A stretch of DNA of 18,425 bases. It comes from a virus. This document shows, in pieces, positions 1-18,425 of this stretch; the first letter of the stretch is position 1, and the number at the start of each line of letters is the position of its first letter. The notes under the pieces were generated by a model. The model had not been told where the DNA came from. It worked only from the letters and a program-made list of their open reading frames with translations, and did no database searches. Where the stretch lies: the UHGV virus genome UHGV-2152132. The stretch is one strand, 5' to 3'. The position numbers were made by a program, and so were the translations under genes.

Positions 1-897
1 CTATGACTTGCTGTTTTCAGTAAGAGTCTTATCATCCAAAGAATTTATTCTAGAAATTCTTTTTAACTCATTAAGATAATCAACCTCGTTTTCTAAGAAC
101 CAATGAAGAACTTTAGAATTGCCAAGTAATTTATTAATATATGACTGGATTATAACGAATTTCAACATATCTGAACCATACTCGGTTTGAAGCTTTTTCG
201 TTTCTTCCGAAGTTGTTGCCATTTCTTGTTCCAGACGAAGTATGGTTTTTTTTATGTCCTTTTTATAGGGAGTGTTTTTCCCTTTATTTACTATCATCGA
301 TGCCGGTGTTGCATCCAAGATGCTCATTGCAAATTTTTTACTATAATTATCAAAATTAATCATTGTACCGACTGCTTCAATTTGGCGAATTGGCTTCATT
401 TTCCTCAAAACGTCAAATGTAGCCTTAGGTATAGGTTTATCAGAAAGTTTCGCAATTACACTTGAATCTATGCCGTTCATCACATTCGCTTTATCTTTTA
501 TGGCATCAACAGATATGCCCAAAGCAGCACTAAGTTTTTCAATTGATACTTTTGCCAGAGACTTAATTATCATTCTATGTTCTTCAACTACATTTATATG
601 ATTCACTTGTTTGTTAGGAGTGAAAGCATCATCTATGCTCGAAAGTATACATGGAGCTTTTTCTATACCTAAGTCTTTTAAAGCCTCAACCCTTAAATGG
701 CCATCAAGTATCTTAGTGACATCTTTATCTTTGTCATAGAATACTATTATTGGTTCAATAATACCTAAGCTTTCGATAGAGGTAACTATTTGATGATATT
801 TATGGCTTCGCTTTACGTTTTCTAATAATTCCTTAGATGGAATTAACTTATTAGTTTCCAGGTAAATAAAATTATCGCCAAAACGTATCTGAATCAT
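1..897 (-). CDS. ParB/Srx N-terminal-domain protein (ParB-like 2), third gene of the recombinase operon
   Basis: 298-aa ORF with stop TAG at 1-3. Its ATG (895-897) overlaps the upstream stop as ATGA (894-897). The N-terminal segment IIEPIIVFYDKDKDVTKILDGHLRVEALKDLGIEKAPCILS fits the ParB/sulfiredoxin fold pattern (beta strand, DGHxR motif, helix). The remaining helical part resembles the HTH plus RepB-type C-terminal region of plasmid ParB/RepB proteins. Recognised by eye only. Confidence 0.65.
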   Translation of the reverse strand: MIQIRFGDNFIYLETNKLIPSKELLENVKRSHKYHQIVTSIESLGIIEPIIVFYDKDKDVTKILDGHLRVEALKDLGIEKAPCILSSIDDAFTPNKQVNHINVVEEHRMIIKSLAKVSIEKLSAALGISVDAIKDKANVMNGIDSSVIAKLSDKPIPKATFDVLRKMKPIRQIEAVGTMINFDNYSKKFAMSILDATPASMIVNKGKNTPYKKDIKKTILRLEQEMATTSEETKKLQTEYGSDMLKFVIIQSYINKLLGNSKVLHWFLENEVDYLNELKRISRINSLDDKTLTENSKS

Positions 898-1790
898 TTT
901 AATACCTCTTTGTTTACTGGGGTTAATATCTGAGATGGTAGTTCTGAAAGATTCTCTTGTTCAAGTATATGTTGAAAGCTTTTATTCATCATTATGATGT
1001 TAAAAATCTCATTTACTATTAGTAGGTTGGTTTTTATGAATTTTGAGTTGTTATAAACAGATTTATGTTCAGCGATACTATTTTCATAAAGCTCAATCAA
1101 CTCCTCTGCAGTCATCCTTTTTGATGGTTTGTGATAATAAAATCCGGCTGCTTTTGCACCTTTATTCCCAACTGTTCTTTGATTTAGAATGTGTTTTATC
1201 TTTATAATGTCCCGACTTTTTATTAATTTTTTATCATATGCTTCGGTAAGAATATCTTGTGCTTCCTCAGTTTCACATCTTGCAAATTGCACTGCGAGAT
1301 ACAGAGGCAAATTACCCCGTTCGACTGCTGAGAGAAGTTTATGCTCTCCCTTATCAAGTAGCATATTAATACTGCTCACCCAGTTCGATGAATATCCAGT
1401 AATCTCACTTATTTCGGAGTCTGAAAGTCCTCTGATTTTCATGTCTTTAATCACCTGTAATAACTCATTAGAACGTGGTCTTCTCCTTGCAATGTTTTCA
1501 ACTAAACTCATAACGTAAGCATCTTCTTCTGATACATCTCTTATAATTGCTGGAATAATAGTTTCACCTAATGCAACGAGAGCCTCTATTCTCCCTTGAC
1601 CACAAATTAAAGCATATTTGAAATCGCCTTCATCAATAGCTCTTACGCTTATAGGCTTGCTTAATCCTCTTTTTTTTATGCTTTCCTTTATTTCTTCATG
1701 CACTACCTTATTTCTTGTTCGTGGGTTAAGAAATTTTATTTTTGCAATCTCAATTTGAATTATTGGGAATTCATTTTTTTCAGGCAGCAT
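894..1790 (-). CDS. ParB/Srx N-terminal-domain protein (ParB-like 1), second gene of the recombinase operon
   Basis: 298-aa ORF. Its ATG (1788-1790) overlaps the recombinase 3' end by 11 nt (ATGCTGCCTGA). The segment LNPRTRNKVVHEEIKESIKKRGLSKPISVRAI...YALICGQGRIEALVALGETIIPAIIRDVSEEDAYVMSLVENIARR is a typical ParB N-domain (GxGR arginine-patch-like motif, then VEN..R) followed by an HTH-like segment (LSDSEISEITGYSSNWVSS). It has the same length as the downstream gene and looks like a paralogue. Confidence 0.72.
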   Translation of the reverse strand: MLPEKNEFPIIQIEIAKIKFLNPRTRNKVVHEEIKESIKKRGLSKPISVRAIDEGDFKYALICGQGRIEALVALGETIIPAIIRDVSEEDAYVMSLVENIARRRPRSNELLQVIKDMKIRGLSDSEISEITGYSSNWVSSINMLLDKGEHKLLSAVERGNLPLYLAVQFARCETEEAQDILTEAYDKKLIKSRDIIKIKHILNQRTVGNKGAKAAGFYYHKPSKRMTAEELIELYENSIAEHKSVYNNSKFIKTNLLIVNEIFNIIMMNKSFQHILEQENLSELPSQILTPVNKEVLK

Positions 1791-3336
1791 ATAGTTCCCT
1801 CACTTTCATGCGAGTAATAATTTGTAGAAGTTTATCAAGATTATCAAATCTATAGAGATCTAATCGAATGTTGTTTGTTTCCGTCATGCACATTTTATTA
1901 TATTCGTTTTCAATCTTTGGTATGATATAAAAATCAAGAGGTGAAATATTTTGTGAATTCATTCGTATAACAATTGTTATGTCTGCTTTCTGTGAGTTAT
2001 CAAACCGGACTTTCCATCTAAGTTTACCTGATTTCATATGTATGCATTTAGTAACAAGGACGGAAATTAAAAACTCATCATTGATGTAAAGCATTGGGGC
2101 ATATTTATACTCGTCTATATGACAGTTGCTTTTTAAAATTTCACCCTTAAAATCCTCAATTATCTCTGAGTAAAATGATCTTAGTGCTTCATTTATTTTG
2201 AGATAGCTGTAATCATGTTCTGGCTTATAACCAATCAAAGTATATGCTCTTAAAAGACCACCAAATCGGGTTCTATAAACAGAAGATGAAGGGCCTGTAT
2301 CATCTTCATCAATGATAAAGCCTGATAGTTTTCCATTAGATTCTAATTTTTGTTTTAGTTTTTCTAATAGATCTTCATTAGTCAAATGAATGGATCGGAG
2401 CTGAATTATTTCTTGAGCTTTATTGTATTTTTTCTTTGAAATAATAGGTTTATATGCCTTGTCACATCTAACCCATTCATGTTTGGGGTTTTTTACAAGC
2501 CTACTTTTTAATTTAGATGAGGTTTTGTTATATATGTTGTTTCCAATATATTTTTCATTTGTCAAAATTTGATGTATTTTTGCACGAGTCCATAATGTAC
2601 CATTTTCTGCAGGTATGTTCTGTTCATTTAATCTCTCAGCAATAATGAATTCTGGGACGTTATTATCTATAAAGAGATCATATATTCTATTTACAATTTT
2701 TATTTCATTTTTTGGTCCCGGAATTAATATTACCCTATCTGTTTGAATACTCTTTCTTTTGCGGAAACTCAATATTTCTTTAGCTATGCCATTTTCGTCT
2801 ACTAAAAGACGTCTCAGCCCATAACCAGCCATACCGCCTTGATGATAACCAAGCTTTATTAAATTTACTTGCCCTATAAATACCTTTTCAGATAGATTCC
2901 TGCTGTGATATGCAGCACTAGATCTTTTTATATTCAGTATAACAGAGGACTCTAAAGGGAAATCTTTAGTGGGTATAGGTTCGGAACAATATATAAGATC
3001 TACACCATTTCTCTCAAATAGAAAGGAATAATATGCCGCTTCATCACTATTTTGAAAACGACCAAAACGGCTCACATCATAAAATAATACAGCCTGTATA
3101 TCTATTTTCTTTTGTTCTACATCGCTAAGTAACTGCTGCAAAGAATGCCTGCCTACGATACTGACTCCGCTCTTACCTGAATCATCGTAGGTATAAGCGA
3201 TTTCCATATTGTTCTTTTCAGCATAATCTTTGATATATTCGGACTGATTATGTAAAGAATATTGCTGATGGTCGGTAGACATCCTCAAGTACTGCGCGAC
3301 CCTAACTCTATGATTTTTGTCATTTTCGCTAGCCAT
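1780..3336 (-). CDS. Large serine recombinase (resolvase/invertase catalytic domain plus recombinase domain, atypical C-terminus)
   Basis: 518-aa ORF. VAQYLRMSTDHQQYSLHNQ...DDSGKSG...LFYDVSRFGRF is the serine-recombinase catalytic domain, with the nucleophile Ser in RMST. The middle region (GYGLRRLL..., HEWVRCDKAYKPIISKKKYNKAQ) looks like the recombinase domain of large serine recombinases. I see no Cys4 zinc ribbon. The last ~130 aa are unassigned. GAGG (3345-3348, minus strand) lies 8 nt upstream of the ATG at 3336. Confidence 0.85.
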   Translation of the reverse strand: MASENDKNHRVRVAQYLRMSTDHQQYSLHNQSEYIKDYAEKNNMEIAYTYDDSGKSGVSIVGRHSLQQLLSDVEQKKIDIQAVLFYDVSRFGRFQNSDEAAYYSFLFERNGVDLIYCSEPIPTKDFPLESSVILNIKRSSAAYHSRNLSEKVFIGQVNLIKLGYHQGGMAGYGLRRLLVDENGIAKEILSFRKRKSIQTDRVILIPGPKNEIKIVNRIYDLFIDNNVPEFIIAERLNEQNIPAENGTLWTRAKIHQILTNEKYIGNNIYNKTSSKLKSRLVKNPKHEWVRCDKAYKPIISKKKYNKAQEIIQLRSIHLTNEDLLEKLKQKLESNGKLSGFIIDEDDTGPSSSVYRTRFGGLLRAYTLIGYKPEHDYSYLKINEALRSFYSEIIEDFKGEILKSNCHIDEYKYAPMLYINDEFLISVLVTKCIHMKSGKLRWKVRFDNSQKADITIVIRMNSQNISPLDFYIIPKIENEYNKMCMTETNNIRLDLYRFDNLDKLLQIITRMKVRELYAA

Positions 3337-3359
3337 GCACGAAACCTCATGGATGATTC

Positions 3360-3388
3360 AATACAATGTAGTGGATAAAATTGATCAA
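3360..3388 (-). promoter_or_regulatory. Candidate sigma70 promoter of the recombinase-ParB-ParB operon
   Basis: On the minus strand: TTGATC (3388-3383), 17-nt spacer, TGTATT (3365-3360). Each hexamer matches 4/6, and the predicted start is about 17 nt upstream of the ATG. AT-rich DNA gives many such matches, so this is weak. Confidence 0.25.
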
Positions 3389-3506
3389 ATTTTAACCGAA
3401 TTCAACTGTTTTATCATTGATTAGAGCGAATTTGGTAGATCTTCGAGGTGTATGATAATCGAGAAGAGATGTGAATTATTTAGCTGATATGACCGACAGC
3501 TTTCGT

Positions 3507-3556
3507 TATGTGGACTCAATGTCCCCATTTGTAAATGGCTATGCTTAGTCCACATA
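3507..3556. repeat. 50-bp dyad-symmetric site centred on GT (candidate serine-recombinase att/res site or operator)
   Basis: TATGTGGACT caatgtcc CCATTT GT AAATGG ctatgctt AGTCCACATA. There is a perfect 10-bp outer inverted repeat (3507-3516 / 3547-3556) and a perfect 6-bp inner inverted repeat (3525-3530 / 3533-3538) around the central GT at 3531-3532. It lies between the integrase stop and the recombinase start. No T-tract follows on either strand, so it is not a canonical terminator. Confidence 0.6.
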
Positions 3557-3618
3557 GGTTAATGGTGTGATTATTAATTCTTTAACTAAATCAAGATAGT
3601 TAATCCATCATGGGAGAG

Positions 3619-4848
3619 TTATGCGGCAATAACTTTGCATTTTTGAGACGAAACATAGTCACTCCACCATTGCATGAGAACCACCCGTTCAGTGAGATAC
3701 TCTGCACGATTGTAGGCTGCAATTATTTCATCTTTCTTCGAGTGGGCAAGGGCGGCTTCTAAGACATCAGTCCTAAACTTGCCAGACTCCTCAGCAGCCG
3801 TTCTAGCAATGGATCGCATACCGTGAGCTACAAGCTCACCTCCGAAACCCATACGGATTATGGCCGCATTAGCTGTTTGTTCATGCATGTGATTGAGTGG
3901 AGCTTTGATACTGGGGAACACCCACTCTCTATGCCCGCTGATGACTTTCATTAAATCCAAAACTCGCAAAGCTTCTTTGCTCAGTGGAACTTTGTGAGGC
4001 TTCTTCATTTTCATAAACTCCGCCGGGATGTTCCACATGCCAGTTTCAATATCAATATCTGACCATCTTGTGCGAACAGCTTCACCTGGGCGAACCCATG
4101 TGAGAAGTTGCCACTCAATCAGTAGCCTTGTTTCCAAACGGATAGAAGCATTGTTTAGAGCAACCAAGAAGCGAGGGAGTTCGGAAGGGGGTAATGCTGG
4201 CATATTCTGTTTTTTTGGCTTGCTGAACCGTTGCCCCAGGTTGTCTGCCGGGTTGAATTCTATGAGTTCTTCTGTTGCTGCATAGCGGAAAATTTCATTC
4301 AGGCGGGATATGATGCGGCGAAGTGTTTCAAGGACACCTCGTTTTTCTATGGGTTCTAAATGCTGTTTAAGCATTTTAGGGCGAATCTCCTTAATTGGGG
4401 TATCACCCAATGTGGAAAAGATATTTCTCTCTAGGCTTCGCCAGATGTCGTTAGCATGATCTTGGGAGATGCCTGACGTTTTGACTTTCTCATCAAGCCA
4501 CTTCTTGGCTACTGCTTGAAATGTATGTTCCGTGGCATCTTTCAGTGCATTGGCTTTTTGGTTGTTATGAACTTGGGGGTCTATACCATTTGTAAGCAAC
4601 GACAAGTATTCATCACGTAAAGCTCGTGCCTTCGCAAGTGTAAGGTGAGGATAGGTTCCTAAGCTCACCTTAGTTCGCTTTTTGGTCACAGGCACTGCAT
4701 ATCTGAAATACCAATTTTTCTTCCCTCCCTTCGCCAGGGGAGCGATTCGCAACAGCAAACCATCGCCGTCAAAAAGGTTAACCTCTTTTTCGGCAGGTTT
4801 GGTGCTTTTGATTTCAGTGTCAGTGAGCTTCTTAGCGATTTTGGCCAT
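3619..4848 (-). CDS. int: Tyrosine integrase, P4/CP4-57 (IntA/SlpA-like) family
   Basis: The ORF runs 3619-4929. I prefer the ATG at 4848 (MAKIAKKLTDTEIKSTKP...) because this family starts with the K-rich LTDxxIK N-terminus. Catalytic signature: WVRPGEA (R), HGMRSIARTAA (HxxR), AAYNRAEY (Y). It is adjacent to the ssrA 3' copy. Confidence 0.88.
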   Translation of the reverse strand: MAKIAKKLTDTEIKSTKPAEKEVNLFDGDGLLLRIAPLAKGGKKNWYFRYAVPVTKKRTKVSLGTYPHLTLAKARALRDEYLSLLTNGIDPQVHNNQKANALKDATEHTFQAVAKKWLDEKVKTSGISQDHANDIWRSLERNIFSTLGDTPIKEIRPKMLKQHLEPIEKRGVLETLRRIISRLNEIFRYAATEELIEFNPADNLGQRFSKPKKQNMPALPPSELPRFLVALNNASIRLETRLLIEWQLLTWVRPGEAVRTRWSDIDIETGMWNIPAEFMKMKKPHKVPLSKEALRVLDLMKVISGHREWVFPSIKAPLNHMHEQTANAAIIRMGFGGELVAHGMRSIARTAAEESGKFRTDVLEAALAHSKKDEIIAAYNRAEYLTERVVLMQWWSDYVSSQKCKVIAA

Positions 4849-4946
4849 GTTTGGGACCCTCGATTTTAGGACCCATCTTCGTGGGTCCCATTCAGGGTGC
4901 CATAACTCGTAGTTCTCAGCAATTCTCACTAGACTACAATAGACGT

Positions 4947-4978
4947 AAAAAAGCCCGCAGAGCTTGTGCTGTGCGGGC
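4947..4978 (-). terminator. Rho-independent terminator downstream of the displaced ssrA 3' copy
   Basis: Minus strand reads GCCCGCACAGCACAAGCTCTGCGGGC followed by TTTTTT (4952-4947). There is a 7-bp GC-rich stem (4953-4959 / 4972-4978) plus 3 inner pairs and a 4-nt loop. Confidence 0.6.
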
Positions 4979-5010
4979 TTAGTAGACTTTACTGAACTTC
5001 AGTACATCAA

Positions 5011-5059
5011 TATTTGGTGGAGCTGGCGGGAGTTGAACCCGCGTCCGAAATTCCTACAT
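5011..5059 (-). repeat. Displaced copy of the tmRNA 3' end (att core); direct repeat of 17362-17410
   Basis: tggtggagctggcgggagttgaacccgcgtccgaaattcctacat (5015-5059) is identical to 17366-17410. The 4 upstream bases (tatt) are also shared, giving 49 bp. Identity stops at 5060 (a) versus 17411 (c). Confidence 0.92.
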
Positions 5060-5144
5060 ACCATTTTTAGTATAGTAAAAATAGTAATTTATGTTTTAAA
5101 ACAAAGAATTAGTTTTTTGTTGTGTTTGCCCGTTTTATACATTT

Positions 5145-6404
5145 TTAACTCTCCGCCGCCAAATTGCCGCCATCAGGTAGATGCTCATGCTTCATCATTT
5201 GGTGGATAAGAACTTCTACTTTTCTGAAGGTCGTATTGTCATAGTACTCAACAAGTGATTCATCGAAATCCTCTATCCAACCTTTTGCTGGGCCATTTGT
5301 TTGATATCTGACGGCAGTTGGTGAGTGGAAGTTGGGAGTAGCCTTTAAAGTGCTAAACACAGCCCATGATACTGGGTTAGTCACTTTAAATATTCTCTTC
5401 AATTCAGGGCAGTACAACGTGTTTGGTACAGTTATTCGTTCCATTTTAGGGGGTAAGATTACATTAATACCGATGTCACTATCTTTTTGATTAAGTATTT
5501 TTGTCGAACGATACGATATTCCAGAAATATCCTTGTTGCTATCACTGCTAATCCATTGCATTAATAGGTTTGGAATAATGTATTCTTTGTGAAAATTTGC
5601 ATGTTCATGATCTTTTGTATAGTTACAGGCCAATACTAAAGGCCATGCGATTAGTTTTGAAACCTTATCATTAATCGGGTCTGAGAAATCACTATAATTT
5701 TCATTGTTGTATTCATCTATGCGTTCAGGCTCAAATGAAAATGAATGCTCACTTGGAGTGGAACGTAGTGCTGACGTTAGGTTGTATCCGAGGTCTAGTA
5801 TTCTAATTTGTGATGATTCGTCTTCAGTAATAAATGATGATATATACAGCTTATCGAAATCTGGTTTTCCCATCTCTTGCCAGCAAACAAATATTGATGT
5901 CCCAAGATATAGACATGGTAAACCTGAAACTGAGAAGCGTTGTGCGCTTACCAAATGTCTTTGACTAAAAGGAATGTGGAATAATTCTTCTCTATTTTTT
6001 AGTATGTTTTCACTTTTCCTAACCCGAAATAACGGAGTTCGTCTATTACAAAGTTTTGTTAACGGAACCGTCATTTGATAAATGTGGTTCTTCATTGCTG
6101 GTGAACCTATTATAGCTTGGTTGAAAGTATTATAGGCTTCTTTAATATTACCGTTAAGATAATGGGTTAACGTTTCAGATATTTTATTGGAGAATGTTGT
6201 GATTGAAATCGATCTTTTTTTTACCTCTTTTATTGTTTCGTTGTCTGGATAGTCCTTTCTTATTTTATCAATAGCTTCAAGATAACAATCAATCCTGTTT
6301 TTAAAGTTGGATACAATGTCGCCATTGGCCTTGAATGGGGGTTGAAGTAGTTCATATTGTAATAATGAATCTGATATTTCTTTCAGTTCTGAATATTTGC
6401 GCAT
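5145..6404 (-). CDS. RES-domain protein (419 aa), candidate NAD+-targeting toxin/abortive-infection effector; prophage cargo
   Basis: LFRVRKSE...ELFHIPFSQRHLVSAQRFSVSGLPCLYLGTSIFVCWQEMGKP matches the RES-domain core (Arg in xRFx, G.P.LYL, Glu). ISGISYRSTKILNQKDSDIGINVILPP supplies the conserved Ser and the following NxxxF/L strand. A ~130-aa helical N-terminal region and a ~90-aa C-terminal extension are unassigned. The ATG at 6404 is 10 nt after the int stop on the same strand. GC is lower than in the neighbouring phage genes (22/60 at 5221-5280). Confidence 0.62.
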   Translation of the reverse strand: MRKYSELKEISDSLLQYELLQPPFKANGDIVSNFKNRIDCYLEAIDKIRKDYPDNETIKEVKKRSISITTFSNKISETLTHYLNGNIKEAYNTFNQAIIGSPAMKNHIYQMTVPLTKLCNRRTPLFRVRKSENILKNREELFHIPFSQRHLVSAQRFSVSGLPCLYLGTSIFVCWQEMGKPDFDKLYISSFITEDESSQIRILDLGYNLTSALRSTPSEHSFSFEPERIDEYNNENYSDFSDPINDKVSKLIAWPLVLACNYTKDHEHANFHKEYIIPNLLMQWISSDSNKDISGISYRSTKILNQKDSDIGINVILPPKMERITVPNTLYCPELKRIFKVTNPVSWAVFSTLKATPNFHSPTAVRYQTNGPAKGWIEDFDESLVEYYDNTTFRKVEVLIHQMMKHEHLPDGGNLAAES

Positions 6405-6414
6405 GAGAATTATT

Positions 6415-7431
6415 TCAATTAAGGTTGATTAATGGATTCTTAGTCACAGCATCTTCGAGATGTTCTGGAGAAAAATGTGCATATATCATTGTCATTTTAA
6501 TATCAGTGTGACCCAAGATTTCTTTAAGTACCAGTATGTTTCCGCCGTTCATCATAAAGTGACTGGCGAATGTATGACGCAGAACGTGGGTACATTGACC
6601 TTCCGGCAGCTCAATACCGGCCCTCTTTACTGCTCGTTCAAAAGCTTTTCTGCATGGAGTGAATAATTTTCCTCTCTTTTTGGGGAGTTCGTCATACAGA
6701 TCCTGTGATATTGGCACTGTTCTGTTTTTCTTGCCCTTAGTCTTGGTGTAAGTGATGCGGTATTTTGACAACTGGTGTCCCTGTAGGTTTTCGGCTTCAC
6801 TCCATCGCGCGCCGGTGGCCAGGCAGATTTTTGTAATCAAAAGCAGGCTGGGGCTTTGAGAATCAGCGCAGGCATCCAGCAGACGTTTAATTTCTTCCGG
6901 GGTCAGGAACGCCAGTTCACCCTCAGCAATTTTAAATGTTGGCAGCCCGGCAAGTGGGTTGGGGGCTGACCAATGGCCCAGCTTTTTCAGTGTACCAAAT
7001 ACCGATGATAGGTTACGCTGTTCAAGGTTTACCGTGCGGGGCTTAACGGGCGACATAAGCGTGCCATCTTCATTTCGCACTTCACCTTTTAGCCGTGCTT
7101 CGCGGTATTTCGTAAAGTCACCGGCTGTCAGTTCTGAGGCGATGGGATCGCCTAGACCATTACAGATAATTTTAAGTTTCGCCATGAGGCGCTTGGGGTC
7201 TGCGAGTGTCTGACCGTACAGGGAATACCAAAGCTCAATTAATTCTGATAGGCGTCGCCGATCATCCTTTTCTCCTAACCACGGTTTTTTGTTCACTTCT
7301 TCCATTGTGAAGCTTTCAAACGCAATAGCTTCGCCTTTGGTAGCAAATTGCTTACGCACGCGCTTGCCATTGCGTCCATTGGGATAGCACTCACACAACC
7401 ATTTTCCGTTCGGCTGTTTTCTGATGGTCAT
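6415..7431 (-). CDS. int: Tyrosine integrase, P2/186 family
   Basis: 338 aa. MTIRKQPNGKWLCECYPNGRNGKRVRKQFATKGEA closely parallels my recollection of the 186 Int N-terminus. Catalytic motifs are ATGARWSEAE, HVLRHTFASHFMMNGGNILVLKEILGH and MTMIYAHF. Its ATG lies 1 nt after the cI stop. Confidence 0.92.
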   Translation of the reverse strand: MTIRKQPNGKWLCECYPNGRNGKRVRKQFATKGEAIAFESFTMEEVNKKPWLGEKDDRRRLSELIELWYSLYGQTLADPKRLMAKLKIICNGLGDPIASELTAGDFTKYREARLKGEVRNEDGTLMSPVKPRTVNLEQRNLSSVFGTLKKLGHWSAPNPLAGLPTFKIAEGELAFLTPEEIKRLLDACADSQSPSLLLITKICLATGARWSEAENLQGHQLSKYRITYTKTKGKKNRTVPISQDLYDELPKKRGKLFTPCRKAFERAVKRAGIELPEGQCTHVLRHTFASHFMMNGGNILVLKEILGHTDIKMTMIYAHFSPEHLEDAVTKNPLINLN

Positions 7432-7432
7432 T

Positions 7433-8065
7433 TCAAAGGCTCTTAATGATTTTCAGTGCGCGGCCTACTACCTCAATGTCATCCAGGCCGCACTCAAACG
7501 ATGAATCATCCTGATGCACTACTAATTTGTTTCCCGGGAGTCGAGTCAATTTAACGATGCTTTTTATCCCGTCGATATCGACTAACCACATACCATTTAC
7601 TGGTGGTGTTTGGTTGCGATCTATTAAATAAGAATCACCAGAAGTAGTCACCAGCAGTAGGTTGCTTGAGTCTGAGGGGAGTATGCTGCTATCAATGATT
7701 GCTTTTCCAGCATCGACCAATAAACCACCGTTGAGAGTCGCCTTGTCAATTTCAGGAGATACTAGTTCAGAAAGAGGTACAACCTTGCTGGAGTTCACGG
7801 AATTGATATTTTTTTTAGGTTCAATGTTTGGACCTGGCTCCCCCTGTCCGGTGGTTAGCCACAGTAAAGAAACTCCTGTTTCCAAGGCGCACTGAATCAC
7901 CCACTCTGCAGGAAAACTATCTCTTAAGTATCTGTTTGCCATGGTGCTTTTTGATGCGCCTAAGTGATCGCAAAGTTGCTGTCTGGACTTGAAATCATAG
8001 GCTGCCATTAGTCTATGGATAGCCTCTCTTCCCCCTGTATTCTCTCCAACCTTTACCTGTATCAT
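7433..8065 (-). CDS. cI: Immunity repressor, 186 CI-like
   Basis: 210 aa. The N-terminal HTH region (QQLCDHLGASKSTMANRYLR...CALETGVSLLWLTTGQGEP) resembles 186 CI as I recall it. It sits upstream of int and divergent from apl. AGGA lies 8-9 nt upstream of the ATG at 8065. Confidence 0.8.
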   Translation of the reverse strand: MIQVKVGENTGGREAIHRLMAAYDFKSRQQLCDHLGASKSTMANRYLRDSFPAEWVIQCALETGVSLLWLTTGQGEPGPNIEPKKNINSVNSSKVVPLSELVSPEIDKATLNGGLLVDAGKAIIDSSILPSDSSNLLLVTTSGDSYLIDRNQTPPVNGMWLVDIDGIKSIVKLTRLPGNKLVVHQDDSSFECGLDDIEVVGRALKIIKSL

Positions 8066-8077
8066 TTTTTAATCCTG

Positions 8078-8106
8078 TTGACGTATCAAATATTGGATCG
8101 TAGTAT
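8078..8106 (+). promoter_or_regulatory. pR-like early lytic promoter (drives apl-cII)
   Basis: TTGACG (8078-8083), exactly 17 nt of spacer, TAGTAT (8101-8106). One copy of the 17-bp repeat fills the spacer and the second copy sits at the predicted start site. Confidence 0.55.
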
Positions 8107-8129
8107 CTCGATGTATCAAATATTGAATC
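8083..8129. promoter_or_regulatory. Two 17-bp direct repeats GTATCAAATATTGRATC, 30 bp apart (candidate CI operators)
   Basis: Copy 1 is at 8083-8099 (GTATCAAATATTGGATC) and copy 2 at 8113-8129 (GTATCAAATATTGAATC), matching 16/17. Each contains a short dyad TCAA-N3-TTGR. They overlap the pR-like promoter. Confidence 0.5.
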
Positions 8130-8131
8130 AA
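8102..8131 (-). promoter_or_regulatory. Possible pL-like lysogenic promoter, face-to-face with pR
   Basis: On the minus strand: TTGATT (8131-8126), 18-nt spacer, GATACT (8107-8102), each 4/6. It would give transcripts convergent and overlapping with pR, as known for P2 Pe/Pc and 186 pR/pL. This call is weak. Confidence 0.3.
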
Positions 8132-8132
8132 G

Positions 8133-8160
8133 TAAAACGAGATAAAACGACGTAAACCAA
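8133..8160 (+). promoter_or_regulatory. Three 10-bp-phased direct repeats TAAAACGA / TAAAACGA / TAAACCAA (candidate Apl/Cox boxes)
   Basis: Copies at 8133-8140, 8143-8150 and 8153-8160, between the pR start and the apl RBS. They resemble the P2 Cox-box style TTAAAGNCA, which is arranged as helically phased direct repeats. Confidence 0.4.
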
Positions 8161-8184
8161 ACCTTAATCGGGAGATACTGCACT

Positions 8185-8427
8185 ATGAGCACTGATATTT
8201 CAATTCGTGTACCAAAAGAGATGGCTACGCCTGCAGAGTTCGCGGAATGGGAAGGTATCTCCCGCGGCTCCGTGTATCAAAAAATTCACCATGGTCAGCT
8301 TGCTAAATACATGGTCAAGAAAGAAAAAAACAAAGGCCGCGTAAGCCTGCGTTATTTAATGTACAAAACCGATCAGGTCCGTGAATCCCTCGGTCATTCC
8401 AACTTCCGCGTCATTGTTGGTAAGTAA
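8185..8427 (+). CDS. apl: Apl/Cox-like excisionase and transcriptional regulator
   Basis: 80 aa. It is the first gene of the rightward operon, divergent from cI. The C-terminal ESLGHSNFRVIVGK resembles the 186 Apl C-terminus (LGHSRFQLVIGA as I recall). GGGAG lies 9 nt upstream of the ATG. Confidence 0.7.
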   Translation: MSTDISIRVPKEMATPAEFAEWEGISRGSVYQKIHHGQLAKYMVKKEKNKGRVSLRYLMYKTDQVRESLGHSNFRVIVGK

Positions 8428-8459
8428 GTTCAATTATGAGAACTTTCTAAGGGGGTAGC

Positions 8460-8855
8460 ATGTTTGATTATAAGATTTCCAAACACCCGCATTTTGATGA
8501 AGCCTGTAGAGCTTTTGCACTTCGTCACAATATGGCGAAGCTGGCAGAACGTGCAGGAATGAATGTCCAGACTCTGCGAAACAAACTCAACCCAGATCAA
8601 CCGCATCAGCTCAATGCGCCAGATATCTGGCTACTTACCGATCTGACGGAAGATTCAACGCTGGTAGACGGTTTTCTGGCACAGATTCACTGCCTGCCAT
8701 GTGTACCGATTAATGAGGTGGCAAAAGAGAAACTGCCACATTACGTCATGAGTGCAACCGCAGAGATCGGGCGTGTTGCTGCAGGTGCGGTATCCGTTCC
8801 GACGTTCCTCGTTGCCGCTTCTCCCAAACCAACGTTTAAGAAAATGCAGAGGTAA
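8460..8855 (+). pseudogene. cII: cII (186-type) truncated at about codon 112 and fused to foreign sequence
   Basis: Residues 1-112 (MFDYKISKHPHFDEACRAFALRHNMAKLAERAGMNVQTLRNKLNP...GAVS) track 186 CII as I recall it (169 aa). The remaining 19 aa (VPTFLVAASPKPTFKKMQR) read through antisense tail-fibre sequence and the invertase crossover site. Confidence 0.7.
8819..8844. promoter_or_regulatory. Hin/Gin/Cin/Pin-type 26-bp crossover site (invertase-proximal, orphan)
   Basis: TTCTCCCAAACC AA CGTTTAAGAAAA compares with hixL TTCTTGAAAACC AA GGTTTTTGATAA. There are two imperfect inverted 12-bp half-sites around an AA core, 55 bp upstream of the invertase ATG. No second inverted copy was found in the window. 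Confidence 0.7.
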
Positions 8856-8899
8856 CAGCTAACTGGCATCATCTCCGGTTTTTATTCAGGGGGATGATC

Positions 8900-9466
8900 A
8901 TGCTTATTGGCTATGTACGCGTGTCAACAAATGACCAGAACACCGATTTGCAACGTAATGCACTGAACTGCGCGGGATGTGAGCAGATTTTTGAGGACAA
9001 AATCAGTGGCACTAAGTCCGACAGACCGGGGCTGAAAAAACTACTCAGGACACTATCGGCAGGAGACACGCTGGTTGTCTGGAAGCTGGACAGGTTGGGG
9101 CGCAGTATGCGGCATCTTGTTACGCTGATAGAAGAGTTGCGCCAGCGTGGTGTGAATTTCAGAAGCCTGACTGACAGTATTGATACCAGTACCCCAATGG
9201 GCCGTTTCTTTTTTCATGTCATGGGTGCCCTGGCTGAAATGGAACGCGAACTGATAGTTGAACGTACCAGGGCAGGGCTGGCTGCAGCTCGTGCCAAAGG
9301 CAGAGTAGGTGGACGCCGTCCTAAGTTGACCACCGAACAGTGGGCACAGATTGGGCGTTTACTCGAGGCCGGAGAATCAAGACAGCGTATTGCACTGATT
9401 TTTGATGTAGGCGTTTCTACCATTTATAGAAAATTTCCGGCAAATAAGATCAATGAATCCCCCTGA
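8900..9466 (+). CDS. Site-specific DNA invertase, Hin/Gin/Cin/Pin family (small serine recombinase)
   Basis: MLIGYVRVSTNDQNTDLQRNAL...DTLVVWKLDRLGRS...MGRFFFHVMGALAEMERELIVERT...GVSTIYRKFP is near-collinear with Pin/Hin. I prefer the start at 8900 (family N-terminus, GGGGG 6-7 nt upstream). The track ORF starts at 8894. Confidence 0.92.
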   Translation: MLIGYVRVSTNDQNTDLQRNALNCAGCEQIFEDKISGTKSDRPGLKKLLRTLSAGDTLVVWKLDRLGRSMRHLVTLIEELRQRGVNFRSLTDSIDTSTPMGRFFFHVMGALAEMERELIVERTRAGLAAARAKGRVGGRRPKLTTEQWAQIGRLLEAGESRQRIALIFDVGVSTIYRKFPANKINESP

Positions 9467-9514
9467 ATCAGCATTATGTTGATTATCCCTGCAAGCAGAC
9501 AAATACCGTTATTT

Positions 9515-9572
9515 TGTGTGAATAACGACACAACTGCGCTTAGCTGTTTGTCAGGCACAATCACTTCAACAT
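9515..9572 (+). promoter_or_regulatory. PF-like Ogr-dependent late promoter
   Basis: TGT-N12-ACA dyad at 9515-9532 (TGTgtgaataacgacACA), the activator-binding element of P2-family late promoters, which is centred near -55. A candidate -10 CAACAT at 9567-9572 puts the start about 55 bp from the dyad centre and about 30 nt upstream of the FI ATG. Confidence 0.5.
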
Positions 9573-9608
9573 AGGGCGAAGCCTAATCCAATCAGGAGGT
9601 TCGCCACT

Positions 9609-10781
9609 ATGGCTCAGGATTACCACCACGGGGTGCGCGTTGTTGAAGTCAACGAAGGCACCCGATCTATTACCACGGTGAGCACCGCCATCGTGGGTAT
9701 GGTCTGCACGGGCGATGATGCCGATGCAAAAATGTTTCCTCTTAATAAACCCGTGCTGATCACTGATGTGCTGACTGCCAGCGGTAAAGCGGGTGAGTCA
9801 GGTACTCTGGCCCGTTCGCTGGATGCCATCGCTGACCAGGCAAAACCCGTGACCATTGTTGTGCGTGTGCCGCAGGGTGAAACGGAAGACGAAACCACGA
9901 CCAATATCATCGGCGCAGTGACTGCTGAAGGTAAAAAAACAGGTATGAAAGCCCTGTTATCTGCCCAGTCACAGCTCGGCGTTAAACCGCGCATTCTCGG
10001 CGTGCCAGGCCACGACACCAAGGCGGTAGCTACTGAGTTGCTGAGCGTGGCGCAAAGCCTGCGTGGATTTGCTTACCTGTCAGCGTATGGCTGCAAGACA
10101 GTGCAGGAGGCGATCACTTACCGCGAAAACTTCAGCCAGCGCGAAGGGATGCTGATCTGGCCTGACTTTACTGGCTGGGACACGGTGCTGAATGCCGAAG
10201 CAACGGCATATGCCACCGCCCGTGCGCTTGGTCTGCGCGCCAAAATTGACGAGCAGACCGGATGGCACAAAAGCCTGTCCAACGTGGGCGTGAACGGTGT
10301 CACCGGAATTTCTGCAGATGTGTTCTGGGATCTGCAGGACCCGGCAACCGATGCAGGTCTGCTGAACCAGAACGACGTCACCACGCTTGTGCGTAAAGAC
10401 GGTTTCCGCTTCTGGGGTTCCCGCTGCCTGAGTGATGACCCGCTCTTTGCCTTCGAAAACTACACCCGCACGGCGCAGGTGCTGATGGACACGATGGCAG
10501 AAGCACACATGTGGGCGGTGGATAAACCGCTTAACCCGTCGCTGGCCCGCGACATTATCGAAGGTATCCGCGCCAAAATGCGCAGCCTGGTCAGTCAGGG
10601 CTATCTCATTGGTGGTGATTGCTGGCTGGATGAGTCGGTGAACGACAAAGACACGCTGAAAGCCGGAAAACTCACCATCGACTACGACTACACGCCAGTG
10701 CCGCCACTTGAAAACCTGATGCTGCGTCAGCGCATCACCGATCAGTACCTGGTGAATTTCGCCAGCCAGGTCAGCGCGTAA
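9609..10781 (+). CDS. FI: Contractile tail sheath protein (P2 gpFI)
   Basis: 390 aa. [54 protein letters not shown] matches the P2 FI N-terminus as recalled. AGGAGG RBS. Confidence 0.93.
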
Positions 10782-10790
10782 GGGGACAAC

Positions 10791-11306
10791 ATGGCTTTAC
10801 CACGCAAATTAAAACACCTGAACCTGTTTAACGACGGGAACAACTGGCAGGGGATCGTTGAATCGCTGACGCTGCCGAAATTTACCCGCAAATATGAGAA
10901 GTATCGCGGCGGCGGAATGCCGGGTGCGGTGGATGTGGATCTGGGGCTTGATGACAGTGCGCTGGACACAGAATTTTCCATTGGTGGTACTGAATTGCTG
11001 CTGTTTAAACAGATGGGTAAAGCCACGGTGGATGGCATCCAGCTGCGCTTTACCGGCTCTATTCAGCGTGACGATACCGGGGAAGTGCAGGCCGTGGAGC
11101 TTGTCGTGCGTGGACGTCACAAAGAAGTGGATTCCGGCGAGTGGAAGACGGGCGAAAGCAACACCACCAAAGTGACCAGTACCAACAGCTACGCGAAGCT
11201 GACCATCAATGGTGAGGTGCTCTATGAAGTGGACCTTATCAACATGGTGGAAATTGTGGACGGTGTGGACCTGATGGAAGCGCACCGCAACGCCCTCGGC
11301 CTCTGA
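10791..11306 (+). CDS. FII: Tail tube protein (P2 gpFII)
   Basis: 171 aa. MALPRKLKHLNLFNDG...LPKFTRKYEKYRGGGMPGAVDVDLGLDD parallels P2 FII. AAGGGG RBS. Confidence 0.92.
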   Translation: MALPRKLKHLNLFNDGNNWQGIVESLTLPKFTRKYEKYRGGGMPGAVDVDLGLDDSALDTEFSIGGTELLLFKQMGKATVDGIQLRFTGSIQRDDTGEVQAVELVVRGRHKEVDSGEWKTGESNTTKVTSTNSYAKLTINGEVLYEVDLINMVEIVDGVDLMEAHRNALGL

Positions 11307-11360
11307 TATATCTGAACGGCGCGGGATACCGCGCCAGAACCCAATTGACAGGACAGCAAA

Positions 11361-11663
11361 ATGAGCGATAAGCAGACTGAAAAGACCATTCAACTGGATA
11401 CCCCCATCAAGCGCGGTAAAACAGAAATCACCGAAATTGTGCTGCGTAAACCGCAGTCCGGTGCGCTGCGCGGTACACGCCTGCAGGCCATTATGGATAT
11501 GGATGTAAACGCGATGATGACCGTGATCCCCCGCATCTCCAGTCCGGCACTGACTGCACAGGAAATTGCAGAGATGGACCCGGCAGATCTCACTGCCATG
11601 TCGGTTGAGGTTGTCACTTTTTTGTTGAAGAAGTCGGTGCTTGCCGGTTTACCGACAGCCTGA
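11361..11663 (+). CDS. E: Tail assembly chaperone gpE (zero-frame product)
   Basis: 100 aa, positioned between FII and T. Contains the conserved slippery T TTT TTG. Confidence 0.85.
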   Translation: MSDKQTEKTIQLDTPIKRGKTEITEIVLRKPQSGALRGTRLQAIMDMDVNAMMTVIPRISSPALTAQEIAEMDPADLTAMSVEVVTFLLKKSVLAGLPTA

Positions 11664-11797
11664 CGGTTGACGATCTGGTGGCAGATATCGCCACCATTTT
11701 TCACTGGCCGCCATCCGTTACTGACGTTATGCCGCTGACCGAAGTGCTGGAATGGCGGTATAAAGCGATTCAGAGAAGCGGGGCCAACGATGAGTGA
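11361..11797 (+). CDS. E+E': Tail assembly chaperone gpE+E' (programmed -1 frameshift product)
   Basis: A -1 slip at 11618-11624 continues as VEEVGACRFTDSLTVDDLVADIATIFHWPPSVTDVMPLTEVLEWRYKAIQRSGANDE, ending at TGA 11795-11797. ADIATIFHWPP...RSG matches the P2 E' tail as recalled. The total is about 145 aa. Confidence 0.8.
11618..11624 (+). other. Slippery heptamer T TTT TTG for the E/E+E' -1 frameshift
   Basis: I checked the frame by hand. 11618 is the third position of codon T86, then TTT (F87) and TTG (L88). The -1 frame stays open for 57 codons. Confidence 0.8.
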
Positions 11798-14700
11798 TAA
11801 CAACCTGCGTCTGCAGGTCATTCTTAATGCGGTTGACAAGCTCACCCGCCCATTTCGATCTGCGCAGGCCAGTTCAAGAGAACTGGCTGCTGCTGTCAAA
11901 AAATCCCGCGATGCAATAAAGCAGCTTGATCAGGCCGGGAGCAGTCTGGACAGCTTCCGAAAGCTGCAGGCAGAAAATCAGAAATTAGGCGACAGGCTGA
12001 ACTATGCCCGCCAGCGTGCAAATTTGCTCAGTCAGGAACTGGGAGCGATGGGGCCGCCTTCGCAACGTCAGGTTGTTGCTCTGGGCCGTCAACGGCTGGC
12101 TGTTCAGCGCCTGGAAGAACGCCAGAAAAAGCTGCAGCAGCAGACGGCGCTTGTGCGTGCTGAACTGTACCGGGCGGGAATTTCTGCGAAAGACGATGCG
12201 GGAGCAACTGCCCGTTTAGCCCGTGAAACATCACGTTATAACCAGGAACTTTCGAAACAGGAGGCGCGGCTGAAGCGACTGGGGGAAGCTCAGCGCAGGA
12301 TGAATGCAGCGCGTGCCAGTTATGCCCGTTCGCTGGAGGTGCGTGATCGTATTGCAGGTGCCGGAGCCACCACCACGGCTGCAGGGCTGGCAATGGGTGC
12401 GCCAGTGATGGCGGCAGTAAAAAGCTATACCAGCATGGAAGATGCCATGAAAGGTGTGGCAAAGCAGGTCAATGGTCTGCGTGACGATAATGGCAACCGC
12501 ACTGCACGTTTTTATGAAATGCAGGATGCCATCAAGGCTGCCAGCGAACAGTTGCCGATGGAAAACGGTGCGGTGGACTTCGCTGCACTGGTTGAAGGTG
12601 GTGCGCGCATGAACGTCGCAAACCCTGACGACAGCTGGGAAGATCAGAAACGTGACCTGCTGGCCTTCGCCAGTACGGCAGCAAAGGCGGCAACAGCCTT
12701 TGAGCTGCCAGCGGATGAACTGTCAGAAAGTCTGGGGAAAATCGCCCAGCTCTACAAAATCCCCACCCGCAATATTGAACAGCTCGGTGATGCGCTGAAC
12801 TATCTGGATGATAACGCCATGTCGAAAGGGGCAGACATCATTGATGTGATGCAACGTCTGGGCGGTGTGGCTGACCGTCTGGATTATCGTAAAGCGGCGG
12901 CGCTGGGTTCCACCTTCCTGACACTGGGCGCTGCGCCAGAGGTTGCAGCCAGTGCAGCAAACGCGATGGTGCGTGAATTGTCCATTGCCACCATGCAAAG
13001 CAAGAGTTTCTTTGAAGGGATGAATCTGCTGAAACTCAATCCTGAAGTGATTGAAAAGCAGATGACGAAGGATGCGATGGGAACCATCCAGCGCGTGCTG
13101 GAGAAGGTAAACGCGCTGCCGCAGGACAAGCGCCTGTCTGCCATGACTATGTTGTTTGGTAAAGAGTTTGGCGATGACGCGGCGAAACTGGCAAACAACC
13201 TGCCGGAACTGCAGCGTCAGTTAAAACTGACAGCGGGCAATGATGCGCTTGGCTCCATGCAAAAAGAATCCGACATTAACAAGGATTCACTTTCTGCGCA
13301 GTGGTTGCTGGTCAAAACCGGAGCGCAGAACACCTTCAGCAGCCTGGGCGAAACGCTGCGCCAGCCGCTGATGGATATTCTGTACACGGTGAAAAGCGTC
13401 ACGGGGGCGTTGCGTCGCTGGGTGGAAGCTAACCCGGAACTGACAGGCACACTGATGAAAGCATCGGCTGTTGTGGCTGCGGTTACCGTCGGCCTCGGCA
13501 CCTTAGCGGTGGCGCTGGCTGCAGTGCTGGGGCCGCTGGCAGTGATCCGTCTGGGATTCTCTGTGTTGGGTATCAAAACGTTATCTTCCGTTACGGCAGC
13601 AGTAACTCGAACCAGCAGCGCGTTGTCCTGGCTGGCTGGCGCACCACTGGCACTGCTGCGACGCGGGCTTGCTTCATCGGGCAACGCCGCAGGTTTACTT
13701 ACTGCGCCGTTGTCGTCTTTGCGCCGCACGGCATCACTGACGGGAAATGTCCTGAAAACTGTAGCAGGTGCGCCGGTTGCACTTTTGCGGTCTGGATTAT
13801 CCGGTTTACGTGCTGTTGCTGTGATGTTTATGAATCCTCTGGCGGTACTGCGCGGTGGACTGGCCGCCGCAGGCACGGTGCTGCGAGTACTGGCATCTGG
13901 TCCACTGGCGATGCTGCGCGTTGCCCTGTATGCCATATCTGGTCTGTTAGGTGCTCTGCTCAGTCCGATAGGTCTTGTGGTTACTGCACTGGCGGGCGTG
14001 GCGCTGGTTGTCTGGAAATACTGGCAACCCATCACCGCATTTCTCGGTGGCGTGGTGGAAGGATTCAAAGCGGCGGCAGGTCCCATCAGTGCAGCGTTCG
14101 AACCGCTTAAGCCCGTGTTCCAGTGGATTGGCGACAAAGTGCAGGCGCTGTGGGGCTGGTTTACTGATCTGCTGACGCCCGTTAAGTCGACCTCTGCCGA
14201 ACTGCAGAGCGCAGCGGCAATGGGGCGGCGATTCGGGGAGGCACTGGCGGAAGGGCTGAATATGGTCATGCATCCGCTGGACTCCCTGAAATCCGGCGTT
14301 TCCTGGTTGCTGGAGAAGCTCGGCATTGTCAGTAAAGAGGCCGCAAAGGCAAAACTGCCGGAAAGCGTGACGCGTCAGCAACCTGCGACGGTGAATGCAG
14401 ACGGTAAAGTGATGATGCCATCGGGTGGTTTTCCATCATGGGGATATGGCTTTGCGGGGATGTATGACAGCGGCGGGTATATCCCGCGCGGGCAGTTTGG
14501 CATCGTCGGTGAAAACGGGCCGGAAATTGTTAACGGCCCGGCAAATGTGACCAGCCGGAGAAATACAGCTGCACTGGCTGCCGTTGTTGCCGGAATGATG
14601 GGCGTTGCTGCCGCGCCAGCAGAGCTTCCACCGTTGCACCCCTTGGCACTTCCCGCGAAAGGTGGAGAAGCAATTGTGAGTCGCGCAGCCACTGTGCCAC

Positions 14701-14867
14701 TCGTTCAACGGATTGAGGCACCGACGCAGATCATCATTCAGACGCAGCCAGGACAAAGTGCGCAGGATATTGCGCGGGAGGTGGCACGCCAGCTTGATGA
14801 ACGTGAACGCAGGCTGAAGGCAAAAGCCAGGAGTAACTACAGCGATCAGGGGGGATACGACGCATGA
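11790..14867 (+). CDS. T: Tail tape measure protein (P2 gpT-like)
   Basis: 1025 aa. It has a coiled-coil-like N-terminus, a central hydrophobic repeat block and a Gly-rich C-terminus. It lies directly after E/E', and its ATG overlaps the E' stop (gATGAGTGA). Confidence 0.9.
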   Translation: MSDNNLRLQVILNAVDKLTRPFRSAQASSRELAAAVKKSRDAIKQLDQAGSSLDSFRKLQAENQKLGDRLNYARQRANLLSQELGAMGPPSQRQVVALGRQRLAVQRLEERQKKLQQQTALVRAELYRAGISAKDDAGATARLARETSRYNQELSKQEARLKRLGEAQRRMNAARASYARSLEVRDRIAGAGATTTAAGLAMGAPVMAAVKSYTSMEDAMKGVAKQVNGLRDDNGNRTARFYEMQDAIKAASEQLPMENGAVDFAALVEGGARMNVANPDDSWEDQKRDLLAFASTAAKAATAFELPADELSESLGKIAQLYKIPTRNIEQLGDALNYLDDNAMSKGADIIDVMQRLGGVADRLDYRKAAALGSTFLTLGAAPEVAASAANAMVRELSIATMQSKSFFEGMNLLKLNPEVIEKQMTKDAMGTIQRVLEKVNALPQDKRLSAMTMLFGKEFGDDAAKLANNLPELQRQLKLTAGNDALGSMQKESDINKDSLSAQWLLVKTGAQNTFSSLGETLRQPLMDILYTVKSVTGALRRWVEANPELTGTLMKASAVVAAVTVGLGTLAVALAAVLGPLAVIRLGFSVLGIKTLSSVTAAVTRTSSALSWLAGAPLALLRRGLASSGNAAGLLTAPLSSLRRTASLTGNVLKTVAGAPVALLRSGLSGLRAVAVMFMNPLAVLRGGLAAAGTVLRVLASGPLAMLRVALYAISGLLGALLSPIGLVVTALAGVALVVWKYWQPITAFLGGVVEGFKAAAGPISAAFEPLKPVFQWIGDKVQALWGWFTDLLTPVKSTSAELQSAAAMGRRFGEALAEGLNMVMHPLDSLKSGVSWLLEKLGIVSKEAAKAKLPESVTRQQPATVNADGKVMMPSGGFPSWGYGFAGMYDSGGYIPRGQFGIVGENGPEIVNGPANVTSRRNTAALAAVVAGMMGVAAAPAELPPLHPLALPAKGGEAIVSRAATVPLVQRIEAPTQIIIQTQPGQSAQDIAREVARQLDERERRLKAKARSNYSDQGGYDA

Positions 14868-15349
14868 TGATGGTGCTGGGATTGTACGTGTTTATGCTGC
14901 GCACCGTTCCGTATCAGGAACTGCAGTATCAACGCAGCTGGCGACATGCGGCAAACAGTCGGGTAAACCGACGTCCGTCCACGCAGTTTCTGGGACCGGA
15001 AAACGACATGCTGACGCTTTCCGGTGTTCTTATGCCGGAAATAACAGGCGGCAGGCTGTCGTTGCTGGCACTGGAGCAGATGGCAGAACAGGGGAAAGCA
15101 TGGCCCCTGATTGAAGGCAGCGGCACGATTTACGGCATGTATGTGATTGAGGGACTGAATCAGACTAAAACGGAGTTTTTCCGCGACGGTATGCCGCGCC
15201 GGATTGAGTTCACCCTGTCGCTCAAACGAGTGGATGAATCCCTGTCCGATATGTTCGGTGATCTCAGTGCGCAACTGAATAATCTGCAGGACACGGCAAC
15301 GTCTGCCTTAAGCGATATCAGTAAAACGGTGGGAGGGCTGCTGTCGTGA
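14864..15349 (+). CDS. U: Tail protein gpU
   Basis: 161 aa. MMMVLGLYVFMLRTVPYQ...LSGVLMPEITGG...AWPLIEGSGTIYGMYVIEGL...RRIEFTLSLKRVDE parallels P2 gpU. ATGA overlap with the T stop. Confidence 0.9.
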   Translation: MMMVLGLYVFMLRTVPYQELQYQRSWRHAANSRVNRRPSTQFLGPENDMLTLSGVLMPEITGGRLSLLALEQMAEQGKAWPLIEGSGTIYGMYVIEGLNQTKTEFFRDGMPRRIEFTLSLKRVDESLSDMFGDLSAQLNNLQDTATSALSDISKTVGGLLS

Positions 15350-16446
15350 ATTTCAGCTCTGAACTGCTTAACAAAGGCAACAAAACTCCCGCATTCAGCA
15401 TCAGTATTGAGGGCAGGGATATCACCACTGTGCTGGATAACCGCCTGATGAGTTTGACGCTGACGGATAACCGGGGCTTTGAAGCGGACCAGCTTGATCT
15501 GGAGCTGGATGACGCTGACGGAAAAATCGTGCTGCCGCGCCGTGGTGCGGTTATTACGCTGGCGCTGGGCTGGAAGGGGCAGCCGCTTTTCCCGAAAGGG
15601 GCATTCACAGTGGACGAGATTGAACACACTGGCGCACCGGACCGCCTGACTATCCGGGCGCGAAGTGCTGATTTTCGGGAAACGCTGAATACCCGCCGTG
15701 AAAAATCGTGGCATAAGACCACCGTCGGGGAAGTGGTGAAGGAAATAGCCGCGCGGCACAAGCTGAAGATGGCCCTGGGTAAAGACCTGTCGGATAAGCC
15801 CGTGGAGCATATAGACCAGACTAATGAGAGTGACGGCAGTTTTCTGATGCGGCTGGCGCGACAGTACGGTGCCATCGCGTCGGTGAAAAATGGCAATCTG
15901 TTATTCATCCGGCAGGGGCAGGGCAAAAGCGCCACTGGTAAACCTCTGCCAGTGATCACTATCACACGCAAGGACGGCGACAGTCACCGATTTACCCTGG
16001 CAGATCGCGGAGCCTACACGGGCGTAATTGCCAGCTGGTTGCATACCCGCGAACCTGCGAAGAAAGAAAGCACCACGGTGAAGCGTAAGCGCAGAACTAA
16101 GAAGCAGAAGAAAGAGCCGGAAGCGAAGCAGGGCGATTACCTGGTGGGTACGGATGAAAACGTGCTGGTACTTAATCGCACTTATGCCAACCGGAGCAAC
16201 GCTGAACGGGCAGCGAAAATGCAGTGGGAACGCCTGCAACGCGGCGTTGCGTCATTCTCGCTACAACTGGCGGAAGGGCGGGCAGATCTTTACACGGAAA
16301 TGCCAGTGAAAGTTAGTGGCTTTAAACAACCGATAGATGATGCGGAATGGACCATTACGACTCTGACTCATACCGTCAGCCCGGATAATGGTTTTACGAC
16401 CAGTATTGAACTCGAAGTGAAGATTGATGATCTTGAAATGGAATAA
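15346..16446 (+). CDS. D: Tail protein gpD (late control D family)
   Basis: 366 aa with a GTG start overlapping the U stop (GTGA). GGGAGGG RBS at 15331-15337. Contains a Phage_GPD-like segment (SDGSFLMRLARQYGAIASVKNGNLLF). Confidence 0.88.
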   Translation: MNFSSELLNKGNKTPAFSISIEGRDITTVLDNRLMSLTLTDNRGFEADQLDLELDDADGKIVLPRRGAVITLALGWKGQPLFPKGAFTVDEIEHTGAPDRLTIRARSADFRETLNTRREKSWHKTTVGEVVKEIAARHKLKMALGKDLSDKPVEHIDQTNESDGSFLMRLARQYGAIASVKNGNLLFIRQGQGKSATGKPLPVITITRKDGDSHRFTLADRGAYTGVIASWLHTREPAKKESTTVKRKRRTKKQKKEPEAKQGDYLVGTDENVLVLNRTYANRSNAERAAKMQWERLQRGVASFSLQLAEGRADLYTEMPVKVSGFKQPIDDAEWTITTLTHTVSPDNGFTTSIELEVKIDDLEME

Positions 16447-16514
16447 AGTGTTCTCAATATTGATATTTTGTGTATCATTACAATGATTCTGATAGCAAAG
16501 GTAGGGATCTGGAT

Positions 16515-16733
16515 ATGATGAATTGTCCAAAGTGTGGTCATGCGGCACACACAAGGAGCAGTTTTCAAGTAACTGAAAGCACCAAAGAGCGTTACTGCCA
16601 GTGCCAAAATATTAACTGCGGGAGCACTTTTGTTACCCATGAAACAGTGGTCCGGTTTATTGTGACACCCGCACTGATTGCTACTGCTCCTCCACATCCA
16701 TTGCCAGGTGGTCAGGGGCATATGAATTTTTGA
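16515..16733 (+). CDS. ogr: Ogr zinc-finger late-gene transcriptional activator
   Basis: Starting at the ATG at 16515 gives 72 aa with Cys4, Cys7, Cys30 and Cys35, exactly the P2 Ogr spacing (MMNCPKCGHAAHTRSS...KERYCQCQNINCGSTF). The track ORF (16470) adds 15 unsupported residues. A possible -10 TACAAT lies at 16479-16484. Confidence 0.9.
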   Translation: MMNCPKCGHAAHTRSSFQVTESTKERYCQCQNINCGSTFVTHETVVRFIVTPALIATAPPHPLPGGQGHMNF

Positions 16734-16740
16734 GAAAGAG

Positions 16741-16764
16741 AACCTGCTACGGCAGGTTTTTATT
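16741..16764 (+). terminator. Rho-independent terminator after ogr, overlapping the stop of the convergent gene
   Basis: AACCTGC tacg GCAGGTT followed by TTTTATT. The 7-bp stem is at 16741-16747 / 16752-16758. Confidence 0.6.
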
Positions 16765-17242
16765 CATCTGGGATCTCACCCGTTTCAAGAAAATGTATAA
16801 AGCCAGGCTCATCTATGATGATTGTGCCTTTCATCCTGGCTGCCGATACTTTTGATGGGCCTGCATTGTAACCGCAACAGAGCATCTGAAGGCTTTGGGT
16901 TACAGAGGTTCTTACCGTTAATCCTTGTTCATTCGCCTTATCAACCAATCTTTCTTTATCTGCTTTCTTAAATCCGGTGAAACACACATCGAATGTATTT
17001 TTTTTCGGACCAGACTGCTTAGTGAGATGTGAGTAGTTTTCGGGGAGGAATGACGCGCATTCCTGAATGGCTTGTTCTGGTGAATCGTACTGTTTAAGAA
17101 TGCGGTCTTTTCGGAAGGTTTTTATTCGATCGGTGTTCTTACAAATGCCCTGTATATGATTTTCGCTATAACTGATGCTCTGTATTGAGTGAACTCCGAT
17201 ACGACCATTTGCATTGATGTAAACAAAGTGAAGTTCTTCCAT
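16760..17242 (-). CDS. WYL-domain plus BRCT-domain protein (160 aa), prophage cargo
   Basis: The N-terminal HFVYINANGRIGVHSIQSISYSENHIQGICKNTDRIKTFRKDRI fits the WYL-domain pattern (F.Y...G....R.i......yi.GyC......R.FR.DRI). The C-terminal FDVCFTGFKKADKERLVDKANEQGLTVRTSVTQSLQMLCCGYNAGPSKVSAARMKGTIIIDEPGFIHFL fits BRCT as in the LigA C-terminus (F..TG......R........G..V..SVS..t..Lv.G...GSK...A...G..ii.E..F). AGAGG lies 7 nt upstream of the ATG. No HTH is evident. Confidence 0.6.
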   Translation of the reverse strand: MEELHFVYINANGRIGVHSIQSISYSENHIQGICKNTDRIKTFRKDRILKQYDSPEQAIQECASFLPENYSHLTKQSGPKKNTFDVCFTGFKKADKERLVDKANEQGLTVRTSVTQSLQMLCCGYNAGPSKVSAARMKGTIIIDEPGFIHFLETGEIPDE

Positions 17243-17270
17243 GTGAAACCTCTTTGCATGATTTCAAGAG

Positions 17271-17305
17271 GGCGACAGGCAAGATAGACGCAAAAGTCTG
17301 TCGCC
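17271..17305. repeat. 8-bp perfect inverted repeat GGCGACAG-N19-CTGTCGCC upstream of the WYL-BRCT gene
   Basis: Arms at 17271-17278 and 17298-17305, 29-63 nt upstream of the ATG at 17242. It could be an operator or a 5'-UTR hairpin. Confidence 0.45.
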
Positions 17306-17325
17306 ATTTTGCCGCCACTACCAAA

Positions 17326-17355
17326 GAAAAAGGGGCTACGCTTTCACGTAACCCC
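17326..17355 (-). terminator. Rho-independent terminator of the intact ssrA (supplied by the prophage side of the junction)
   Basis: Minus strand reads GGGGTTACG tgaaag CGTAGCCCC followed by TTTTTC. It is a 9-bp stem with one G-U pair, starting 11 nt after the tmRNA 3' end. Confidence 0.7.
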
Positions 17356-17365
17356 TTGTTTTATT

Positions 17366-17728
17366 TGGTGGAGCTGGCGGGAGTTGAACCCGCGTCCGAA
17401 ATTCCTACATCCTCGGTACTACATGCTTAGTCAGTCTTTATATTCGCTTGCCAGCTGCGGACGGACACGCCACTAACAAACTAGCCTGATTAAGTTTTAA
17501 CGCTTCAACCCCAGGCAGGGCTTCCACGCGATCTCTTTTGGGTTTGACCTCTCTTGATCCCCGTCCTAAGAGCGGAGGCTAGGGAGAGAGGGCTCTAAGC
17601 AGGTTATTAAGCTGCTAAAGCGTAGTTTTCGTCGTTTGCGACTATTTTTTGCGGCTTTTTACGAGGCCAACCGCCCCTCGGCATGCACCTTGGGTTTCGC
17701 AAATCCCGTCGAATCCAGAATCAGCCCC
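17366..17728 (-). ncRNA. ssrA: tmRNA (SsrA), complete, 363 nt
   Basis: The reverse complement starts GGGGCTGATTCTGGATTCGACGGGATTTGCGAAACCC and ends GGTTCAACTCCCGCCAGCTCCACCA. It contains the tag reading frame. The tRNA-like acceptor and T-arm are at the 3' end. Confidence 0.97.
17607..17639 (-). other. tmRNA tag-peptide reading frame ANDENYALAA plus stop
   Basis: Minus strand reads GCA AAC GAC GAA AAC TAC GCT TTA GCA GCT TAA. Confidence 0.95.
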
Positions 17729-17742
17729 AATGTGTAAAGGTA

Positions 17743-17751
17743 AGTATACCA
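17743..17751 (-). promoter_or_regulatory. Candidate ssrA promoter extended -10 (TGgTATACT)
   Basis: Minus strand reads TGGTATACT, 15 nt upstream of the mature 5' end. This is consistent with a short processed leader. I did not find a convincing -35. Confidence 0.45.
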
Positions 17752-17942
17752 GATTTATGAGCGCCATGACCAGCCTCAATGGCGTTATCGTTAAAGATTT
17801 AGCACCCATGTAGCCTGATTTTTATTCGATTAAGCAATGGGATGGCAACATTTGTGTCGGATGTGATAGCCAATAAGATGTTCATTCGCGCCGCCGGAGA
17901 GGGAGGCGCGGTGAGGAACTGGTCAATAATTGGAGTGCAGGT

Positions 17943-18425
17943 TTAACGGTGGGCGTTTTTCATGATACGTGCTTTATCCACCTGCCATTCGCGCTCTTTG
18001 ATATCTGAACGTTTATCGTGCTGTTTCTTACCTTTGGCGACGCCGATTTTCACTTTGCACCAGGCATTTTTCCAGTACAGGGAGAGCGCCACTACGGTAT
18101 AGCCTTCTCGATTGACGCGACCGTACAATGAGTCCAGTTCGCGCTGGTTGAGAAGTAACTTGCGGGTACGGGTAGGATCGCACACCACATGCGTGGAGGC
18201 CACGGCCATTGGCGTGATGTTAGCGCCAAACAGAAATGCCTCTCCGTCACGCAGAAGGACGTAGCTGTCGCTGATATTGGCTTTTCCTGCGCGCAGGGAT
18301 TTAACTTCCCAGCCTTGCAGGGCAAGTCCCGCTTCGAACTCTTCTTCGATAAAGTATTCGTGACGGGCGCGCTTGTTAAGCGCGATGGTCGCTGAACCAG
18401 GTTTATGTGCTTTTTTCTTCGTCAT
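17943..18425 (-). CDS. smpB: SsrA-binding protein SmpB
   Basis: 160 aa, [48 protein letters not shown]...; matches E. coli SmpB as I recall it. The ATG is at the window edge (18423-18425), and it has the canonical position upstream of ssrA. Confidence 0.97.

Follow-up and report, generated by a model that had tools for sequence, protein, structure and literature searches.

The window studied here, the whole stretch of 18,425 nucleotides of UHGV virus genome UHGV-2152132, opens with three minus-strand genes that lie next to the integrase gene of a genomic island. The features are as follows.

1..897, minus strand: ParB-B, 298 aa, a divergent ParB/RepB paralogue (Pfam RepB, ParB_N).
894..1790, minus strand: ParB-A, 298 aa (Pfam ParB_N, RepB; TIGR00180).
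1780..3336, minus strand: REC, a 518-aa serine recombinase (ORF call; Pfam Resolvase and Recombinase).
3337..3618, minus strand: AT-rich spacer of 282 bp upstream of REC, the presumed promoter/operator (from the sequence).
3619..4929, minus strand: P4-type tyrosine integrase of the ssrA island (Pfam Arm-DNA-bind_3, Phage_int_M, Phage_integrase).

As an earlier, sequence-only reading of this DNA had claimed, the three genes are chained. REC and ParB-A overlap by 11 nt (ATGCTGCCTGA, 1790-1780), with the ATG of ParB-A over the TGA of REC, and ParB-A and ParB-B overlap by 4 nt (ATGA, 897-894), with the ATG of ParB-B over the TGA of ParB-A. The latter coupling is not a matter of chance, because the 4-bp overlap is found again in 45 of 67 complete orthologous loci. 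The block was also described as more AT-rich than its flanks. Indeed, only 18 of its first 60 nucleotides are G or C, and its G+C content is 0.328 over 1-3336, compared to 0.461 in the tyrosine integrase gene and 0.50 in the rest of the window. A trio with 33% G+C within a genome of approximately 50% indicates import. The suggestion that the operon may run beyond position 1 had to be dropped, as a comparison between E. coli islands places the end of the conserved DNA approximately 51 bp after the ParB-B stop codon. The spacer (3337-3618) contains a perfect 9-bp inverted repeat, ATGTGGACT (3547-3555) and AGTCCACAT (3508-3516), which was spotted by eye; a promoter scan of the spacer performed no better than on shuffled sequence. 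Most non-enterobacterial copies of the trio have an extra divergent small HTH-like gene. It is absent in E. coli, and the spacer holds no ORF resembling it. A P2-like prophage adjoins the trio and the P4-type integrase in the window.

The serine-recombinase catalytic domain proposed for REC is well supported. Residues 14-152 match Pfam Resolvase (9e-22) and residues 210-312 match Pfam Recombinase PF07508 (6e-22). The motif YLRMSTDHQ is confirmed, with S20 as the nucleophile, and the catalytic residues are intact, with Y16, R18, S20, Q24, D87, R90 and R93 invariant in an alignment of 41 sequences. REC matches the integrase family phrog_95 (6e-69), and in its full-length AF2 model (pLDDT 87) residues ~1-325 match the SprA, Bxb1 and PhiC31 integrases (Foldseek, E = 1e-15). 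The absence of an obvious zinc ribbon was likewise noted before; neither a Pfam zinc-ribbon match nor a conserved Cys cluster was found in REC and its alignments. The C-terminus without assignment was underestimated at ~130 aa, as the part of REC without a Pfam match comprises ~200 aa (313-518). In the model, the catalytic and recombinase domains of REC are followed by a helical linker and, at the C-terminus, by a PD-(D/E)xK-like domain. The C-terminal part (pLDDT 89) is predicted to adopt the core alpha-beta-beta-beta-alpha-beta fold of the PD-(D/E)xK superfamily, and its nearest match is I-Ssp6803I (Foldseek, E = 9.5e-5), a homing endonuclease reading a long specific site. Conservation is at least 90% at P451-D452 and D468, and closer relatives also share E421; these residues were placed on strands by eye. 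The canonical Lys of the superfamily is Tyr in REC (Y470). A predicted PD-(D/E)xK (restriction-endonuclease/Hjc-like) fold stands in for the zinc-ribbon/coiled-coil module in this protein.

Profile searches agree with the earlier assignment of ParB domains to both 298-aa proteins, in which the sequences ICGQGRIEA and LDGHLRVEA are present. ParB-A matches Pfam ParB_N (1.6e-13) and RepB (8.5e-8) as well as TIGR00180 (1.6e-16), and its residues 8-189 align to Spo0J 1vz0 (E = 2.5e-12). Its N-domain is canonical, with GQGR for GERR and ENIAR for ENLQR, and is accompanied by an HTH and a RepB-type C-terminal region. These motifs are kept across 64 orthologues. ParB-B matches Pfam RepB (6e-24) and ParB_N (1e-5); it has the DGHxR motif, lacks the ENxxR segment and has LLDGHxR, DDExfTYN and iQEHxMI as conserved motifs. 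Judged by these searches, ParB-A keeps the CTP-pocket motifs and the HTH, and ParB-B is a degenerate member. The proteins correspond to phrog_3951 (5e-82) and phrog_31451 (3e-206), respectively, both PHROG families of unknown function. Their supposed paralogy stands at the level of profiles (hhalign, 96.7% probability over 247 columns), but the relationship is remote, as BLASTP aligns only 63 aa with 30% identity (E = 1e-3). The orthologues of ParB-A and ParB-B fall into separate orthologous groups.

Co-occurrence of the three genes across genomes had been put forward as a check. Among 80 loci of species from Proteobacteria, Acidobacteria, Planctomycetes and others, 67 keep the order and sizes of the genes, the 13 incomplete loci being cut by contig ends (9) or degraded (4). 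On this comparative evidence, the trio is a real, ancient and widespread unit. No conserved partner gene was found beside it in the surveyed loci, and no function was found in the literature searched. Approximately 12% of complete E. coli genomes carry the trio, including B/BL21/REL606 and C. It is chromosomal in all 655-660 carrying genomes and present as a single copy in each, which argues against active transposition, and PLSDB contains no near-identical copy of the E. coli trio. Trios are also carried by 66 large plasmids, mostly from Rhizobiaceae, Burkholderiaceae and Sphingomonadaceae. IMG/VR contigs add ~25 further copies and 170 REC relatives, many of them at provirus ends; a provirus end is no more than 3 kb away from ~45 of 80 viral-contig matches, the IMG/VR boundaries being predictions. 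Alphaproteobacterial copies have an additional ~105-nt structured RNA-like element at the 3′ side, with covariation support. It has no Rfam match at the gathering score or at E ≤ 10, and ARAGORN detects neither a tRNA nor a tmRNA within it. The first base of this conserved element directly adjoins the trio, and otherwise the element borders host DNA. The trio and this element converge on tail genes, which also border the RNA element where contigs lack the trio.

The sequence-only reading had set the trio apart from the island integrase. This is true for other lineages, in which the integrase is not part of the unit (an E. coli-type integrase adjoins the trio in only ~4 of 80 other loci), but not for E. 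coli, where the trio always adjoins one P4-type integrase allele at ssrA among the matches listed. A probe consisting of the REC 5′ end and the integrase is at least 80% covered at one place in 602 E. coli genomes. Among the matches listed, those with full coverage (at least 89.9% identity) all have REC and the integrase annotated, and the closest integrase without REC under the match is 88% identical. The E. coli carrier island sometimes consists of int, trio and IS1 only. Tandem island arrays at ssrA and argW have the trio at their ends, the argW array holding a 95%-identical copy, and the trio ORFs are intact in chromosomal islands even where the neighboring integrase has decayed. Other neighbors on the E. 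coli islands are a type I R-M system, HxsABCD with TIGR04141, and AAA+RloB. Such defense-rich neighbors fit a defense role and a mobile cassette equally well. No flanking repeat of the E. coli cassette was found; this, together with its constant association with the tyrosine integrase, counts against a mobile cassette.

Occurrence of the unit in unrelated contexts, another proposed check, was found in Agrobacterium. The pAt plasmids of C58 and Sta005 share a 3904-bp block (96.9% identity) between unrelated flanks, and the unit on these plasmids is a discrete 3.9-kb cassette in different flanks. Both cassette ends carry GCCTTGA-N6-TYGAACC|GTTGGCCC-like sites of ~35 bp that are similar to each other, with two matches observed in 17.5 kb and 0.17 expected. 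Taken alone, the end repeat is no better than shuffled sequence (score 34, shuffled maximum 33). Relatives that lack the trio and 182 Rhizobiaceae plasmids contain single copies of the site, which is also seen where AbiE and Fic modules end and in ordinary intergenic sequence (pSymA). Instead of being the att site of REC, it may be a hot spot of a general kind. For the cassette, neither empty sites nor occupied site pairs were found, and there was no sign of a circular junction or a target duplication. On pAtC58, AbiE and Fic genes lie within 8 kb of the trio and no replication or partition gene does.

We tentatively favor the reading that the trio is a self-contained, site-specifically mobile cassette, of which the ParB pair would control recombination. 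Among the three explanations offered earlier, the best fit is a nested serine-recombinase element in which the ParB proteins are accessory factors. The discrete 3.9-kb cassette with different flanks speaks for the element, and the role of the ParB proteins is one that we infer. The cassette, of ~3.7-3.9 kb, would comprise REC, ParB-A and ParB-B together with the small divergent HTH-like regulator that E. coli lacks, and the full alphaproteobacterial form would include the ~105-nt structured RNA. It would settle along the borders of genomic islands, prophages and large plasmids. REC would cut and rejoin DNA at specific ~35-bp sites, leading to insertion, excision or exchange of the cassette. 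Its PD-(D/E)xK-like domain may serve as a site-recognition or synapsis-control module, replacing the zinc-ribbon/coiled-coil of phage integrases. The translationally coupled ParB proteins could form a mixed, CTP-switched complex bound to cassette DNA, which would license or block recombination as a directionality or accessory factor and, with the HTH protein, might repress the operon. In E. coli, the cassette probably became a permanent neighbor of one P4-type integrase at ssrA and would now be carried along by that island. It is very doubtful that the trio represents a new recombination machine, in which a serine recombinase with an endonuclease-like DNA-recognition domain, a heteromeric CTP-switch ParB clamp and, in Alphaproteobacteria, the ~105-nt RNA as cofactor or folded recognition site would exchange cassettes at island and prophage borders, or in which the same chemistry would act as an immune effector against incoming DNA.

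A possible, if not a likely, alternative is a system directed against phages or plasmids or serving competition between elements. In this case, the ParB proteins would sense or load onto incoming or replicating foreign DNA, and REC would be the effector that cuts or scrambles it via its serine-recombinase site and/or its PD-(D/E)xK-like domain. The defense-rich contexts in the E. coli islands and on pAtC58 argue for such a role, as do downstream neighbors, including HmaA-, DrmD- and DruE-like helicases and ParB-methyltransferases. The trio has a P4-type integrase and a P2-like prophage as neighbors, and defense cargo reportedly clusters at such positions. ParB and PD-(D/E)xK domains are common in conflict systems. 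The module is, moreover, self-contained without a fixed partner gene, and its ORFs remain intact next to decayed integrases. A 2023 survey of E. coli defense islands found that some defense-carrying islands hold only integrase or recombinase genes (PMC10121019). Guilt by association is nevertheless weak, because island and prophage borders gather both defense genes and mobile-element modules. The trio had been presented as no named system, and it indeed matches no named defense system in PADLOC (PADLOC-DB 2.0): REC and ParB-A have no match, and all that ParB-B matches is a type II methyltransferase model, on account of its ParB domain. The nuclease-like domain of REC lacks the canonical Lys, to our knowledge no defense system has a serine recombinase as effector, and E. 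coli B and C, both carriers of the trio, are classically phage-permissive.

It is unlikely that the trio is a stabilization module for its carrier, be it an island, a prophage or a large plasmid. REC would resolve multimers or tandem arrays, and the ParB pair would tether, compact or silence DNA in the manner of KorB/Noc, with no need for a ParA of its own. ParB-A is a near-canonical ParB/Noc/KorB-type protein, both ParBs have RepB-family C-terminal regions, and serine resolvases beside partition genes are a classical stability arrangement (Sin, beta recombinase, RK2 par region). The 66 plasmid copies and the location at the ends of the ssrA and argW arrays are consistent with this role as well. 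However, no ParA lies within 7 kb in the 80 loci, and REC belongs with the large integrases instead of the small resolvases. Furthermore, the E. coli carrier is a non-replicating chromosomal island, at times reduced to int, trio and IS1, the pAtC58 trio sits among accessory genes away from replication and partition functions, and the cassette moves independently of any one carrier.

An integration/lysogeny module of temperate phages or GTA-like elements, with REC as phage integrase and the E. coli and plasmid copies as remnants, is highly unlikely. The PHROG memberships of all three proteins, the REC relatives at provirus ends and the convergence of trio and RNA element on tail genes would fit, although the provirus boundaries are only predictions. 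The same tail-gene regions exist with and without the trio, which indicates that it is dispensable for the phage-like element. No phage genes are attached to the cassette in most of the 80 genome loci or in any E. coli or C58 copy, and REC lacks the module that phage integrases use for attP/attB control.

Lastly, an ordinary plasmid partition locus (ParABS/repABC-type) captured in the chromosome is hardly credible and is effectively refuted by the missing ParA, the chromosomal location in E. coli and a repABC RepB equivalog score of 35.6 bits (cut-off 201.5 bits), in spite of the Pfam RepB matches, the CTP-pocket motifs and HTH of ParB-A, and the RefSeq names "ParB/RepB/Spo0J family partition protein" and "plasmid partitioning protein RepB C-terminal domain". 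The lack of a partition ATPase and the inadequacy of plasmid partition had both been pointed out before. No ParA-like gene is present in the window, none of the 80 loci has one within 7 kb (ORFs scanned for KGGxxK[ST]), and no Walker-type ParA/RepA ATPase was found in the E. coli loci examined. The ParB genes are always coupled to the recombinase, neither the E. coli chromosomes nor pAtC58 place the trio beside replication functions, and PLSDB has no near-identical copy.

Compared to known systems, the ParB proteins share the Pfam RepB (PF07506) region with RepB of repABC plasmids, but they score far below equivalog thresholds, are not accompanied by repA/repC and are not located at a replication origin. 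ParB-A resembles the CTP-dependent ParB clamps (Spo0J/ParB, Noc, KorB, PadC) in its N-domain, HTH and GxxR and ENxxR pocket motifs. In contrast to these clamps, the trio has no ParA, and it has two paralogues, one degenerate (DGHxR, no ENxxR), both of them with a RepB-type C-terminus and in translational coupling with a recombinase gene. The C-terminus of REC shows no sequence similarity to I-Ssp6803I, Hjc/RecU resolvases or type II restriction enzymes and differs from them by the Tyr for Lys and by its fusion to a recombinase. With the large serine recombinases (SprA, Bxb1, PhiC31, TP901-1, CcrB), REC shares the Ser nucleophile, the conserved Arg/Asp of the catalytic domain, the long alpha-E helix and the "recombinase" domain, with a fold match of ~325 residues. 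It differs in that a helical bundle and the predicted PD-(D/E)xK-like domain replace the zinc ribbon/coiled coil, its gene is always followed by two ParB genes, and no attP/attB pair is known for it. In Tn4451/Tn5397, a large serine recombinase (TnpX, TndX) moves a discrete element, of which ends and targets resemble one another, just as the ends and solitary sites of the Agrobacterium cassette look alike. However, the cassette is present as one copy and has no known circular form or end dinucleotide. TnpX differs at its C-terminus and lacks ParB partners, and its sequence relation to REC is confined to the catalytic domain (2mhc, 2.8e-7). In Anabaena, the large serine recombinase XisF needs two accessory proteins, XisH and XisI. 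These are unrelated to ParB, the element has a developmental role, and the comparison is one of analogy only: two co-encoded small proteins license a serine recombinase.

Three minus-strand genes occupy the left end of the window, and ORF coordinates, overlaps and G+C content all confirm the AT-rich, overlapping block that had been described from the sequence alone:

1780-3336, minus strand: REC, a serine recombinase of 518 aa
894-1790, minus strand: ParB-A, a ParB/RepB protein of 298 aa
1-897, minus strand: ParB-B, a second ParB/RepB protein of 298 aa

The ATG of ParB-A (1790-1788) starts 11 nt ahead of the end of REC (TGA, 1782-1780), and an ATGA combines the start of ParB-B (ATG, 897-895) with the stop of ParB-A (TGA, 896-894). 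The G+C fraction is 0.328 for 1-3336 (18 of the bases 1-60 are G or C), compared to 0.46 for the adjoining integrase and 0.50 for the remaining window. The operon had been thought to continue possibly past position 1. However, the DNA conserved between different E. coli islands ends approximately 51 bp past the ParB-B stop, beyond a small hairpin, and the operon therefore terminates at the window edge. The edge of the AT-rich block also carries a perfect 9-bp inverted repeat (ATGTGGACT / AGTCCACAT, 3508-3516 and 3547-3555, 30-nt spacer), immediately behind the stop codon of the tyrosine integrase; it may act as a terminator or binding site.

The trio is widely conserved as a unit. Among 1.84 billion cluster representatives, 1351 REC relatives were found at E < 1e-30, and these align over the full length, C-terminus included, with 35-47% identity. 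When one genome per species was scanned using 41 aligned REC relatives as the query, 80 loci emerged, in Alpha-, Beta- and Gammaproteobacteria, Acidobacteria, Phycisphaerales, Kofleriaceae, Bacteriovoracaceae and one Clostridia MAG. The co-occurrence on which the sequence-only reading depended holds in 67 of the 80 loci, where REC is followed by ParB-A and then ParB-B orthologues on the same strand (approximately 295-310 aa each; E of 1e-45 to 1e-61 for ParB-A and 1e-41 to 1e-64 for ParB-B). The other 13 are cut by contig ends (9) or degraded (4). In 45 of the complete loci (67), the two ParB genes overlap by 4 bp at their junction. As ParB-A and ParB-B form separate orthologous groups, their duplication must be old. 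One other gene is recurrent, i.e., a divergent ORF of approximately 130 aa located about 85 bp upstream of REC in 39 loci. It has a conserved MxFPKKGKxFP N-terminus and an HTH-like W(T/S)G(A/V)xERTxKNW segment, matches no Pfam family above threshold and is absent from the E. coli locus.

REC contains the Pfam domains Resolvase (14-152) and Recombinase (210-312), and no zinc ribbon was matched by Pfam. Residues Y16, R18, S20, Q24, D87, R90 and R93 are kept in 41/41 aligned sequences, from which REC is predicted to be a catalytically intact serine recombinase. On its AlphaFold model (pLDDT 87), the SprA, Bxb1 and PhiC31 integrases superpose over approximately 325 residues (Foldseek E = 1e-15). 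The C-terminus had been described as an unassigned stretch of about 130 aa; it is actually about 200 aa that lack a Pfam assignment, and structure comparison does place it. Residues 312-518, modelled separately (pLDDT 89), form a helical bundle followed by a beta domain, with the following matches.

Matches of the REC C-terminal region, with their scores
I-Ssp6803I homing endonuclease: 9.2
MepB: 7.5
Hjc Holliday-junction resolvases: 7.3, 7.1, 6.7
NhoI and Eco15I N-terminal domains: 7.0
RecU: 6.8
PvuII: 6.0

In an independent Foldseek search of this domain, I-Ssp6803I was again the top hit (E = 9.5e-5), ahead of a SPARDA filament chain (prob. 0.90) and PvuII, which gives a restriction-endonuclease-like fold. 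P451-D452, opening one strand, and D468, in the following one, are conserved to at least 90%; a Tyr occupies the canonical Lys position. Two proteins of 1057 aa, P0121 and P0122, appear to be head-to-tail fusions of two REC-family recombinases, with two matched stretches each.

The ParB-domain assignments made from the sequence proved correct. Pfam detects ParB_N and RepB in both proteins and NCBIfam concurs, with both proteins far under the cut-offs for repABC RepB and other equivalogs. Their paralogy stands as well, but only as a remote relation: BLASTP aligns them at 30% identity over 63 aa, while profile-profile comparison relates them over 247 columns (96.7% probability, E = 3e-10). ParB-A aligns to Spo0J, Noc, PadC and KorB via the N-domain and the HTH. 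Its GERR motif reads GQGR and its ENLQR motif ENIAR, and 64 orthologues keep both motifs. ParB-B carries LLDGHxR, has no ENxxR segment and matches RepB more strongly.

E. coli C and E. coli B (REL606, BL21 and derivatives) carry the 3.6-kb block of the window at 100% identity. In E. coli as a whole, the block is present in 655-660 of 5426 complete genomes, once each and always in the chromosome, and PLSDB contains no near-identical copy. The single copy per genome rules out a proliferating transposon. The gene order in REL606 and C is smpB, ssrA, P4-type integrase, REC, ParB-A, ParB-B, IS1 and glaH. In strain F070, a type I R-M system comes after the trio. E200086 and I2 have a 3′ fragment of an integrase gene at this position, then TIGR04141 with HxsABCD, and a MOB relaxase; in I2 the segment lies within an argW island array, adjoining AAA+RloB. 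The HxsABCD genes, a His-Xaa-Ser radical-SAM system, and TIGR04141 directly adjoin the trio in the extracted loci of I2 and E200086 (L003:6478-11501 and L005:6932-14504). Some E. coli islands have the trio bracketed by a 292-nt direct repeat of 76% identity, formed by the integrase gene's 3′ end on either side (L005:14637-14928 and 18595-18886; also in L003), which suggests tandem islands followed by deletion. The E. coli cassette itself has no flanking repeat, and local alignment over the loci never scored generic flanking direct repeats above shuffled controls. With a probe joining the REC 5′ end to the integrase, a single match spans at least 80% of the probe in 602 genomes. Where the probe is fully covered (down to 89.9% identity), both genes are annotated in all matches listed, and the closest REC-less integrase among the matches listed is 88% identical, with homology from window position 3634. 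The remaining window contains:

5145-6404, minus strand: AT-rich gene of 419 aa, matching phrog_7835 (unknown function)
6415-16446: deleted P2/186-like prophage between ssrA and the P4-type integrase, in tandem with the trio island
6415-7431: integrase of this prophage
7433-8065: CI repressor of this prophage
8894-9466: small serine invertase of the Hin/Pin type, of this prophage
9609-16446: putative tail gene block, with ORFs read as sheath to gpD
16760-17242, minus strand: ORF of 160 aa between the prophage end and ssrA
17366-17728: tmRNA (ssrA)

The 419-aa gene, without Pfam or PADLOC match, lies between the ssrA-island integrase and the P2/186-like integrase, a typical spot for prophage cargo or defence genes.

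In Agrobacterium, the trio forms a discrete cassette. REC relatives occur on 66 large plasmids in PLSDB (43-47% identity among the matches listed), including pAt of A. fabrum C58. The order there is AbiEi/AbiEii, a divergent hypothetical gene, REC, two 'RepB C-terminal domain' genes and Fic, and there is no replication or partition gene within 8 kb of the trio. The same four genes are present on pAt of A. tumefaciens Sta005 in a 3904-bp block of 96.9% identity, flanked by a different Fic gene on one side and sugar-utilisation genes on the other. Homology breaks sharply at the cassette edges. A related sequence, GCCTTGA-N6-T(Y)GAACC then (G)TTyGGCCC, is found at every junction (AbiE/trio and trio/Fic in C58; Fic/trio and trio/sugar in Sta005). 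The consensus of this site of approximately 35 bp is GCCTTGA-N6-TYGAACC followed by GTTGGCCC, and it bounds the AbiE, Fic and trio modules on these plasmids. Trio-less relatives, after AbiE or before Fic, have a single copy. Copies in extracted loci are:

L086:7495-7514 and 11377-11396
L088:7885-7904
L089:5897-5916
L090:4000-4019
L091:6001-6032

About 30 bp of the site are found in 182 Rhizobiaceae plasmids, one or two times each and always intergenic, e.g., 34 nt after a LysR gene on pSymA. From its distribution, it looks like a recombination site common to several small modules. The C58 region has two copies in 17.5 kb versus 0.17 expected, and with only these two an integron-like array in pAtC58 is ruled out. 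ARAGORN and Rfam likewise reject a tRNA, tmRNA or known RNA. The end repeat of the Agrobacterium cassette alone is not significant, and for neither the C58 nor the Sta005 cassette did PLSDB yield a clean empty site or an occupied site pair. Of the three readings offered from the sequence alone, the shared block between different flanks fits the nested serine-recombinase element best. Altogether, the data show that the trio is a self-contained, horizontally moving cassette with REC as its invariant enzyme. A small circular element or plasmid was rejected, as short trio contigs have no terminal overlap.

In 39 of the 80 loci, mostly in Alphaproteobacteria, ParB-B is followed by a structured element of approximately 105 nt, 2-74 nt after the stop and on the same strand. 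It extends from GGGGACCCGGACCC to GGAGCCCACCA, and a covariance model built in this analysis gives it 62-125 bits. Its first base is the exact onset of conservation. Three hairpins are formed, in which 98.2% of cells pair (32 sequences); in the same sequences, 7 pairs have changes on both sides, amounting to 37 cells. None of 500 shuffles matches these values, only 24-43% of cells pair in shifted registers, and the G-U pairs are compatible with the sense strand only. Beyond these lies a fourth hairpin, whose stem covaries. The element has no Rfam, tRNA or tmRNA match (Rfam, ARAGORN). Its 3′ hairpin resembles the Agrobacterium junction site, and no partial copies were found at the left ends of cassettes. 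The exception in spacing is locus L076, where an insertion with a DDE transposase gene and a 521-aa ORF (L076:10383-13967) separates the ParB-B 3′ end from its C-terminal fragment and the element; the distant copy is thus explained by an IS insertion into ParB-B. In IMG/VR, 39 contigs contain the motif, with the trio directly upstream in about 25. In at least five, it occurs alone between host-like genes and convergent phage/GTA-like tail genes, and these tail genes also follow trio and element in other contigs. Copies of the element include:

L024:4731-4836, L065:10369-10474, L040:9380-9485 and 36 more loci: 3′ of the trio
L095:3790-3891 and L109:2109-2210: solo copies
L097:4250-4350, L116:6741-6843 and L120:4444-4545, minus strand: solo copies

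An attP between ParB-B and the element, with trio-less loci as prophage ends, was ruled out because contiguous trio-element loci lie inside megabase chromosomal contigs. In locus L009, two direct copies bracket cargo immediately downstream of the trio (10615-15282), which encodes a 1162-aa helicase-like protein, with a PLD-nuclease motif seen by eye, and a 291-aa protein. The element may serve as a partner RNA, a target of recombination or a terminator common to convergent operons.

The most likely reading, although a tentative one, is that the trio works as a mobile cassette. From the observed anatomy, we infer each of its mechanistic steps. REC would insert, excise or exchange the cassette in a site-specific manner where islands, prophages and plasmids have their borders. 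The endonuclease-like domain of REC would recognise the site, the role of the zinc-ribbon domain in phage integrases. The coupled pair of ParB-A, predicted to be CTP-competent, and the degenerate ParB-B would form a DNA-bound switch that licenses recombination and represses the operon.

Possible but doubtful is a defence or inter-element competition system. The genes 3′ of the trio are heterogeneous, with mobile-element and defence genes abundant in the 80-locus set, and downstream neighbours include ParB-methyltransferases, HmaA-, DrmD- and DruE-like helicases, DUF499, HipA and transposases. These neighbourhoods and the domain types are consistent with such a system, and no other is known to rely on a serine recombinase. 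PADLOC matches the trio to no known defence system, in line with the earlier statement that it is no recognised named system. A survey of E. coli defence islands describes unexplained islands with only integrase or recombinase genes, the trio island not being analysed there (PMC10121019), and the trio is undescribed in the full-text literature searched.

That the trio stabilises its carrier is unlikely. The likeness of ParB-A to KorB and Noc speaks for it, whereas the minimal chromosomal islands and the independent movement of the cassette speak against it. The earlier remark that a partition ATPase is missing also applies to all 80 loci, none of which has an ORF with a ParA-type Walker A motif within 7 kb. 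The E. coli trio is chromosomal, and the ParB genes are always recombinase-coupled as well, so an ordinary partition locus is excluded. Quite improbable is a new kind of recombination/immunity machine with ParB switches and a dedicated RNA. A phage lysogeny module is very unlikely, since phage-like regions occur both with and without the trio.

This three-gene module of BL21, REL606 and E. coli C is phylum-spanning and undescribed in function in the literature searched. RefSeq names its products 'recombinase family protein' and 'ParB/RepB/Spo0J family partition protein', a widespread annotation that is corrected here, as these 'partition protein' genes lie outside partition loci. Its RNA motif has covariation support and is new to Rfam. 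For ParB/CTP biology, it offers a natural ParA-free case with two paralogues, testable in BL21, REL606 and C58. As a mobile cassette, it would bear on island and defence-locus shuffling and on recombinase engineering, with ParB-type switches as likely accessory factors and a serine-recombinase architecture without the zinc-ribbon/coiled-coil control module. Textbook large serine recombinases carry that module, whereas REC, according to its structural model, has a restriction-endonuclease-like domain instead. In this predicted architecture REC departs from the textbook enzymes, and the trio is a serine-recombinase element whose domain and accessory set are without precedent.

Follow-up and report, generated by a model that had tools for sequence, protein, structure and literature searches.

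Antiphage defence through NAD+ depletion is described for aRES proteins in a recent preprint (bioRxiv 10.64898/2026.01.28.702374). A hotspot between int and the attachment site of P2-like prophages has likewise been published already (Nucleic Acids Res 2026, PMC13586616), and a WYL-BRCT fusion appears in the list of Makarova et al. 2014. We analysed a DNA stretch of 18,425 nucleotides from a virus (UHGV-2152132), here called the window, in which genes related to both protein types lie at the two ends of a single prophage. The window contains a recently deleted Fels-2/186-like (Peduoviridae) prophage that had entered E. coli ssrA at its 3' end. On the reading that we consider probable, the attP of this deleted P2-like prophage lies between two independent cargo slots, one holding a RES-fold gene whose product would be a lone NAD+ effector, the other a WYL-BRCT gene whose product would bind a ligand or DNA end.

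Structure of the prophage remnant

The prophage lies between two exact copies of a 49-nt direct repeat (5011-5059 and 17362-17410). Sequence outside both copies diverges at once, in agreement with an earlier note on this DNA that had placed identical att repeats at the prophage boundaries. ARAGORN locates the tmRNA at 17366-17728 on the minus strand, and the repeat therefore includes the final 45 nt of ssrA. The features are as follows.

3619..4929, minus: P4-type tyrosine integrase of the adjoining island, outside the prophage
4948..4981, minus: native ssrA terminator hairpin, displaced by integration, just outside attL (sequence reading and terminator scan)
5011..5059, no strand: attL core, the displaced ssrA 3' fragment (exact 49-nt repeat)
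5145..6404, minus: stand-alone RES-fold gene, 419 aa, with an N-terminal helical domain; occupant of the int-att slot (phrog_7835)
6415..7431, minus: int, P2/186-type integrase (Pfam Int_N and Phage_integrase)
7433..8065, minus: cI, 186-type CI repressor (Pfam Phage_CI_repr and Phage_CI_C)
8080..8129, no strand: pair of 20-nt direct repeats, spaced 30 bp apart, within the cI/apl switch region (repeat family D3)
8185..8427, plus: Apl/Cox-like excisionase-repressor (phrog_6912 and phrog_575)
8460..8855, plus: CII gene cut by the deletion (Pfam Phage_CP76, positions 1-111 of 146; junction mapping)
8819..8844, plus: intact cix/hix-like invertase crossover site (pattern match, one mismatch)
8894..9466, plus: Hin/Cin-type DNA invertase (Pfam Resolvase and HTH_7; phrog_125)
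9609..16446, plus: tail genes for sheath, tube, E, tape measure, U and D
16515..16733, plus: ogr late-gene activator (Pfam Ogr_Delta; 72-aa matches in relatives)
16741..16758, no strand: hairpin where the ogr and BRCT genes converge (terminator scan)
16760..17242, minus: WYL-BRCT gene, 160 aa; occupant of the ogr-att slot (phrog_2561)
17297..17322, minus: conserved GTGGCGGCAAAATGGCGRCAG segment between the terminator and the BRCT gene start (alignment of nine diverged loci)
17330..17357, minus: phage-supplied ssrA terminator on the phage side of attR (12-bp stem and T run)
17362..17410, no strand: attR core, the functional ssrA 3' end (exact 49-nt repeat)
17366..17728, minus: ssrA (tmRNA), tag ANDENYALAA (ARAGORN)

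Both accessory genes that the earlier note regarded as the only two outside the P2 core are present, but the invertase at 8894-9466 had been overlooked. The 20-nt repeats at 8080..8129 are probably operators and the GTGGCGGCAAAATGGCGRCAG segment is probably an attP arm site. The phage-supplied terminator is conserved across nine diverged loci, its stem pairing being kept through a G-U to A-U change and a two-sided G-C to A-U change.

Comparison with two intact prophages shows 99.9% nucleotide identity to their matching parts for both the RES gene and the right arm, which places the deletion as recent; int and cI match the intact prophages at the protein level. Homology to intact cII stops at 8794, 19 nt at the deletion junction are unmatched, and the cix-like site begins 5 nt to the right of where right-arm homology resumes. 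An invertase-mediated deletion was considered and rejected: the endpoint lies within 25 nt of the intact cix-like site but off its crossover, and the 19 junction nucleotides remain unmatched. The exact remnant is absent from 5426 complete E. coli genomes, the best match covering 81%.

The attachment site lies between two variable slots

When the prophage ends are rejoined, the order becomes cI, int, 419-aa gene, attP, 160-aa gene and convergent ogr, the hairpin at 16741-16758 separating the last two. The phage record Cartapus matches both 13947-17410 and 5011-5173 of the window, with the two alignments overlapping on its 49-nt core, and its annotated order is D, ogr, BRCT gene, RES gene, int, cI, with the proviso that the record may be an in silico permutation of prophage coordinates. 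An IMG/VR contig (L082) carries RES, att, BRCT, ogr and D contiguously. The arrangement foreseen in the earlier note, with the accessory genes adjacent and co-oriented across attP and the WYL-BRCT gene convergent with ogr, is thus found as described. In the free phage the two slots adjoin, mostly in the same orientation as cI and int; integration sends them to opposite prophage ends and places ssrA and the phage-supplied terminator immediately upstream of the ogr-side gene.

In this lineage attP has a short interval to either side, and each of the two is a swappable cargo slot in its own right: one runs from int to attP, the other from attP to ogr. The integrase is 90-100% identical over a set of 100 related loci. 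We compared 54 int-att intervals next to integrases of at least 90% identity: 15 carry no cargo (134 bp), and the remainder hold eight unrelated protein families. Interval sizes are 134, ~800, ~1165, ~1340, ~1675, 1753, 2010, 2356 and 2798 bp, and the cargo includes at least seven kinds besides the RES-fold gene, among them a dCTPase (dCTP-deaminase) defence gene (PADLOC, 2e-146). Some relatives have an empty ogr-att interval of 118-121 bp; the occupant in others is the BRCT gene, a membrane protein of 237 aa, a retron-type RT (1e-17) or a 127-aa protein, giving sizes of ~120, 523, 636, 1020 and 1319 bp. Each slot has a recognised defence gene among its occupants, the dCTPase in one and the retron-type RT in the other. 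Many D genes 98-99% identical are uninformative for this slot, because no ssrA att core was detected downstream of ogr. With both intervals empty or differently filled among relatives, the suggestion of a variable cargo and defence hotspot at attP is upheld.

A stand-alone RES-fold protein in the int-att slot

The Pfam RES model (PF08808) matches the 419-aa protein below its 23.2-bit threshold (E 0.049, 14.1 bits), and weak matches occur in 19 of 30 relatives (best E 0.0045). The RES label given earlier therefore falls short by Pfam but is backed by fold: fold comparison supports a RES/ART-like fold, the nearest folds being toxins of toxin-antitoxin systems such as MbcT, NatT and ParT. The AF2 model has a pLDDT of 76.9. 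Fold comparison alone succeeded here; a profile search of the family against PDB sequences returned nothing, and the protein has no match in PADLOC or NCBIfam. Alignment of the family with the aRES RES domain by hhalign gave an E-value of 5e-4, with LFRxR, R-x9-Y-x10-E, GxS(Y/F)(R/K)ST and NVVL as common motifs. R156, Y166, E177 and T301 do not vary within the family, S300 is found in most members, and the motifs bearing these five positions line up with the corresponding aRES motifs.

Median identity is 92.9% for the integrase versus 39.5% for the adjoining RES-like gene. Of the 15 RES-occupied intervals, 14 have their int-att space filled by one ORF of at least 60 aa, and the fifteenth contains two fragments of the same RES-like gene; no second gene family that could supply an antitoxin was found in these 15 intervals, which have no room for one. 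The family is also present in SPbeta, as YopC. The Cartapus RES gene did not appear in the set of genes expressed 5-fold above background in LF82, which counts against a defence role. We regard the 419-aa protein as most probably the product of a lone defence gene that targets NAD+, related to but distinct from aRES. Acting alone, it would serve as an abortive-infection effector that destroys NAD+ once infection triggers it, and its N-terminal helical domain may be a sensor or autoinhibitor.

A WYL-BRCT protein in the ogr-att slot

The 160-aa protein has a Pfam BRCT match (E 1e-3), as do 34 of its 38 relatives. WYL (PF13280) gives no match in the protein itself; it is detected in 7 of the 38 relatives (best 1.5e-5) and in 20 of 50 longer relatives (best 1.5e-7), which qualifies the WYL label of the earlier note. 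The AF2 model (pLDDT 91.4) contains a five-strand beta domain at residues 3-52, consistent with WYL, and a BRCT domain at 85-154 that resembles the RFC1/LigA class. T89, G90 and K131 are invariant. Relatives in which this module is fused to an effector domain were sought; there are many longer relatives, but Pfam shows BRCT and WYL only in these, and the idea was dropped. We found no studied member of the 160-aa stand-alone WYL-BRCT group in the literature. The protein has no catalytic domain and would most likely bind a nucleic-acid ligand or a 5'-phosphate DNA end, although this assignment is guesswork.

By tblastn, homologues of the BRCT gene turned up at 34-39% identity in records of P2-like phages from Mannheimia, Vibrio and Burkholderia, where the gene is convergent with D; the RES-like tblastn did not reach these records. 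The gene comes after cI in PHL101 and PV94, and in a Burkholderia phage it is located downstream of the repressor. In the LF82 lysogen the BRCT gene is expressed 15-fold above prophage background, compared with 5-fold for cI. No consensus promoter was found between the terminator and the BRCT gene start. A second hairpin upstream of the gene was discarded as a feature, since it is not kept in diverged loci. The protein would be made in lysogeny, with the cI operon as its source in distant relatives and read-through from ssrA as the probable source here.

Alternative explanations

The earlier note had proposed that the RES gene, as effector, and the WYL-BRCT gene, as sensor, form one system straddling attP that is uncoupled by integration. 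Their adjacent, co-oriented placement in Cartapus and L082, their joint presence in some contigs and the known role of WYL as a ligand-sensing domain in defence systems all fit such a pair, but the slot occupants assort independently. In E. coli PEC1011 the RES allele of the window (99.9% nt) is accompanied by another ogr-side gene, and the same BRCT arm is also found beside a non-RES gene. Among 28 IMG/VR contigs of at least 30 kb, a small table that presumes the BRCT locus list to be complete down to ~59% identity, two carry both genes, eight RES only, four BRCT only and 14 neither (odds ratio 0.88, p = 1), so that the proposed co-occurrence of homologues is at chance level and each gene is found without the other. 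The tblastn lists for the two families, reaching SPbeta in one case and Mannheimia, Vibrio and Burkholderia phages in the other, share Cartapus only, and a terminator and the putative attP arm separate the genes. The RES-fold and WYL-BRCT genes are not a two-gene system; the pairing is largely refuted and we give it almost no credence. Nor can selection for the cargo be inferred as the cause of end-gene survival after the deletion, an explanation we judge improbable. At least seven other ssrA remnants in IMG/VR (L027, L029, L081, L108, L113, L139, L140) keep BRCT-ogr-D and cI-int, but these were retrieved by searching with the retained genes, and four of them (L108, L113, L139 and L140) lack a RES-like match in the stretch examined. 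The deletion here is recent, loss of the right end would damage ssrA, and survival of both ends is uninformative on selection because any internal deletion keeps them by definition.

Each of the two genes also has a competing interpretation of its own. The RES-fold protein could be a self-regulated toxin for prophage stabilisation (addiction) or persistence, like the RES-Xre modules, instead of an antiphage protein; its nearest folds and its position next to int at the prophage edge would suit this role. An antitoxin gene and the space for one are lacking, however, the gene is extremely diverse beside a conserved integrase, a known defence gene is found among the other occupants of its slot, and phage defence has been demonstrated for stand-alone RES proteins in the aRES preprint (bioRxiv 10.64898/2026.01.28.702374). 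We regard the toxin role as unlikely. A stronger, if still doubtful, case can be made that the WYL-BRCT gene is an old, semi-conserved lysogeny-module gene of Peduoviridae and not cargo, its adjacency to attP just reflecting attP placement in this lineage. Synteny with cI and convergence with D in the distant phages point that way, as do 2380 cluster representatives (E <= 1e-3) and its standing as by far the commonest ogr-att occupant; against this, close relatives have an empty interval of ~120 bp or another gene there, and the gene is present in just 171 of 5426 complete E. coli genomes. Two more specific readings are offered tentatively, as possible and not as our expectation. The hypervariable RES-fold family phrog_7835 (~400 aa; also SPbeta YopC), fixed at int-att in P2-like phages that integrate in ssrA, may be an unrecognised single-gene antiphage system that targets NAD+ and has a new sensor domain. 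The widespread WYL-BRCT protein may be a factor of Peduoviridae that is expressed in lysogeny and binds DNA ends or a ligand, and in this lineage it may come under the ssrA promoter only upon integration.

Comparison with known systems

Islands that straddle attP look like two unrelated prophage ends in lysogens, and for this reason hotspot and guilt-by-association surveys need to join the prophage ends again; that two genes adjoin across attP is in itself no evidence for a functional link. Two candidates are flagged by the analysis, namely a stand-alone RES family missed by PADLOC and a lysogen-expressed WYL-BRCT protein that is conserved among P2-like phages from several genera.

aRES (bioRxiv 10.64898/2026.01.28.702374) resembles the RES-fold gene in standing alone, without a partner in an operon, in length (300-600 aa; 419 aa here), in combining an N-terminal accessory domain with a RES domain, and in occurring in Enterobacteria. 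In contrast, the N-terminal domains fail to align (hhalign), and PF18870 is missing from the 22 families that gave a match in one or more of 30 RES-like members (E <= 1), the aRES authors having assigned domains by hhsearch where we used Pfam search and hhalign. Six IMG genomes with the RES-like family are missing from aRES Table S2, and the family here is prophage-borne at int-att, with an activity predicted from sequence and fold. Compared with the RES-Xre toxins (MbcT, NatT, ParT, Res), the 419-aa protein is 2-3 times longer, has additional N- and C-terminal helices and is encoded here without an Xre or MbcA-type antitoxin gene. The 160-aa protein has a predicted WYL-like five-strand barrel with a TFRxDRI motif in common with the WYL sensors of defence systems (BrxR/CapW/PafBC class), and a conserved TG...K phosphate pocket in common with RFC1/LigA-class BRCT domains; unlike members of these classes, it has no wHTH DNA-binding or enzymatic domain and is a stand-alone protein of P2-like phages.

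The published int-att hotspot (PMC13586616) likewise differs in content among close relatives and includes known defence systems. In the available passages of that paper, int-att is reported as a minor site (3% of systems), the mirror att-ogr slot is not named, and detection covers systems recognised by DefenseFinder or PADLOC, the latter of which misses the RES-like family. The classical P2 hotspots (tin/old between A and Q; Z/fun in the tail genes) also carry exchangeable defence cargo at fixed positions between core genes, whereas the island described here occupies another position, extends across the attachment site and becomes divided in the lysogen.

The ssrA locus and its prophage remnant

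The window comprises an E. coli-type ssrA locus that holds a P2/186-like prophage remnant between att repeats. It contains the following features.

17943-18425, minus strand: smpB (gene call and Pfam)
17366-17728, minus strand: tmRNA gene, ssrA (ARAGORN)
5011-5059 and 17362-17410: exact 49-nt direct repeat, the att cores (repeat search)
left block of the prophage, minus strand: 419-aa ORF (RES-like gene, 5145-6404), then int and cI
central block, plus strand: apl/cox, truncated cII, Hin/Cin-type invertase, tail genes from sheath to D, and ogr
right end, minus strand: 160-aa ORF (WYL-BRCT gene, hereafter BRCT gene, 16760-17242)
17357-17330, minus strand: terminator with a 12-bp stem, on the phage side of the att core
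16741-16758: hairpin between the convergent ogr and 160-aa genes (terminator scan)

The flanks of the 49-nt repeats differ at once beyond the repeat ends. The native ssrA terminator sits immediately outside attL, and a P4-type integrase gene to the left of the prophage represents the start of another island. Two 20-nt direct repeats, 30 bp apart, are located between cI and apl (8080-8129), and are probably repressor operators.

Homology to intact cII stops at 8794 and that to the right arm restarts at 8814, leaving 19 nt unmatched at the junction. An intact cix/hix-like site (TTCTCCCAAACCAACGTTTAAGAAAA, 8819-8844) is found just 5' of the invertase gene, 5 nt from the right-arm restart, so that the deletion ends near this site while missing its crossover point. 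The two arms resemble different phages, and recombination between phages or tandem prophages possibly gave rise to the remnant. Intact prophages match both the RES-like gene and the right arm at 99.9% identity, and the intact reading frames of the remnant are therefore uninformative with regard to selection. Other ssrA remnants (loci L027/L094, L029, L081, L108, L113, L139 and L140), located through searches with the very genes they retain, keep BRCT-ogr-D and cI-int, sometimes with a RES-like gene; that of L027 spans approximately 6 kb from att to att, with both att cores visible.

Gene order across attP

The earlier note had derived a gene order for the excised circle by a Campbell-type joining of positions 5060 and 17361, and this order is indeed found in real sequences. 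Cartapus, a related phage carrying both genes, was aligned by window segments 13947-17410 and 5011-5173, which overlap on its 49-nt core. Its annotation runs D, ogr, BRCT gene, RES gene, int, cI, although Cartapus is one of the prophages of LF82 and the order in the record may stem from permuted prophage coordinates. IMG/VR contig L082 contains RES, att, BRCT, ogr and D in a single contiguous run. In E. coli 503440, D, ogr, a frameshifted BRCT gene, a 309-aa gene, int and cI are likewise contiguous, an arrangement that probably reflects a tandem lysogen.

Variability of the att-flanking intervals

We retrieved 80 IMG/VR loci via the integrase (90-97% identical), and the att core could be located in 54 of these. 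The int-att interval is empty (134 bp) in 15 of the 54. When filled, it contains a member of the RES-like family, a 363-aa membrane protein, a 513-aa, 222-aa or 585-aa protein, a protein pair or an IS; the 585-aa protein is a dCTPase according to PADLOC (2e-146). Where both ogr and att are present, the ogr-att interval is either empty (118-121 bp) or occupied by the BRCT gene (~636 bp), a 237-aa protein, a 257-aa retron-type RT (1e-17) with a 62-aa ORF, or a 127-aa protein. Cargo ORFs detected in int-att share the int strand in every interval but that of the dCTPase, while those detected in ogr-att point the same way as ssrA with the sole exception of the RT. The proposal of a variable cargo and defence hotspot at attP is thus correct for both slots, yet largely known already: one report (PMC13586616) describes the int-att site in P2-like prophages as a minor defence hotspot, and the classical P2 hotspots are at other positions.

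One int-att pair (locus L173) was assigned by eye: a 261-aa protein that resembles a dCTP deaminase/dUTPase and carries a membrane tail, and a ThyX-like protein of 255 aa; neither was matched in PADLOC. For L249 and ~40 other loci with D genes 97-99% identical to that of the window, no ssrA att core was detected 3' of ogr, which suggests the tail module is common to phages integrating elsewhere.

Separability of the RES-like and BRCT genes

The further suggestion that the two genes act as a sensor-effector pair is largely refuted, as the alleles are separable and co-occur at chance level. Among integrase-sampled IMG/VR contigs with a length of 30 kb or more, 2 carry both genes, 8 RES only, 4 BRCT only and 14 neither (odds ratio 0.88, Fisher p = 1). 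The RES allele of the window occurs in only 1 of 5426 complete E. coli genomes (PEC1011, 99.9% nucleotide identity), where the ogr-att slot contains the 237-aa gene instead of the BRCT gene; the latter is present in 171 of the 5426. In the phage collection, RES-like genes were found in Cartapus, RE2010, SE479_1PHIH2, SopEPhi and Bacillus SPbeta, and BRCT genes in Cartapus, 500465-1, Yersinia MLG42 and Vibrio, Burkholderia, Mannheimia and Pseudomonas phages, with Cartapus alone containing both. Each protein is of moderate interest as a candidate.

The WYL-BRCT protein

The 160-aa protein was modelled confidently (pLDDT 91.4) as a five-strand β domain followed by a BRCT domain. Pfam WYL is matched in 7/38 close relatives and 20/50 longer relatives. 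Residues T89, G90 and K131 are invariant in the family, and correspond to the phosphate-binding triad of BRCT domains. The WYL-BRCT fusion was already listed, without function, in 2014 (Makarova et al.), and our literature search turned up no work on this fusion. The gene follows cI on the same strand in both Mannheimia PHL101 and Vibrio PV94; in a Burkholderia phage its position is two genes beyond the repressor, convergent with D. These positions mark the gene as a long-standing companion of the lysogeny module.

In the LF82 lysogen, the Cartapus 'putative exonuclease protein', the label given to the BRCT gene in that record, is expressed 15-fold over prophage background and cI 5-fold; the RES gene is absent from the list of LF82 prophage genes expressed 5-fold over background. 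The ~120 nt from the att core to the BRCT start contain the terminator and a conserved segment, with no consensus promoter detected in this stretch, and we infer that ssrA read-through would drive the BRCT gene in the lysogen. Between terminator and BRCT start, a minus-strand motif (GTGGCGGCAAAATGGCGRCAG, 17297-17322) is kept even where BRCT genes are only 71-74% identical, and is probably an integrase/attP arm site.

The RES-like protein and its relation to aRES

Neither PADLOC nor NCBIfam gave a match for the 419-aa protein, and Pfam gave none at E ≤ 0.01. A weak Pfam RES match is seen in 19 of 30 relatives. An additional N-terminal helical domain of ~110 residues and C-terminal helices are predicted. 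Across 100 loci, the integrases are 90-100% identical (median 92.9%) and the neighbouring RES-like genes 36-100% (median 39.5%), an extreme contrast in divergence.

A recent preprint showed that the stand-alone RES proteins named aRES defend by turning NAD+ into ADPR-1''-phosphate (bioRxiv 10.64898/2026.01.28.702374). PF18870 was not detected by Pfam in 30 members of the 419-aa family, and six genomes carrying the family do not appear on the aRES list. An alignment of the RES domain with that of E. coli UC5 aRES spans 169 columns (E 5e-4, 23% identity) and shows common motifs, whereas the N-terminal domains do not align. Taken together, these comparisons point to the 419-aa protein belonging to a stand-alone RES family that is akin to, but separate from, aRES.

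Follow-up and report, generated by a model that had tools for sequence, protein, structure and literature searches.

RES-domain NAD+ phosphorylases are widespread as toxins, and their physiological role is debated. The described RES toxins of type II toxin–antitoxin systems (MbcT/MbcA, Xre-RES of P. putida, NatT/NatR and KnaT/KnaA; PF08808, COG5654) are proteins of about 150–250 aa. MbcT and NatT are NAD+ phosphorylases (NatT: PMC11535050), and KnaT, which is located on plasmid CP050281, forms a canonical adjacent pair with the DUF2384 protein KnaA. ParT, a RES-fold ADP-ribosyltransferase, has both a cognate ParS and a protein target, Prs. According to a study of 2024, none of the RES toxins had by then been linked to phage immunity (PMC11535050). 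P2-family prophages carry defence cargo at the old/tin and Z/fun positions and between int and att, the last being a minor hotspot with 3% of the P2 systems (PMC13586616).

Here we describe an open reading frame of the viral genome UHGV-2152132 (the window, i.e. the whole analysed stretch of 18,425 nt), which sequence comparison and structure prediction assign to the RES branch of the ADP-ribosyltransferase superfamily as a solitary long-form member. With 419 aa the protein is longer than the toxins named above, from which it also differs by a family-wide N-terminal helical bundle and C-terminal helices, by a variable insertion of 26 residues in the core, by the lack of an adjacent Xre/DUF2384 antitoxin gene and by its site in the lysogenic operon of a prophage. 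The locus is unlike the KnaA/KnaT pair, and neither a ParS nor a protein target as known for ParT is evident. With one-protein antiviral effectors that deplete NAD+ and carry fused sensor domains, e.g. the SIR2 proteins DSR1/DSR2 and the TIR-domain effectors, only the proposed logic is shared, namely a regulatory and an NAD+-consuming domain in one infection-activated polypeptide; the catalytic fold is unrelated (RES/ART, not SIR2 or TIR), and no model of PADLOC-DB 2.0.0 (2023) matches the window protein. In common with the P2-family defence cargo, the gene is a variable, low-GC single gene whose slot in the P2/186-like prophage is fixed, but its family stands outside the defence families recognised by PADLOC.

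Results and Discussion

Operon and Prophage

The gene extends over 5145..6404 on the minus strand including the stop codon and starts with ATG. It follows the tyrosine integrase gene int of a 186/Fels-2-like prophage (6415..7431, minus strand; Int_N and Phage_integrase by Pfam, supported by the RefSeq annotation of a near-identical locus) and the gene of the CI repressor (7433..8065, minus strand; Phage_CI_repr and Phage_CI_C by Pfam), the first gene of a cI-int-RES lysogenic operon. The same gene order recurs in phage Cartapus, in E. coli loci and in IMG/VR contigs. The spacer between int and the RES gene (AATAATTCTC, 6405..6414, minus strand) comprises exactly 10 nt and shows no Shine–Dalgarno-like purine run, which suggests operon membership together with weak or coupled translation. 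In other loci the homologue follows int after 3–11 nt (L083 and L004) or, for the top five RES matches in a set of 75 IMG/VR loci, after an estimated 11–14 nt. With a GC content of 35.7% the gene lies below int (46.9%) and the tail genes (55.8%). A first-pass annotation had placed the gene, as cargo of a P2/186-family prophage, behind cI and int in the lysogenic operon, starting 10 nt past the int stop codon on the same strand and poorer in GC than int (22/60 at 5221–5280); position, composition, including the 22/60, and gene order all agree with this description. The copy in E. coli PEC1011 is near-identical, with one nucleotide differing, too little for a dN/dS comparison to be informative.

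The host element is a defective 186/Fels-2-like prophage integrated in ssrA. Its attL (17362..17410) represents the att core inside the complete tmRNA gene (17366–17728, minus strand; ARAGORN), and an exact repeat of these 49 bp, a copy of the ssrA 3′ end, forms attR at 5011..5059, leaving 85 nt between the stop codon of the RES gene and the 49-bp core. Two direct GCCGCCA repeats (TGGCGGC on the gene strand; 5155–5161 and 5166–5172), putative P-arm binding sites of Int, overlap the 3′ end of the reading frame and, according to a DNA alignment of the arm region, encode its last nine residues, DGGNLAAES. These repeats are situated approximately 110 bp from the ssrA core and are kept in every phage with a 91–93% identical int, whatever the cargo and even where the slot is empty. 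In the clade with 68–73% identical int, repeats of the GATCCAC/GTCCAC type occur instead. An exact TTGCCGCCA is found near the other prophage end at 17309–17317. The first terminator candidate 3′ of the gene in a terminator scan is a hairpin with a T run just past attR (4951..4965, minus strand), which, judged by its position, is probably the native terminator of ssrA. The RES gene is intact though the prophage has lost most of its genome, and it is lysogenic-conversion cargo of this defective element.

RES Fold and Active Site

The R, E and S core blocks that had been named at first reading were all located in the translation (AQRFSVSGLPCLYLG at aa 154–168, CWQEMG at aa 174–179, ISYRST at aa 296–301 and INVILPP at aa 313–319). 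They are indeed embedded in a larger protein; the additional N- and C-terminal regions, in contrast, proved to be common to the listed family members and not peculiar to this protein. The AF2 model of the window protein (pLDDT 78, pTM 0.80) exhibits a RES/ART-like fold, as had been expected of a structure prediction, with MbcT and NatT as best structural matches. The profile search that had been proposed along with it gave a divided result. The window protein itself matches Pfam RES (PF08808) with E 0.049 and 14.1 bits over aa 140–207 (model positions 10–76 of 157) and stays under the gathering cut-off of 23.2 bits, whereas the family member P0192, which is matched by the window family profile with E 1.2e-58, clears this cut-off with 24.4 bits at model positions 19–133. 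Pfam RES is also the sole recurrent Pfam match of the family (16 of 28 and 15 of 49 members, best E 8.5e-6). Since the match of the window protein is sub-threshold, the label "RES domain" is based on the fold, the motifs and the links at family level.

Sequence similarity to canonical RES proteins is marginal. PDB sequences were searched by hmmsearch with the family profiles A1, A3 and the core-only A4, which returned no RES chain but helical-bundle noise or nothing, and hhalign of the family core against a KnaT-based alignment, which is narrow (at least 60% identity), gave a probability of 0.5; the distance to the RES toxins is large enough for both approaches to fail. Foldseek against PDB and BFVD yielded nothing significant, with faint hints towards Tpt1/KptA and DarT, and no NCBIfam model matched the window protein.

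Conservation of the catalytic residues among homologues had been suggested as a further check. In an alignment of 49 sequences reaching 25% identity, R156 (5937–5939), Y166 (5907–5909) and E177 (5874–5876; all codons on the minus strand) are invariant, and S300 (5505–5507), N314 (5463–5465), R127 and R129 are conserved to at least 90%. By motif alignment, not superposition, the counterparts are, in order, R23/R82/Y93/S184/N193 in NatT (PMC11535050) and R27/E48/S115 in KnaT, where the R-to-E spacing of 21 is identical to that of the window protein (PMC10896132). The residues also fit the R-Y-N signature of RES ADP-ribosyltransferases (PMC9503650). Judged by model and alignment, the core adopts the RES fold with its active-site residues retained, and we predict with high confidence that it is an active enzyme of this fold.

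It is very improbable that the protein has a RES fold without catalytic activity and serves in structure or regulation. The marginal resemblance to canonical RES sequences and the large insertions in the core would be in line with a dead enzyme, but every residue class of active RES enzymes is invariant or nearly so across thousands of divergent clusters, a sequence pattern from which maintained catalysis can be inferred.

Domain Layout and Family

The RES/ADP-ribosyltransferase-like catalytic core spans aa 119–345 (5370..6050, minus strand). It is preceded by a predicted helical-bundle domain (aa 1–118; 6051..6404, minus strand), a candidate regulatory or sensor domain with helices at 2–14, 30–51, 56–83, 87–99 and 102–110 and block-mean pLDDT values of 84–97 in the AF2 model. 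Among the matches listed, nearly all family members possess this domain. Its conservation is below that of the core (majority fraction 0.29 versus 0.46–0.51 in alignment A3), and neither the window protein nor a 28-sequence alignment gave an informative Pfam match for it. As an observation on its own, the domain is uniformly conserved, unlike a sensor expected to track variable phage proteins, which speaks against a sensor role. Inside the core, pLDDT and alignment delimit a variable, acidic, low-confidence insertion at aa 217–242 (5679..5756, minus strand); residues 217–240 have a pLDDT below 50, the length differs among homologues by 0 to about 40 residues and the majority fraction drops to 0.10–0.16 (A3). 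Secondary structure and pLDDT define a C-terminal region (aa 346–419; 5145..5369, minus strand) with helices at 380–386 and 392–403, and only a scattered subset of homologues has a C-terminal tail.

When grouped at 50% identity, the family falls into 2,719 clusters. Of the 150 representatives listed, nearly all are 350–420 aa long, and the match extends across most of the protein, with the architecture of N-terminal helical bundle, RES core and C-terminal helices. A search of the literature for the family, its PHROG and accession numbers retrieved no characterisation. Besides phage genomes, including SPbeta (yopC), members are found outside phages on megaplasmids and beside restriction-type genes. 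One homologue is fused to a restriction-endonuclease domain and adjoins a Gabija-like pair; others neighbour methyltransferase/REase-like, PLD or PDDEXK proteins, and one is placed between cI and int.

Search for an Antitoxin

Between int and the att core there is no same-strand reading frame of at least 60 aa, and no Xre/MbcA/ParS toxin-binding domain (DUF2384) was matched by Pfam at E ≤ 1 in the 28-sequence alignment. Across the contexts compared no conserved partner gene occurs, the neighbours being variable and non-homologous. Both the absence of a visible Xre-type antitoxin and the single-gene nature of the system, as read from the sequence at first, are in agreement with these results.

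Several candidate partners were considered and rejected. The small reading frames overlapping the RES gene are encoded by the opposite strand and lack support as a hidden antitoxin, and those of 143–157 aa upstream of three distant homologues are mutually non-homologous and without Pfam domains. YopB of SPbeta is a bare 75-aa HTH protein. A BRCT-like gene of 160 aa (16760–17242) sits across attP from the RES gene in the window and directly 5′ of the RES homologue in another phage. As a dedicated partner it was discarded because phage MLG42 carries it together with an empty slot, Mannheimia PHL101 has it with no RES match, and it is present in 176 E. coli genomes.

The int-att Slot

The slot is limited by the int stop codon on one side and the arm-type Int repeats of attP on the other. 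In six of the related loci (L006, L007, L009–L012) it is empty, and in two (L003, L005) it holds other cargo. Reading frames packed against int in relatives match models of Old, PDC-S15 (FRG), PDC-S49 (KAP NTPase), PRTase_III-A, an Aga nuclease and TIR-like proteins, so that the survey for alternative cargo recommended in the first-pass annotation was answered with empty slots as well as with this series of genes. It had set the position apart from the P2 hotspots old/tin and Z/fun; the locus is not of a novel type, as the int-att site has already been published as a minor hotspot (PMC13586616); the hotspot and the RES annotation of some relatives are public record. Because the slot holds anti-phage genes in related phages, the RES gene is a good candidate for a one-protein antiviral system.

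In 75 IMG/VR loci, which were chosen for carrying a RES gene, int is 90–96% identical to that of the window and the adjacent RES gene 36–96%, with a median of 40%. On the sequence level the RES alleles have diverged far more strongly than the int next to them, which we read as the signature of an arms race. Within the protein, the flanking domains are more variable than the RES core (alignment A3).

Proposed Function

In the lysogen, the RES gene would be co-transcribed with cI and int at a low level; expression from the lysogenic operon is probable. The helical domains at the N- and/or C-terminus may keep the enzyme inactive in place of the absent antitoxin, a cis-autoinhibition that we put forward tentatively and rate somewhat below even chances. 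A cue from an infecting phage would free the enzyme, and the RES core would then consume NAD+/NADP+, most likely by phosphorolysis to ADP-ribose-1″-phosphate and nicotinamide as described for MbcT and NatT. Loss of NAD+/NADP+ would arrest the cell and abort the infection. If the enzyme is active, depletion of NAD+ is favoured over ADP-ribosylation of a target. For the putative anti-phage role as such we lean slightly to the positive side, and an NAD+-consuming anti-phage role with cis-autoinhibition is a plausible candidate. The explanation as a whole, a solitary RES prophage cargo acting as autoinhibited NAD+-consuming abortive-infection effector, may be right or wrong with equal probability. 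That the family represents the first RES-domain antiviral system, i.e. a one-protein sensor-effector whose fused helical domains replace an Xre-type antitoxin and whose alleles form a hyper-diversifying series in the int-attP slot of 186-like prophages that integrate in ssrA, seems rather doubtful at present. If true, RES toxins would gain the immune role so far missing. Should the protein be protective, the RES/ART fold would join TIR and SIR2 among the NAD+-based antiviral effectors, a natural case of an antitoxin function taken over by domains within the toxin protein would be at hand, and a gene that is labelled "hypothetical" throughout thousands of prophages of Salmonella, Klebsiella and Escherichia would receive a name.

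The same fold and a defensive role could also be combined with a ParT-like activity, in which a specific protein (e.g. Prs) or a nucleic acid is ADP-ribosylated, with the helical domains selecting the target rather than controlling the activity. We consider this unlikely, as MbcT and NatT, which match best in structure, act as NAD+ phosphorylases, the conserved set of R-Y-N, E and S is the one discussed for NAD+ phosphorolysis and nothing points to a target. A still lower probability is given to a function outside antiviral defence, namely a self-regulated growth-arrest or addiction toxin serving prophage retention, dormancy or persistence, in the manner of NatT or of KnaAT, which stabilises plasmids. 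Every RES system studied by experiment so far has its role in persistence or in the stability of plasmids, and an addiction module would likewise explain why the gene was kept in a decayed prophage; such modules, however, normally need an unstable antidote and none is encoded here. Both the sharing of the slot with Old-, FRG-, KAP-, PRTase- and TIR-type genes and the extreme divergence of the RES alleles beside a 90–96% conserved int fit defence cargo better.

T4 Alt and Mod are enzymes that serve host takeover by ADP-ribosylation. A benefit of this kind for the phage during infection or induction, or a counter-defence by destruction of NAD-derived immune signals, would be compatible with the presence of the family in phage genomes such as that of SPbeta with yopC. 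In the circular phage genome, moreover, the RES gene precedes attP and another gene on the same strand, and could therefore be expressed outside lysogeny, too. Nevertheless, we regard a phage-benefit factor as improbable: the RES gene consistently closes the lysogenic cI-int operon or stands between cI and int, the family also occurs outside phages, on megaplasmids as well as beside restriction-type genes, and the gene persists in a remnant prophage no longer capable of lytic growth.

Homologues in Annotated Phages

Homologues of the solitary RES protein are known from annotation alone in several phages. Those of Enterobacterales phages share 37–40% identity with the window protein and comprise CARTA_33 of Escherichia phage Cartapus, annotated as "putative RES protein, NAD+ binding domain", as well as those of the Salmonella phages RE2010 and SopEPhi; in Cartapus and RE2010 the gene occupies the same int-att position. 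YopC of Bacillus phage SPbeta ("RES domain-containing protein") belongs to the same family with 28% identity, and its gene is preceded by yopB, a 75-aa HTH_26 gene of a kind that the window locus does not have. The copies of SopEPhi and SE479_1PHIH2 are situated at the very start of their records, like that of RE2010.

Results and Discussion

The 419-aa ORF (5145-6404, minus strand) encodes a member of the RES branch of the ADP-ribosyltransferase superfamily, and three independent lines, among them a family-level signal and the active-site residues, support this placement. The first-pass annotation had proposed RES on sequence blocks; in profile searches the support is weak for the protein itself and comes from its family. 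Its own Pfam RES match (E 0.049, 14.1 bits, aa 140-207 only) lies below the curated cut-off of 23.2 bits, whereas the family member P0192 exceeds it with 24.4 bits over model positions 19-133 and matches the window family profile with E 1e-58. RES is the sole recurrent Pfam match among homologues (16/28 and 15/49). Searches of NCBIfam and PADLOC with the window protein gave no match, and PHROGs assigned it to phrog_7835, for which no function is annotated.

The peptide blocks quoted in that annotation were all found (aa 154-168, 174-179, 296-301 and 313-319), and the catalytic residues are indeed conserved among homologues. In an alignment of 49 sequences reaching down to 25% identity, R156, S158, G161, Y166, W175 and E177 are invariant, and conservation reaches at least 90% at R127, R129, R149, S300, N314 and P318. 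These residues parallel in order the active-site sets of the RES toxins NatT (R23, R82, Y93, S184, N193; PMC11535050) and KnaT (R27, E48, S115; PMC10896132), an equivalence based on motif alignment and not on superposition; the R-to-E spacing of 21 residues in KnaT is also that of the window protein. They are consistent with the R-Y-N signature of RES ARTs described by Iyer and colleagues (PMC9503650). The core has a RES fold with a maintained active site. Family profile searches against PDB sequences retrieved no RES chain, hhalign against a narrow KnaT alignment gave no match, and Foldseek returned no significant match for the window protein, which points to a very divergent RES lineage. The protein is distantly homologous to the known RES toxins and is predicted to work alike.

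In the structural model a helical bundle (aa 1-118, block-mean pLDDT 84-97) forms the N-terminal part and precedes the RES core (aa 119-345); an acidic, low-confidence insertion of variable length (aa 217-242) lies within the core, and C-terminal helices (aa 380-403) follow. Extra regions surround the core as first described, but they are not peculiar to this protein. An exhaustive profile search yielded 2,719 clusters (50% identity) at E<=1e-3 and 1,126 at E<=1e-30; of the 150 matches listed, nearly all measure 350-420 aa and align over most of the profile, which marks the additional regions as a fixed family trait. Conservation is higher in the core (majority fraction 0.46-0.51) than in the domains on either side of it (0.28-0.29). 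The family is represented in Enterobacterales prophages, on Bacillus megaplasmids and Bacteroidota plasmids, and in phage SPbeta (YopC). A small number of members already bear the annotation 'RES domain-containing', and that of Escherichia phage Cartapus is named 'putative RES protein, NAD+ binding domain'. One 611-aa member (P0147, L088:3522-5357) is fused C-terminally to a restriction-endonuclease domain (RE_LlaMI / MvaI_BcnI) and adjoins a Gabija-like ATPase-TOPRIM and helicase pair.

Two att cores, the 3' end of the complete tmRNA gene (17366-17728, minus strand) and an exact 49-bp copy of it (5011-5059), bracket a 12.3-kb 186/Fels-2-like prophage. The genes for the CI repressor (7433-8065) and the tyrosine integrase (6415-7431) and the ORF all lie on the minus strand, a point left unsaid in the first-pass annotation; its observation that the ORF starts 10 nt past the int stop is correct. 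No Shine-Dalgarno-like sequence is found at this start. By position, the ORF is part of the lysogenic operon. It ends 85 nt short of the att core, and the nearest terminator candidate 3' of it is a hairpin at 4951-4965, just past attR and beyond the partial ssrA copy, which is the sole terminator-like hairpin in the scanned portion 4850-8300. The low GC content noted earlier (22/60 G+C in 5221-5280) extends to the whole ORF with 35.7%, compared to 46.9% in int and 55.8% in the tail genes. The best sigma-70-like match of the region (6129-6157, minus; TTAACG-17-TATAAT, 10/12) is on the coding strand within the ORF, towards its 5' end; it could serve as promoter for an N-terminally truncated product or have arisen by chance in AT-rich DNA.

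An int-core alignment revealed a TGGCGGC direct-repeat pair about 110 bp from the ssrA core in every phage with an int 91-93% identical, whatever the cargo, while a clade with 68-73% int carries GATCCAC/GTCCAC-type repeats in its place. The TGGCGGC repeats are most simply read as putative arm-type Int sites. Near the other att core, at a distance of about 45 bp, is a similar pair, GTCGCCA....GCCGCCA (17300-17317). Cargo is located between the int stop and the TGGCGGC repeats. The ORF runs into these tandem attP repeats, which supply its last nine codons (DGGNLAAES; 5145-5175), and homologues with a stop just 5' of the repeats lack such a tail (alignment of L002-L007 and L083); the 'GG(N/T)LAAE' C-terminus of scattered, distantly related members is explained by this encoding.

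Among relatives, both empty slots and alternative cargo were found. The slot is empty in six loci (L006, L007, L009-L012), with the core 117-133 bp past int. L004 carries a RES homologue, and two loci with 93% identical int carry a 518-aa (L003:7017-8573) and a 343-aa protein (L005:7014-8045), both with no Pfam or PADLOC match and both candidate cargo or defence genes. Tightly packed ORFs behind more distant ints match Old (ATPase-TOPRIM), PDC-S15 (FRG), PDC-S49 (KAP NTPase), PRTase_III-A, Aga nuclease and a TIR-like domain, and weakly RiboL-PSP HEPN. FRG is itself an ART-superfamily domain. The position had been described as different from the P2 hotspots old/tin and Z/fun; in a 2026 survey, int-att appears among the P2 defence hotspots as a minor one with 3% of P2 systems (PMC13586616). 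It is therefore a real slot for cargo and defence genes, but was already known.

In 80 IMG/VR loci, picked for carrying RES family members and hence no unbiased survey, an int homologue lies immediately upstream in 75, almost always together with cI; the ssrA core follows 92-147 bp past the RES gene in most loci with enough downstream sequence. Compared to the window, int of the 75 loci is 90-96% identical, the RES gene 36-96% (median 40%) and cI 52-100%. Although the loci were selected for RES, the contrast between int and RES resembles the pattern of rapidly exchanging or diversifying conflict genes.

The missing antitoxin was confirmed: between int and att the window has no further same-strand ORF, and no Xre/MbcA/ParS toxin-binding domain was matched in any family member searched. 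In other contexts the neighbours vary (integrases, the Gabija-like pair, methyltransferase/REase-like genes, PLD and PDDEXK proteins). ORFs of 143-157 aa located 5' of three distant members show no relation to one another and were rejected as partners. SPbeta YopC (442 aa) is preceded by YopB, a 75-aa bare Cro/C1-type HTH protein (HTH_26, E 4e-17; L093:4399-6062) that may regulate transcription of the RES gene in this lineage; a few genes separate yopC from the arbitrium genes aimR/aimP downstream of it, and a SieB-family gene is nearby.

The opposite end of the prophage bears a 160-aa BRCT-like gene (16760-17242, minus strand), which attP separates from the RES gene in the phage genome. In another phage it lies directly 5' of a RES homologue. 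It also occurs in phages whose slot is empty or that have no RES gene, as well as in 176 of 5,426 E. coli genomes, and is therefore no dedicated partner. The gene is widespread across P2-like phages and directly follows cI in Mannheimia phage PHL101 and in L103/L104. Its product matches BRCT weakly at the C-terminus, and the segment KTFRKDRIL in its N-terminal part is a WYL-like candidate by appearance; annotations vary between 'DNA ligase', 'putative exonuclease' and 'BRCT domain-containing'. In L103/L104 (P0122), from another 186-like lineage, the order is cI, 160-aa gene, RES homologue, int, and the RES gene lies within the lysogenic operon upstream, not downstream, of int.

The ORF is solitary and occupies a defence-type slot with high allelic diversity. 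We propose that it would be co-transcribed with cI-int at low expression, that the helical domains would autoinhibit the RES core, and that an infection cue would release the enzyme, which would then arrest growth through NAD(P)+ phosphorolysis. A target-directed ADP-ribosyltransferase like ParT is a rival reading that we regard as unlikely. A dormancy or addiction toxin without defence function is rather improbable with no antitoxin beside it and defence genes in the same slot of relatives. For a factor benefiting the phage, against which the lysogenic position speaks, we see only a small chance, and a dead enzyme is very improbable beside the invariant catalytic residues.

Our preferred reading, an infection-triggered effector, departs from Xre-RES-type TA modules, whose defining features the protein fails: it lacks an antitoxin gene and is too long for a small toxin. 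None of the recognised defence families is matched. No experimental work on the family was found in the literature, and a 2024 paper stated that immunity had not been tied to any RES system (PMC11535050). The protein is a well-supported candidate for a RES antiviral effector made of a single protein, and one that is easy to test; in itself it is no surprise.

The prophage is a remnant in which the ORF was kept intact. About 20 kb comprising replication, head, lysis and baseplate genes are absent compared to the near-identical prophage of E. coli PEC1011. In the stretch 8460-9609, the cII gene is truncated to 131 aa, covering positions 1-111 of 146 of the Pfam model, and followed by a Hin/Gin-type DNA invertase (8894-9466) and then directly by the tail sheath gene. 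After integration, phage DNA lies directly 3' of the complete ssrA copy (17243-17366), with the 160-aa gene immediately downstream, and read-through into it from the strong ssrA promoter is possible. A second integrative element (1-4929) adjoins attR, with a CP4-57-type integrase (3619-4929, Arm-DNA-bind_3), a large serine recombinase (1780-3336) and two ParB/RepB-like genes (1-897 and 894-1790). The mobile elements at ssrA form a tandem array, and the same second-element neighbours are present in locus L084.

Follow-up and report, generated by a model that had tools for sequence, protein, structure and literature searches.

The stretch of DNA analysed here (18,425 nt of the virus genome UHGV-2152132; hereafter the window) contains a cII gene that runs, near position 8795, into antisense tail-fibre sequence beside a single crossover site and a DNA invertase gene. 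How was cII joined to fibre sequence, and did the neighbouring invertase make the join? We concluded that 8788-8794 is very probably the junction of one collinear, microhomology-mediated deletion of ∼22.9 kb in a Peduoviridae prophage at ssrA, with its left end at a recurrent, break-prone site in cII.

A P2-like prophage remnant at ssrA

The window was identified as the E. coli ssrA locus with a P2-like prophage remnant inside it. Its ssrA region is 99.9% identical to E. coli ssrA-smpB, and two 49-bp ssrA repeats (5011-5059 and 17362-17410), mutually 100% identical, bound the remnant. The same att arrangement is found in the intact prophage of PEC1011 (locus L006, 6688-6732 and 42283-42331), which is integrated at that chromosomal site too and has identical neighbours. 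Pfam matches and the att repeats define the P2-like (Peduoviridae) gene order att-int-cI-apl-cII ... FI-FII-E-T-U-D-ogr-att. The window is collinear with PEC1011, SEN8 and phage 500465-1, and its DNA from 8814 to 15600 is 99.9% identical to that of phage 500465-1. The features are listed below.

5011-5059: distal att repeat at the int-side end of the remnant, a 49-bp copy of the ssrA 3' end
5145-6404, minus strand: 419-aa cargo ORF in the interval between the att repeat and int, with a counterpart at the same place in PEC1011
6415-7431, minus strand: P2-type tyrosine integrase, full length (Pfam Int_N and Phage_integrase; length equal to that of PEC1011)
7433-8065, minus strand: CI immunity repressor, full length (Pfam Phage_CI_repr and Phage_CI_C)
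8185-8427, plus strand: Apl/Cox-like excisionase/regulator, 80 aa (position and 243-nt length fit the SEN8 excisionase)
8460-8855, plus strand: truncated cII fusion ORF, 112 native codons (8460-8795) and 19 out-of-context codons
8782-8799, plus strand: recurrent cII breakpoint zone (parental sequence GCAGGTGCGGTA^TCTGG)
8788-8794: deletion junction, the 7-nt microhomology CGGTATC common to parental cII and parental Sv'
8795-8818, minus strand: 24-bp remnant of the Sv' 5' end, inner edge of the lost invertible segment
8819-8844: single 26-bp crossover site, invertase-proximal (AA core at 8831-8832)
8900-9466, plus strand: Gin/Pin-type DNA invertase, intact, 188 aa, with Ser9 (Pfam Resolvase and HTH_7)
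9609-16446, plus strand: retained tail genes, all full length (Pfam; lengths equal to those of intact relatives)
9609-10781, plus strand: sheath FI
10791-11306, plus strand: tube FII
11361-11663, plus strand: chaperone E
11790-14867, plus strand: tape measure T
14864-15349, plus strand: U
15346-16446, plus strand: D
16515-16733, plus strand: ogr/Delta-type late-gene activator (Pfam Ogr_Delta)
16760-17242, minus strand: 160-aa cargo ORF in the ogr-ssrA interval, also present in several other remnants
17362-17728, minus strand: ssrA (tmRNA gene 17366-17728, ARAGORN) with the proximal att repeat (17362-17410) in its 3' end

The 419-aa cargo ORF had no Pfam match and no PADLOC match; relatives hold other genes in its slot. 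The 160-aa cargo ORF had no Pfam match and gave weak PADLOC matches to PDC-S48 (1.8e-7) and to the SspE C-terminus (1.3e-3). No Pfam match was obtained for the product of the apl/cox-like gene, whose DNA is 100% identical to that of four E. coli prophages.

The cII fusion ORF encodes 131 aa. Residues 1-112 (...AAGAVS) match the 169-aa CII of SEN8 and PEC1011, and the Pfam model Phage_CP76 aligned at profile positions 1-111 of 146 only; the C-terminal region of the full-length 186-type protein (∼169 aa) is missing, with 112 of 169 native residues left. The last 19 aa (VPTFLVAASPKPTFKKMQR) are unmatched in full-length CII, and their codons come from antisense fibre sequence and the crossover site. 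At the DNA level the window is 100% identical to intact cII genes through 8794 and shows no identity thereafter, in agreement with the sequence-only reading, which had placed the end of CII homology after GAVS at about 8795. That cII is naturally short in this lineage proved false: 121 intact genes are 510 nt long, and 1221 of the 1293 E. coli copies are full length. A homologue search with intact CII listed full-length proteins only.

The deletion junction and the adjacent crossover site

Alignment to intact relatives, which the sequence-only reading had proposed for mapping the breakpoints and any microhomology, recovered both parental sequence types of the junction. Window positions 3652-8794 correspond to L006 5326-10467 and positions 8818-11889 to L006 33385-36456, collinear on both sides, and the window has no equivalent of L006 10468-33360. 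Compared with PEC1011, ∼22.9 kb is missing, beginning at cII codon 113 and reaching the point where the alternative tail-fibre segment (Sv') starts; this is the single internal loss of the replication-to-fibre block that had been proposed. The cII-type parents match the window at 100% up to 8794 and the fibre-type parents MSB1_9D and pSX12-2 at 100% from 8788, with a parental overlap of 7 nt, CGGTATC. The join falls 24-31 bp within the invertase-proximal end of the invertible segment, just inside it as predicted, and the AA core of the crossover site is 37-44 bp away. The loss is collinear, the two parental types have a few nucleotides in common where they meet, and no recombinase site lies at that point, as in a microhomology-mediated (illegitimate) deletion. 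The replication, capsid, lysis, baseplate and fibre genes were lost together with the distal crossover site, so that the remnant cannot make phage; int, cI, apl, the proximal crossover site, the Gin-like invertase, six tail genes and ogr were kept intact. The retained genes are all full length, and the 99-100% identity of the flanks to intact phages points to a recent event.

The sequence beyond the join is of tail-fibre origin, as the earlier reading had it for 8796-8818. The minus strand of 8789-8845 translates to IFLNVGLGEAATRNVGTDT, in which 8795-8818 encodes ...EAATRNVGT, and the annotation of the intact relative LF4-1 has a gp53-like tail-fibre segment beginning with the matching stretch (...CIFLNVGLGEAATRNVGTGTG). 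Positions 8795-8818 are identical to the Sv' starts of LF4-1, MSB1_9D and pSX12-2. The length of ∼20 bp first given to this stretch needs correction to 24 bp, or at most 31 bp counting the shared CGGTATC. The crossover site, TTCTCCCAAACCAACGTTTAAGAAAA, occurs once in the window (chance expectation 0.00). No other 26-mer in the window comes closer than 10 mismatches, and a search allowing ≤3 mismatches did not find the partner site that intact relatives have (TTCTCGCATACCTTGGTTTGGGAGAA); as noted from the sequence alone, the site has no inverted partner, either in the 8.8 kb to its left or in the 9.6 kb to its right. Its inner half-site (8817-8832) matches the repeat of the e14 P segment, CCTTCTCCCAAACCAA (PMC12529663), at 15/16 bases. 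In intact relatives H-Sv-tfa / tfa'-Sv' lies between two inverted 26-bp sites, of which the window has only one. The invertible segment stands in opposite orientations in L006 and L007, and these two orientations indicate an invertase system that is active in the lineage.

We considered whether the junction could be an assembly chimera of two parts of one intact prophage, or of two prophages, and found this highly improbable. The window and its identical relatives are short-read metagenome assemblies, the left arm is closest to Felsduovirus-type immunity regions, and the right arm resembles a Wadgaonvirus phage. However, only 7 nt are common to both parts, far below any assembler k-mer, both arms lie within one att repeat pair at ssrA as in the intact relative, and junctions of the same kind occur in finished genomes, including BL21(DE3). 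The junction is also repeated, the exact 131-aa fusion protein being present on three gut-metagenome contigs, and a MEGAHIT contig belonging to another record agrees with the window at 100% identity for 14 kb. Occurrences of this particular junction are confined to metagenome assemblies: none of 5426 complete E. coli genomes has it, and scans of genome contigs and of JGI metagenomes did not find its 31-mer.

Recombination by the invertase between the crossover site and a quasi-site in cII is scarcely credible: Cin is known to recombine at secondary sites, invertase-mediated deletions at quasi-sites are known, and the junction does lie near 8819-8844, but such a deletion would be joined at the 2-bp core, the whole 26-bp site and 24 bp beyond it are still present, cII around the break has no half-site resemblance, and no crossover site lies near the right ends of the sixteen other deletions that start at this cII point. 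The distance of the join from the core means that the invertase did not make the junction, and simple invertase-mediated deletion had been judged unlikely on this ground before the microhomology was known. The 7-nt match is enough to account for the join being so close to the crossover site.

A recurrent breakpoint in cII

As a scar the junction is nothing unusual, a product of prophage decay with an orphan invertase left over; the new part is the recurrent left end in cII. The cII end GCAGGTGCGGTA^TCTGG recurs in other E. coli, with 17 different right-hand partners (window counted; 11 of these 17 junctions come from one protein cluster restricted to proteins with at least ∼111 shared residues), within ∼7 nt and with 0-7 nt of microhomology. 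Twelve junctions with different partners were placed at the nucleotide level (the window, L010, L013, L014, L015, L016, L063, L129, L142, L145, L160, which is BL21(DE3), and L161), and all fall within GCGGT/A/TC/T/GG. Five further distinct fusion tails, placed at the protein level, map to other phage positions. One endpoint is thus fixed and the other variable, and the polarity is constant, all seventeen partners being downstream and collinear. The P2-like remnant of the laboratory strain BL21(DE3) at ybjL-rcdA belongs to the same family as the window's, has the same int-cI-apl-cII' end and a late-gene and ogr end, and shares the cII breakpoint; it differs in its chromosomal site (ssrA in the window) and in its partner, gene A as against Sv'.

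In complete E. coli genomes, the 341-bp cII stretch is incomplete in 72 of 1293 copies, many of which may be clonal (e.g., B-strain derivatives), whereas a control stretch of 331 nt in gene A is incomplete in 1 of 1254. Scans seeded on cII nt 70-92, a seed independent of the breakpoint, gave 4 hotspot deletions versus 6 first deletions elsewhere (∼10-kb early region). The ∼7-nt spot is the left end of most deletions entering cII, and it accounts for about 4 in 10 first deletions in this breakpoint-blind sample. A scan of genome contigs with the cII pattern returned one divergent match.

Two rival explanations of the hotspot were weighed. In the first, the gene A protein (HUH endonuclease, rolling-circle initiator) uses the hotspot as a secondary nick site, and a nick at GGTA^TCTGG creates a fixed 3' end that is resolved by strand transfer or microhomology-mediated repair downstream. 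Such a nick would account for one fixed end, a varying other end and deletions that all run in one direction; moreover, the hotspot strand is that of gene A and of the P2-annotated ori nick, the L058 deletion has its start within gene A, after GCAGGTGCGCCGGTA^CTGG, which nearly repeats the cII motif, and the partner's flank on the deleted side frequently ends with ..GGTA or ..TA. Deletions ending at origin nicks are known from M13 and pC194, whose hotspots resemble this one in having one end fixed within a few nt, varying partners and joins of 0-7 nt; unlike theirs, the fixed end in cII bears no resemblance to the phage ori. Single-stranded DNA from rolling-circle replication stimulates illegitimate recombination (PMC5703833). 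The ori homologous to those of P2 and 186 lies at L006 14556 (GCGCCCCTTGGACTCGTGGCAATAACTG), but the hotspot resembles it only to the extent expected by chance, with a match no better than that of 86% of random windows, and the P2 nick position would fall 2-3 nt upstream of the observed ends. The near-copy in gene A is rarely an endpoint (the one incomplete copy among the 1254 ends elsewhere), and no deletion was seen ending at the true ori. We regard a gene A nick as unlikely.

In the second explanation there is no special break site, and CII cuts at residues 111-112 persist selectively, with a truncated CII that might be stable and active and lock the remnant in repression, or might avoid a toxic product. 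C-terminal truncation can matter, as shown by 186 CII cut to 145 residues, which is stabilised and fully active and whose prophage induces poorly (PMC7708051). Selection on the protein, however, would not confine the ends to ∼7 nt, truncations at codons 87 and 146 persist too (L042 and L133), and the GGTA-centred microhomology points to a cause at the DNA level; selection is a very unlikely source of the hotspot.

Other candidates were examined and rejected. An invertase quasi-site in cII is contradicted by the lack of half-site similarity and by the distance of the join from the core. For Chi-stopped RecBCD resection, GCTGGTGG is missing from both strands of the 44-kb L006 locus; the local GCAGGTGC near the hotspot has 2 mismatches to Chi, and a 6/8 reverse Chi-like octamer was found by eye in only 2 of 12 right flanks. 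A secondary att/Int site offers only a 6-nt match to the att core, and ybjL-rcdA prophages, with another integrase and site, break at the same hotspot. Cos or a pseudo-cos was dismissed because a deletion need not remove the real cos, at L006 19030: those of BL21 and L161 stop short of it on its upstream side. A hairpin across the junction has a minimum free energy no lower than with random partners (p = 0.72), all 17 partners are phage DNA rather than an IS element, and a functional DNA element is not indicated by any excess of synonymous conservation at the hotspot. A XerC arm (GGTGCG), Ter, Dcm/Vsr and restriction sites were compared by eye only, and none fits the cut position.

For the window, the preferred reading is that cII after codon 112 was joined 24-31 bp inside the invertible segment through CGGTATC, in an illegitimate and not a site-specific event. 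A DNA end or nick would recur at the cII site, and the cII end would then be joined to downstream sequence offering 0-7 nt of homology; the Sv' partner in the window may be one of the few exact 7-mers available, adjoining the crossover site by chance. As to what makes the end, we tentatively suggest, at somewhat less than an even chance, that a phage, host or rival-element enzyme cleaves or stalls specifically at GCAGGTGCGGTA^TCTGG. It would start one-directional deletions that disarm P2-like prophages and spare immunity, integrase and often tail and accessory genes, and could be a sequence-encoded route of prophage domestication used many times in E. coli, including the B lineage.

The orphan invertase and prophage decay

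The invertase has Pfam matches to Resolvase (2.2e-53) and HTH_7 (1.4e-15), its residues 1-184 align with the Gin structures 3uj3 and 4m6f, and the match to Mu Gin has E = 3e-93. With Ser9 kept in MLIGYVRVSTNDQ and a C-terminal HTH, it is a small serine recombinase, and the protein is 100% identical to those of phage 500465-1 and an E. coli C2 prophage. The gene is intact, as the earlier reading held, and only its start was moved, from 8894 to 8900, 2 codons downstream. The enzyme thereby resembles Gin (Mu), Cin (P1), Pin (e14) and Hin, and the 26-bp site with its AA core, which here encodes fibre ...FLNVGLGE..., is also of their kind; the window differs from those systems in having one site and no fibre genes. 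With one crossover site and no fibre genes local inversion is not possible, which makes this an orphan invertase with no segment of its own, as had been suspected. In hin, gin and cin a Fis-dependent enhancer acts in cis from inside the 5' part of the invertase gene, and the window keeps the 5' coding region of its invertase gene.

Action of this invertase in trans on sites elsewhere is plausible, by analogy with PinQ and PinR of the cryptic Qin and Rac prophages, which act on the e14 P segment (PMC12529663); like them, it is encoded in a defective prophage. PinQ, a direct precedent for inversion in trans, is reported to be only 38% identical to PinE (PMC12529663), whereas the enzyme in the window is Gin-like. 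Similar crossover sites are present in 2551 of 5426 complete E. coli genomes, at up to 9 places per genome.

The usual picture of prophage inactivation is one of random deletions on which selection then acts; here most deletions that enter cII share one left end of ∼7 nt. The orphan invertase may join the candidates for controlling invertible fibre segments in trans. Such segments have recently been tied to phage defence. If a specific enzyme or structure causes the hotspot, it would provide a testable mechanism by which P2-like prophages are turned into harmless remnants that keep immunity and cargo.

Prophage remnant and its chromosomal setting

The right end of the window is E. coli sequence (99.9% identity), and the DNA between the two copies of the ssrA 3' end is a P2-like prophage remnant. 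Beyond the distal repeat, left of 5011, lies a second integrated element (window 1-4929), which also neighbours the related prophage L015 and is partly present in E. coli PEC1011.

Features of the window
1-897 and 894-1790: two tandem ParB_N/RepB-like genes, second integrated element
1780-3336: large serine recombinase, second integrated element
3619-4929: P4-type integrase, second integrated element
5011-5059: second copy of the 49-bp ssrA 3'-end repeat, by sequence identity
6415-7431: int, Pfam-supported
7433-8065: cI, Pfam-supported
8185-8427: apl
8460-8855: short cII
8900-9466: invertase, Pfam-supported
Downstream of the invertase: tail genes FI, FII, E, T, U, D, then ogr
17366-17728, minus strand: ssrA (tmRNA), with smpB also at this end

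The remnant retains cI (immunity), int, apl, both att repeats, part of the tail module and ogr, and is incapable of replication, packaging and lysis. The att-int interval is a variable cargo slot, occupied here by a 419-aa ORF (5145-6404, minus strand) with no Pfam or PADLOC match and in relatives by unrelated genes (ORFs of 309, 348 and 366 aa, a 585-aa dCMP-deaminase-domain protein, a KAP NTPase). Between ogr and ssrA, a 160-aa ORF (16760-17242, minus strand; weak PADLOC matches to PDC-S48, 1.8e-7, and the SspE C-terminus, 1.3e-3) is kept in several independent remnants and is replaced by a different gene in PEC1011.

The cII-tail fibre junction and the invertase

PEC1011 has an intact 35.6-kb prophage (locus L006) integrated at this site and flanked by the same genes. 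The window is collinear with it on both sides of the join (3652-8794 = L006 5326-10467; 8818-11889 = L006 33385-36456) and about 22.9 kb is gone, which bears out the single deletion proposed in the sequence-only reading. Two stretches lack a counterpart in the PEC1011 prophage: window 11890-12331, a variable portion of the tape-measure gene, and 16646-17297, the ogr-ssrA cargo slot. The remaining right arm is 96-98% identical. The cII homology does end early, as had been noticed: the 131-aa ORF aligns with 169-aa CII proteins over residues 1-112 only, leaving 19 C-terminal residues unmatched (Pfam profile positions 1-111 of 146 are covered). The antisense fibre sequence follows, the minus strand of 8789-8845 reading IFLNVGLGEAATRNVGTDT, which is annotated in the intact relative LF4-1 as the beginning of a tail-fibre segment. 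A 186 CII shortened to 145 residues remains stable and active and impairs induction (PMC7708051). The truncated CII of the window has 112 native residues.

Up to 8794 the window shows 100% identity to four E. coli genomes, in which a normal cII continues beyond this point. The start of the alternative fibre segment Sv' is also found in prophages of MSB1_9D and LF4-1 and in the plasmid-borne element pSX12-2, and MSB1_9D and pSX12-2 match the window from 8788 on. Since the cII type matches to 8794 and the fibre type from 8788, the parental types share CGGTATC (8788-8794), and both breakpoints could be mapped to this 7-nt microhomology. The overlap is off the AA core of the crossover site (8831-8832), again as first read, so the join was not made by the invertase. 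CGGTATC occurs only three times on the relevant strand of the PEC1011 prophage; the 7-nt match therefore suffices to explain the right end beside the crossover site.

The exact fusion protein was found in three contigs, and a MEGAHIT contig from human gut shows 100% identity to the window across 14 kb; a 7-nt overlap cannot have misled the assembler. The window junction was absent from 5426 complete E. coli genomes and was not found in the genome scan or the JGI metagenome scan. All retained genes are full length as in intact relatives and the flanks share 99-100% identity with complete phages, so the deletion looks recent. The sequence-only reading was right in both observation and interpretation.

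The 26-bp crossover site (8819-8844) is unique in the window, the other 26-mers all having at least 10 mismatches. Its partner in intact relatives, TTCTCGCATACCTTGGTTTGGGAGAA, inside gene H about 1.85 kb off, was not found in the window. The invertase is intact (Mu Gin structure match, E = 3e-93; Ser9 kept; 100% identical to the invertase of complete phage 500465-1) and starts 45 bp past the stop of the truncated cII in early-operon orientation, with its own upstream region unbroken. Between the crossover site and its start codon, a weak terminator-like hairpin followed by a T run (8861-8880) is conserved in intact relatives. The invertase is left without any local segment to flip. Action in trans on sites elsewhere is plausible: of the complete E. 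coli genomes, 47% contain similar crossover sites, in up to 9 places per genome, and the inner half-site of the window matches the e14 repeat at 15/16 bases. The cryptic-prophage invertases PinQ and PinR invert the e14 P segment (PMC12529663). pSX12-2 (L008, NZ_CP142787.1), a 55.6-kb record labelled a plasmid, has a different prophage-like element with Mu-like baseplate genes and an integrase adjoining dusA. This element shares an identical Sv' start and crossover site with the window, but its invertase is more distant (153/189 positions identical).

A recurrent deletion end in cII

The fusion protein belongs to a 90%-identity cluster that comprises 26 truncated CII proteins (123-141 aa); among the 15 listed, residues 1-111 or 1-112 are common, followed by 11 unrelated tails. 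Junctions were read from the genomic contexts of these proteins, and more were found by a pattern scan from cII nt 70-92, independent of the breakpoint. Twelve junctions were resolved to the nucleotide.

Right partners of the cII junctions (L006 coordinates)
Window: Sv', about 33361
L010: gene D, 40257
L013: P-O spacer, 22052
L014: gene I, 30352
L015: gene W, 28647
L016: E', 36300
L063: fibre gene H
L129: 36212
L142: 40695
L145: 40036
L160, BL21(DE3): gene A, about 13838
L161, A21005-2: gene A, 12806

Five more fusion tails were placed in the lysozyme gene, T, Q, N and FI. All 17 junctions are collinear deletions with their left ends inside GCGGT|A|TC|T|GG, and microhomology is 0-7 nt, judged from available stand-in parents. 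The prophages concerned use two integration sites and different integrases. In breakpoint-independent samples, 4 first deletions fell at this hotspot (GGTA^TCTGG) vs 6 elsewhere in the early region of about 10 kb. A 341-nt cII stretch spanning it was incomplete in 72 of 1293 complete-genome records, a count inflated by clonality (B strains); the 17 distinct junctions are independent of such clonality. Of the 4 incomplete copies sampled, 3 end at the hotspot. For a control 331-nt stretch in gene A, 1 of 1254 copies was incomplete. The recurrence of the cII breakpoint is real and quantified, and our literature search found no description of it.

At the cII-gene A deletion in the P2-like remnant of the laboratory B strain BL21(DE3) (NC_012892.2, 874852-876297), two adjacent pseudogenes are annotated, and a retron St85-type pair lies further along the same prophage. 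Many remnants, such as L013, L015, L133 and L040, have several extra internal deletions with joins overlapping by 2-12 nt. The independent remnants L015 and L133 have a common right end in gene D (about L006 40617-40618, GAACCCGCGAAG).

Candidate causes of the hotspot

The most attractive candidate was the gene A protein, an initiator that would produce a fixed end with variable partners. Such deletions are known at the origin nicks of M13 and pC194. A lead in the same direction is the 25.6-kb deletion of the related prophage L058, which starts in gene A directly after GCAGGTGCGCCGGTA^CTGG, a sequence that nearly reproduces the cII motif; in the PEC1011 prophage this near-copy (L006 14240-14270) reads AAGCAGGTGCGCCGGTA^CTGG, and the L058 deletion starts exactly after its GGTA. 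However, the near-copy is an infrequent endpoint in complete genomes, and the likeness of the hotspot to the ori of the PEC1011-type phage (L006 14556, homologous to the annotated P2 nick, GCGCCTCG^GAGTCCTGTCAATAAC) is at chance level. Invertase half-sites, att, Chi, cos, a junction hairpin, an IS element and a conserved DNA element do not explain the hotspot; no canonical Chi octamer is present on either strand of L006 1-44001 (44 kb, prophage and flanks).

The right flanks often open with (N)ACCG or CCG, complementing the left CGGT (window 8795-8801, L010, L013, L016, L063, L129, L145). At least 4 complementary bases were seen in 6/10 junctions vs 12% expected, in a post hoc test. Left CGGT and right flank form small palindromes at the join, e.g., CGGTACCG.

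The window junction itself is ordinary prophage decay. At the hotspot, a DNA end or nick may arise at GGTA^TCTGG and would then be joined to downstream DNA via short homology, and the absence of Chi from the prophage would permit long resection on the free side.

Follow-up and report, generated by a model that had tools for sequence, protein, structure and literature searches.

A WYL-BRCT protein without a helix-turn-helix domain encoded next to attP in the lysogeny module of a P2-like prophage

Almost all known WYL domains are the sensory part of transcription factors that switch on defense or DNA-damage genes. In the best-described regulators of this kind, CapW, BrxR, PafBC and DriD, a Sm-like barrel with an FRxDRI-type motif stands between an N-terminal winged helix-turn-helix (HTH) and a WCX dimerization domain. 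BRCT domains of the DNA-binding class are exemplified by RFC1, where conserved TG, K and K residues make a phosphate pocket. The combination of the two domains appears as a list entry, WYL+BRCT, in Makarova et al. 2014 (PMC4012209), where WYL domains were proposed to sense nucleotides or nucleic-acid fragments; the protein described here has the same domain pair, but its phage context, synteny with cI and membrane-anchored variants are not described there. In the characterized regulators, the ssDNA-binding part is the WYL barrel, and PafBC, DriD and CapW sense ssDNA through it after DNA damage (PMC11662680, PMC12041258). A literature search for BRCT in combination with anti-phage activity, P2-like phages, prophages or defense, or WYL found no functional study of any member of the family considered here, and in Rousset et al. 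2022, WYL appears in a reference only.

We analyzed a stretch of 18,425 nucleotides of the virus genome UHGV-2152132 (hereafter, the window). On the minus strand, positions 16760-17242 encode a soluble, two-domain protein of 160 aa and 18 kDa, taken from the ORF list, and a Shine-Dalgarno-like AGAGG, read from the sequence, lies 7-11 nt 5' of its ATG (17249-17253, minus strand). The peptides quoted in the initial annotation are all found in this ORF, as checked against the ORF list and the sequence, and the architecture proposed there, a WYL half followed by a BRCT half without an HTH, holds: profiles of homologs and the predicted model agree on it. The placement at the ogr-att end of the prophage is also correct. 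The WYL-BRCT gene is convergent with ogr, the late-gene activator (16515-16733, plus strand; PF04606, 1.5e-20, and RefSeq annotation), and the two are separated by a hairpin (16741-16758) that is likely to be a bidirectional terminator. On its other side lies ssrA, located by a tmRNA search (17366-17728), the 3' end of which carries the att core (17362-17410), a 49-bp exact direct repeat of positions 5011-5059 at the other prophage end.

The protein is a member of PHROG 2561, which it matches over its full length (E = 2.2e-77, residues 1-159 on profile positions 2-167 of 167), and RefSeq lists it under a WP_000391794-type entry as 'BRCT domain-containing protein'. A word-indexed search yielded 122 homologs at E <= 1e-3, and a profile of the WYL half matches 707 clusters (50% identity clustering). 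This family is already catalogued, and its function is addressed here by prediction from sequence. Identical or near-identical copies are also present in the phages 500465-1 and Cartapus (98.8% identity in the latter). The gene is an accessory (moron-type) component of the P2-like lysogeny module, because its GC content is 41% compared to 54-57% in the late genes of the same window, phage 186 has no gene between B (the ogr homolog) and attP, and the gene is found, as identical or near-identical copies, in 171 of 5426 complete E. coli genomes.

The N-terminal domain (residues 1-53; 17084-17242, minus strand) is a five-stranded Sm-like barrel with the conserved motif KTFRKDRI. The Pfam WYL profile (PF13280) gave no match to the window protein alone at E <= 10; it matched 5 of 37 homologs (best E = 1.5e-5) and 27 of 57 longer relatives (best 2.8e-10), and the relative at locus L043 scored 27.5 bits against a cut-off of 21.8 bits. 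A PDB sequence search with the N-terminal profile produced only a non-significant match to PafBC (E = 1.8), so that a fold search was needed to reveal the WYL domain. Because BRCT matches, which made up most of the results, swamped the fold search with the whole model, the N-terminal half was modelled separately. Modelled alone, it forms the Sm-like five-stranded barrel, and its nearest solved structures are WYL domains, the best matches being those of CapW, BrxR, PafBC and DriD; these nearest structures belong to ssDNA sensors (PMC11662680, PMC12041258). In the window protein, unlike in these regulators, WYL leads, starting at residue 3 of the predicted model, and BRCT trails, with no WCX. 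Between them is a two-helix linker (residues 54-80; 17003-17083, minus strand; helices at 55-62 and 67-73), where model confidence is lowest (residues 71-80, pLDDT 69). Neither Pfam nor other profile searches matched an HTH family in the 160-aa protein, and the model leaves no space for one, the chain being taken up by the barrel (1-53), the two helices (55-73) and BRCT (85-154). Lacking both the winged HTH and the WCX domain, the protein cannot work as a conventional transcription factor.

The C-terminal part is a single BRCT domain of the LigA/RFC1 type (about residues 83-157; 16772-16996, minus strand), assigned by both sequence match and fold. The window protein scores 19.5 bits with PF00533, just below the Pfam threshold of 21.3, and the BRCT profile is matched by 32 of the 37 homologs. 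RFC1 and LigA are the nearest sequences; the FTG and GPSK of the window protein align with FTG and GPKK in yeast Rfc1 and with GQSK in human RFC1, and PDB 2k7f, a model of the RFC1 BRCT with dsDNA, is among the fold-search matches. T89, G90 and K131 are invariant among the homologs and K96 is conserved in 90% or more, which reproduces the phosphate-pocket pattern of the DNA-binding BRCT class (T-G, then a basic residue some 7 positions on, and a Lys following G-x-S/K). The TG...K...K pattern is shared with the C-terminal BRCT of LigA and the BRCT of RFC1, but the ligase and clamp-loader domains of those proteins are absent, and binding of DNA or a 5'-phosphate by the window protein is only predicted. 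The protein is not basic (pI 6.95 for the whole, 5.8 for the BRCT half), which is unusual for a DNA binder and counts against binding of DNA ends.

The names attached to the relatives of this protein, 'DNA ligase' in PHROG 2561 and several phage records and 'putative exonuclease' in Cartapus, would make it a ligase or an exonuclease subunit, which is almost certainly incorrect. The match to the LigA model TIGR00575 amounts to 19.6 bits against a cut-off of 444 and covers only model positions 549-650, and that to the DEDDh exonuclease model NF004719 is 26.1 bits against 389, confined to positions 229-307 (BRCT). Judging by the predicted model, 160 aa is too small for adenylation, OB or exonuclease domains; the adenylation, OB, Zn-finger and HhH domains of an NAD-dependent LigA are all missing from the protein, as is a DnaQ-like exonuclease domain, and the only matches in a viral structure library were ligase BRCTs and small proteins without a name. 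Given that the match to ligase covers BRCT only, the name of PHROG 2561 is a transfer from the BRCT segment, and both names are unfounded for proteins of this type. With no HTH and no catalytic domain, the WYL-BRCT protein is neither a transcription factor nor a ligase nor an exonuclease. A similarly partial likeness involves the PADLOC candidate PDC-S48, whose C-terminal ~70 residues resemble the window BRCT (1.8e-7): the match is limited to positions 335-406 of the model's 411, as it also is for the longer relatives, so that a full-length match is ruled out, and the confinement of the PADLOC likeness to the BRCT segment counts against a defense role.

The region upstream of the gene contains the 8-bp inverted repeat reported in the initial annotation, which is exact: GGCGACAG (17305-17298), an N19 spacer and CTGTCGCC (17278-17271), 29-63 nt 5' of the ATG. 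Its left arm (17298-17305) coincides with the second unit of a tandem repeat, GGCGGCAAAATGGCGACA (17299-17320, minus strand), which has an 11-bp period and likely represents integrase arm sites in the attP arm that faces ogr. A counterpart, GGCGGCAATTTGGCGGCG, lies on the int-side arm (5154-5171, minus strand), overlapping the 3' end of a RES-like gene, and has equivalents in Cartapus and Yersinia phage MLG42. Without mismatches, the pattern GGCGRCR-N4-GGCGRCR occurs only at the two att arms, with 0.06 chance matches expected, and the ogr-side tandem is kept in 10 of 10 ssrA-type relatives, from loci in 7 genera. The right arm of the inverted repeat, a third, inverted copy of GGCGACAG (17268-17278, plus strand), is a probable third arm-type site specific to the E. 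coli lineage: among the ssrA-type loci compared, it is present only in the window, phage 500465-1 and Cartapus and is missing from seven relatives from other genera, despite a protein about 70% identical and the same att site.

This layout is the same as in phage 186, whose predicted Int arm sites comprise two in tandem plus one inverted next to B (ogr) and another tandem pair towards int, and the core motifs are related (TGGCGR in the window versus the reverse complement of the 186 consensus YAYCGCCAYTY). The differences are that 186 targets a tRNA-Ile gene and the window prophage ssrA, that the third site and the pair are 20 bp apart in the window and 7 bp in 186, and that in the window an inserted gene separates the ogr terminator from the arm sites. 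Tandem repeats of about 11 bp, located on both core arms and conserved along with the same Int and att, are what arm-type sites are expected to look like. Hence the upstream inverted repeat most likely consists of predicted Int arm-type sites of attP rather than a dedicated operator of the WYL-BRCT gene. An operator or RNA hairpin governing this gene would fit the exactness of the repeat and its location, 29-63 nt from the ATG and flanked by the terminator and the ribosome-binding site, but is improbable: the right arm is missing in the seven other-genus relatives, the left arm belongs to a conserved tandem that is found on the opposite att arm too and resembles the 186 Int arm consensus, and the leader RNA folds no better than shuffled sequences (z = -1.66 for the window and -0.32 for the Yersinia phage). 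Perfect 8-bp inverted repeats with 3-30-nt spacers are, moreover, frequent in the window, 22 in number (~17 distinct) against ~10 in shuffles. We set aside a role of the WYL-BRCT protein as a recombination accessory factor because the ends left by tyrosine recombinases carry 5'-OH, not 5'-phosphate, and because relatives often have the gene at a distance from att.

Between the arm sites and the att core, the phage supplies a strong intrinsic terminator (17330-17357, minus strand; a 12-bp stem followed by a T run), the equivalent of the 'predicted terminator of lysogenic operon' in the phage 186 record. In the lysogen, ssrA transcription stops at this terminator, as does that of the cI-int operon in the free phage, and it separates both transcripts from the WYL-BRCT gene. 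In the ssrA-integrating lineage of E. coli and Yersinia, the gene sits beyond int (6415-7431 in the window, with the PF24624 N-terminal domain) and attP, and as a result of integration it ends up just downstream of host ssrA, behind this terminator. Between the terminator and the ATG, a consensus scan detected no sigma-70 promoter and no conserved one was apparent by eye, so that expression in this lysogen is presumptive.

In relatives elsewhere, the gene is linked to the immunity repressor. In 24 of 55 loci, a co-oriented gene for a CI-type repressor precedes it by one to three genes, and in 15 of these 24 the two are directly adjacent (median gap 11 bp); annotated examples come from Mannheimia PHL101, Vibrio PV94 and a Burkholderia phage. 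Where cI is directly upstream, the WYL-BRCT gene is predicted to be co-transcribed behind the immunity repressor. In one gene call, P0129, a repressor S24 domain runs straight into a WYL domain. The upstream repressors fall into three C-terminal classes, S24, 186-type and XRE, and 6 of the 10 repressors tested are of the self-cleaving S24 type. Hydrophobic N- or C-terminal segments are present in about 35 of the 57 longer relatives, and three of the cI-adjacent loci (L043, L048 and L052) encode membrane-anchored relatives. Outside prophages, defense-like neighbors include an AbiGi-like gene (L023) and an McrB_N+HNH gene (L042). A 'WALPxAF...EGD' domain, fused or adjacent in marine relatives, has no match in Pfam, PADLOC or the PDB. 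The P2-like Vibrio phage K139 has the order cI, orf2, glo, int, in which orf2, encoding a BRCT-domain protein, occupies the same slot behind cI, next to glo, annotated for phage exclusion; the K139 protein shares BRCT alone (40% identity over 43 residues), its N-terminal region being different and non-WYL.

The initial annotation had suggested that the protein could be an alternative antirepressor in the slot of tum, the gene said to adjoin att on the ogr side in phage 186, or else a partner of the RES-like gene. Whereas the underlying notion of a sensor that combines WYL and BRCT without an HTH survives, and the protein may be a DNA-damage or infection sensor acting without transcription, these specific proposals do not. 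In 186, tum does not adjoin att: it is located at 29082-29522, near the right end of the genome. The reported lack of a LexA box was confirmed, none being found near the WYL-BRCT gene, and the other hallmarks of a Tum-type gene, similarity to Tum or DinI and a position after gene A, are likewise absent (BLASTP against Tum, E = 15). Cartapus has a perfect LexA box, CTGTAAATATAAACAG, before a small ORF and a DinI-like gene at the tum position; therefore, the SOS slot is not empty. The three repressor classes and the 6 of 10 S24-type repressors argue against a single conserved protein contact with CI. As for the RES-like gene (5145-6404, 419 aa), it would abut the WYL-BRCT gene across attP in the circular phage, and the two are adjacent and co-oriented both in Cartapus and when attP is reconstructed from the window. 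A sensor-partner relationship is nevertheless highly unlikely: among 55 other loci, a RES-like gene lies beside WYL-BRCT in one, Cartapus, and is missing from the other 54; the gene order is cI-int-RES-attP-gene in Cartapus and cI-int-attP-gene in MLG42, which has the WYL-BRCT gene but no RES-like gene; a terminator and attP separate the two genes; and the RES assignment itself is faint (PF08808, E = 0.049, no PADLOC match). This missing co-occurrence already largely refutes the partnership.

Among the readings of function, the one we tentatively prefer, as plausible if short of probable, is superinfection exclusion or defense by a protein that is expressed in the lysogen and binds ssDNA and DNA ends with a 5'-phosphate. 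The protein would be made in the lysogen, its WYL domain would hold single-stranded DNA and its BRCT pocket (T89, K96 and K131) an adjacent 5'-phosphorylated duplex end, nick or gap. When a phage enters, the ends of its DNA or its replication intermediates would thus be occupied, and exclusion or defense would result from binding alone. The many membrane-anchored relatives would be positioned where incoming DNA arrives. The K139 cI-orf2-glo-int precedent and the defense-like neighbors at L023 and L042 speak for exclusion, whereas the close linkage to cI is equally compatible with a role in the lysogeny switch. A related, unlikely version is a new kind of temperate-phage protein for immunity or exclusion that has no effector, is produced along with the repressor and in many lineages is tethered to the inner membrane. 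It would block circularization, ligation or replication of incoming or replicating foreign DNA by occupying gaps or ends, such as cohesive ends, that are single-stranded and 5'-phosphorylated; a variant would be a RecA-independent ssDNA sensor feeding the lysogeny switch. No membrane anchor is present in the E. coli protein, which counts against exclusion at the membrane.

Alternatively, in line with the antirepressor idea of the initial annotation, the protein could be an ssDNA-gated regulator of the lysogeny switch, made with the repressor, whose BRCT engages CI or another switch protein: ssDNA arising from damage would bind WYL, and the ensuing BRCT contact would trigger induction or stabilize lysogeny. 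The tight and widespread synteny right behind cI, the joining of S24 and WYL in P0129 and the sensing of ssDNA by WYL domains after DNA damage in PafBC, DriD and CapW all fit, and ICEBs1 offers an analogy, with the repressor gene immR followed by the antirepressor gene immA and int. We consider this rather unlikely, given that the neighboring repressors are of three unrelated C-terminal classes and the S24 majority is already RecA-responsive, that int, attP and a strong terminator separate the gene from cI in the E. coli lineage, that Cartapus retains its LexA-boxed DinI-type operon, that similarity to Tum is lacking and that membrane-anchored relatives are hard to square with action on an operator-bound repressor. 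Still less probable is modulation of host recombination or the SOS response, in which the protein would sit on 5'-phosphate ds/ss junctions at gaps and interfere with RecFOR-type RecA loading or with access of ligase or the clamp loader, dampening spurious SOS induction of the prophage or altering repair. The nearest structures, which imply ssDNA for WYL and an RFC1/LigA type for BRCT, and the predicted expression from the lysogeny module are consistent with such a role; it is, however, purely inferential, the neighborhoods of the examined loci show no link to rec or SOS genes, and the membrane-anchored variants speak against a chromosome-wide function.

The WYL sensor is coupled here to a BRCT of the DNA-end type in place of an HTH. 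Should binding to ssDNA and 5'-phosphate junctions and exclusion of other phages prove true, prophage-encoded immunity would gain a mechanism that works through binding alone. The arrangement of cI followed by a gene for a BRCT-domain protein would be a clear marker for finding further examples, in P2-like phages across many Proteobacteria. Two corrections of annotation can be made now, namely, removal of the 'DNA ligase' and 'exonuclease' labels and assignment of the upstream repeat to attP.

The window covers Escherichia coli DNA surrounding the tmRNA gene ssrA (17366-17728, minus strand) and smpB (17943-18425, minus strand). The 3' end of ssrA is repeated exactly and in direct orientation over 49 bp, at 5011-5059 and 17362-17410, and these two att copies bound a P2/186-like prophage that measures only 12.3 kb (5060-17361). 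This prophage encompasses a RES-like gene (5145-6404, minus strand), int (6415-7431), a 186-type cI (7433-8065), cII (8460-8855), a Hin/Gin-type DNA invertase gene directly after cII (8894-9466), the tail genes FI to D (9609-16446, with the tail sheath gene from 9609), ogr (16515-16733) and the 160-aa WYL-BRCT ORF, located, as initially annotated, at 16760-17242 on the minus strand. The prophage lacks genes for replication, head, lysis, baseplate and tail fibres; E. coli S88 carries a full-length version of the same prophage, with an AIPR-family gene. In the cI-cII intergenic region (8080-8129), GAYGTATCAAATATTGRATC occurs twice, 30 bp apart; a role in the switch, as operators or Apl-type sites, is probable. 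Past the distal att copy, a second integrated element (1-4929) encodes a P4-type tyrosine integrase (3619-4929), a large serine recombinase (1780-3336) and, at 894-1790 and 1-897, two ParB_N/RepB-like proteins, which suggests that the ssrA site is occupied in tandem.

The proposed combination of WYL and BRCT domains without an HTH is supported at the level of the family. In the Pfam search with the window protein alone, BRCT fell slightly below the threshold and WYL was not matched. The family search yielded 122 homologues (E <= 1e-3), and among 37 aligned diverse homologues, BRCT was matched by 32 and WYL by 5; PHROG 2561 is matched over the full protein length (2.2e-77). The BRCT domain is nearest in sequence to those of RFC1 and NAD-dependent ligases. 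T89, G90 and K131 show no variation in the 37-member alignment, and K96 very little; these residues correspond to the TG and GxxK elements of RFC1, which form its 5'-phosphate pocket. The window gene encodes a WYL-BRCT protein with neither an HTH nor a catalytic domain; the labels "DNA ligase" and "exonuclease" were rejected, being supported by the BRCT segment alone. The family and its architecture are already catalogued, the combination of WYL and BRCT being listed by Makarova et al. 2014 (PMC4012209), but uncharacterised, and our literature search found no functional work on this combination. The novel side is the coupling of a WYL sensor to BRCT in place of an HTH.

With a profile of the WYL half, 707 clusters (50% identity) were retrieved. 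Of 57 longer members, roughly half reach the Pfam threshold for WYL and roughly half that for BRCT, and hydrophobic segments flank the WYL-BRCT module on one side or the other in about 35; the cI-adjacent genes of Pasteurellaceae and one betaproteobacterium are among those encoding such segments. Many relatives have 1-3 predicted transmembrane helices, either preceding or following the module (for example, at loci L043, 7536-8492, L048, 7719-8519, and L052, 7590-8531, and in the proteins P0188, P0191 and P0163), and several of these lie directly behind cI. In marine and MAG relatives, a domain with the motif W-A-L-P-x-A-F ... F-x-E-G-D, which has no Pfam, PADLOC or PDB match, is either an N-terminal fusion partner of the WYL-BRCT protein or the product of an adjoining gene (L017, 7443-8489; L018, 7242-8456; L020, 8502-9098; L038, 2174-3163; L055, 6587-7036).

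We compared the gene neighbourhoods at 55 loci, namely, 7 phage records and 48 of 50 genome loci. A CI-type repressor gene is located 1-3 genes upstream on the same strand at 24 of the 55 loci and directly adjoins the gene at 15 of these (median gap 11 bp). Annotated cases of an upstream repressor are Mannheimia PHL101, Vibrio PV94 and one Burkholderia phage. Complete sister phages carry cI, int, the RES-like gene (where present), attP, WYL-BRCT and convergent ogr, in that order. The WYL-BRCT gene, with a GC content of 41% compared to 54-57% in the late genes, is absent from phage 186, and 171 of 5426 complete E. coli genomes have it. As an accessory gene, it belongs to the lysogeny module of P2-like phages. 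Integration places it downstream of, and on the same strand as, host ssrA, with a strong phage-supplied terminator (17330-17357) between the att core and the gene, and no promoter for it was detected in this lysogen. Two homologues outside prophages directly follow an AbiGi-like gene (Pseudomaricurvus, L023, 7343-7900) and an McrB_N+HNH gene (a Pelagibacteraceae genome, L042, 7245-7988).

The inverted repeat upstream of the gene is present exactly as annotated (GGCGACAG-N19-CTGTCGCC, 29-63 nt 5' of the ATG). We reconstructed attP from both prophage ends and aligned it with those of the sister phages Cartapus and Yersinia MLG42; both arms carry GGCGRCR-N4-GGCGRCR tandems. The window has just two mismatch-free occurrences of this pattern, at 17299-17316 and 5154-5171 and on the minus strand in both cases (0.06 occurrences expected by chance), and the ogr-side tandem is kept in 10 of 10 ssrA-integrating relatives (Escherichia, Yersinia, Erwinia, Klebsiella, Plesiomonas, Tatumella and Citrobacter), among which the right arm of the inverted repeat, CTGTCGCC, is confined to the E. 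coli lineage. The curated record of phage 186 lists predicted Int arm-type sites (consensus YAYCGCCAYTY) on both sides of attP, with three on that of B, the ogr homologue, and two on that of int; in a pattern search, the B side consists of a tandem pair and one inverted copy, and the int side of a tandem pair, the same arrangement as in the window, with a related core motif. Folding of the leader RNA is no better than that of shuffles, and 8-bp inverted repeats are common in the window. Given the specificity of the tandem, its conservation, the precedent of 186 and the lack of a hairpin signal, the inverted repeat is best read, from sequence, as part of attP.

The suggested partnership with the RES-like gene fails on co-occurrence, the two genes lying side by side only in Cartapus among the 55 loci. 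The RES-like gene, directly after int, has a GC content of 35.7%, and its 3' end runs into the int-side arm-type repeats; its 419-aa product shows a full-length match to PHROG 7835 (unknown function), only a faint one to RES (E = 0.049) and none in PADLOC. The comparison with tum does not stand either: the WYL-BRCT protein has no similarity to Tum, and the 186 record contradicts the placement of tum next to att. At the position of the 186 tum operon, Cartapus has a perfect LexA box (CTGTAAATATAAACAG, 3757-3772); the region 3815-4247, which starts 43 bp further on, holds a 62-aa ORF and, behind it, a DinI-like gene. BLAST shows no similarity between this ORF and Tum.

We propose that the WYL-BRCT protein would be produced in lysogens, with the WYL domain binding ssDNA and BRCT a 5'-phosphate end, nick or gap, so that occupancy of foreign DNA could serve exclusion or defence. 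The identity of the protein is nearly certain and the functional part of this reading is weak, such that the reading as a whole is tentative, somewhat short of an even chance; the neutral pI of the protein and the failure to detect a promoter lowered our confidence. The main competing explanation, an ssDNA-gated modulator of the lysogeny switch, is favoured by the cI synteny and by the metagenomic gene call P0129, which continues from a CI-like repressor's S24 peptidase domain directly into WYL and could be a genuine fusion or reflect the loss of a stop codon between neighbouring genes. We nevertheless consider it unlikely, given that the upstream repressors belong to mixed classes (S24 LexA-like in 6 of 10 tested, the others 186-type CI except for one plain XRE), that int, attP and the terminator intervene in this lineage, that many relatives have membrane anchors and that the tum position in Cartapus is still occupied by a LexA-boxed DinI operon.

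The place after cI is taken in Vibrio phage K139 by orf2 (2194-3099, minus strand), followed by the exclusion gene glo. The orf2 product is a 301-aa BRCT-domain protein, but its N-terminal region is repeat-like rather than WYL and similar to that of L055 7056-8222. A BRCT gene following cI may thus be a wider theme among P2-like phages. With its conserved placement behind cI, the frequent membrane anchors and the K139 orf2 parallel, the WYL-BRCT family is a reasonable experimental lead rather than a surprise.
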